Positions 1-33,851 of a stretch of 33,851 bases of DNA are shown one piece after another. The stretch is from a bacterium (lineage in GTDB: Bacteria > Patescibacteriota > Dojkabacteria > SC72). The stretch lies in assembly GCA_017958745.1 (NCBI GenBank), contig JAGDCC010000031.1, positions 1 through 33,851 of the forward strand, read 5' to 3'. The position numbers were made by a program, and so were the translations under genes. The notes under the pieces were generated by a model, which did not search any database, had not been told where the DNA came from, and worked only from the letters and a program-made list of their open reading frames with translations. Each line of letters begins with the position of its first letter. The stretch's first letter is position 1.

Positions 1-1
1 A

Positions 2-3000
2 ATAACACTAAGTGCAGCAAGTGGTAGAGTCTTAGTGGATAATACAAATAATTTTATAGCCACAGTTAGCTCTGGTGGCTCAGCAACAGTAACAGGAACA
101 TTGTCTGTAGTAAGTAGTGACACAACTAAGGTAACAGTATCTCCAGCAAGTTCTAATATAACCGCAAATACATCTGGGGTCGCAACAACGGAAACAATAA
201 CAGGTATTGCAGAAGGTGATAGTACAATAACAGTAAGTTTTACTCCAGCAGATACAAGCAACTTTAATAGTGCTGTTAATAAGATTTATCCTGTTGTAGT
301 AACAGTTCCAACCTTGGCAGAGAAGATAATAATGGATGATTATGGTGATGATAATTACAATGCTGCGGTAACAGCAATAAATAATAAGTCTGCAAGAGAT
401 TTTAAAACAACAGCCACAACAGATGAGGGATTACATGCAATAGCAGATTATTCCAGTATAAGTAGTACAACATTAGACGGAACAAGTTATTATTTTAGAG
501 GTGCGGCAGATGATAACTGGGTAAGCTTTGCAGGATATCTTTGGAGAGTCGTAAGAATAAATGGAGATGGAAGTGTAAGAATGATTTATAGTGGAACAAC
601 TAGTAACCATACGGGAACAGACACTTGGATTGGTACATCTTCTTATAATGTTGATGGGCTTGATTCAAAATTCGTAGGATATACATACGATACAGATACT
701 GCAAGCACAGTAAAAAGAGAGATAGATGCTTGGTATGAGAACAATCTGAAAGAAGAATATGAAAGTTACCTTGCCGATGAAATCTTCTGTAATGATAAAA
801 GTATTAGTTTAGAAAGGTCTGGAGAGTACGATACAATTTATATGGCAAATGAAAGATTGAGTAATAGTTATGCTCCTACTTTGCAATGCGTAAATCAATC
901 GGATAGATATACATTAAAGGCACAATTTGGAGAAAGTAGTATATCTGGAGTAAGCGGAGCTGGTAATAATATGCTCCGTTATCCAATAGGATTGTTAACA
1001 GCAGATGAAGTATCTCTAGCAGGTGGCTTGTATGGTATGTATAATAATGATTACTATCTCTATACATCCGATGATTCTTTTTGGCTAGGATCTCCATGGC
1101 AATATAGTCCTAATGAGACATATATATATAGTTTTATGTTTTCTGTTGGATATTATTTTGAATATAGTTCTGTCTCGTACCATGGTGATTATAATGATTT
1201 GACAACAAGAGGTATTCGTCCAGTAATAAACCTAAAGCCAAGTGTGGAGTATTATAGTGGTAGTGGTACGGAAAATGATCCATATATAATAAAAGAAATT
1301 CCAACACCAACAATAACATTAAGTGCAACAGAGAATGCAATTCTTCTTGGTGGTACAACATCATTTGTTGCAACAGTAAATAGTGGAACAGTCAGTAGTA
1401 TTCCAGGTACATTAACAGTAAGAAGCTTAGATACAAGTGTAGCAACAGTAAGTCCTGCAAGTAGTAGTGTAACTGCAACAACAAGTGGTGTATCTACATC
1501 CATTACTGTGAATGGAGTTGGAGGAGGAATCAGTCGTATATTATTAGAATTTACACCAACAGATACAGCAACATATGGTGTATCCTCTAAGATATATACG
1601 ATATCTGTAAATCCATGTTTATCAGGAGATACATTAGCAAATTGTTTGATATACGCAGATTATGGAACCAGAAATTATAGTACTGCAACAACGACAATAA
1701 ACAATAAAACAGCAATAGTTTTTAGAGATCCCGCAACAACAGATGAGGGTCTGCATGCAATAGCAGATTACTCAAGTGTAAGTAGTACGACATTAGATGG
1801 AACAAGCTACTATTATAGAGGAGCAGTAGAAGATAACTGGGTAAGTTTTGCAGGATATTTATGGAGAGTAGTAAGAATCAATGGCGATGGTAGTGTAAGA
1901 CTGATTTACAGTGGAACAACAAGTAACCATACAGGAGTTGATACACAAATAGGTACATCTCCTTATAATGTTGATGGGCTTGATTCAAAATTTGTCGGAT
2001 ATATGTATGATACAACTGTAAATAGTACAATAAAGGGAGTTATAGATACTTGGTATGAGAATAACCTTAAGGCAGAATATGAAGGATACCTATCTAATGA
2101 AATATTTTGCAATGATAGAAGTATTGCTGGCTATGATTATACGAATAACTTTTCTTATAATACAGAACACAGATTAATCCAGTACGATTACTATAATCAT
2201 ATATACCCGACTCTACAATGTGAGAATCAATCAGATAGATATACGTTAAAGGTTCAATCAGAATATAGTGGGATTGCTGGAGTAAGTGGAGCAGGTAATA
2301 ATTTACTTGACTATCCAATAGGTTTGTTGACAGCGGATGAAGCAACTTTGTCTGGGGTTAGTATTGTAGGTCATAATTATCACGGTTATCTTTCTACTGG
2401 GCAATTATATTGGACTAGTAGTCCATCATATGGGTCATCATATTCACATGTTTTGTTTGTTTCAACATTTGGTCTAGGAAATAAAGAACCTTTAAGTAAC
2501 AACTATGGAGTTCGTCCTGTTATCAATCTAAAATCAGGCGTAAAGTATGCAAGTGGTAACGGTACAGAAACTAATCCGTATGTAATAGAGTTAGAGCCAA
2601 CGATTTCTTTGAGTGAATATAAAGGTTCTGTCGCGCCAAGTGATACACTAACATTTACTGCGACAGTATACTCAGGAGATACATCTAGTATTCCAGGAAC
2701 GTTTACAGTAAGCAGTAGTGATACAAGTAAAGCAACAGTAAGCCCAGCAACTAGTAGTATAACAGCCATCCCAAGTGGAACATCAGTAACAGTAACAGTT
2801 ACAGGAGTCGCATCTGGAAGTAGCACAATAACAGTGGGCTTTACACCAACAGATACAACAACCTACAGTACACCAGAATCTAGGGTATATACGGTAACTA
2901 CGAGAAATGATTATACAGTTACATTTAATGGGAATGGGGGAACATTTGCAAACAATGCAAATACAAATACTTTAGTATATCCATTAGGTTATTTAACATT

Positions 3001-6000
3001 ATCAAATGATACAGTAACCAAATATTCTCACACATCTAATGTAGATGATACTGGATTAAAAACATCTAATTATGGAAATAACTGGACAAATGCAAATATA
3101 ACGGGAACAGATAGAGGAGATACAACTAAGGCTCATGTAGTAACTATACCAGGAGCAAGATCATTAACTGTGGAAATATATTACAATGGACAAGGAACAT
3201 CTTATGATTGGGTAACAGTCTGGGCAGGAAGTCATCCAGATTATACTGCAGGATCTAACTATACTTCTGGAATATCTGGTGGTACTAGGTTAGGAGGTAG
3301 TCAGAGTGGAAGTTATACAGTAAATGGCAATTCTCTTACAAACATGGGGCATAGTACATTTACAATACATGGAGACACAGTAACGTTTGGATTCAAATCT
3401 AATGCAAGTAATGTTGGACAAGGTTATGGATATTATGCAATTATAACCAACAATGGACCGATAGAATCTGTTACATATACAGGAACATATGAGGAGCCAA
3501 CTAAATCTGGGTATGATTTTGTTGGGTGGTTGTCTTCTGCTGATGGAAATGTATACAACAATTTGAGTGGAGAATCTTTAAGACCAGATGATGATATTAC
3601 GTATACAGCACAATGGGGACATTATGTGGCAATACCTACGAATTCTTATTGCCGTTCTGGATTGTCATATACGGGTAGCAGTCAGATTTTAACTAATGCA
3701 CCAGGGACTGGTTATAGTTTTAGCGGTAATAGTGCAATCGATTCTGGTTATCATATAGTGACAGCTATATTAGATACAGATTATGTATGGGAAGATAATA
3801 CTCGTGACAATAAAGGGATAAGGTGTAATATCTACAAGATATATCCAGTGTTAACTTTGGGTGCTACAAGTGGAAGTGTTGTAGAGGGAAATACATCAAC
3901 ATTTACAGCGATAGTAACAAGTGATGTCGCTTCTGCTGGGACATTGTCTGTTGTTAGTGATTCTACTGATGTTGTGACAGTTTCTCCAACAAGTAGTAGC
4001 ATAACCGCTACTACAGCTGGTACTTCTGTTACAGAGACAATAACTGGTGTGTCTAGAAAGGGTCAGGGTACGATAACTGTAGATTTTATTCCAACAGATA
4101 TTGTTAACTTTTCTCGACCGCAAAAGATGTATTATTCAGCCTTTGTGGAAGGTGTAAACCAATGTTTATCTGGAGATACATTGGCAGATTGTTTAGTTTA
4201 TAATGATTATGGTGGGAGAAATTATAGTAATGCTATAGCAAACATAAATAATAAAGCACCTTCTGATTTTACATCTATTTCTACAACATACGAAGGACTT
4301 AAGGCAATAGAGGATTATTCTAGTGTGAGTGGTACAACATTAGATGGAACAAGCTATTACTACAGGGGAGATATAAGGGATAACTGGGTAAGCTTTGGAG
4401 GTTTCTTATGGAGAGTAGTTAGAATAAACGGAGATGGAAGTGTAAGGCTAATCTATAGTGGAACAAGTAGTAATCATACTGGAACTGGTACGCGAATAGG
4501 AACATCTGCATTCGGTAGTGATTCTAACGATCCAAAGTATGTTGGGTACACGTATGATGACAATGAAGATAGTGTTATAAAGGGAGTGGTTGATACTTGG
4601 TATGAGAGTAATCTTATGGAGAATTATGAAAGTTATTTATCTAATGAAATATTTTGTAATGATAGAAGTGTAGATGATAACAGTTTCGGTGCGTTTAAAA
4701 GAATATTTTACAATAGCGCGCCAAGTCTTGTATGTGTAAACCAAGCTGATAAATATACGTTGAAGTTATCTGGGAATAGCTATGTTTCTGGTATTAACGG
4801 AGCTGGTAACAACTTGCTTAATTATCCAATAGGCCTTCTAACAGCAGATGAGGCTGCGATAGCTGGTAGTGGTAATTACTACGGTTATATCAATGACACT
4901 TATTATTTATATACAGGACAAACATATTGGCTAGGCTCGCCTTCCTATATTTCTTCTTCTTATTTGGGTTCAACGGTGACATCTAGTGGTTACTTAGATG
5001 CTGTTAGTGTTAGTAATACGAGTTATAATATAGGTGTTCGTCCAGTAATAAACCTTAAATCTAGTGTAGAATATTATGGTGGTAGCGGTTCTGAGAATAA
5101 TCCTTATGTTATTAAAGAACTTCCTACTCCAGTATTGACTTTAAGTTCTGCTCAAGGAACAGTTATTCAGGGTAATACAACTACATTCACAGCAACGGTT
5201 GCATCAGGTAGTTCTTCTAATATTCCTGGAACATTGGTAGTGAAAAATACGGATGCAAGTATAGCTACTGTAAGTCCAGCAAGTACAAATGTAACTGCAA
5301 CAGTATCTGGAGTCGCTACAACAATTACTCTTAGTGGTGTTAATATGGGAAGTAGTAAAATAATTGTAGAATTTATACCAACAGATACAACTACATATGC
5401 TGTTTCATCGAAGATTTATAACTTGACTGTTGCTCCATGTACAGCTGGAGATACATTAGCTAATTGCTTGATTTATTCAGACTCTGGGACAAGAAATTAT
5501 AGTGATGCTACAGCAGCCATAAGCAATAAAACTGCAAGGGATTTCAACACGACAGCAACAACAGATGAAGGGTTACATGCCATAGCAGATTACTCAAGTG
5601 TAAGTAGCACAACCTTAGATGGAACAAGCTACTATTATAGAGGAGCAGTAGAAGATAACTGGGTAAGTTTTGCAGGATATCTATGGAGAGTAGTAAGAAT
5701 CAATGGAGATGGTAGTGTTAGAATGATATATAGTGGGACGACTAGTAATCATGCTGGAACAGGTACACAGATAGGAACGTCATCATTTGATGATAGTATT
5801 TATGATCAGAAACATATCAATTATGTACATGATACAGATACGGTTATAAAAGAAAATATTGATACTTGGTATGAGAATAATCTTAAAGATAATTATGAAA
5901 GCTATTTGTCTAATGAAATCTTTTGTAATGATACTAGTATAGGTTCTATTGTTACTGCTGATAGTTATTATTACTTTGGTGCATACTCTAGACTTTATGA

Positions 6001-9000
6001 AAATAAAGCTCCAAGTCTAGTATGTACAAACCAATCAGATAGGTATACGTTAAAGAATATCGGTATCAGTAGTATACAGGGGGTAAGTGGAGATGGTAAT
6101 AATAGACTCAATTATCCAATTGGCTTATTGACAGCAGATGAAGTATCTTTAGCAGGTGGTAAATACAATACATCAAACAATAATTATTATCTTTATTCTG
6201 GGCAGTATTATTGGTTAAGTTCTCCACATAATGTTAGGTATGATTCACAATCTAATACTGCTAATATGTTTTATACATCTACTTATGGGAGTATTTCTTA
6301 TTATGAGTTGCGGGCATCTGGTATCGGTATTAGACCAGTTGTGAATTTAAAGCCATCTATTAAGTATGTTAGTGGTACTGGTACCGTAAGTGATCCATAC
6401 GAGATAGAGAGTATTAATACTTCTACAATGATGTTGAGTGCAACGGAAGGTTCTGTTATGACTGGCAATACAACATCTTTTGTTGCAACTGTAACTTCTG
6501 GTAGTACATCTAATATTTCAGGAACATTACTTGTTAGAAGTGAAGATACTAGTAAAGCAACTGTAAGTCCAGCTAGTAGTAATATAACAGCAACTCCATC
6601 TGGTGTGTCTACAACAATAACTGCTACAGCAGCAGAAGCAGGAGTAAGTAAAATAACTGTATTCTTTATACCTACAGATACTACATACGGAGTTTCATCT
6701 AAGACTTATACTTTAACAGTAGTCCCTTGTACTTCTGGAGATACTTTAGCTAATTGTTTAGTATATGCTGATACAGGAACAAGAAATTACAGTAATGCTG
6801 TAACAGCAATAAATAATAAATCTGCAAGAGATTTCTCTACAACAGCAACAACAGATGAAGGATTACATGCAGCAGCAGATTATTCTAGTATAAGTAGTAC
6901 AACCTTAGATGGAACAAGTTACTATTATAGAGGAAGTGTTCAGGATAACTGGGTAAGTTTTGCAGGCTATTACTGGAGAGTAGTGAGAATAAATGGAGAT
7001 GGTAGTATAAGACTAATCTACAGTGGAACAAGTAGTGATCATGGTGGAAGCTATACAAGCATATCTGATGCATCATTTAGTTCCGCATCTGAAATTTATT
7101 ATATGTCTGGTAGTGCAGATAGTTCAATAAAGAAAGGTCTTGATAGGTGGTATAAGAACAATATTAATACTATTTATGAAAATTATCTATCTAATCAAAT
7201 GTTCTGTTTTGACAAAGAAATAGATAGCATTTCTGGTTATTATACATATTATGGCGCGTATTCAAGATTAGTAACGAACAAAACTCCTAGTCTTGGATGT
7301 CCTAATAAGGAGGATATGTATACGTTAAGGGAGATAGGTCCGAGCATTGTTTTAGGTTCAAATGGAGCTGGTAATAATAAATTAGATTATCCAATAGGTT
7401 TGTTGACTGCGGATGAAGCAGCTTTAGCAGGTGGTGTTTATGATGTTGTTAATAATAGTTTTTACCTCTATGCTGAGAATAGGGATTATTGGCTCGGTTC
7501 ACCTTTTTATAAAAATTCAAATGTTACAACTGGTTTTGAGTTTTATATGAAAGATAGCTCATCTGGAACTGGTGATGCAGGAAAATTATTTGCAACTCAA
7601 AGCTCTGTTTCCCATATTGGTTTTCGTCCAGTAATTAATTTAAAAGCTAGTGTCAAGTATAATGGTGGTATAGGAACAGAAAGTGACCCATATGTAGTAA
7701 AACAAGAGCCTGCATTATTGTTGAGCTCCTCTATTGGTGGTGTGTATCCAAATGATACAACAACTTTTACTGCGAAAGTCTATTCAGGCGGAGAATCTGA
7801 TATCTCTGGTTTATTAACAGTAAGTAGTAGTGATACAAGTAAAGCAACTGTAACACCAGCGAGTAGCAATGTGACAGCAATACCAGGAGGAACGGAGGTT
7901 ACAATAACAATAACAGGAGTGGCATTAGGAAGTAGTACAATAACTGTAACCTTTACACCTACTGATACAAACTATGATGCAGTTTCTAAGATATACACAG
8001 TAACAACGAGAAATAATTATACGATAGACTTTGATGCGAATGGAGGAACATTTACTAATAGTAATACTACAAACACAATAGTGTATCCGACAGATTACTT
8101 AACGATATCACAAAGTAATGTAACTAAGTATTCTCATACGTCTAATGTAGATGATACAGGGTTACGAACATCTAATTTTGGAAATAACTGGACAAATGCA
8201 AATATAACGGGAACAGACAGAGGGGATACTAGCAAAGCTCATGTAGTAACAATATCAGGAGCGAGTTTCTTGACAGTAGATATTTATTACAGTGGTGATG
8301 ATGGTGACTGGGCAACAATATGGGCTGGGAGTCATCCAGATTACACAGCCGCGAATAATTATACTTCTAGTATAATTGGTGGAGCTCAGCTTGGAGGATA
8401 TCAAGGTGGGTCTTATACAGTGAATGGTAATTCCTTAACAAGTATGGGATATAGTCAATTCATAATAAGTGGTGATACTGTAACATTTGGGTTTAAATCT
8501 GATTCAAGCGGAGGATGGTATGGGTATTATGCTGTTATAACAGGAACATTTGAATCCATTACATATACTGGTACATATGAAGAACCAACAAAAGCAGGAT
8601 ATGAATTTCTTGGTTGGTTATCTTCTGAAGATGGAAACATATATCATGACATAAGTGGAGAATCCTTAAGACCAGATGAAGATGTTACATACACGGCACA
8701 ATGGGGACATTATATAGCAATTCCAACTGCAACTAATTACTGTAAATCAGGTTTAGCATATACAGGTAGTAGTCAAATCCTAACTAATACACCCGCAACT
8801 GGTTACACATTTAGTGGTAATACAGGAATTAATGCAGGTAGTTATGAAGTAACTGCTAGTTTAGATACGGATTATGTATGGATAGATGATAGCAGAGGAA
8901 CTAAGACATTTAGTTGTAGTATAGGTAAGGTAACTCCGACAATATCATTAAGTTCAACATCTGGTGGAGTCGAAGTTGGTAGCACAAGTACATTTACAGC

Positions 9001-11488
9001 AACCGTAACAAGTAGTGTAAATTCTGCAGGTACATTAACTGTTACCAGTAGAGCAAGCAGTGTAGCAACAGTAAGTCCAGCAAGTTCTTCTTTAACGGCA
9101 ACAACAACAGGAGTTTCTACAACAGAAACGATAACTGGTATTGCTAAGGGGTATAGTACAATAACAGTGAGTTTTACACCAACAGATACTACTAATTTTA
9201 ATAGTCCATCTAACAAGACATATTCCTTATCTGTAAATGGGGTCAACCAATGTATATCAGGAGATACATTAGCAAATTGTCTAGTCTATAATGATTATGG
9301 TGGTAGAAATTATAGTGATGCAGTAACAGCAATAGGAAACAAGTCTGCATCCAATTTCTCTTCTGTTTCTGAAACATATGAGGGACTTAAATCAATTTCC
9401 GATTATTCTAGTATAAGTGCAACAACATTAGATGGAACAAGTTATTATTACAGAGGGAGAATAGGTGATAACTGGGTTAGTTTTGCAGGATTCTTGTGGA
9501 GAGTTGTAAGAATTAATGGAGATGGAAGTGTAAGAATGATATATAGTGGGACGACTAGTAATCATGCTGGAACAGGTACACGAATAAGTACATCTGCATT
9601 TAACAGTAGTCGTAATAACTCTAAATATGTAGGGTATATGTATGACACAACTACAAATAGTACAATGAAGGGAGTAATAGATACATGGTATGAGAATAAT
9701 CTTAAAGCAAGTTACGAGGGTTATTTGTCAAACGAAATTTTCTGCAATGATACTAGTGTTGGAAGTACGAGTGGTAGTACAATCTATTACAGTACTTATG
9801 CAAGGCTATATACAAATAAAACACCTACATTAGAATGTGTAAATCAATCAGACAGATATACTTTGAAAGAATCTGGGCTTAGTAGTATTTCAGGAGTAAA
9901 TGGAGCAGGTAATAATATGTTAGATTATCCAGTTGGTTTATTAACAGCAGATGAGGTGGCTATAGCAGGAGGTGTCAATGGAACAAATAATACAAGTTAC
10001 TATTTATATACAGGGCAAAATTATAGACTAGGTTCTCCATATAGGTATTATAGCAGTAGTGCTTATGCTTACTACGTTAATACAAGTGGTAACCTGACAA
10101 ATGCTTATGTTACAACGAGTTATGGAGTGCGTCCAGTGATAAATCTAAAATCTGGTGTTAAGTATGCAAGTGGTGATGGTACAGAAGGTAATCCATATGT
10201 AATACAGGAAATACCAACACCAGCAATAACATTAAGTGCTAATAGTGGAAGTGTAGATTCAGGGGATACAACAACGTTTACAGCGACAGTAACATCCAGT
10301 AATTCTTACAATATAGCTGGTACATTAACAGTAAGTAGTGGAGATACAAGTAAAGCAACAGTAAGTCCTGCAAGTACTAACGTAACAGCAACGCAAGCAG
10401 GAGTAGCCACAACAATAACAGTAACAGGTGTGGCCGAAGGTAGTAGTTCAATAACAGTAAGCTTTACACCAACAGATACAGTATATTACAACAGTGCATC
10501 GGATGTATTATATACAGCAACAGTATCTAGTCCTCCACTTGCCAAGAAATTAATCATGGATGATTATGGAAGTAACAACTATGCAGCAGCAGTAGCAGCA
10601 ATAAATAACAAATCAGCTGTTGATTTCTCGACGACAGCAACAACAGATGAGGGCTTACATGCAATAGCAGATTACTCAAGTGTAAGTGCAACAACCTTAG
10701 ATGGAACGAGTTATTACTATAGAGGAGCAGTAGAAGATAACTGGGTAGATTTTGCAGGATATCTTTGGAGAATAGTAAGAATAAATGGAGATGGAAGTAT
10801 AAGATTAATATATAGTGGCACAACAAGTATTCATACAGGATCAGGTACTCAGATAGGTACATCTGTTTTTAACAGTAATGGAAGTGATTCTAAATATGTA
10901 GGATACACATATGATGATAATGGTACAGAAACAGATAGTATAATAAAGACTGCTATAGATAATTGGTATATAGCTAATATTAAGCCAAATTACGAAGGAT
11001 ATCTCTCTAACGAAATCTTTTGTAATGATAGAACATATACTGTTAATGGAAACATCCGTTATTTTGGTGCATATACAAGGCTAACAGCCAATAAAACACC
11101 AACACTACTATGTACAAACACACAAGATAAATATACGTTAAAGGTATCAGGACAAAGTAGTATATCAGGAACGAATGGAGCAGGTAATAACCTATTAGAG
11201 TATCCAGTAGGATTATTAACAGCAGACGAGGTATCTTTAGCAGGAGGTGTAAACGATATCGAGAATAGTAGCAGTTATCTTTATACAAGTAGTAGCTATT
11301 GGCTTGGTTCTCCTCGTATCTTCAATGGTGCTGCTGCTGATTTGTTCACTAATTGGGATGGAAAAATTGCTGGTGGTGGAAATCTAAGTTATAACAAAGG
11401 TGTTCGTCCAGTTTTAAATCTTAAACCTAGTGTTAAGTGGAACGGTGGTGATGGTTCAGAGAATACTCCATATACTGTAAAACTATAA
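2..11488 (+). CDS. Giant repetitive surface protein/adhesin, 5'-truncated (7x DUF6273/CLec-like domain, 9x Ig-like, 2x InlB B-repeat with CUB-like insert, 2x MBG-like domain)
   Basis: Frame is open from base 2 (ITLSAASGRVLVD...), so GTG at 35 is probably not the true start. Stop TAA at 11486-11488. Thr/Ser/Gly/Tyr-rich, with the recurring motif YYYRG..DNWVSFAGYLWRVVRINGDGSVR.IYSG...YPIGLLTADE...WLGSP...G.RPV.NLK. No C-terminal TM helix or sorting signal. Confidence 0.9.
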   Translation: MTLSAASGRVLVDNTNNFIATVSSGGSATVTGTLSVVSSDTTKVTVSPASSNITANTSGVATTETITGIAEGDSTITVSFTPADTSNFNSAVNKIYPVVVTVPTLAEKIIMDDYGDDNYNAAVTAINNKSARDFKTTATTDEGLHAIADYSSISSTTLDGTSYYFRGAADDNWVSFAGYLWRVVRINGDGSVRMIYSGTTSNHTGTDTWIGTSSYNVDGLDSKFVGYTYDTDTASTVKREIDAWYENNLKEEYESYLADEIFCNDKSISLERSGEYDTIYMANERLSNSYAPTLQCVNQSDRYTLKAQFGESSISGVSGAGNNMLRYPIGLLTADEVSLAGGLYGMYNNDYYLYTSDDSFWLGSPWQYSPNETYIYSFMFSVGYYFEYSSVSYHGDYNDLTTRGIRPVINLKPSVEYYSGSGTENDPYIIKEIPTPTITLSATENAILLGGTTSFVATVNSGTVSSIPGTLTVRSLDTSVATVSPASSSVTATTSGVSTSITVNGVGGGISRILLEFTPTDTATYGVSSKIYTISVNPCLSGDTLANCLIYADYGTRNYSTATTTINNKTAIVFRDPATTDEGLHAIADYSSVSSTTLDGTSYYYRGAVEDNWVSFAGYLWRVVRINGDGSVRLIYSGTTSNHTGVDTQIGTSPYNVDGLDSKFVGYMYDTTVNSTIKGVIDTWYENNLKAEYEGYLSNEIFCNDRSIAGYDYTNNFSYNTEHRLIQYDYYNHIYPTLQCENQSDRYTLKVQSEYSGIAGVSGAGNNLLDYPIGLLTADEATLSGVSIVGHNYHGYLSTGQLYWTSSPSYGSSYSHVLFVSTFGLGNKEPLSNNYGVRPVINLKSGVKYASGNGTETNPYVIELEPTISLSEYKGSVAPSDTLTFTATVYSGDTSSIPGTFTVSSSDTSKATVSPATSSITAIPSGTSVTVTVTGVASGSSTITVGFTPTDTTTYSTPESRVYTVTTRNDYTVTFNGNGGTFANNANTNTLVYPLGYLTLSNDTVTKYSHTSNVDDTGLKTSNYGNNWTNANITGTDRGDTTKAHVVTIPGARSLTVEIYYNGQGTSYDWVTVWAGSHPDYTAGSNYTSGISGGTRLGGSQSGSYTVNGNSLTNMGHSTFTIHGDTVTFGFKSNASNVGQGYGYYAIITNNGPIESVTYTGTYEEPTKSGYDFVGWLSSADGNVYNNLSGESLRPDDDITYTAQWGHYVAIPTNSYCRSGLSYTGSSQILTNAPGTGYSFSGNSAIDSGYHIVTAILDTDYVWEDNTRDNKGIRCNIYKIYPVLTLGATSGSVVEGNTSTFTAIVTSDVASAGTLSVVSDSTDVVTVSPTSSSITATTAGTSVTETITGVSRKGQGTITVDFIPTDIVNFSRPQKMYYSAFVEGVNQCLSGDTLADCLVYNDYGGRNYSNAIANINNKAPSDFTSISTTYEGLKAIEDYSSVSGTTLDGTSYYYRGDIRDNWVSFGGFLWRVVRINGDGSVRLIYSGTSSNHTGTGTRIGTSAFGSDSNDPKYVGYTYDDNEDSVIKGVVDTWYESNLMENYESYLSNEIFCNDRSVDDNSFGAFKRIFYNSAPSLVCVNQADKYTLKLSGNSYVSGINGAGNNLLNYPIGLLTADEAAIAGSGNYYGYINDTYYLYTGQTYWLGSPSYISSSYLGSTVTSSGYLDAVSVSNTSYNIGVRPVINLKSSVEYYGGSGSENNPYVIKELPTPVLTLSSAQGTVIQGNTTTFTATVASGSSSNIPGTLVVKNTDASIATVSPASTNVTATVSGVATTITLSGVNMGSSKIIVEFIPTDTTTYAVSSKIYNLTVAPCTAGDTLANCLIYSDSGTRNYSDATAAISNKTARDFNTTATTDEGLHAIADYSSVSSTTLDGTSYYYRGAVEDNWVSFAGYLWRVVRINGDGSVRMIYSGTTSNHAGTGTQIGTSSFDDSIYDQKHINYVHDTDTVIKENIDTWYENNLKDNYESYLSNEIFCNDTSIGSIVTADSYYYFGAYSRLYENKAPSLVCTNQSDRYTLKNIGISSIQGVSGDGNNRLNYPIGLLTADEVSLAGGKYNTSNNNYYLYSGQYYWLSSPHNVRYDSQSNTANMFYTSTYGSISYYELRASGIGIRPVVNLKPSIKYVSGTGTVSDPYEIESINTSTMMLSATEGSVMTGNTTSFVATVTSGSTSNISGTLLVRSEDTSKATVSPASSNITATPSGVSTTITATAAEAGVSKITVFFIPTDTTYGVSSKTYTLTVVPCTSGDTLANCLVYADTGTRNYSNAVTAINNKSARDFSTTATTDEGLHAAADYSSISSTTLDGTSYYYRGSVQDNWVSFAGYYWRVVRINGDGSIRLIYSGTSSDHGGSYTSISDASFSSASEIYYMSGSADSSIKKGLDRWYKNNINTIYENYLSNQMFCFDKEIDSISGYYTYYGAYSRLVTNKTPSLGCPNKEDMYTLREIGPSIVLGSNGAGNNKLDYPIGLLTADEAALAGGVYDVVNNSFYLYAENRDYWLGSPFYKNSNVTTGFEFYMKDSSSGTGDAGKLFATQSSVSHIGFRPVINLKASVKYNGGIGTESDPYVVKQEPALLLSSSIGGVYPNDTTTFTAKVYSGGESDISGLLTVSSSDTSKATVTPASSNVTAIPGGTEVTITITGVALGSSTITVTFTPTDTNYDAVSKIYTVTTRNNYTIDFDANGGTFTNSNTTNTIVYPTDYLTISQSNVTKYSHTSNVDDTGLRTSNFGNNWTNANITGTDRGDTSKAHVVTISGASFLTVDIYYSGDDGDWATIWAGSHPDYTAANNYTSSIIGGAQLGGYQGGSYTVNGNSLTSMGYSQFIISGDTVTFGFKSDSSGGWYGYYAVITGTFESITYTGTYEEPTKAGYEFLGWLSSEDGNIYHDISGESLRPDEDVTYTAQWGHYIAIPTATNYCKSGLAYTGSSQILTNTPATGYTFSGNTGINAGSYEVTASLDTDYVWIDDSRGTKTFSCSIGKVTPTISLSSTSGGVEVGSTSTFTATVTSSVNSAGTLTVTSRASSVATVSPASSSLTATTTGVSTTETITGIAKGYSTITVSFTPTDTTNFNSPSNKTYSLSVNGVNQCISGDTLANCLVYNDYGGRNYSDAVTAIGNKSASNFSSVSETYEGLKSISDYSSISATTLDGTSYYYRGRIGDNWVSFAGFLWRVVRINGDGSVRMIYSGTTSNHAGTGTRISTSAFNSSRNNSKYVGYMYDTTTNSTMKGVIDTWYENNLKASYEGYLSNEIFCNDTSVGSTSGSTIYYSTYARLYTNKTPTLECVNQSDRYTLKESGLSSISGVNGAGNNMLDYPVGLLTADEVAIAGGVNGTNNTSYYLYTGQNYRLGSPYRYYSSSAYAYYVNTSGNLTNAYVTTSYGVRPVINLKSGVKYASGDGTEGNPYVIQEIPTPAITLSANSGSVDSGDTTTFTATVTSSNSYNIAGTLTVSSGDTSKATVSPASTNVTATQAGVATTITVTGVAEGSSSITVSFTPTDTVYYNSASDVLYTATVSSPPLAKKLIMDDYGSNNYAAAVAAINNKSAVDFSTTATTDEGLHAIADYSSVSATTLDGTSYYYRGAVEDNWVDFAGYLWRIVRINGDGSIRLIYSGTTSIHTGSGTQIGTSVFNSNGSDSKYVGYTYDDNGTETDSIIKTAIDNWYIANIKPNYEGYLSNEIFCNDRTYTVNGNIRYFGAYTRLTANKTPTLLCTNTQDKYTLKVSGQSSISGTNGAGNNLLEYPVGLLTADEVSLAGGVNDIENSSSYLYTSSSYWLGSPRIFNGAAADLFTNWDGKIAGGGNLSYNKGVRPVLNLKPSVKWNGGDGSENTPYTVKL
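2912..3840 (+). repeat. InlB B-repeat (Listeria-Bacteroides repeat) with CUB-like insert, plus Cys-pair MBG-like domain, copy 1
   Basis: YTVTFNGNGGTF...[insert]...EPTKSGYDFVGW...ITYTAQW, then YCRSGLSYTGSSQILT...DYVWED...CNI. Near-duplicate at 8018-8930. Confidence 0.7.
8018..8930 (+). repeat. InlB B-repeat with CUB-like insert, plus MBG-like domain, copy 2
   Basis: YTIDFDANGGTF...[insert]...EPTKAGYEFLGW...VTYTAQW, then YCKSGLAYTGSSQILT...NAGSYEVTASLDTDYVW. Confidence 0.7.
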
Positions 11489-11530
11489 AAATGTATAGAA
11501 GAGTAAGAATATAATTTTTAAGTAAAATTA

Positions 11531-12421
11531 TTACTTACTTAAGAAATATCCATAATACTCGTCAAATGTAATGTAGTTATTGTAGATATAGGTTGCTATG
11601 TCTATACCTACATATCTGTAATGCCATGGTTCAAATTTATAACCTGTTATAGACTCTTTATCTTTTGGATATCTAAGAATAAAGCCATATTTATAAGAAT
11701 TATCCTTTAACCATAAATAATCGGGAGAATTAACAAAATCATCATCAACCATATTAATATCTAAAGCTAAACCAGTCTGATGCTCAGAAAAACCAGCCCT
11801 AGCAGAAAAAGTATCTGCAATATCATAGCTATCATTTTCTTCTGCATAATGCTCATACAACCATTCCTGCATAGAATAAGATCTATACGCAGAAATATTC
11901 TTAATCTCTATACCTTCTAATTTGGCAGCATCTGCCATCTCTACAAAATGCTCATAAGCATCCTCATTCATAAGATTATTCCAACCAAGAGTATAGTCCT
12001 CATCTATCGTAACCAAATTATCTGGCTCATAATCCTCATCCAAATAATTATATTTATTAACCAAAATTAATGTATCTTTAGATAAATCTGCTTCCTTTGT
12101 ATGTGTATAAAAATCATAATCCACACCAGCATTAACATTATCTACAATCTTAGAAACAGTAAACTTATTATTCTTATTAAAATAATTAACATATCTCTCT
12201 ATATTCTTAGGATTGTAATACTTATACAAACTAAAAGGATTTTTAAGAGCATCAACATTGTAATAATCAATATAGTCTTCTTTGATAGAATTTTTACCTA
12301 AAACGACAGAATTCTCATCATCTGCATTAACAACTTCCCTGAAATAAAAAAAACAAAAACCACTAAACAAACCTACTACCAAGAAAGTAACAATTGTAAA
12401 TAAAATCTCATTCTTCTTCAT
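11531..12421 (-). CDS. Membrane-anchored M15B family (VanY/LdcB-like) peptidoglycan carboxypeptidase
   Basis: N-terminal TM helix, SAYRS, SEHQTGLALD (SxHxxGxAxD zinc motif) and EPWH. Confidence 0.9.
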   Translation of the reverse strand: MKKNEILFTIVTFLVVGLFSGFCFFYFREVVNADDENSVVLGKNSIKEDYIDYYNVDALKNPFSLYKYYNPKNIERYVNYFNKNNKFTVSKIVDNVNAGVDYDFYTHTKEADLSKDTLILVNKYNYLDEDYEPDNLVTIDEDYTLGWNNLMNEDAYEHFVEMADAAKLEGIEIKNISAYRSYSMQEWLYEHYAEENDSYDIADTFSARAGFSEHQTGLALDINMVDDDFVNSPDYLWLKDNSYKYGFILRYPKDKESITGYKFEPWHYRYVGIDIATYIYNNYITFDEYYGYFLSK

Positions 12422-12427
12422 GAATAC

Positions 12428-12436
12428 ATTTTACCA
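12428..12436 (-). promoter_or_regulatory. Extended -10 promoter (TGgTAAAAT), 6 nt before the ATG (leaderless)
   Basis: Minus strand reads TGGTAAAAT-gtattc-ATG. No SD. Confidence 0.6.
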
Positions 12437-12443
12437 TAATGAA

Positions 12444-13403
12444 TTAATTATCCAATTCTCTATATAAAATTTCTCTCATAGAAGCAATATCTTCTGTAAG
12501 AAGAATCTCTCTTCTAAGTTCATTAACACCTTCAAAATCGGATAAATATGCTTTCACATACTTCTTCTCAAATGCAAAAGGCTTTCTATCTACAAATGTC
12601 TTCTCATATAAATCTAAATGTAACAGAAAAGTCTGTATCTTTTCTTGCTTAGAAACATCTGCAGACTCTCTACCTGCAAAAACCCAAGGATTGTTCATGA
12701 CCTGTCTACCAATAAGATAACCATCTAGATTATATTTCTTAACATAAGAATCACCTTCTTTCTTACTCTTTAAATCACCATTACCAAGAATAAGCGTAGT
12801 AGGGGAGATCTTGTCTCTCAAAGGTATGCACTTTCCAATCTCCTCCCAATTAGCTGGAGTTGTATAAGTCTGCTTCGAAGTACGCCCATGTACTGTTATC
12901 ATGTCTAAATGCTGTTCCAGTAAGAAACCAATCCAATTCTCTGTATCAATTTGATCGTATCCTATACGTGTTTTTACACTTAAAGGAAGATTATATTTAG
13001 CACATCCAATCTTTGCAGATTCAATTATCTCTTTTGCTAGACCTGGATTGTTAATTAATGCTGAACCTCGACCACCAGAAAGCACATCCTTAACAGAACA
13101 ACCCATGTTAATATCTATACCATCTGGCTTCAGACCATCCTGCATAATACCATCTATTGTTTTCTCATAATATTCTGGAGTATTTCCCCAAAGCTGTATG
13201 ATCAAAGGCTTTTCCTCCTCTGTAAAAGAAATTCTATGTACAACATGCTTCTTTCCCTTAGAGCAATACCCATCTACATTAAGAAACTCTGTAAGAAAAA
13301 TATCCGGACGTCCAATCCTACACAAAACCTGTCTGAAAACAGAATCTGTAACACCCTCCATAGGGGAGAGTCCAACTAATTTTTTAGTTTTATCCAATAC
13401 CAT
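12444..13403 (-). CDS. dus: tRNA-dihydrouridine synthase (Dus family)
   Basis: LSPMEGVTD, IQLWG, DINMGC (catalytic Cys), SVKTRIG, TVHGRT, GNGD, IGR..NPW. Confidence 0.93.
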   Translation of the reverse strand: MVLDKTKKLVGLSPMEGVTDSVFRQVLCRIGRPDIFLTEFLNVDGYCSKGKKHVVHRISFTEEEKPLIIQLWGNTPEYYEKTIDGIMQDGLKPDGIDINMGCSVKDVLSGGRGSALINNPGLAKEIIESAKIGCAKYNLPLSVKTRIGYDQIDTENWIGFLLEQHLDMITVHGRTSKQTYTTPANWEEIGKCIPLRDKISPTTLILGNGDLKSKKEGDSYVKKYNLDGYLIGRQVMNNPWVFAGRESADVSKQEKIQTFLLHLDLYEKTFVDRKPFAFEKKYVKAYLSDFEGVNELRREILLTEDIASMREILYRELDN

Positions 13404-13408
13404 TATTA

Positions 13409-13414
13409 ATTATA
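13409..13414 (-). promoter_or_regulatory. -10 box TATAAT 5 nt before the dus ATG
   Basis: Minus strand reads ttg-TATAAT-taata-ATG. No SD. Confidence 0.55.
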
Positions 13415-13444
13415 CAACGAAAGAAACCTTAATATAAAGCATTT

Positions 13445-13473
13445 TTGCTATGATAACCCCACTATGATACAAT
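13445..13473 (+). promoter_or_regulatory. Sigma70 promoter TTGCTA-17-TACAAT with TG extension, 6 nt before ATG 13480
   Basis: -35 at 13445-13450, TG at 13465-13466, -10 at 13468-13473. Confidence 0.65.
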
Positions 13474-13479
13474 AAAAAA

Positions 13480-13857
13480 ATGGAAGGATTGCTGGAAGAA
13501 AAAGAAGTAGGGGTAGAAACAAGTAGCAGAATAATATTGCTATCTCTATTGGATTTTCTTAAATGGTGGTACCAGAAAATGCCTATATGGCATCTAAGAA
13601 AACTAGATAGAATATCTACAGTTATGGATGACACATTATCCATATCTTTGTTGGTAAGAAACTTCTTTGTCCCATGGCATAGAGATTATTCCTTAATGGG
13701 TTTTGGATTTGGTATTGTGATGAAACTCCTATATTTACCAATCGCATTAGCTCTATATCTTCTAGCAACATTATTCTACTTTGCATTAATTATAATTTGG
13801 CTGTTATTACCAATAGGAGCAGTAGCTTTTATCCTATACACCTTTTTGAAATTTTAA
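13480..13857 (+). CDS. Hypothetical membrane protein co-transcribed with the Clp ATPase
   Basis: 125 aa with FLKWWY and NFFVPWHRD motifs and a long hydrophobic C-terminal half. Ends 6 nt before the ATPase ATG. Confidence 0.8.
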   Translation: MEGLLEEKEVGVETSSRIILLSLLDFLKWWYQKMPIWHLRKLDRISTVMDDTLSISLLVRNFFVPWHRDYSLMGFGFGIVMKLLYLPIALALYLLATLFYFALIIIWLLLPIGAVAFILYTFLKF

Positions 13858-13863
13858 ATCACT

Positions 13864-16578
13864 ATGTTACCAAATAAATCTCAAAAAACATTAATAGGAA
13901 AAAATAATAAAGTAGATAACACATTTGTGTTGTTAAATAATTCTTATCCACTTGTTAACAATGAAGATGAATCCGTTTTTCTTGTATCCAAAGAACATTA
14001 TTTTACGGTAACATCTTCTCAAATAAAGTTTATATTGAATAATTTTCTTAGATACAGAACATTCTCATCTCTATTGAGAAATATCTGTGATGTACTGGTG
14101 ATTCTGGGAATATTTATAGCATTCTGTCTAATATTAAAAAATAATGAACAGTTTGCAAATTATCCTATTGTAAATTCAATATTAGAAACAAGATTTATAA
14201 ACTTACTATTTGGATTCTCTATACTTGGGCTGTTGTATCTTTGGTACGACTTCTTCCATACAAAAACACACCCAATAAAACTACCATTGGCCAAGGAAAT
14301 TACAGACAAAGAAATAGCAGAAATAAAAGCAGTTGGCTTTAAGTTTGGAATGTATACACATCTTGGAATTATAAACTTTACTAACGATGATTTCTTAGGA
14401 ATGTTATGTCTTTATTTTAAAAATAATGAGCTACAGACTTATGAACTATTCCAACATCTAGTTACAGAAACACCACAAATAGTAGAAATTGTGAGAAGAT
14501 CAGGTGTTCTCTTTGATACAGCAAGCTTTAAGAAAGGAGATATTAACAATAACACATTACCAAATATTACATTTACAGAATTAAGAAGTTTGCTTACATA
14601 TTCTGCACAAGAGGCTTTATTAACCAATAGCAGTGAAATAGGAGTAGAGCATCTTTTCTTAGCAATAATGAAGACAAATGATACTTTGCAAAGATTTTTG
14701 AGAGAAAATAATGTGACTTTAGATACCTTTAGATATGTTTGCTCCTACGAAAACGAACTTGTCGCAAGAAGAAATAGGACAGACCATTTTAATCCAAATG
14801 TTCCGTATTATAAAAATGGAGGATTTGCTAATGAATGGTTGTATGGATATACATGGGTATTGAGTCATTTTAGTAGAGAATTAAACAAAACCGTCGCTGG
14901 AAGTAAGGATACATATGGAATTGGGCATGACACAGAAGTGTCTGCTTTGGCATCTATATTAGGAAAAGTATCTAATAAGAATGCATTACTACTAGGAGAA
15001 CCTGGTGTAGGTAAGTCTTCTATTATCCTTGGTCTTGCACAGAGAATTAACTCTGGAGATGTACAGCAACAGTTGGCGGGTAAGAAGATAATTGAGCTAG
15101 ATCTTAACAGACTTATTGCTTATGCACAGCAGAATAATAATATGGAAGAAACCATAATTAAGACAATGGATGAACTCTCCAAAGCTGGTAATACAATTCT
15201 TTATATTGATGAAATACAAGAAATAATACCAAGTAAAGCTAGTGGTGGTTCTGACCACAGTCTTGCAGGTATTCTTTTGCCTTACATAATTAACAGTAAG
15301 TTTCCTATTATTGGAAGTATAAGTTATGCGGATTACAAAAAATACCTATACAGTAATGAGTCCTTGAGATCTTCTTTTACAAATGTAGAGATAAAAGAGA
15401 TATCTCCTGCAGATACAATGGAAATTATGGAAAGTAAAATTCCAAGTCTGGAAGATAACTTTAAATGTTATATAACGTTTCCTGCACTTACTGCTGCTGT
15501 GGATTTAGCACAAAGGTATATAAAGGAAAGAAAGCTTCCAAGTAGTGCAGTGCAGACAATAGAAACTACATGTGCATGGGCACAAGCAAATGGTGTTAAG
15601 ACAATAACAGCAGAGCATGTGGCACAGGCAATTTCCATACAGAAAGATATTAATGTGACATCTATTACAGAAGATGAGAGTAATAAACTAATGAAGCTAG
15701 AAGACAATATTAGAGCTAGAGTTATTGGACAAGATGAAGCTGTAAATGCTGTCTCTGAGGCTCTTAGAAGAGCAAGAACAGATGTAAGAAACCCAGACAG
15801 ACCAATTGCAGTATTTCTGTTTATTGGACCTACTGGTGTTGGTAAAACAGAGCTAGCAAAAGTTACAGGAGAAGAATTCTTTGGAACTAAAAATAATCTT
15901 ATACGTGTAGATATGTCTGAGTATAAGGAAATAGATAGTGTACAAAAGTTCTTAGGTGGAGAAACTGGTAATGTGATGGGACAATCTAGCATCTCTTTAA
16001 TAGATAAAATTAAATCTAAACCAAACTCTGTTGTTCTCTTTGATGAGATAGAGAAGGCCAATCCAGCAATCTTGGATTTATTCTTGCAACTCTTTGATGA
16101 AGGTCGTCTTACAAGCAATTATGGAGAAACAGCAGATTTTACTAATTCTATAATCATTTGTACGAGTAATATTGGTAGTAAGATATTGTTGGATACTTTG
16201 GAAAAGGGAGATATGGAGTGGAAGGATGCAAAAAGTGCTGCAGTTACAGAACTTAAGAATACTATTAAACCAGAATTACTTAACCGTTATGACAAAGTAA
16301 TAGTCTTCTCTCCACACGATATTAAGAATCTAAGCAAGATTTCTGAACTCTTACTAAAGAATCTCGCAGATAGACTTAGTCAAAAAGGATATGTTGTTAA
16401 ATGGTCTAAAGAGATTCCAAAGATTATTGCAACAAAAGCAAACGAACCTGGACTTGGTGCAAGACCTTTGAGAAGATTCATACAGGATAGGGTAGAAGGG
16501 CATATAGCTACAGAAATCATAGAAGGAAATCTAAAACAGGGAGATGAGATAGAAATTAAAGAAGATTGGATGGAGTAG
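13864..16578 (+). CDS. ClpA/B/C-family (Hsp100) double AAA+ ATPase with N-terminal transmembrane helices
   Basis: Walker A GEPGVGKS and GPTGVGKT, Walker B LYIDE and LFDEIEK, RVIGQDEAV, sensor-2 GARPLRR, Clp-N-like EIGVEHLFLA. Two hydrophobic helices at about aa 74-91 and 111-131. No long M-domain. Confidence 0.9.
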   Translation: MLPNKSQKTLIGKNNKVDNTFVLLNNSYPLVNNEDESVFLVSKEHYFTVTSSQIKFILNNFLRYRTFSSLLRNICDVLVILGIFIAFCLILKNNEQFANYPIVNSILETRFINLLFGFSILGLLYLWYDFFHTKTHPIKLPLAKEITDKEIAEIKAVGFKFGMYTHLGIINFTNDDFLGMLCLYFKNNELQTYELFQHLVTETPQIVEIVRRSGVLFDTASFKKGDINNNTLPNITFTELRSLLTYSAQEALLTNSSEIGVEHLFLAIMKTNDTLQRFLRENNVTLDTFRYVCSYENELVARRNRTDHFNPNVPYYKNGGFANEWLYGYTWVLSHFSRELNKTVAGSKDTYGIGHDTEVSALASILGKVSNKNALLLGEPGVGKSSIILGLAQRINSGDVQQQLAGKKIIELDLNRLIAYAQQNNNMEETIIKTMDELSKAGNTILYIDEIQEIIPSKASGGSDHSLAGILLPYIINSKFPIIGSISYADYKKYLYSNESLRSSFTNVEIKEISPADTMEIMESKIPSLEDNFKCYITFPALTAAVDLAQRYIKERKLPSSAVQTIETTCAWAQANGVKTITAEHVAQAISIQKDINVTSITEDESNKLMKLEDNIRARVIGQDEAVNAVSEALRRARTDVRNPDRPIAVFLFIGPTGVGKTELAKVTGEEFFGTKNNLIRVDMSEYKEIDSVQKFLGGETGNVMGQSSISLIDKIKSKPNSVVLFDEIEKANPAILDLFLQLFDEGRLTSNYGETADFTNSIIICTSNIGSKILLDTLEKGDMEWKDAKSAAVTELKNTIKPELLNRYDKVIVFSPHDIKNLSKISELLLKNLADRLSQKGYVVKWSKEIPKIIATKANEPGLGARPLRRFIQDRVEGHIATEIIEGNLKQGDEIEIKEDWME

Positions 16579-16581
16579 TTC

Positions 16582-17889
16582 CTATAGATTCTTGCTTAGT
16601 AATTGGTTTAACTCCACAGCATATTCCATTGGCAACTCTTGGGTGAAGTTGTCTATGAAACCAAGGATAATTAGTTCTGTCGCCCTTTCTTTAGTAATTC
16701 CTCTACTCATAAGATAGAAGAGGGCATCATCGTTGATTCTAGATACAGTTGCTTCGTGTTCTAAAGAAGATTCTTTTGTACTGCATATATTTGTTGGGTA
16801 TGCATCGCTTTTAGAATTCTTATCTACAATTAATGAGTCACATTTAACCATAGCATGGCTATTTGTAGCACTCTTTTTAATCTCAACTTTTCCTCTGTAA
16901 GAAGCATTCCCACCAAGTCTAGCTATACTCTTAGAAATTATTGTACTGCTTGTATTTTTACCGATGTGTATCATTCTTGCTCCACTATCTAGTATCTGTT
17001 TATGTGTAGCAACACCAATAGTTATACATTTTCCAGAAGAGTTATCTCCTTTAAGTACACAGCAAGGATACTTCATTGTGATGGAACTACCAATATTTCC
17101 ATCTACCCATTCCATACTACCATTTTCTTCTACAACAGCTCTTTTAGTTACGAGATTTAATACGTTAGTTGCCCAATTCTGTACTGTTGTGTATCTACAA
17201 TAACTATTTTTACCAACATAAATCTCTACAACAGCTGCATGTAGACTAGAATCGCTATATGTTGGTGCAGTGCAACCTTCTATGTAATGAAGTTTGCTGT
17301 TGTCATCAACGATGATGAGTGTTCTCTCAAACTGTCCCATTGCTTTAGAATTAATTCTAAAATAACTCTGCAATGGTCTTTCCAGTGTAGTGTTTGGTGG
17401 TATGTAAATAAAACTTCCTCCAGAAAAGACTGCTCCATTTAGTGCTGTGAATTTATTCTCTGCTGTTCCAACAATCTTAGTGAAATATTTTTTAACTAAA
17501 GAAGGATACTTTTTCATGGCAACTTCTATGGATGTGAATATGACCTTCTTTTCTACTAATTCTTCTAACATGTTGTGATAAATAACTTCGCTCTCATACT
17601 GAACTCCCATACCACTCATGTATTGTTCACTGCTTATTACACCTAAGGCTTCAAATTCTGATCTAATGCTTGGATTTATACAACTCCAGCTACTATCTAA
17701 TTCATTAACTTTGTCTTTGTAATAAATAATCTTGTTGAAATCTATGTCTATCTTAGGTCCAAATTTGGGCATATCCAATTTGTTAAAGAGTTGGTAGCTT
17801 TTTAGTCTGTAGTCCAGAATCCACTTATCCTCATCTTTTATCTTGGATATTTCTCTTATATTTTGTTCATTAAGACCTGTTATTGTCAT
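16582..17889 (-). CDS. sufB: Fe-S cluster assembly scaffold SufB
   Basis: QYESEV, FSGGSFIY, GQFERTLII, EGCTAP, LHAAVVE, TMKYP, HEATVS, FYLMSRG, LPMEYAVE. Confidence 0.95.
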   Translation of the reverse strand: MTITGLNEQNIREISKIKDEDKWILDYRLKSYQLFNKLDMPKFGPKIDIDFNKIIYYKDKVNELDSSWSCINPSIRSEFEALGVISSEQYMSGMGVQYESEVIYHNMLEELVEKKVIFTSIEVAMKKYPSLVKKYFTKIVGTAENKFTALNGAVFSGGSFIYIPPNTTLERPLQSYFRINSKAMGQFERTLIIVDDNSKLHYIEGCTAPTYSDSSLHAAVVEIYVGKNSYCRYTTVQNWATNVLNLVTKRAVVEENGSMEWVDGNIGSSITMKYPCCVLKGDNSSGKCITIGVATHKQILDSGARMIHIGKNTSSTIISKSIARLGGNASYRGKVEIKKSATNSHAMVKCDSLIVDKNSKSDAYPTNICSTKESSLEHEATVSRINDDALFYLMSRGITKERATELIILGFIDNFTQELPMEYAVELNQLLSKNL

Positions 17890-18307
17890 TTTGGATTATT
17901 TTCTTAATAGCTTCTATAGGGAGTAGGGCACATTTTTTTCTAGATGGTTGCTTGTAGATTTCGTCGTAGATGTTAAATTCTCCAAGAATTTCTGGATTGT
18001 AAGGTTGTTCATTAATCATGTTTTCAAAGTTGGTAACTATTTCTTTTGCTTCTTCCAATGTCTTTCCTTTAAATTGTTTTGTCATAACACTTGTACATGA
18101 AGTACAAATTGCACATGCTTCTCCATCAAACTTAATATCTTCTAATTTCTCATTGTTTATTTTTGCAGCAACGTCTATGTTGTCTATGCAAGATTCGTTT
18201 CTAGAATTGACTTTTGTATAGCTTTTATCATTGCTATCTGGGAGACCTTTATTAGAAGGATTTTGGTAATTGTCTAGAATTATGTTTCTTTTAACATTTG
18301 CATCCAT
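17870..18307 (-). CDS. sufU: SufU Zn-dependent sulfur transfer protein
   Basis: ILDNYQNP, SCID, EACAICTS, RKKCALL. Located between sufS and sufB. Confidence 0.92.
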   Translation of the reverse strand: MDANVKRNIILDNYQNPSNKGLPDSNDKSYTKVNSRNESCIDNIDVAAKINNEKLEDIKFDGEACAICTSCTSVMTKQFKGKTLEEAKEIVTNFENMINEQPYNPEILGEFNIYDEIYKQPSRKKCALLPIEAIKKIIQNDNNRS

Positions 18308-19504
18308 TTATACAAGAGTGTCTAATATTTTATCTTGGTTTCTTAGTGCTTCCACAACTTTATCTATATCTTCTTTTGTGTTGTAAAAACTCAAGCTAAT
18401 ACGACATGTAGAGTTATCTTGTATTACTTCATGAAGCATCTTGGCACAGTGATTTCCTGCTCTTATGCAAATGTTTAATTGATTAAGATAGATTGCAACA
18501 TCTTGGCTAAAGTATTTATCCACGTTGAAAAGTACAATTGTTCCTTGTGTGCTAGGGTTGTAGATTTTTATATTAGGAATCTGTTTCATTTGTTCTAGTA
18601 AATATTGGTGTAGGGATATTTCGTAATTATGAATCTTTTCCAATCCTATACTGTTTATGTAATCTATTGCTGCTCCTAGACCAATAACTCCTGCAATATT
18701 TCTTGTTCCTGCTTCTAATCTTGTTGGTAGCTCTTTTAGACTGTAATCTCCTGTGCTTGAGAACTCTGTGTTCATATCACCACCATATTCTATTGGTTGT
18801 ATCTTTTCTAATAAAAATTTCTTTCCATAAAGAATACCAGTTCCCGTCGGTCCGTACATTTTGTGTCCGGAAAAAGCGAGAAAGTTTATGTTATCTTCTT
18901 GTACATCTATTTTTGTATGTGCAATACTTTGTGCTGCATCTACTACAAATAGTATGTTATTTTCTTTGCAAAGTTTACCAATGTTGTTTATATCCCTTGT
19001 GTCTCCAATTGTGTTTGTTATGTGTGCAATGGATATGACCTTTGTATTTGGTGTTATGCAATTTTTAATACTTTCTACAGTAAGTTTGTAATCTTTATCT
19101 AAAGGTGCGAAGACTAATTTGAATCCTATTTTTTTGCTTAAAACTATCCAAGGTAATGAATTGGATGCATGTTCTGCTTGATCTATGATTACCTCATCTC
19201 CTGGTTTGAGGTAGTGCTGCATAAAACCAAAAACAACAATATTAAGACCATTAGTTGTTCCATTAGTGTAAATAATCTCTTCTTTACTTTGTGCATTTAT
19301 GAATTCTCTTATCTTTTCTCTTGTAGTTTCGTATTCTTTGTCTGCTCTTATACTGTTGTTGTAATCTCCTCTATGTATATTAGAAGTGTATTCTTTGTAA
19401 TAGTCTGTAACTGCTTTTATAACAGACTTTGGCTTCATGGTTGTTGCAGCATTGTCCAGATAGTCTATTCCTGTTTTTAAAATGTCGAAATCTTCTGTGT
19501 TCAT
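18308..19504 (-). CDS. sufS: Cysteine desulfurase SufS (class II)
   Basis: YLDNAATT, DAAQS, SGHKMYGP (PLP Lys), EAGT, RAGNHCA (catalytic Cys). Confidence 0.95.
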   Translation of the reverse strand: MNTEDFDILKTGIDYLDNAATTMKPKSVIKAVTDYYKEYTSNIHRGDYNNSIRADKEYETTREKIREFINAQSKEEIIYTNGTTNGLNIVVFGFMQHYLKPGDEVIIDQAEHASNSLPWIVLSKKIGFKLVFAPLDKDYKLTVESIKNCITPNTKVISIAHITNTIGDTRDINNIGKLCKENNILFVVDAAQSIAHTKIDVQEDNINFLAFSGHKMYGPTGTGILYGKKFLLEKIQPIEYGGDMNTEFSSTGDYSLKELPTRLEAGTRNIAGVIGLGAAIDYINSIGLEKIHNYEISLHQYLLEQMKQIPNIKIYNPSTQGTIVLFNVDKYFSQDVAIYLNQLNICIRAGNHCAKMLHEVIQDNSTCRISLSFYNTKEDIDKVVEALRNQDKILDTLV

Positions 19505-20214
19505 AATGAATTAATTATATCATTAAATATCTTTTCCTCCTCATCCTTTAATTGCATGCTGTTAATTAAAAATGCTCTAGTTAATAATTTAATAGATTCT
19601 TCTTTACTAATACCTCTTGTCATTAAGTAGAATAGGTAATCTTCTTTAAAAGATCCAACATATGCAGAATGATTTGCTTCTATGTCATTATTACTAACTA
19701 TTAGATTTGGTAATATTTGACTGTCTCCATCCTTGTAGTTAATTATCTGGTTTTCTTGATTGAAATATGTATTGCTAGAGTTCTTTTCTATTATTCCATC
19801 TACAATAAATCTAAAAACACTGTTTTCCATATTTAGTGCATGGTTAACAATGTTGCTTCTGCTATCTTCCTTACTATGTATAAATTTTTCTGTATAAATG
19901 TTGTCTTTGTAATTAACGATGCTGTTGTTTATGTTTACATTAGCATTCTTACCTTTGATATTTACTGTTAGAGTATCGGAACAATCTATACTTAGCTTAT
20001 TTATTATTAAATTAACATTTTTATCTACATTATATGTAATGATGTTTTTTGTATTCTTACTAGTATCTAGCACACGTATAGATGTATTAGGGGAGGTCTC
20101 AATTGTTAACTCTGTATTAGAATTTGCATAATTAATGAAGATATTTGTATCTTCCTTTATCTTTATTCTTTCTTTGTGGTTACTGTTGTCTTTGTTATTT
20201 AGAATTATATCCAT
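19501..20214 (-). CDS. sufD: SufD-like Fe-S assembly protein (short)
   Basis: PNLIVSNNDIEANHSAYVG...LFYLMTRGI. Lies between sufC and sufS, with an ATGA overlap with sufS. Confidence 0.88.
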   Translation of the reverse strand: MDIILNNKDNSNHKERIKIKEDTNIFINYANSNTELTIETSPNTSIRVLDTSKNTKNIITYNVDKNVNLIINKLSIDCSDTLTVNIKGKNANVNINNSIVNYKDNIYTEKFIHSKEDSRSNIVNHALNMENSVFRFIVDGIIEKNSSNTYFNQENQIINYKDGDSQILPNLIVSNNDIEANHSAYVGSFKEDYLFYLMTRGISKEESIKLLTRAFLINSMQLKDEEEKIFNDIINSL

Positions 20215-20923
20215 GTTTTTCTAAATCTAAAGCTAAAGACATTCCTCCTGTTTTAACAATAGTTCCATCTATCATCTCATGAACAAATGTAGGCTTTATA
20301 TATTCTAGTATTCTTGGATAGTGGGTTATTATTAATAATGATGTATCTTTATGATCCTTGAGATATTCCTTTATATTCTTGCAACAAATTTTGAGACTAT
20401 CTATATCTAGGCCACTATCTAATTCATCTAAAATAATGAAGCTTGGCTTGAGCATTTTTATCTGTAAAACTTCGTTCTTTTTTCTTTCTCCACCACTAGC
20501 ACCAACGTTAAGAGAGCGGTAAATCATTTCTTCTGGAATCTTTAATTCTTCTGTTTCTCTCATCATGTCTGCCATGAATTCGTAGAGATTAACAGGTTCT
20601 TCTTCTTTTGCATTAATAGCTGTTCTTATAAAATCGCTATTCTGTACACCTTCTATGCTGATAGGATTTTGCATGGATAGAAATATTCCCATTCTTGCTC
20701 TTTCGTCTACAGATAGATTATTTATCTTTACACCGTTGTACTTTATTTCTCCTTTGTCTATCTTGTATCTGCTATTTCCCATTATTACATTGGATAACGT
20801 GGACTTTCCAGTACCGTTGGGGCCCATTATTGCATGTATTTCTCCTTCTTTAATTTGTAAATTAAAGTTGTTTAATATTTTTATATTTTCTACAGATACA
20901 TTGAGATTTTTTATTTCTAACAT
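20195..20923 (-). CDS. sufC: Fe-S assembly ABC ATPase SufC
   Basis: HAIMGPNGTGKSTL, SGGERKKNE, LDELDSGLDID, ITHY. Confidence 0.95.
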   Translation of the reverse strand: MLEIKNLNVSVENIKILNNFNLQIKEGEIHAIMGPNGTGKSTLSNVIMGNSRYKIDKGEIKYNGVKINNLSVDERARMGIFLSMQNPISIEGVQNSDFIRTAINAKEEEPVNLYEFMADMMRETEELKIPEEMIYRSLNVGASGGERKKNEVLQIKMLKPSFIILDELDSGLDIDSLKICCKNIKEYLKDHKDTSLLIITHYPRILEYIKPTFVHEMIDGTIVKTGGMSLALDLEKHGYNSK

Positions 20924-20979
20924 AGTGCGATTAATTCTTGATAATTCTAATAAAATACTTGCTTAGCAAAGAAAAAGGT

Positions 20980-21300
20980 TTATTGCTTCTTTCCACATTT
21001 CTTACAAAACTTGGAATCATCATCTATTTCGCATCCACAATGTTTGCAAAAAACAGTAGATTTAGTAAGTCCTTCTCTTATTGCTCCTGCTGTAGTTTTT
21101 ACTCCATCTTTTGTAGCATAAGCCATGTCATCAGAGATACTCTTTAAATCTTCTTTTGATTCTTCAATCATGTATTTCTGTGCTTTAATTTCTCTACTCA
21201 TCATTTTGCCTTTGAATTTAGGACTTACAATCATTGCAATGATAAAGACAAATACTGCAGCTATAAATATTGGAACTATAATAAATAGAATACTAAACAT
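20980..21300 (-). CDS. Membrane-anchored zinc-ribbon protein
   Basis: N-terminal TM helix, C-terminal FCKHCG...FCKKCG, SD-like AGGAAG upstream. Confidence 0.85.
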   Translation of the reverse strand: MFSILFIIVPIFIAAVFVFIIAMIVSPKFKGKMMSREIKAQKYMIEESKEDLKSISDDMAYATKDGVKTTAGAIREGLTKSTVFCKHCGCEIDDDSKFCKKCGKKQ

Positions 21301-21304
21301 TTTT

Positions 21305-21337
21305 CTTCCTAATCTAATTTATATTAATATTATAACA
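21305..21337 (-). promoter_or_regulatory. Extended -10 (TGtTATAAT) and SD-like AGGAAG for the zinc-ribbon gene
   Basis: Minus strand: TGTTATAAT at 21337-21329 and AGGAAG at 21310-21305. Confidence 0.5.
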
Positions 21338-21370
21338 TTTTGTGCGTAAATAAGCTAAAACCTTTGTACA

Positions 21371-21400
21371 TTGTACAGTAAGAATAAAAACGATTATAAT
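21371..21400 (+). promoter_or_regulatory. Sigma70 promoter TTGTAC-18-TATAAT, 6 nt before mutL ATG 21407
   Basis: -35 at 21371-21376 and -10 at 21395-21400. Confidence 0.6.
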
Positions 21401-21406
21401 CAATGT

Positions 21407-23380
21407 ATGTCTAAACCAGTATTAAACATATTATCTGCAGATGTAATTAATAAAATTGCAGCAGGGGAGGTTGTAGAAAGACCTGCTTCTATTGTTAAGG
21501 AATTGGTAGATAATTCTATAGATGCGAAGTCTTCCAAGATAACTGTAAAAATTAAAAATGGAGGTATAGATGAAATAGAAGTGTCCGACAAAGGCATTGG
21601 TATTCCTAAGGAGAACCTAAACAATATCTTTAAGGCACATACAACATCCAAGATAAAAGATATAGAGGACTTAAATTCTCTAATAAGTATGGGTTTTAGA
21701 GGAGAGGCTTTGTCTACAATAACATCTGTTTGTAAGGTTACTTTGTCTTCCAAATATGTAGACGAGGAGATTGGGAACGCTATCTCTTATGGAGAAAATG
21801 GACAGTCTGAGATTACACCTTGTGCAAAAGAAGATGGTACTACAGTTATTGTTAAAGATGTCTTTTATAATATTCCAGCTAGAAGAAAGTATCTAAAAAC
21901 TCCTGCTACAGAGTACAACAAGATAGCACAGCTTATGGATAGGTATTTTCTTATGTATCCAAATATCTCTTTTGTTTTTGTTAAAGATGGAAAAGAAATA
22001 GCTAATTTACCTATTGTCTCGGAAGAGGAGTTAATTACAAAAGAAAGAGTAGAGCATGTTTTAGGTAAAGAATTTGCATCTTCTATGTTGCCAGTCTTCT
22101 ATGATGGCAATGGTATACATATACAAGGATTTATTGGACATCCAACACAACATAAATCAAGATGTACAGACCAGTATGTGTTCATTAACAAGAGGGGAAT
22201 CACGGATAACGGTATAACTAAATCTTTTTATAGTGGTTACAGTCGTTTTATTCCAAATGGAGAAAAGGTTCCATTTGTATTGAATATTACAATGAGGCCA
22301 GATCTTGTAGATGTAAATGTACATCCAAGAAAAGAAGAAGTCCGTTTTGAAAATCCATTTCGTGTATATATGGCAGTACAAAACTGTGTAGAGCATGCAT
22401 TAGAAAAAGGAACTTCTTATAAACCAAGTGTCAGCACTAACGATGTAGAAAATGTAGAAGTAAATAAAGAACAACCAGTAAATAGTGTAGAAAAAGGATT
22501 CTCTTACGATAATCTCCCAGTCAAAAAAGTAGATTTCTCTGCATTACGAGATAGACTTAACTCCTCTACATACCACAGTCAAGATAATTATAGTAAACCA
22601 AGCAGTATTAATTCTAGCAGTAGCAGTAAAGTAATTAATAGCTATGCTAGTACAAACAATGCTACTGTACAGCAAAGTTTAGAATTCTCTAAAAATCTAC
22701 TTACACCACTTAAAGAAAATGATAATAATGATATTAACATAGATAATAAAGAAGATAATGCTATAACTGTAGAAGATATCTCATCTAGCGAATGGGATGA
22801 TTCTCACATAATCTCTATTAACCAAATATTTAATAAATACATATTAATAGAATTTGCAGAACAAAAATTACTTGTAATAGACCAACATGCAGCAGCAGAA
22901 AGATATAATTTTGAAAGATTACAAAAGAGAGAAGCTGGTAAATCCAATCTACAAAATCTCCTTGTACCAGAAAAAATAGAATTCACTAAAGCAGAGTTAA
23001 GCTTCTTAGAAGAAAATATAGATTTCTTTAAAGAATTAGGTCTTACATATACAGTGGAAGATAAATGCATCTCTATTACCGTAATACCAGCAGAGTTTAA
23101 AGTATCAGAATTAAAGAATACCTTTGTAGAAATATTCTCTTTAGAAGATAGCCCAGAAGCATTAACTAAAAATATCCAAGAAAAGAAAAATGATATATTA
23201 GCCACAATAGCTTGCCACGGAAGTATTAGAAAGGGTCAAAAATTAGCAAAAGAAGAAATGCTACAAGTATTTAAAGAATTAAAACAATGCAAAAATGCTT
23301 ATAGCTGCCCACATGGAAGACCAATAGTATGGCAATTACCTCTAACAGAAATAGATAAACATTTTGAGAGAACTTATTAA
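21407..23380 (+). CDS. mutL: DNA mismatch repair endonuclease MutL
   Basis: KIAAGEVVERPASIVKELVDNSIDA, GFRGEAL, DVNVHP.K.EV, endonuclease motif DQHAAAERYNFE, clamp motif QNLLVP, CPHGRP. ATG 21407 is preferred over TTG 21371, which is the -35 box. Confidence 0.96.
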   Translation: MSKPVLNILSADVINKIAAGEVVERPASIVKELVDNSIDAKSSKITVKIKNGGIDEIEVSDKGIGIPKENLNNIFKAHTTSKIKDIEDLNSLISMGFRGEALSTITSVCKVTLSSKYVDEEIGNAISYGENGQSEITPCAKEDGTTVIVKDVFYNIPARRKYLKTPATEYNKIAQLMDRYFLMYPNISFVFVKDGKEIANLPIVSEEELITKERVEHVLGKEFASSMLPVFYDGNGIHIQGFIGHPTQHKSRCTDQYVFINKRGITDNGITKSFYSGYSRFIPNGEKVPFVLNITMRPDLVDVNVHPRKEEVRFENPFRVYMAVQNCVEHALEKGTSYKPSVSTNDVENVEVNKEQPVNSVEKGFSYDNLPVKKVDFSALRDRLNSSTYHSQDNYSKPSSINSSSSSKVINSYASTNNATVQQSLEFSKNLLTPLKENDNNDINIDNKEDNAITVEDISSSEWDDSHIISINQIFNKYILIEFAEQKLLVIDQHAAAERYNFERLQKREAGKSNLQNLLVPEKIEFTKAELSFLEENIDFFKELGLTYTVEDKCISITVIPAEFKVSELKNTFVEIFSLEDSPEALTKNIQEKKNDILATIACHGSIRKGQKLAKEEMLQVFKELKQCKNAYSCPHGRPIVWQLPLTEIDKHFERTY

Positions 23381-23392
23381 AAATAATATAAT
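23364..23392 (+). promoter_or_regulatory. Sigma70 promoter TTGAGA-17-TATAAT, 6 nt before ATG 23399
   Basis: -35 at 23364-23369 and -10 at 23387-23392. Confidence 0.65.
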
Positions 23393-23398
23393 TCTAGT

Positions 23399-24679
23399 AT
23401 GTCAGTATTAATAGGATCCATACCAAACGACAAAAAAGATGATGTCAAACTAGCTAAGAAATTATCTAAAATTAATTTCTACAAAAAGAGTACATCGCTA
23501 GAAGAATTAGAAGCATACTTCTCAGAAATCTTTGAGGACAGATCTCTGTTTATGTTTAACAGAGGAAGAGATAGTCTTTATTTCTTATTAAAATCACTAA
23601 ACATAAAAAGAGAAGAAGAAGTTATCGTCCAAGCATTTACATGTGTAGCAACAGTATCTCCTATATTGTGGGTACATGCAAGACCTGTCTATGTAGATAT
23701 AGACAAAGAAACATATAACATGGATATTTCCAAGTTAAAGGAAGCAATTACGCCTAAAACAAGAGTAATTATTGTACAGCACACATTTGGAAATATAGCA
23801 GATGTATACAAAGTAAGAGAAATTGTAGATGAAATTAACAAAAAGAGAGAAGAGGATAAAAGAATATCTATAATAGAAGACTGTTGTCACTTATTCTATT
23901 TGACATCTCAAGAGTTGGAAGAGAAGTATGTAGGAATCTTTAGCGATGCATTCTTCTTTAGTTTTGCACAAGATAAAGCCATAAGCTGTACACAAGGAAG
24001 TGTATGTGTTGTAAATAACACAAAAATATTTGGAAAAAGAAAAACAGAATATGCAAATATACCGGAATTATCTAAGGAAGATGCTAAATATAATGCAAAA
24101 TATATTGTTACATGGAATAAGATTAGAAAGTGGTATTTTGTAAAAGTATTGCCATTTATTAAAAGTGATAAGTTTACAATTGGAAAATTTCTAATTCTTT
24201 ATTATAGAGAGAGAGGAGATATAAAGAAACAAGCGGATAATAATACAATTTACTACGATGGTATTCACAAACTAAGTTATATTCAGGCAAGCTTATTATT
24301 GCATCAGTTAGATAAATTGGAAGATCTTAACGAACACAGAATTGTTATTGAAAATATATACAACAAAGGTTTAAAAAAACAATTTCAATTCAAGAAAGAA
24401 AAAGGGAGTGTTTTACTCAGATATCCAATTATTGTAAAAAATATTGAAAAGATAAGAGAAGCTTTAAAGAAAAAGAAAATAATTGTTGGAAAATGGTATT
24501 CTACACCAATATTTCCTCTAGATTATGATGAATTAGAAAAAGTAAATTACAAAAAAGGACTGTGTCCTAATGCAGAAAGTTGTGGTAAAAAGATAATTAA
24601 TCTTCCATTAAGTATAGATACAACAGAGGAAGATGCTAAAAATATTGTGTCTATAATAAATAAATTTGCTAAACAATAA
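23399..24679 (+). CDS. DegT/DnrJ/EryC1/StrS family PLP-dependent aminotransferase
   Basis: VQAFTCVA, PVYVDI, IVQHTFG, IEDCCH, FSFAQDK (PLP Lys), C-terminal CPNAE....INLP. Confidence 0.88.
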   Translation: MSVLIGSIPNDKKDDVKLAKKLSKINFYKKSTSLEELEAYFSEIFEDRSLFMFNRGRDSLYFLLKSLNIKREEEVIVQAFTCVATVSPILWVHARPVYVDIDKETYNMDISKLKEAITPKTRVIIVQHTFGNIADVYKVREIVDEINKKREEDKRISIIEDCCHLFYLTSQELEEKYVGIFSDAFFFSFAQDKAISCTQGSVCVVNNTKIFGKRKTEYANIPELSKEDAKYNAKYIVTWNKIRKWYFVKVLPFIKSDKFTIGKFLILYYRERGDIKKQADNNTIYYDGIHKLSYIQASLLLHQLDKLEDLNEHRIVIENIYNKGLKKQFQFKKEKGSVLLRYPIIVKNIEKIREALKKKKIIVGKWYSTPIFPLDYDELEKVNYKKGLCPNAESCGKKIINLPLSIDTTEEDAKNIVSIINKFAKQ

Positions 24680-24680
24680 T

Positions 24681-25739
24681 ATGTCTTTAGAATTTAAAAC
24701 AATAGAAGATGATAGAGAGTGGGATAGTTTAGTTCAGTCTTTGCCAAAGTACTCTTTTCTAAATAGTAGCTGTAGATATAGATTTAATCTAGAAGTAGGT
24801 AGTAAATCTTACAGGTATGCTATTTATGATAAGGAAGCTTTCCTAGGAATAATTACTTTAACAATAGGGTATTCTAAGTTGTTTGGAAATTTCTTAGAGT
24901 GTAAACATTCTCCATTACTTTTTAAGTACGAATATTCTACACTAGAGGAAATTACAGAGTTTTGTAAGAATTTAGCAAAAGAGAATAATTGCTTTATGTT
25001 TAGATTTGCTCCATTGATACAGGAAAATGAAGATTTAGAGAAGTTTTATAATGAACATGAATTTAAGAAAGCACCTATACATAATGTAGATGCGCTTATT
25101 TCTCAGCATATGGATTTGACTTTGGATATTGCAGAATTAAGACACCAGCTTAGTAGTAGTAGAAAAAATAGATTAAATAAGTTGCTAAGAGATGAAACAG
25201 TATCTGTAAAGATATATAATGATAAAACTGCTTTTGATGATTTTAGAAAATTCCATGAAGAAACGGTTGCTCTTAAAGGTTATACAGATAAACCAACGGA
25301 TATCTTAATGAAAGAGCTATCTATGCAGGAAGAGCAGGGTATGTGTTATATGATTGTTGGTTGTATAGAAGATAAGCCAATTTCTATATGGCAAGCTACT
25401 GTTTATGGAAAAAATATGCATTTATACCAAGCATGTTCTAGTACGGAATATAGAGAAAAGAATCAAATAATGACAACACTTCTTTATTGGAAGACGGTTG
25501 AACTAGGGCAGAGTCTTCATTTAGAAACATTGGATTTGTTTGGTGGTGTAGTACCAAAGGGATGGGAACATAGTAGTCATCCATGGAGTGGAATTAGTGA
25601 TTTTAAGGAAAGTTTAGGAGGAGAAAAGATAACATATATGCATAGTAGAGATTATATGCTTAATAAACCTAAGTATTGGCTGTACTATTGGTATTCTTAC
25701 ATAAGAACTAGAAAGAAAGGATATACAATAGATTGGTAA
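24681..25739 (+). CDS. FemABX/MurM-like peptidoglycan peptidyltransferase (GNAT fold)
   Basis: WDSLV....YSFL.S, FRFAP, DLTLD..EL...L...R, LDLFG, GISDFKESLGG. ATG 24681 lies 1 nt after the upstream stop. Confidence 0.82.
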   Translation: MSLEFKTIEDDREWDSLVQSLPKYSFLNSSCRYRFNLEVGSKSYRYAIYDKEAFLGIITLTIGYSKLFGNFLECKHSPLLFKYEYSTLEEITEFCKNLAKENNCFMFRFAPLIQENEDLEKFYNEHEFKKAPIHNVDALISQHMDLTLDIAELRHQLSSSRKNRLNKLLRDETVSVKIYNDKTAFDDFRKFHEETVALKGYTDKPTDILMKELSMQEEQGMCYMIVGCIEDKPISIWQATVYGKNMHLYQACSSTEYREKNQIMTTLLYWKTVELGQSLHLETLDLFGGVVPKGWEHSSHPWSGISDFKESLGGEKITYMHSRDYMLNKPKYWLYYWYSYIRTRKKGYTIDW

Positions 25740-25754
25740 AATTACTATAAGGTG

Positions 25755-25783
25755 TTGCACACTCTCTTGTTTGGGTATATAAA
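25755..25783 (+). promoter_or_regulatory. Sigma70 promoter TTGCAC-17-TATAAA driving an intergenic transcript
   Basis: -35 at 25755-25760 and -10 at 25778-25783. Confidence 0.55.
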
Positions 25784-25789
25784 ATAATT

Positions 25790-25980
25790 ACCAAACTCAA
25801 TTTCATATTGGAAGGCGTGATAATTGGTTGGGGTCTTTATTATAGAAATATAATAGAAGGCAGTCTTCTAAGTTGTATGCTTCGGTATGCATCTTTGATA
25901 AATATTTTTAACCTTTATTGGTTAAGTATTTACTAAAATTTTTTAGAGGGGATTCATAATTAGTTTCCCCTCTTTTTTTT
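25790..25980 (+). ncRNA. Unidentified structured RNA (4 hairpins, putative pseudoknot, terminator)
   Basis: Hairpin 25798-25826. GAAA-capped hairpin 25833-25861. cUUCGg hairpin 25874-25891. Hairpin 25899-25932. Loop 25808-25816 is complementary to linker 25863-25871. The G-U pairs only work on the + strand. Confidence 0.65.
25945..25980 (+). terminator. Rho-independent terminator
   Basis: AGAGGGGA-13 nt-TCCCCTCT followed by a T run to 25980. Confidence 0.85.
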
Positions 25981-26013
25981 ATACATACATTATACAAATT
26001 CCCAATATATAGA

Positions 26014-26019
26014 TATAAT
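26014..26019 (+). promoter_or_regulatory. -10 box TATAAT 6 nt before the srtB ATG
   Basis: TATAAT-ctagtt-ATG. No SD. Confidence 0.55.
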
Positions 26020-26025
26020 CTAGTT

Positions 26026-26865
26026 ATGGAAAATATTAATGTTAAACAAAAGAAAGTAGATTTATTTGGTAAACTTTTATGGCTTGTGATTATTATATCT
26101 GCAGTTATTGTTGGGTATTGTGTTTATAGACTTGTTATAGAAGGAATATCTATGGTTGAAACAAATGGTTTGATTAAGGAATTTGATACGATCGTAGAAG
26201 TTAAAGAAGTCGTTGATTCTGATTCTGTAGAATTGGTAAACAAGGAAGAGAAAGCAATAGATAACGATTACTGGTATTACACATCTTTTCCTCTTATAGA
26301 TGTAGATTTCTCTAAATTGATGGAAAAGAATAAAGATACTGTTGCATGGATACAAGTAAAAGGTACAAATATCAACTATCCAGTAGTACAAGCTAGTGAT
26401 AATTCTTATTATCTTAACCATGCATATGATGGAAAGTACAATACCGGTGGCTGGTTGTTCATGGATTACAGAAACAATAGTTCTAGTTTAGAAGACAAAA
26501 ATACAATTATTTATGGACATGCAAGAATAGATGGAACAATGCTTGGTTCTTTGTCTAGAATTTTTTATTCTAGTTGGGTGAACAATAGAGATAACTATAT
26601 TGTCAGATTGTCTACACCTACACATAATACGATGTGGCAGGTATTTAGTGTTTACGAAACTCCTGTAGAGATGTATTACATTACAACAAAGTTTGCGAAT
26701 GATAACGATTATTCCGTATTCTTAGACACAATAAGGAGTAGAAGTAAGTATGATTTTAATACAGATGTTGATATTAATGACAAAGTTTTGACACTCTCTA
26801 CATGTAATGGAAATAACAAAAGAGTTGTATTACATGCTAAGTTGATAAAATCTGATAATAAATAA
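26026..26865 (+). CDS. srtB: Class B sortase
   Basis: N-terminal TM helix, N.DTVAWI.V.GT.INYPVVQ..DN.YYL, NTIIYGH, TLSTC and downstream Arg (catalytic His/Cys/Arg). Confidence 0.9.
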   Translation: MENINVKQKKVDLFGKLLWLVIIISAVIVGYCVYRLVIEGISMVETNGLIKEFDTIVEVKEVVDSDSVELVNKEEKAIDNDYWYYTSFPLIDVDFSKLMEKNKDTVAWIQVKGTNINYPVVQASDNSYYLNHAYDGKYNTGGWLFMDYRNNSSSLEDKNTIIYGHARIDGTMLGSLSRIFYSSWVNNRDNYIVRLSTPTHNTMWQVFSVYETPVEMYYITTKFANDNDYSVFLDTIRSRSKYDFNTDVDINDKVLTLSTCNGNNKRVVLHAKLIKSDNK

Positions 26866-26871
26866 TATAAT
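26842..26871 (+). promoter_or_regulatory. Sigma70 promoter TTGATA-18-TATAAT, 6 nt before the leuS ATG
   Basis: -35 at 26842-26847 (inside the srtB 3' end) and -10 at 26866-26871. Confidence 0.6.
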
Positions 26872-26877
26872 ACGCCT

Positions 26878-29271
26878 ATGTACGACCATAAAAAGATAGA
26901 AGAAAAATGGGAAAAATATTGGGATGATAACAAGACATTCTATACGGATGTACATGATTTCTCCAAGAAAAAGTATTATGTATTGGATATGTTTCCTTAT
27001 CCATCTGGGGAAGGATTGCATTTAGGGCATCCAGAGGGTTATACAGCAACAGATATTGTATCCAGAATGAAGAGAATGCAAGGATTTAATGTCTTACATC
27101 CAATGGGTTTCGATTCTTTTGGTCTTCCTGCAGAGCAATATGCAATTAAGACAGGAAATCATCCAAGTGGTTTTACACAGAAGAATATAGAAACATTTAC
27201 AAAACAGCTTAAAAAACTAGGCTTTTCTTTTGATTGGTCTAAAGTTATCTCTACATGTGAACCTAAGTATTATAAATGGACACAGTGGATATTTAAGCAA
27301 CTATATGATGCAGGATTGGCTGTGGAAAGAGAAATGTCTGTAAATTGGTGTGAGGAGTTAGGGACAGTATTGGCAAATGATGAAGTTATAGATGGAAAGA
27401 GTGAGAGGGGAGGATATCCAGTTGTACGTAAAACAATGAAGCAGTGGGTGATGAGAATACCAGAGTACGCAGAAAGATTGCTAGAGGGATTGGATTCTAT
27501 TGATTGGCCAGAATCTACTAAAGAAATACAAAAAAATTGGATTGGTAAAAGTATTGGCGCACAAGTAACATTTAAAGTTAAGGATACAGATAAATCCTTC
27601 GATGTCTTTACAACAAGATGTGATACATTGTTTGGAGCTACATATTGTGTTTTATCCCCAGAACATCCTTTGGTATTAGAAATTTCAACAGAAGATAAGC
27701 TAGAAGAAGTTAAGAATTATATAGAAGAGTGCTCCAAGAAATCTGATTTGGAAAGAACTGATTTGGCAAAAGAAAAGACTGGAGTATTTATTGGTGCTTA
27801 TGCTATTAATCCTATTAACAATACAGAAATACCAATTTATATCTCTGATTATGTTCTTGCTACATATGGAACAGGTGCAATTATGGCTGTTCCTGCTCAT
27901 GATGATAGAGATTATGAATTTGCTAAGAAGTTTAATATAGAAATAATACCTGTTATAGAAGGTGGAGATATAGATAAAGAAGCTTATACAGGAGATGGTG
28001 TGCATATTAACTCTGATTTCTTAAACGGTCTAAATAAGCAAGATGCAATAGATAAAGCTATCGCATGGTTAGAAGATAATAAGTGTGGAAAAGCTTCTGT
28101 TAGTTACAAGATTAGAGATTGGATATTTGCTAGACAGAGATACTGGGGAGAACCAATTCCAGTATTACATTTCGCGGATGGTTCTACATGTACTCTTGAT
28201 GATGATGAGTTACCTTTGGTGTTACCAGAGTTAGAGGATTATAAGCCAAATAAAGATGGAAGCTCTCCATTAAATAAGGCAGTAGAGTGGGTGAATGTAG
28301 AAAGAGATGGTAAACCAGCAAAGAGAGATACTCAAACAATGCCAGGAGCTGCAGGATCTAGCTGGTATTGGATTAGATATATTGATCCTGACAATGATAA
28401 AGAATTTGCAGATATGGAGTTGATGAAGCATTGGTTGCCTGTCGATTTATATCTCGGTGGACCAGAGCATGCAACAGGACATTTGCTTTATTCTAGATTC
28501 TGGAATAACTTCCTTTATGATAAAGGTTTTGTCCCTGTAAAAGAACCATTCCAAAAACTTGTACACCAAGGAATGATACTTGGTACTAATGGAGAAAAGA
28601 TGAGCAAATCTCGTGGTAATGTCATCAATCCAGACGATATTATAGAGAAATATGGAGCAGATTCTCTACGTATGTTTGAGATGTTCTTAGGTGCACTAGG
28701 AGATTCTAAGCCTTGGAACGATAAAGGTATTATGGGATGTGTAAAATTCTTGGATAGAGTATGGAGACTGTATCATACAGAAGGAAAGATAGTAGATAAG
28801 GAAAACAGTAATCTTGAAAGAGTTTATAACTTTACTGTAAAGAAAGTAACAGAAGATTATGAATCTCTAAACTTTAATACGGCAATTTCCCAAATGATGG
28901 TATTTATAAATGCTGTTTATAAAGAAGATGTATTTCCTAAAACTTATGCAGAAAACTTTGTTAAACTTTTGAATCCTGTTTGTCCTTTTATTACAGAAGA
29001 ATTGTGGAATACAGTGCTTGGTTATGATGGAACAATCTCTTATGAAGAATGGCCAACTTATGATGCTACAAAGCTTTTAGAGAATACAGTAGAGGTTGTT
29101 GTGCAGGTAAATGGTAAGGTTAGGGATAAGCTAAGTGTTGAGATAGATATGGATAAAGAAGTATTGGAGAAAATGGCTGTAGAGTCTGATAAGGTTAAAT
29201 CCTTTATTGGAGATAAGGAGATAAGAAAAGTTATAGTAATCCCAAATAAAATAGTGAATATTGTTATATAA
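26878..29271 (+). CDS. leuS: Leucine--tRNA ligase
   Basis: [15 protein letters not shown] (HIGH), FTTRCDT and [15 protein letters not shown] (CP1 editing), [23 protein letters not shown]. Confidence 0.97.
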
Positions 29272-29283
29272 AAATAATAATAT

Positions 29284-29967
29284 ATGGCAAGTTCAGATTT
29301 TTTAAGACACAATATAAATCAGCACACAGTAAAAAATAATAAGTCCAAAACAATGGATAAAGATATTATACAAGCAACTAATGCAACGATAGCGTACCTA
29401 GAAGAAAAGTACCCTTCATTGAAATTTGAGTGGGTAAAGCAAATGAAATTGAAAGATATTGTTGCTATGTTGTCAAAACAATATCCAGAGTTGACTTATA
29501 TATTTGGAGAACCACAGGAGAGTAGTTTTATATCTCCTGATGGTGGGTTTCTCTTTGCAACAAACAAACAAGGGGAGAGAAGAATAGTTCTTGTTTCAGA
29601 AGTAAAAAGACAGGGAACAAATGATGCGAGACAGAAAGAAGGTTTAGGTATTCAGGCGAAAGGTACTGCTATAGAACGTTTAGGTAAGAATCTAATTGGT
29701 ATTCGAACAATATTCAAAAATGAAGGTTTTATTCCATTTATAACATTTGGATATGGATGGGATTTCAGAGAAGGATCTACTATTTTAGATCGTGTTTTAA
29801 CAATGAATGAATTTTTCCCGTTAAATAAGCAATTTGTTGTGAAAGATTATTTGCCTTTTGAACCGGTGACTATGATGTTTAGAGAGGAACCTTGGACTAT
29901 AGAAGAAATGACTGAACTTCTTATAGATGTCGCTGTGAAAGCTATTGAATATCGTTTTGTTGATTAG
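29284..29967 (+). CDS. EcoRI-family type II restriction endonuclease (possibly RAATTY-type)
   Basis: PDGG...VSEVKRQG (PD..ExK) and AKGTAIERLGKN, which aligns with EcoRI AAGNAIERSHKN. Also LDRV.TMN. Confidence 0.8.
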   Translation: MASSDFLRHNINQHTVKNNKSKTMDKDIIQATNATIAYLEEKYPSLKFEWVKQMKLKDIVAMLSKQYPELTYIFGEPQESSFISPDGGFLFATNKQGERRIVLVSEVKRQGTNDARQKEGLGIQAKGTAIERLGKNLIGIRTIFKNEGFIPFITFGYGWDFREGSTILDRVLTMNEFFPLNKQFVVKDYLPFEPVTMMFREEPWTIEEMTELLIDVAVKAIEYRFVD

Positions 29968-31127
29968 TTTTTCTTTATTAGCCAGAGCAACTCTTTGACT
30001 TTGTTATTTCTGCTACTAAGATTTCTTGATCCTCTGTAGGTATTATACTCTTGTTCAAACAGTTCCCATTTTCCATGTCTAGATACGATTTCTTGGAATT
30101 TCTCTATTGGTATAATTCCCTCGTTATTATATGAAATTAGAATATATTTTGCTTTAGTATCTCTTATTAAATCATCCATAGCTTGTTCTGCAGGAATTGT
30201 CTTATTGTAAGCTGAGCGTTGCCAATCTTTTGATATACCACTTACACCGTCCTGGATATCTATTGGTTTTCCACCATTGATAATGTTTAACATAAAGTAA
30301 TTCGAGCCATATGGGTGTTGGTTATATGGAGGGTCATAATAGGCTAAATCAACAGGTTCTAACTTATTGATTAAAGTATTTATGTCCTCGCAGTAAACGA
30401 TAGTTTCGTTCTCTATATCTGCAAAAATAGGTGTTTCTAGTATTATCTCTCCTTTTATTCTTGTTAATGCATTTTCACCAGCACCTCCGAAATGACCTAT
30501 ACCATCTTTTTTATGAAAACCCTTAAATACTCCTGAAGTGTTATTGTGAATAGAAGCTTTTATGATAAGTTGGGCGAGGCAATATAAGCGTAAATCTTCA
30601 TCAATATCGTGGTCTATCATGTATCTGATCTTATCTATTATTCGAGCATTCTTATTGGTATAGAAAACTCTTTCTCCCTGCTTGATATCGTTATCGTTTT
30701 TTGGTGCATAATTATTTGTAATGAAGTAGTCAGATTTTGTTTTTTTTAACTTATTTGCATTAAGATAATCAATAGCTTCGTTCAGCCTTTTTAAATCTAC
30801 TTCGGATTTATTTGTTAGATAAGCTGTGTTTACCGTCTTTGCATATTGCTCAAAATCGTTAGATATAAGTTTTGTTGTATGATATTTCAACAATCTTGCT
30901 ACTACACCACTTCCAGAAAATCCATCAAGTGCAGTTATCTTGTCTTTATTTAAACGTTTTTTGACTTCTAAGATACAGCTGTCTATAAATGGTAATAATT
31001 TCCTTTTATTTCCGAGATAAGTTATTAGATGAGAAATAAAGTACTGACTGTTAAAATCTGGAGATGTTCCTAACGCTGTGTCATCAAATAAGCATAATGT
31101 TTGGATATTTGCTTTATTTTTTGTCAT
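29964..31127 (-). CDS. N6-adenine DNA methyltransferase, alpha/D12 class (CtsM-like)
   Basis: ITYLGNKR.LL, DGFSGSG (motif I) preceding DPPYNQHPYGSNY (motif IV), ISYNNEG. Resembles my recollection of Campylobacter CtsM (RAATTY). Confidence 0.9.
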   Translation of the reverse strand: MTKNKANIQTLCLFDDTALGTSPDFNSQYFISHLITYLGNKRKLLPFIDSCILEVKKRLNKDKITALDGFSGSGVVARLLKYHTTKLISNDFEQYAKTVNTAYLTNKSEVDLKRLNEAIDYLNANKLKKTKSDYFITNNYAPKNDNDIKQGERVFYTNKNARIIDKIRYMIDHDIDEDLRLYCLAQLIIKASIHNNTSGVFKGFHKKDGIGHFGGAGENALTRIKGEIILETPIFADIENETIVYCEDINTLINKLEPVDLAYYDPPYNQHPYGSNYFMLNIINGGKPIDIQDGVSGISKDWQRSAYNKTIPAEQAMDDLIRDTKAKYILISYNNEGIIPIEKFQEIVSRHGKWELFEQEYNTYRGSRNLSSRNNKVKELLWLIKKN

Positions 31128-31170
31128 GTGATGTTGTATCTAAAACAAATAAACATGCTTTTGGATAAAA

Positions 31171-31260
31171 CGGAGAAGGAGGGATTCGAACCCTCGGCAG
31201 GCTTTAATGACCCGCGACTCGTTAGCAGTGAGTTCCTTTCGACCACTCAGGCACCTCTCC
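31171..31260 (-). tRNA. tRNA-Ser(GCT)
   Basis: Reverse complement is GGAGAGG TG CCTGAGTGGTCGAAAGG A ACTCA CTGCTAA CGAGT, long variable arm, GAGGG TTCGAAT CCCTC CTTCTCC G. G discriminator, CCA not encoded, upstream TATAAT at 31278-31273. Confidence 0.96.
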
Positions 31261-31304
31261 ATAACAGACCTTATTATATCTTAAATAATGATATTTTGAA
31301 ACAA

Positions 31305-32252
31305 TTAATTACAATTAATTAAATTGTCTGTAACATTACAAGACATAACTGCAACATTATCTATATTTTTCCATTCTATTAACTCTCCATTGTAGTAAAG
31401 TTGTGTATCAGAAGGCTTACCGGTTGTTATTTCTAAAGAATTATTAATAATATATTCATAATCGGAAGGTTGTATTATTTGATTGATCTTTTCTTCTCCA
31501 TCTACTTTTAAGTTGACCCATGTTTCAGAATTAATTATTCTTAATGTAATCTTGTTTTCTATAACAACAGGCTCAGGAGGAACAACCTCTTCTTCCTTCT
31601 TGGGTGCATTGTATACAACCTTTCTAGTTTCTACTGTTTCTAAGACATTATTTGTATTTTTCTTTGCTTTTACAGTAATTAAGTTGCTACCTTCTATTAA
31701 TGTGATAGATTTCTCAAAATAACCAGTAGAATCTGTCTCTACAGAAGTATCATTAATATCTATGGAGACACCTTCATCTGTCTTTCCTTTAACAATAACA
31801 GTATTTTCTGTAGTAGTTGTCTCCTTTTCTGTAGGATCATAAATAGTTAGAGTAGGGGGAGTTTGGAACTTCTTTATTTGTAAGAATATATAGAAAATAA
31901 TTCCAAAAGAGAAAAGAATTAATAATAATACGCCAAAAAATTGCGGAGAAGGCATTCTTCTAGTATCTGTAGAATTAATTTTGTTTGAGTAAATTGACTT
32001 AGCTTCTGTATTTTTCTTCTCTGGATTGGATCTTCTATATAAAGCAAGTATCTTATCTACATCCAAATCTAGATATTCTGCATATATTTTTATGAAGCCA
32101 ATAAGAAAGACTTCGTCGCTAAATATAGAGAAATCATCGTTTTCTATTGCATCTAGAAATCTTACTTGTACTTTTGTTTCCGCTGAAACAGTTTCCAAAC
32201 TCTTTCTTAGAGATTTTCTTTTGTTTTTTAAAACTTCTCCTACGGTAAGCAT
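31305..32252 (-). CDS. rodZ: RodZ-like cytoskeletal protein (HTH, TM, Ig-like, DUF4115-like)
   Basis: TVGEVLKNKR....SLE.VS.ETKV..RFL.AIE.DDF....F..GFIK.YA.YL HTH, a central TM helix and C-terminal TWV...VDG. Lies downstream of ftsK. Confidence 0.8.
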   Translation of the reverse strand: MLTVGEVLKNKRKSLRKSLETVSAETKVQVRFLDAIENDDFSIFSDEVFLIGFIKIYAEYLDLDVDKILALYRRSNPEKKNTEAKSIYSNKINSTDTRRMPSPQFFGVLLLILFSFGIIFYIFLQIKKFQTPPTLTIYDPTEKETTTTENTVIVKGKTDEGVSIDINDTSVETDSTGYFEKSITLIEGSNLITVKAKKNTNNVLETVETRKVVYNAPKKEEEVVPPEPVVIENKITLRIINSETWVNLKVDGEEKINQIIQPSDYEYIINNSLEITTGKPSDTQLYYNGELIEWKNIDNVAVMSCNVTDNLINCN

Positions 32253-32273
32253 TTTGTGATTTTACTACAGAAA

Positions 32274-33851
32274 CTAGAAATCATCATCATCTTGGGAAGA
32301 ATCTTTCCCTAAAATTTGGTCTACAGAAGTGACTAGAACTTTTCTTGGTTTTGAGCCTTCTTCTCCGCCAATTGCACCAGCTTCATAGAGTTGGTCTATT
32401 AAACGTGCTGCTTTGTTGTAACCAATCCTCATCTTTCTTTCTAGGAAGGAGGAAGATGCTTTTTGGTTTGCTATTACTATTTCTAATGCTTGCTTAAACT
32501 CTGGATCTCTATCTGCTGATGCTCCTTTAGAATCTCCATCTTTACCTTTTTCTATTGCTGTTGTTAGCTCTTTAGAATATTCTAGATCATCTTCTGATAC
32601 TTGTTCCTTAATCTTGTCTGTAATGTTTACAGTATCCTCTGTAGATGTGTATGTACACTGTATTCTGATAGCTTTAGGCATTGTTTGGTCTACAAATAAC
32701 ATATCTCCGTTTCCAAGAAGTGCTTCTGCGCCTCCATCGTCCAAAATGACACGAGAATCCATAAGTGTTGCAACTGCAAATGCCATTCTTCCAGGAATGT
32801 TTGATTTTATTAAACCTGTGATAACGTTAACCGTAGGCTTCTGTGTTGCTAAGATTAAGTGTATACCAACAGCTCTTCCCATCTGTGCGAGTCTTTGTAT
32901 CTTTGTTTCTACTTCTGCTGCGGATGTAAGCATAAGGTCTGCCATCTCATCTATAACTATGACAATGTATGGCATTGCTGTGTAACCAATCTTTGCATTG
33001 TACTCCGTGAGCTTTTTAACCTGTACTTGCTTGAGCTGTCTGTATCTTCTCATCATTTCGTTAATTGCCCAATCTAATGCGTTTGGTACAAGTTCCATAT
33101 CTGTTATAACTGGTGTCAAAAGGTGAGGAATACCAGCGTAAGCACCCATTTCTACACCCATTTTAGGGTCAACCATGATGAATTTTACTTCATCTGGAGT
33201 TTTAGTCATAAGAAGACCTGCCAAAATTGAGTTGATACCGACAGATTTTCCTGTCCCTGTTGCTCCTGCTACGAGTAGGTGAGGGATTTTTGCTAGGTCT
33301 CGAACGATTGTTTTACCGGTAATGTCCTTTCCAAGAATCATAGGAAGTTCGTATTTGTGTGGATCTTGGTTAAGTTCCATTCTAACTTTTTGTATCATTT
33401 CTCTTGTGTAAACATAGTTTGGAGTAGGGTTAGGGATTTCTATTCCAATATAGGAAGTTCCAGGTATAGGTGCTTCTATTCTTAAGGATGCTGATTGGGA
33501 AGCCAATGCTAATGCTAAATCATTGCTAAGATTCTTAACTTTGGATACTTTTGTACCCATACTGATACTAAGAGAAAATCTAAGAACGGTTGGTCCAACA
33601 GCTATTGCGATAACTTTTGCTTGTATACCAAAGTTTTGTAAAGTTCTTTCTATTATTAATGCTTTTTCTTTGTATAACTTCTCATCCTGCTTTTTAGTTT
33701 CTACTTTTTGTAAAATATCTACACTAGGAAATTCCCAGTTCGTATATTTTGGTTTAGAATCTAGCAATTTGGAATCTGCTTCTATAGCTCCACTGTTGTC
33801 GGTAATCTTTACACTCTCTTGTTGGCGAGGAGATGTAGTTGGTATATTGTC
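32274..33851 (-). CDS. ftsK: DNA translocase FtsK/SpoIIIE, 5'-truncated
   Basis: PHLLVAGATGTGKS, VDPK, IDEMADLM, RLAQMGRAVGIHLILATQKP, GAEALLGNGDML and gamma domain IGYNKAARL. Frame is open to the window end at 33851. Confidence 0.96.
   Translation of the reverse strand, partial: DNIPTTSPRQQESVKITDNSGAIEADSKLLDSKPKYTNWEFPSVDILQKVETKKQDEKLYKEKALIIERTLQNFGIQAKVIAIAVGPTVLRFSLSISMGTKVSKVKNLSNDLALALASQSASLRIEAPIPGTSYIGIEIPNPTPNYVYTREMIQKVRMELNQDPHKYELPMILGKDITGKTIVRDLAKIPHLLVAGATGTGKSVGINSILAGLLMTKTPDEVKFIMVDPKMGVEMGAYAGIPHLLTPVITDMELVPNALDWAINEMMRRYRQLKQVQVKKLTEYNAKIGYTAMPYIVIVIDEMADLMLTSAAEVETKIQRLAQMGRAVGIHLILATQKPTVNVITGLIKSNIPGRMAFAVATLMDSRVILDDGGAEALLGNGDMLFVDQTMPKAIRIQCTYTSTEDTVNITDKIKEQVSEDDLEYSKELTTAIEKGKDGDSKGASADRDPEFKQALEIVIANQKASSSFLERKMRIGYNKAARLIDQLYEAGAIGGEEGSKPRKVLVTSVDQILGKDSSQDDDDF

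Follow-up and report, generated by a model that had tools for sequence, protein, structure and literature searches.

Seven lectin-like heads with divergent C-terminal segments on a giant surface protein of a rumen bacterium with a tiny genome

In a rumen bacterium with a tiny genome, a giant surface protein carries seven lectin-like heads, each with a highly variable segment at the position that is mutagenised in members of the same head family targeted by DGR-type retroelements. The heads probably belong to a germline-encoded library of diverged paralogues on a giant adhesin that is not currently being rewritten by a retroelement. The putative adhesin would be secreted or surface-displayed, with seven enlarged C-type-lectin-fold heads strung on Ig-like spacers, and each head would present its own C-terminal beta-hairpin patch formed by a 27–38-aa segment that in DGR-linked relatives is the mutagenised ligand-binding surface. 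The head family may have been acquired horizontally, probably from gut Bacilli, and then duplicated inside this lineage to 24 heads, which would have diverged by ordinary point substitutions and indels concentrated on the binding face. The heads may differ in specificity, and at least seven binding specificities on one polypeptide, as proposed in the first-pass annotation, are plausible.

Architecture of the giant protein and fold of its heads

The giant gene occupies positions 2–11488 on the forward strand of the window (the whole stretch of DNA analysed, 33,851 nt), in which its neighbours are housekeeping genes. The open reading frame is open at the 5′ end of the contig, such that the true protein may exceed the 3828 aa seen, which include matches to DUF6273, Big_2 and Flg_new. 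The protein is organized as units of an Ig-like part and a head, plus two inserts of ~510 aa. All seven heads are ~330 aa long and are encoded on the forward strand: head 1 at 287–1309 (aa 96–436), head 2 at 1607–2605 (aa 536–868), head 3 at 4154–5131 (aa 1385–1710), head 4 at 5429–6424 (aa 1810–2141), head 5 at 6719–7717 (aa 2240–2572), head 6 at 9242–10222 (aa 3081–3407) and head 7 at 10511–11485 (aa 3504–3828). Head 7 forms the C-terminal end of the protein, and no C-terminal anchor is seen after it in the protein sequence. Insert 1 (2606–4153, forward; aa 869–1384) contains Ig-like parts, an unassigned beta-rich region and a Listeria-Bacteroides (Flg_new) repeat, and insert 2 (7718–9241, forward; aa 2573–3080) is its paralogue, with 73–79% nucleotide identity over blocks of 185–300 nt (repeat families D11, D15 and D16).

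The heads are enlarged C-type-lectin-fold domains of the DUF6273, or IgA-peptidase N-terminal domain (NTD), type. The whole protein scores 86.1 bits against Pfam DUF6273 (PF19789; gathering cut-off 23.5), with the best stretches covering only profile positions ~126–172, which are the C-terminal part. An AF2 model of head 6 (pLDDT 93.2, pTM 0.92) was compared with the PDB using VIA-align, and the best match is 9qa6_A, the NTD of an IgA peptidase (IgAse), with Z 13.9, rmsd 3.4 and 19% identity over 202 residues; the next match has Z 6.8. Lower matches include the Lcl C-terminal domain (Z 6.2), TvpA (2y3c; Z 5.0), Mtd (1yu0; Z 4.0) and CLECs (Z 4–5), and the remainder of the best 50 are mostly CTLDs or bacterial CLec domains. 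Since each of the C-type-lectin matches has Z below 8, the CTLD fold, which is characterised by an asymmetric core of two helices and six strands, is assigned from the consistency of the list together with PMC12237041, where the NTD of 9qa6 is described as a CTLD core of double size. That domain is named DUF6273 in PMC12402451, and is described in PMC12237041 as dispensable for catalysis and as having a structural zinc site. Foldseek searches of the PDB gave one significant match, again 9qa6 (E = 3e-4), with a poor global TM-score of 0.38, and the fold is visible only with VIA-align; a profile search of PDB sequences with an alignment of the 24 heads gave chance-level matches only (E ≥ 0.13). 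The C-type-lectin-type fold and DUF6273 membership, for which a structural comparison with Mtd, TvpA and DUF6273 had been proposed, are borne out by the Pfam score, the model and the 9qa6 match.

The variable segments and a true DGR on the same head family

The segments are defined as the stretches between a (Y/F)(W/R)(L/T)xSP motif and G.RPV, and are 27–38 aa long in the seven heads of the window and 25–39 aa across the genome's 24 heads. Segment 1 (1097–1210, 38 aa) extends from FWLGSP to GIRPV, with the two motifs starting at 1079 and 1211. The others, likewise on the forward strand, are segment 2 (2426–2506, 27 aa; motif starts 2408 and 2507), segment 3 (4943–5032, 30 aa; 4925 and 5033), segment 4 (6227–6325, 33 aa; 6209 and 6326), segment 5 (7505–7618, 38 aa; 7487 and 7619), segment 6 (10040–10123, 28 aa; 10022 and 10124) and segment 7 (11315–11398, 28 aa; 11297 and 11399). 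These motif positions agree with the seven heads and variable segments that the first-pass annotation had marked. Smoothed column entropy among the 24 heads reaches its maximum within the segment (about 2.75 bits) and is 0.3–1.5 across most of the scaffold. The segment is thus the most variable part of the head, although conservation up to that point, as the annotation described it, is broken by three further variable loops at head positions ~119–127, 171–194 and 245–253. The segments are divergent and variable in length, but to call them unalignable is an overstatement, as the 24 heads and a real DGR template align on a scaffold of A, F/Y, V, (S)G, I/L and V.

That template belongs to a genuine DGR aimed at this head family. 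In a MAG of gut Bacilli (locus L079), a VR (3850–3969), a TR (4849–4968) and an RT lie in one cassette directed at a full-length head. Twenty-four of the 25 TR/VR mismatches are at TR adenines and 23 of the 25 fall at codon positions 1–2. The VR spans exactly W.GSP to G.RPV, with a CGT codon within its GC-rich 3′ end, and the segments studied here align to this TR/VR span and follow the scaffold pattern of its template. Because the L079 VR occupies the same W.GSP–G.RPV stretch, the likeness of the segments to DGR VRs, first noted from the letters alone, is true positional homology. Phage DGR VRs have been placed on DUF6273 (PMC11792537; PMC10743442), at the C-terminus of the domain according to PMC11792537, and BFVD structure matches include phage DUF6273 proteins. 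DUF6273 as a DGR target is accordingly not confined to phages, since the cassette in the gut Bacilli MAG is chromosomal and acts on a full-size IgAse-NTD-like head, although DUF6273-type targets in cellular genomes may already be present in the target-domain tables of PMC8144416.

The boundary of the segment has an unusual arginine codon. As previously observed, the G.RP arginine is CGT in six of the seven heads in the window and AGA in one (head 4), while AGA encodes all 14 of the WRVVR arginines. Genome-wide it is CGT in 20 of 24 heads, although CGT makes up 6.8% of the genome's arginine codons and the other arginines of these heads are AGA in 195 of 259 cases. In external heads the arginine at the 3′ boundary of the VR is A-free (CGT, CGC or CGG) in 64 of 79, the other arginines are AGA in 358 of 599, and A-free codons are rare at WRxxR (15 of 177). 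The head family as a whole therefore has an A-free arginine codon at the boundary of the VR, and CGT is the sole codon-level trace that is specific to the segment boundary.

The reported enrichment of NNY codons in the segments is present, with third-position pyrimidines at 0.68 inside the window's segments versus 0.535 outside, but is partly a matter of amino acid composition (Tyr, Ser, Asn). Among the 24 heads and against the genome background, synonymous NNY codons are observed at 0.61 versus 0.52 expected in VR columns (z 4.3), and at 0.57 versus 0.51 in other variable columns (z 4.1); the synonymous excess is common to both, hence there is no segment-specific signal. An initial comparison with the heads' own non-segment codons had seemed to favour a DGR (z 5.0–5.7), but the effect is not specific to the segments once the genome background and the variable-column control are used. 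The residues K, E, Q, M and W, which are out of reach of AAY mutagenesis, form 8.6% of segment residues in the seven heads of the window and 9.9% in all 24; external heads have 5.2%, and the share falls to 0% in the true VR. Columns aligned to AAT codons of the template contain 11% of these residues and 72% NNY codons, versus 0% and 100% in the L079 VR.

These observations bear on the possibility that a DGR in an ancestor or donor made the segments, that duplication captured its outputs, and that the RT was then lost, leaving the segments frozen and later eroded by mutation and indels. We consider this unlikely, though worth keeping in view. It is consistent with the head family being a true DGR target, with the match of the heads to the L079 scaffold pattern, with the A-free boundary arginine expected of a DGR scaffold codon and its rarity at external WRxxR, and with the enrichment of Tyr, Ser, Asn and Gly in the segments. 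Structure alone would also yield a common scaffold pattern, however, and the CGT copies, not being independent, could all descend from a single ancestral head; the lack of any NNY excess beyond that of other variable columns and the share of K/E/Q/M/W residues also argue against it, as do indels in five of seven orthologous segment pairs. Evidence from the genus points both ways: an RT is present in three of 22 congeneric genomes searched, and the two studied closely (G019 and G013) carry a DGR cassette, but their targets (L014 and L015) are unrelated small DUF1566-like proteins of lectin fold, and the head family had no match at E ≤ 1e-10 in 40 relatives, several of whose genomes are incomplete. 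Were this origin true, the 24 heads would be frozen retroelement output, a shift resembling one from somatic to germline receptors, and the CGT arginine a relic of the homing boundary; we rate that possibility similarly low.

Retroelement searches, stasis and paralogy

The first-pass annotation also raised the possibility that a DGR acting in trans is still diversifying the segments, which is largely refuted here and which we regard as very improbable. The machinery would have to reside on a phage, on a plasmid or in the ~11% of the genome missing from the assembly, with the conserved GGT GTT CGT CC boundary as its homing site. With the assembly (722 kb in 56 contigs) 88.6% complete, the unassembled remainder or a phage could hold an RT or TR; DGRs do occur in the genus, and all heads have a conserved 3′ boundary similar to the GC-rich terminus of the VR in L079. 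However, an RVT_1 profile search of this 88.6%-complete assembly gave no candidates, tblastn queries with the RT, Avd and target of a congener gave only matches with E ≥ 0.44 (best 0.87 for the RT and 3.1 for the Avd-like protein), and blastn with the congener's TR gave only short chance DNA matches. When the 24 segments were compared with the genome, every non-self match beyond the giant genes was 22 nt or shorter, and no TR was found. Two candidate templates were rejected: a 120-nt inverted match (72%) to a head segment at L034 belongs to the C-terminal end of a second, convergent head gene, and its mismatches are not A-specific; C33:10336–11071, downstream of the C33 giant ORF, matches the C-terminus of a head but is a frameshifted and internally deleted (decayed) head that is not Asn-rich.

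Moreover, the segments cannot stem from one template, because their lengths and non-A positions differ and a single template would homogenise both. Differences among all segment pairs are 0.64, 0.62 and 0.58 at codon positions 1, 2 and 3, and the closest paralogue pair differs gradually, by 0.14/0.10/0.30 at the three positions in the scaffold and 0.21/0.18/0.39 in the segment. The heads thus match DGR targets in the place of their variable stretch, on the C-terminal face of a CLec fold, and in having an A-free scaffold codon and a GC-rich 3′ end, while an RT, TR and Avd were not found in the 88.6%-complete assembly, variation is neither confined to codon positions 1–2 nor free of indels, and the contigs compared show no population hypervariation.

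The segments are static across metagenome samples. In six of the seven segments, no difference is seen among the listed contigs of four runs (X1–X4) from two studies (2021 and 2025) that span them, although the source sample may be among these runs, and contigs lose minority variants so that rare ones may persist. Segment 4 is unchanged in listed contigs of X1–X4, segments 5 and 6 in those of X1, X2 and X4, segment 7 in those of X1, X2 and X3, and segments 1 and 3 in those of X1 and X2; segment 2 is not spanned by the long contigs listed. None of the variant positions listed lies inside any segment; a further 16 variant rows and 457 contig pieces fall outside these lists.

In contigs of several runs, paralogous positions from different heads are also found joined, such as 9975 to 11405 in X1 and X3 with 77 letters on the shorter side. 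Such joints, and the long conserved nucleotide blocks flanking each segment, would be expected if gene conversion or recombination swapped segments among the 24 heads, providing antigenic or adhesive variation without a retroelement. We think this highly unlikely: most joints have only 20–44 letters on one side, too short to call as recombination, short-sided joints at 90% likeness may derive from other giant genes or related strains, and no segment is common to any two of the 24 heads.

The preferred reading, a library of diverged paralogues, is in keeping with the relationships among the heads. The 24 heads reside in six giant genes and occupy about 47 kb, roughly 6.5% of the assembly. In a 124-tip tree they form one clade (support 0.69) together with 14 heads from four ~60%-identical collinear proteins of another source, leaving out the 86 other heads.

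Comparison with known systems

Two routes to ligand-binding diversity are apparent in these ultra-small host-dependent bacteria: the DGR cassettes of the congeners and the 24 hard-wired heads described here. The domain of these heads is DGR-targeted elsewhere, while no retroelement was found in this species' 88.6%-complete assembly; if the segments are former DGR products, sister species of the genus have by contrast retained an active DGR aimed at a small protein of lectin fold. The A-free boundary arginine is a simple sequence marker that could serve to screen for present or past DGR linkage, and the heads are candidate determinants of attachment to a rumen host or substrate.

The closest structural relative, the NTD of the Thomasclavelia ramosa IgA peptidase (IgAse/ThomasA), has the same enlarged C-type-lectin-like fold and Pfam family (PMC12402451), but is described as a single accessory domain on a metallopeptidase (PMC12237041), whereas the giant protein repeats it seven times in tandem on Ig spacers and has no peptidase. 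The DUF6273 DGR targets, including tentaclins (PMC10743442), Faecalibacterium prophage targets (PMC11792537) and L079, share the domain, the VR in the C-terminal W.GSP–G.RP hairpin and the A-free boundary arginine; they are accompanied by an RT, an accessory gene and a template with adenine-only mismatches, none of which was found in the genome studied here, where the segments have indels and non-A changes. Mtd, TvpA and the DUF1566-type targets of the congeners likewise have a C-type-lectin core with a C-terminal variable surface and a W..S....G/Y.R end, but they are far smaller domains of other Pfam families that are DGR-linked, and Mtd and TvpA have weak structural scores against the head. 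A literature search found no description of tandem arrays of DUF6273 heads. Multi-head DUF6273 giants are nonetheless present among metagenome-derived proteins, such as P0126 (4905 aa, 11 matched stretches) and P0128 (2534 aa, 10 matched stretches), which have tandem heads on one polypeptide as here, although these are only 27–32% identical to the heads of the giant protein.

A giant multi-head protein and its paralogues

The assembly G000, to which the contig belongs, comprises 722 kb in 56 contigs (33% GC, 88.6% complete), and the runs containing the window sequence carry the label bovine gut or gut metagenome. A giant forward-strand ORF at 2–11488, open at the contig start, codes for 3828 aa consisting of Ig-like spacers (Big_2 match), seven heads of ~330 aa and two inserts of ~510 aa, which are mutual paralogues with a Flg_new repeat. 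The product is a putative multi-head lectin-like adhesin. The other window genes have housekeeping functions (VanY, Dus, ClpB-like, SufBD, SufS-like, MutL and LeuRS).

The protein belongs to Pfam family DUF6273. Head 6, modelled with AlphaFold2 from a 24-head alignment, reaches a pLDDT of 93.2, and its best PDB match is the N-terminal domain of IgA peptidase (IgAse; 9qa6_A, Z 13.9), which is described as a C-type lectin-like core decorated to double the normal size (PMC12237041) and is assigned to DUF6273 (PMC12402451). The matches ranked beneath it are mostly C-type-lectin-like domains, and the Legionella Lcl C-terminal domain, TvpA and Mtd are found at Z 4–6, bearing out the lectin-like fold proposed in the first-pass annotation. 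Among the papers listed for DUF6273, for IgAse and for DGRs with CPR and C-type lectins, no description of tandem DUF6273 arrays in CPR bacteria was found.

A profile made from the seven window heads identifies 24 heads in the genome, spread over six giant ORFs (seven on the window contig, C25; six on C33; four on C46; three on C15; and two each on C28 and C34) and occupying about 47 kb, ~6.5% of the assembly. Three of these ORFs reach a contig end, with C25 (window 1–35) and C33 (C33:1) open at 5′ and C46 (C46:1) open at 3′; because the C46 product breaks off within a head tail (…NGGDGT) and that of C25 starts at an Ig domain, the two could be one still longer gene. Directly past the stop of the C33 ORF (C33:10336–11071; same coordinates in locus L001) there is an out-of-frame Ig domain and a head that lacks ~190 aa internally and carries another frameshift; this is a 25th head in decay or else an error of assembly. 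By eye, the N-termini of the giants vary: those of C46:1–8610 (reverse strand) and C15 have transmembrane or signal segments, C28:36777–40940 has a hydrophobic leader, after which come two dockerin-like D.N.D..I..SDF repeats, and C34:10419–16352 has a pilin-like hydrophobic segment.

Among 40 relatives, of which 22 are congeners, the head profile has no match at E ≤ 1e-10. In a large library it matches 9471 cluster representatives at E ≤ 0.001, and the family is abundant in MAGs of gut Bacilli, Tenericutes-type bacteria and Erysipelotrichaceae; together these distributions suggest horizontal acquisition and then expansion. When 124 heads are placed in a midpoint-rooted tree, all 24 from this genome group in a single clade (support 0.69) with 14 heads of four proteins at ~60% identity, which fits a single acquisition before expansion, with direction and donor inferred. 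Four of the six giant proteins have collinear counterparts from another source (P0122, P0002, P0123 and P0125) at ~58–62% identity; if these are orthologues, the giant gene set is older than that split.

Variable segments and codon usage

The bounding motifs of the variable segments lie where the first-pass annotation had placed them, enclosing 27–38 aa in the window heads. The segments are not unalignable as was claimed, and retain a common scaffold of A, F/Y, V, (S)G, I/L and V. Column entropy over the 24 heads peaks here (W.GSP to G.RPV, ~2.75 bits), and three further loops are variable too.

The arginine codons were also as reported, with CGT at the G.RP arginine in 6/7 window heads and AGA at 14/14 WRVVR arginines. 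CGT occupies the G.RP position in 20 of the 24 own heads and makes up 6.8% of all arginine codons in the genome. In 79 external heads the G.RP codons are CGT (29), CGC (28), CGG (7), CGA (7), AGA (5) and AGG (3); AGA accounts for 358/599 of the remaining arginines, and 15/177 WRxxR arginines are A-free. Avoidance of A at the G.RP arginine is family-wide, as a template scaffold codon would require, although the head copies are related and so the counts are not independent. The proposed NNY bias is real as a synonymous bias but is not segment-specific, since other variable columns have it too. Across the 24 heads, synonymous choice follows column variability: measured against the genome background, pyrimidine-ending codons are over-represented at variable columns (z about +4) and under-represented at conserved ones (z −6.6).

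Searches for a DGR and comparison of populations

The first-pass annotation had raised active diversification by an in-trans DGR, with an RT/Avd and template repeat (TR) to be sought elsewhere in the genome; none was found in G000. RVT_1 has no match in the 88.6% complete assembly, the RT, Avd-like, repeat and target components of congeneric DGRs have no homologue there, and outside the giant genes the segments have nothing beyond chance matches of 13–22 nt. An RT is present in 3/22 congeners; in G019 and G013 it lies within an RT/Avd-like/repeat cassette, with targets that are small DUF1566-like proteins ending FWSST...Y.VRCV. In the G019 repeat 26/39 substitutions are A-derived (flanks counted), and there are two 3-nt gaps. 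The cassettes in congeneric and same-order genomes (L014, G019:C6:26000–45000; L015, G013:C26; L016, G028:C3) contain an RT of ~405 aa, an Avd-like protein of ~122 aa, TR/VR repeats and DUF1566-like targets of ~283 aa, of which L014 has as many as three, paralogous to one another.

The segments have lengths of 25–39 aa and differ pairwise by 0.64, 0.62 and 0.58 at codon positions 1, 2 and 3, and in the closest paralogue pair their excess of divergence is modest and proportional. P0122, collinear with the window protein at 62.5% identity, has scaffold identities of 58–73% and segment identities of 11–44%, with gaps in 5/7 segments. The segments change fast but without randomisation.

Among the assembled contigs listed from four runs (X1–X4, two studies), six of seven segments are spanned with zero differences, although one run may be the window's source sample; segment 2 is not spanned by the contigs listed. 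The variants listed lie outside the segments, mainly in conserved scaffold near contig ends, where paralogues cross-map. Contigs of several of the runs X1–X4 (window 59–11405) also link paralogous positions of different heads (for example 598 to 2021, 2858 to 8030 and 9975 to 11405); these joints could reflect cross-mapping of other giant genes or strain-level rearrangement. With neither RT nor TR found, differences in length and at all codon positions, and identical segments in the listed contigs, active DGR diversification in G000 is very unlikely.

A DGR cassette on a head of the same family

Of 573 confirmed related head loci 80 were retained, mainly from gut 'Mycoplasma sp. CAG:776', uncultured Tenericutes, Bacilli and Erysipelotrichaceae. 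One of them, L079 (CAKOIF010000013.1, an uncultured Bacilli MAG), has a full chromosomal DGR cassette at 2344–6480, containing a 564-aa target (2344–4035) with a full-size DUF6273/IgAse-NTD-like head at its end, a 120-nt repeat pair (VR 3850–3969, TR 4849–4968), an RT (5158–6480; ~31% identity to those of the congeners) and two small ORFs. The TR/VR mismatches fall at template adenines in 24/25 cases and at codon positions 1–2 in 23/25, and in the template Asn codons are mixed with A-free scaffold codons.

The L079 repeat extends exactly from W-S-G-S-P to G-A-R-P-V, with the arginine CGT inside its GC-rich 3′ end, and the 'DGR-VR-like' label given to the window segments therefore denotes positional homology with a true VR, beyond mere resemblance. 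In the heads of G000, columns aligned to template AAT codons are 72% NNY by codon and 11% K/E/Q/M/W by residue, as against 100% and 0% in the real VR; K/E/Q/M/W make up 19/222 residues of the window segments. External heads are nearer the DGR profile (Y3 0.755, K/E/Q/M/W 5.2%). The variable patches share homology with DGR variable regions, yet are most likely hard-wired in G000; DGR ancestry is possible, with the boundary codon as its sole specific trace. DGRs are already known from CPR (PMC8144416). The BFVD matches of the head are DUF6273 proteins of phages, and DUF6273 domains of gut phages are described as C-lectin-like DGR targets (PMC10743442, PMC11792537) in which the variable region sits C-terminally (PMC11792537).

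Follow-up and report, generated by a model that had tools for sequence, protein, structure and literature searches.

A previously undescribed RNA gene family is present in three copies in the genome assembly of a bacterium of the Dojkabacteria (722 kb in 56 contigs, 88.6% complete, 33% G+C). The family is real, and its pseudoknotted, tetraloop-capped core is unusual for sibling small RNAs (sRNAs). We propose, with a probability of about 60%, that the three paralogous genes produce a new family of sibling, trans-acting, free-standing structured sRNAs with a predicted length of ~190 nt. One copy lies in the window, i.e. the whole 33,851-nt stretch of DNA that was analysed (contig C25), where positions 25790-25980 of the plus strand appear to be the gene for a structured non-coding RNA, with a putative transcript of that length. 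The two other copies (C42:456-664 and C9:1000-1195) are respectively 78% and 77% identical to the window copy over about 200 nt. Coordinates given without a prefix are those of the window.

Three gene copies in three different neighbourhoods

The similarity between the copies extends from ~15 nt upstream of the −35 box to ~5 nt past the U tract, therefore the repeated unit consists of promoter, RNA and terminator, and nothing more. On contig C25, the RNA is preceded by the genes of a DegT-type aminotransferase and a GNAT/FemAB-like protein and followed by those of a sortase (srtB) and of LeuS. On contig C42, it stands between a gene encoding a Schlafen/AlbA_2 protein (minus strand) and two others, also on the minus strand, encoding an RRM protein and an SNase-type nuclease. 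On contig C9, it is flanked by a gene for a protein without Pfam match and by a minus-strand gene for a 360-amino-acid protein, which likewise has no Pfam match. No neighbour gene family common to the three loci was found. Because the flanks differ, it is unlikely that the three copies are an assembly or binning artefact of a single locus.

The element was also encountered in sequencing runs. Its DNA occurs in runs from nine gut or bovine gut metagenome studies, four of which may be the source. Run X5 yielded a contig of 12,107 nt across the window locus, with seven differences in 351 nt; the four of these for which positions are listed are all in the promoter spacer (25767-25771), and the list contains none within the RNA body. 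The same run yielded a second contig of 19.7 kb, which carries the C42-type copy, and the two contigs have near-equal depth (9.66 vs 9.46).

In the window, 286 non-coding bases separate the stop of the GNAT/FemAB-like gene (24666-25739) from srtB (26026-26865), and leuS starts 12 nt past the end of srtB. The first-pass annotation had described this region as the only long intergenic gap, which is roughly right: the stretch 20924-21370 is also devoid of ORFs of at least 120 amino acids, but it contains smaller ones.

The next gene is convergent with the RNA at two of the three loci (the RRM protein gene on C42 and the gene of the 360-amino-acid protein on C9), hence we regard the RNA as the product of a free-standing gene and not as a leader of srtB-leuS. 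This agrees with the earlier proposal that the RNA is independent of srtB, which had been based on a −10 box proper to srtB. Such a promoter-like site (TATACA-17-TATAAT, 10/12 matches) was found downstream of the RNA, at 25991-26019 on the plus strand; it does not belong to the RNA, and the block that the three copies have in common does not include it. Its −10 box TATAAT (26014-26019) stops 6 nt short of the ATG at 26026, with no Shine-Dalgarno sequence in between, and the srtB mRNA may be leaderless.

As to the wider surroundings, the region 29284-31127, 3.3 kb downstream of the RNA, contains two convergent genes, one for an EcoRI-like restriction endonuclease and the other for an adenine methyltransferase of class D12. 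Defence-type genes also occur near the other copies, namely the Schlafen/AlbA_2 gene on C42 and, on C9, the ORF starting from L003:2465, a putative restriction enzyme as judged from a reading of its translation.

Promoter and terminator

Each copy retains a promoter-like site and a terminator-type hairpin. In the window, the promoter-like site (25755-25783, plus strand) comprises the −35 box TTGCAC (25755-25760), a 17-nt spacer and the −10 box TATAAA (25778-25783), and transcription is predicted to start near A25790. A promoter scan reported TGCACA-18-TAAAAT (25756-25785, 9/12 matches), which overlaps the TTGCAC-17-TATAAA promoter of the first-pass annotation with an offset of one base, so that both designate the same site. 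Promoter-like matches are no commoner in this region than in shuffled sequences (five found, 6.4 expected); the promoter is credible because its block is conserved in all three copies, and the −35 box of the C9 copy is a perfect TTGACA. Upstream of the −35 box lies a further conserved block, AATTACTATAAGGTG (25740-25754, plus strand), largely identical across the three copies and possibly an UP element or the site of a regulator. Allowing up to two mismatches, this motif has no occurrence in the genome beyond the three copies, i.e. no wider regulon was found.

The terminator-type hairpin (25945-25980, plus strand) has a G+C-rich stem of 8 bp (25945-25952 paired with 25966-25973), a loop of 13 nt (25953-25965, UUCAUAAUUAGUU) and a U tract (25974-25980), i.e. 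seven T directly after the stem. Our terminator scan missed it because the loop limit of the scan is 8 nt; the terminator described earlier is where it had been placed. The loop is invariant, and the 17 nt formed by the loop and its closing pairs are identical in the three copies and have no other mismatch-free site in the genome. The loop contains the palindrome UAAUUA (six A-U pairs), which may permit loop-loop dimers, or may be there by chance.

Predicted fold

The minimum free energy (MFE) fold of the plus strand from 25785 to 25982 consists of P1, a GAAA-capped P2, a UUCG-capped P3, P4 and the terminal hairpin, thereby reproducing every hairpin claimed by the first-pass annotation. The energy of this fold is −49.5 kcal/mol as compared to −34.6 ± 3.5 kcal/mol for dinucleotide shuffles (z = −4.24; 0/200 shuffles as stable), whereas the minus strand folds more weakly (−35.5 kcal/mol, z = −3.57). 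Together with the G-U pairs and the U tract, this better fold supports the assignment of the RNA to the plus strand.

P1 (25791-25832) is a long irregular hairpin, closed by the pairing of C25791/C25792 with G25831/G25832, and its loop has 10 nt (25807-25816). P2 (25833-25861) is capped by the GAAA tetraloop (25845-25848); its upper seven A-U pairs and this tetraloop are invariant, whereas the base of the stem is variable. P3 (25871-25894) carries the C(UUCG)G loop, with UUCG at 25881-25884. P4 (25897-25934) is a variable hairpin, the length and sequence of which differ among the copies; after it, and before the terminator, comes the conserved linker CUAAAAU (25933-25939). All these elements are on the plus strand. 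We propose that the 5' two-thirds of the RNA would form a compact domain, in which P1 and a pseudoknot between its loop and the P2-P3 linker would be flanked by the GAAA-capped P2 and the UUCG-capped P3.

The two strands of this pseudoknot are UUGGAAGGC (25808-25816, within the P1 loop) and GUCUUCUAA (25863-25871, in the P2-P3 linker), both on the plus strand. Their 9-bp complementarity, which the first-pass annotation had pointed out, is real, and its main support is comparative, coming from the pair counts of the three copies described below. Taken alone, the complementarity is modestly unusual: contiguity is not rare, as 715 of 5000 shuffles of the 107 nt downstream (mononucleotide shuffling) contained a run of at least nine pairs (G-U allowed); the energy is uncommon, as a duplex as stable as −9.8 kcal/mol occurred in only 26 of 2000 shuffles. 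The energy of the pseudoknot duplex is about −10 to −11 kcal/mol. In plain folding P1 and the pseudoknot helix compete, and both RNAalifold and the MFE fold of the C9 copy keep the long-range helix and lose P1. The two helices may thus coexist as a pseudoknot or alternate with each other.

The canonical 11-nt receptor of GAAA tetraloops was looked for by inspection and rejected.

Compensatory changes among the copies

Base pairs were counted on a model-fitted alignment of the three copies, and the controls were the same counts with the 3' partners slid by 1-3 columns, as well as 500 column shuffles; the covariation set thus consists of three paralogues of one metagenome-assembled genome and fragments of a fourth. 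Standard pairs occupy 92.0% of the 187 pair cells, as compared to 42.9-49.2% with slid partners. Seventeen of the 63 pairs are altered on both sides with pairing kept (0-4 when slid), and none of the 500 column shuffles reaches the observed value on any of five measures.

All helices were counted separately. In P1 (14 pairs), 80% of the cells are paired, with four both-side changes, and the C9 copy is one column out of register. The lower stem of P2 (four pairs) is 100% paired with two both-side changes, and its upper stem (seven A-U pairs) is 100% paired without any variation. P3 (nine pairs) is 100% paired, with two both-side and three one-side changes. P4 (13 pairs) is 71-94% paired, depending on which of its two segments is considered, and has five both-side changes, while the terminator stem (eight pairs) is 100% paired with three both-side changes.

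The eight counted pairs of the pseudoknot are also 100% paired in the three copies, one C-G pair being replaced by U-A and one G-U pair by G-C. A fourth variant, present on a 151-nt contig of run X10, carries the changes T to C at 25864 and C to T at 25865, which turn a G-U into a G-C pair and a G-C into a G-U pair. The comparative support of the pseudoknot thus amounts to a single compensatory pair plus two or three exchanges that involve wobble pairs. Compensatory changes in the helices, pseudoknot included, are seen among copies of a single genome.

The positions that remain invariant at 22% divergence are grouped into blocks. They are the 19 nt comprising the top of P2 and its GAAA loop, both pseudoknot strands (apart from the exchanges just mentioned), the C(UUCG)G loop of P3, the UCUUUG that follows P3, the CUAAAAU that precedes the terminator, and the 17 nt at the terminator loop.

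Comparison with known RNA families

The RNA falls outside the known families. With Rfam 15 at the gathering scores, the sole match in the whole window is a tRNA at 31171-31260 (minus strand). When the region 25650-26100 was searched with E-values up to 10, the three best matches, with scores of 18, 18 and 14.6 bits, fell short of their respective cut-offs (60, 50 and 41.2 bits), and the RNA was also left unmatched by Rfam 15 in the C42 and C9 copies. In line with the first reading, which saw no T-box signature, the T-box model (RF00230) has no match in the region (E up to 10) or in the genome, a genome search for which the control was positive in 6 of 14 genomes. The RNase P RNA of the genome is normal (149 bits). 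As for tmRNA (RF00023), nothing above the cut-off was found in the 88.6%-complete genome; this search left short pieces of 14-29 bits, at least one of which lies inside the tRNA gene of the window.

Several specific identities were considered and rejected. First, 6S RNA (RF00013) has no match in the genome, and the MFE fold of our RNA consists of five separate hairpins, with no rod bearing a central bubble; what it shares with 6S RNA and the CsrB/RsmZ RNAs is a similar size, a free-standing nature, a possible binding of protein and a possible presence in several copies. Second, a CsrB/RsmZ-type sponge is not consistent with the low number of GGA motifs (two or three), and CsrA (PF02599) was not detected in the 88.6%-complete genome. 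Third, a tracrRNA or scoutRNA was rejected, as a script that searched the 56 contigs for regularly spaced 18-mer repeats found no CRISPR-like array. Fourth, an SRP RNA, of which the first-pass annotation had likewise seen no signature, was rejected since neither RF00169 nor RF01854 matched and no Ffh M domain was found in the genome or in the genus.

This last search revealed a peculiarity of the lineage, which we report in its own right. A search of 151 genomes (our genome and 150 relatives, representing 20 families and 74 genera), 99 of which are at least 90% complete and one of which is closed, gave no match to PF00448, the GTPase domain of Ffh and FtsY. Likewise, none of the 23 genomes of the genus matched the M domain of Ffh (PF02978) or the small SRP RNA (RF00169), and the large SRP RNA was absent from the one genome searched, our own. 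The controls were positive in 14/14 genomes for both protein families and in 12/14 for RF00169. Furthermore, the motif DTAGR, which we take to be expected of SRP-type GTPases, is absent from every frame of our genome. In the part of the literature accessible to us, no paper was found that links this lineage with a loss of SRP. Judging from these genomes, the SRP targeting pathway seems to be missing across the whole lineage.

Among known systems, the best likeness is with the sibling sRNA families of bacteria, such as Qrr1-5, LhrC1-5, the csRNAs and OmrA/B. Similarly to them, our RNAs are diverged paralogues in one genome, each with its own promoter, intrinsic terminator and invariant blocks, and they have a narrow distribution and no fixed gene partner. 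Most sibling sRNAs have a simple hairpin architecture with an unpaired seed, and Hfq is required by many of them. In contrast, the core of the RNA described here is built of several helices and a pseudoknot and contains paired elements that do not vary; Hfq was not detected in the 88.6%-complete genome, and targets of the loop are not enriched (see below). The raiA motif RNA, an orphan structured RNA of Gram-positive bacteria that is presumably among the Rfam families scanned, offers another comparison: like it, our RNA is (by prediction) free-standing, pseudoknotted, ~200 nt long and endowed with its own promoter and terminator, and has no assigned function. Unlike orphan motifs such as raiA, which occur in many genera, it is found in a single lineage and is unmatched in Rfam. 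The proposal of a novel class of non-coding RNA is overstated: this is a new, unmatched family with compensated helices, of narrow distribution and with a predicted transcript.

Distribution

We built two covariance models of the RNA, R1 (full-length) and R2 (core), against which the three copies score 172-202 and 103-127 bits, respectively. Neither produced a credible match in 22 congeners, 90 genomes of the same family, the rest of the 150-genome sample of relatives or a 150-genome sample of the phylum. With R1, the two non-self matches among the 150 relatives (~25 bits) proved on inspection to be terminators behind coding sequences, and so did the six that were inspected of the 13-20-bit matches obtained in 10 of the 22 congeners with lax filters; the best congener match of R1 falls within an ORF (810..1616 of L021). 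R2 found nothing in 40 genomes of the same family or in the 150 genomes of the phylum sample, and gave one weak match (18 bits, E = 0.43) among the 22 congeners. The sole srtB orthologue of the genus (genome G003, 47% identity) has no such RNA nearby, even with the filters off. Furthermore, blastn of the 236-nt element against 60 relatives returned only short chance matches (19-42 nt), blastn against phages returned nothing and against plasmids two short chance matches, and strict pattern scans of genome, virus and metagenome contig collections gave 0 matches. The first-pass annotation had suggested collecting homologues from related genomes; among ~320 relatives searched, none was found outside one species-level lineage, and therefore nothing ties the RNA to a function by this route.

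This absence of homologues says little, because the congeners are very distant. The ClpC-like chaperone is 56-62% identical at the amino-acid level in the five congeners tested (5/5), and LeuS is ~44-48% identical in its main matches (19 of 22 congeners matched, two of them through short C-terminal fragments only, with 29-32% identity). Small RNAs can seldom be recognised across such distances, and a range limited to a single lineage fits a young sRNA family and does not show a foreign origin. As to the proteins of the window, LeuS (gene at 26878-29271) has poorer matches in the congeners than the ClpC-like protein, which is also encoded in the window, and SufB (suf genes at 16582-20214) has no match in any of the five congeners tested. 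From these comparisons, a source outside the genus is possible for parts of the window.

Alternative explanations

In a first alternative, which we hold to be unlikely, the pseudoknotted 5' domain would be a new type of tertiary-structured functional RNA, i.e. a ribozyme or the RNA core of a ribonucleoprotein (RNP), specific to an ultra-small episymbiotic bacterium of the candidate phyla radiation and maintained in three copies because a high dose is needed. If this were true, the RNA could replace a function whose usual machinery has been lost by the lineage.

There is only a slim chance that the RNA is catalytic (self-cleaving or other), or that it is a component of a mobile or defence element present at three sites through spreading. 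The compact pseudoknotted core with its GNRA and UUCG loops, the many invariant positions, the multiple copies in a restricted lineage and the restriction or defence-type genes within ~3.5 kb at all three loci (on C9 as read from a translation) would all suit such an element. However, the known ribozyme families have no match, even with E-values up to 10; the three loci share no transposase, integrase, reverse transcriptase or other gene; inspection of the ends of the shared block showed neither terminal repeats nor target duplications; the viral, phage and plasmid collections contain no match; and the assembly has no CRISPR-like array.

It is very improbable that we are dealing with a non-functional repeat, i.e. 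with duplicated intergenic DNA that folds by chance and gives no stable RNA. A+T-rich sequences readily make hairpins, the element is limited to one lineage, and none of the listed sequencing runs with the stretch is recorded as RNA. Against this reading stand the 17 pairs altered on both sides with pairing kept at 22% divergence, and the invariant runs of 19 and 17 positions that adjoin variable stems. Moreover, all copies have retained promoter and terminator, and a genome of 0.72 Mb has kept all three.

We give still less credence to a cis-acting leader or riboswitch, the 5' domain of which would sense a ligand or a tRNA and set termination, thereby controlling srtB-leuS at the locus in the window and, at the two others, antisense read-through into the convergent genes. 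In favour of it, one copy is upstream of srtB-leuS, the multi-hairpin pseudoknotted layout ends in a terminator, and the existence of several copies, conserved in the 5' domain but not in P4, recalls an aptamer with its expression platform. The likeness to a T-box leader is also apparent in the size (~190-200 nt), in the several hairpins plus terminator and in the position of one copy upstream of leuS. Unlike a T-box, however, the RNA has no T-box sequence or antiterminator bulge, srtB and its promoter-like site stand between it and leuS, and two copies are upstream of no co-oriented gene. Inspection of the three-copy alignment also revealed no C-rich or other conserved segment that would compete with the terminator stem, and no conserved antiterminator pairing was seen in it; an expression platform would have no need for the invariance of the terminator loop; RF00230 is unmatched; and a single lineage among the ~320 relatives has the RNA. 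The riboswitch put forward among the possibilities in the first-pass annotation is thus unlikely.

Least credible is a structured mRNA that would encode a small protein, such as a peptide akin to type I toxins, or an RNA with both functions. Loci of type I toxins usually occur in several copies, are confined to a lineage and fold strongly, and every copy of our RNA has a frame that opens at one and the same TTG of the P1 loop (42, 42 and 30 codons) and exceeds the length expected in a sequence of 29% G+C. However, the products agree over their first 16 residues only (beyond these, 1-, 2- and 5-nt indels put the copies in different frames), the TTG start lacks an upstream Shine-Dalgarno sequence, the peptides have no conserved hydrophobic helix, no conserved antisense RNA gene adjoins the copies, and the nucleotide changes match helix compensation.

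Proposed mode of action and significance

Returning to the sibling sRNA family, which we favour, we propose the following scheme. Each copy would be transcribed from its own sigma-70-type promoter into an RNA of ~190 nt, ending at its own intrinsic terminator, and the RNAs would act in trans as a small sibling family. Their mode of action can be envisaged in two ways. In the first, to which we tentatively give somewhat less than an even chance, a partner, most probably a protein, would recognise the shape of the folded 5' domain, and the RNA would form an RNP or serve as a decoy. This view comes from the fact that paired elements (the top of P2, the pseudoknot strands and the P3 loop) are frozen while the other stems drift in a compensated manner. 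In the second, a possibility that we rank just behind, the RNAs would regulate mRNAs independently of Hfq, by base pairing via an exposed invariant loop or linker.

As regards a possible partner, the gene of an 86-amino-acid RRM-type RNA-binding protein (L002:776-1036, minus strand) converges on the RNA copy of contig C42. This RRM protein is a candidate partner, present at one of the three loci only.

As regards base pairing, the invariant loop was compared with the starts of 598 ORFs, 12 of which reached −8 kcal/mol or lower; with 40 shuffled loops the corresponding number averaged 10.7 and went up to 26, i.e. there is no enrichment. Elsewhere in the window, an ORF of giant size (2-11488, more than 3,800 codons) runs off the 5' end, and related repeat segments occur on contig C28. 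One C28 repeat segment (from base 40388) contains, within apparent coding sequence, a perfect 13-nt complement of the terminator loop.

In the part of the literature accessible to us, no paper was found on structured or regulatory RNAs of the ultra-small bacteria of the candidate phyla radiation. The genome of this uncultured bacterium, at 0.72 Mb, spends scarce sequence on three diverged copies whose helices are preserved by compensatory changes, which argues for a real function. With its promoter, its predicted ends, its helices, its pseudoknot and its invariant loop all delimited, the element provides a concrete and testable entry point.
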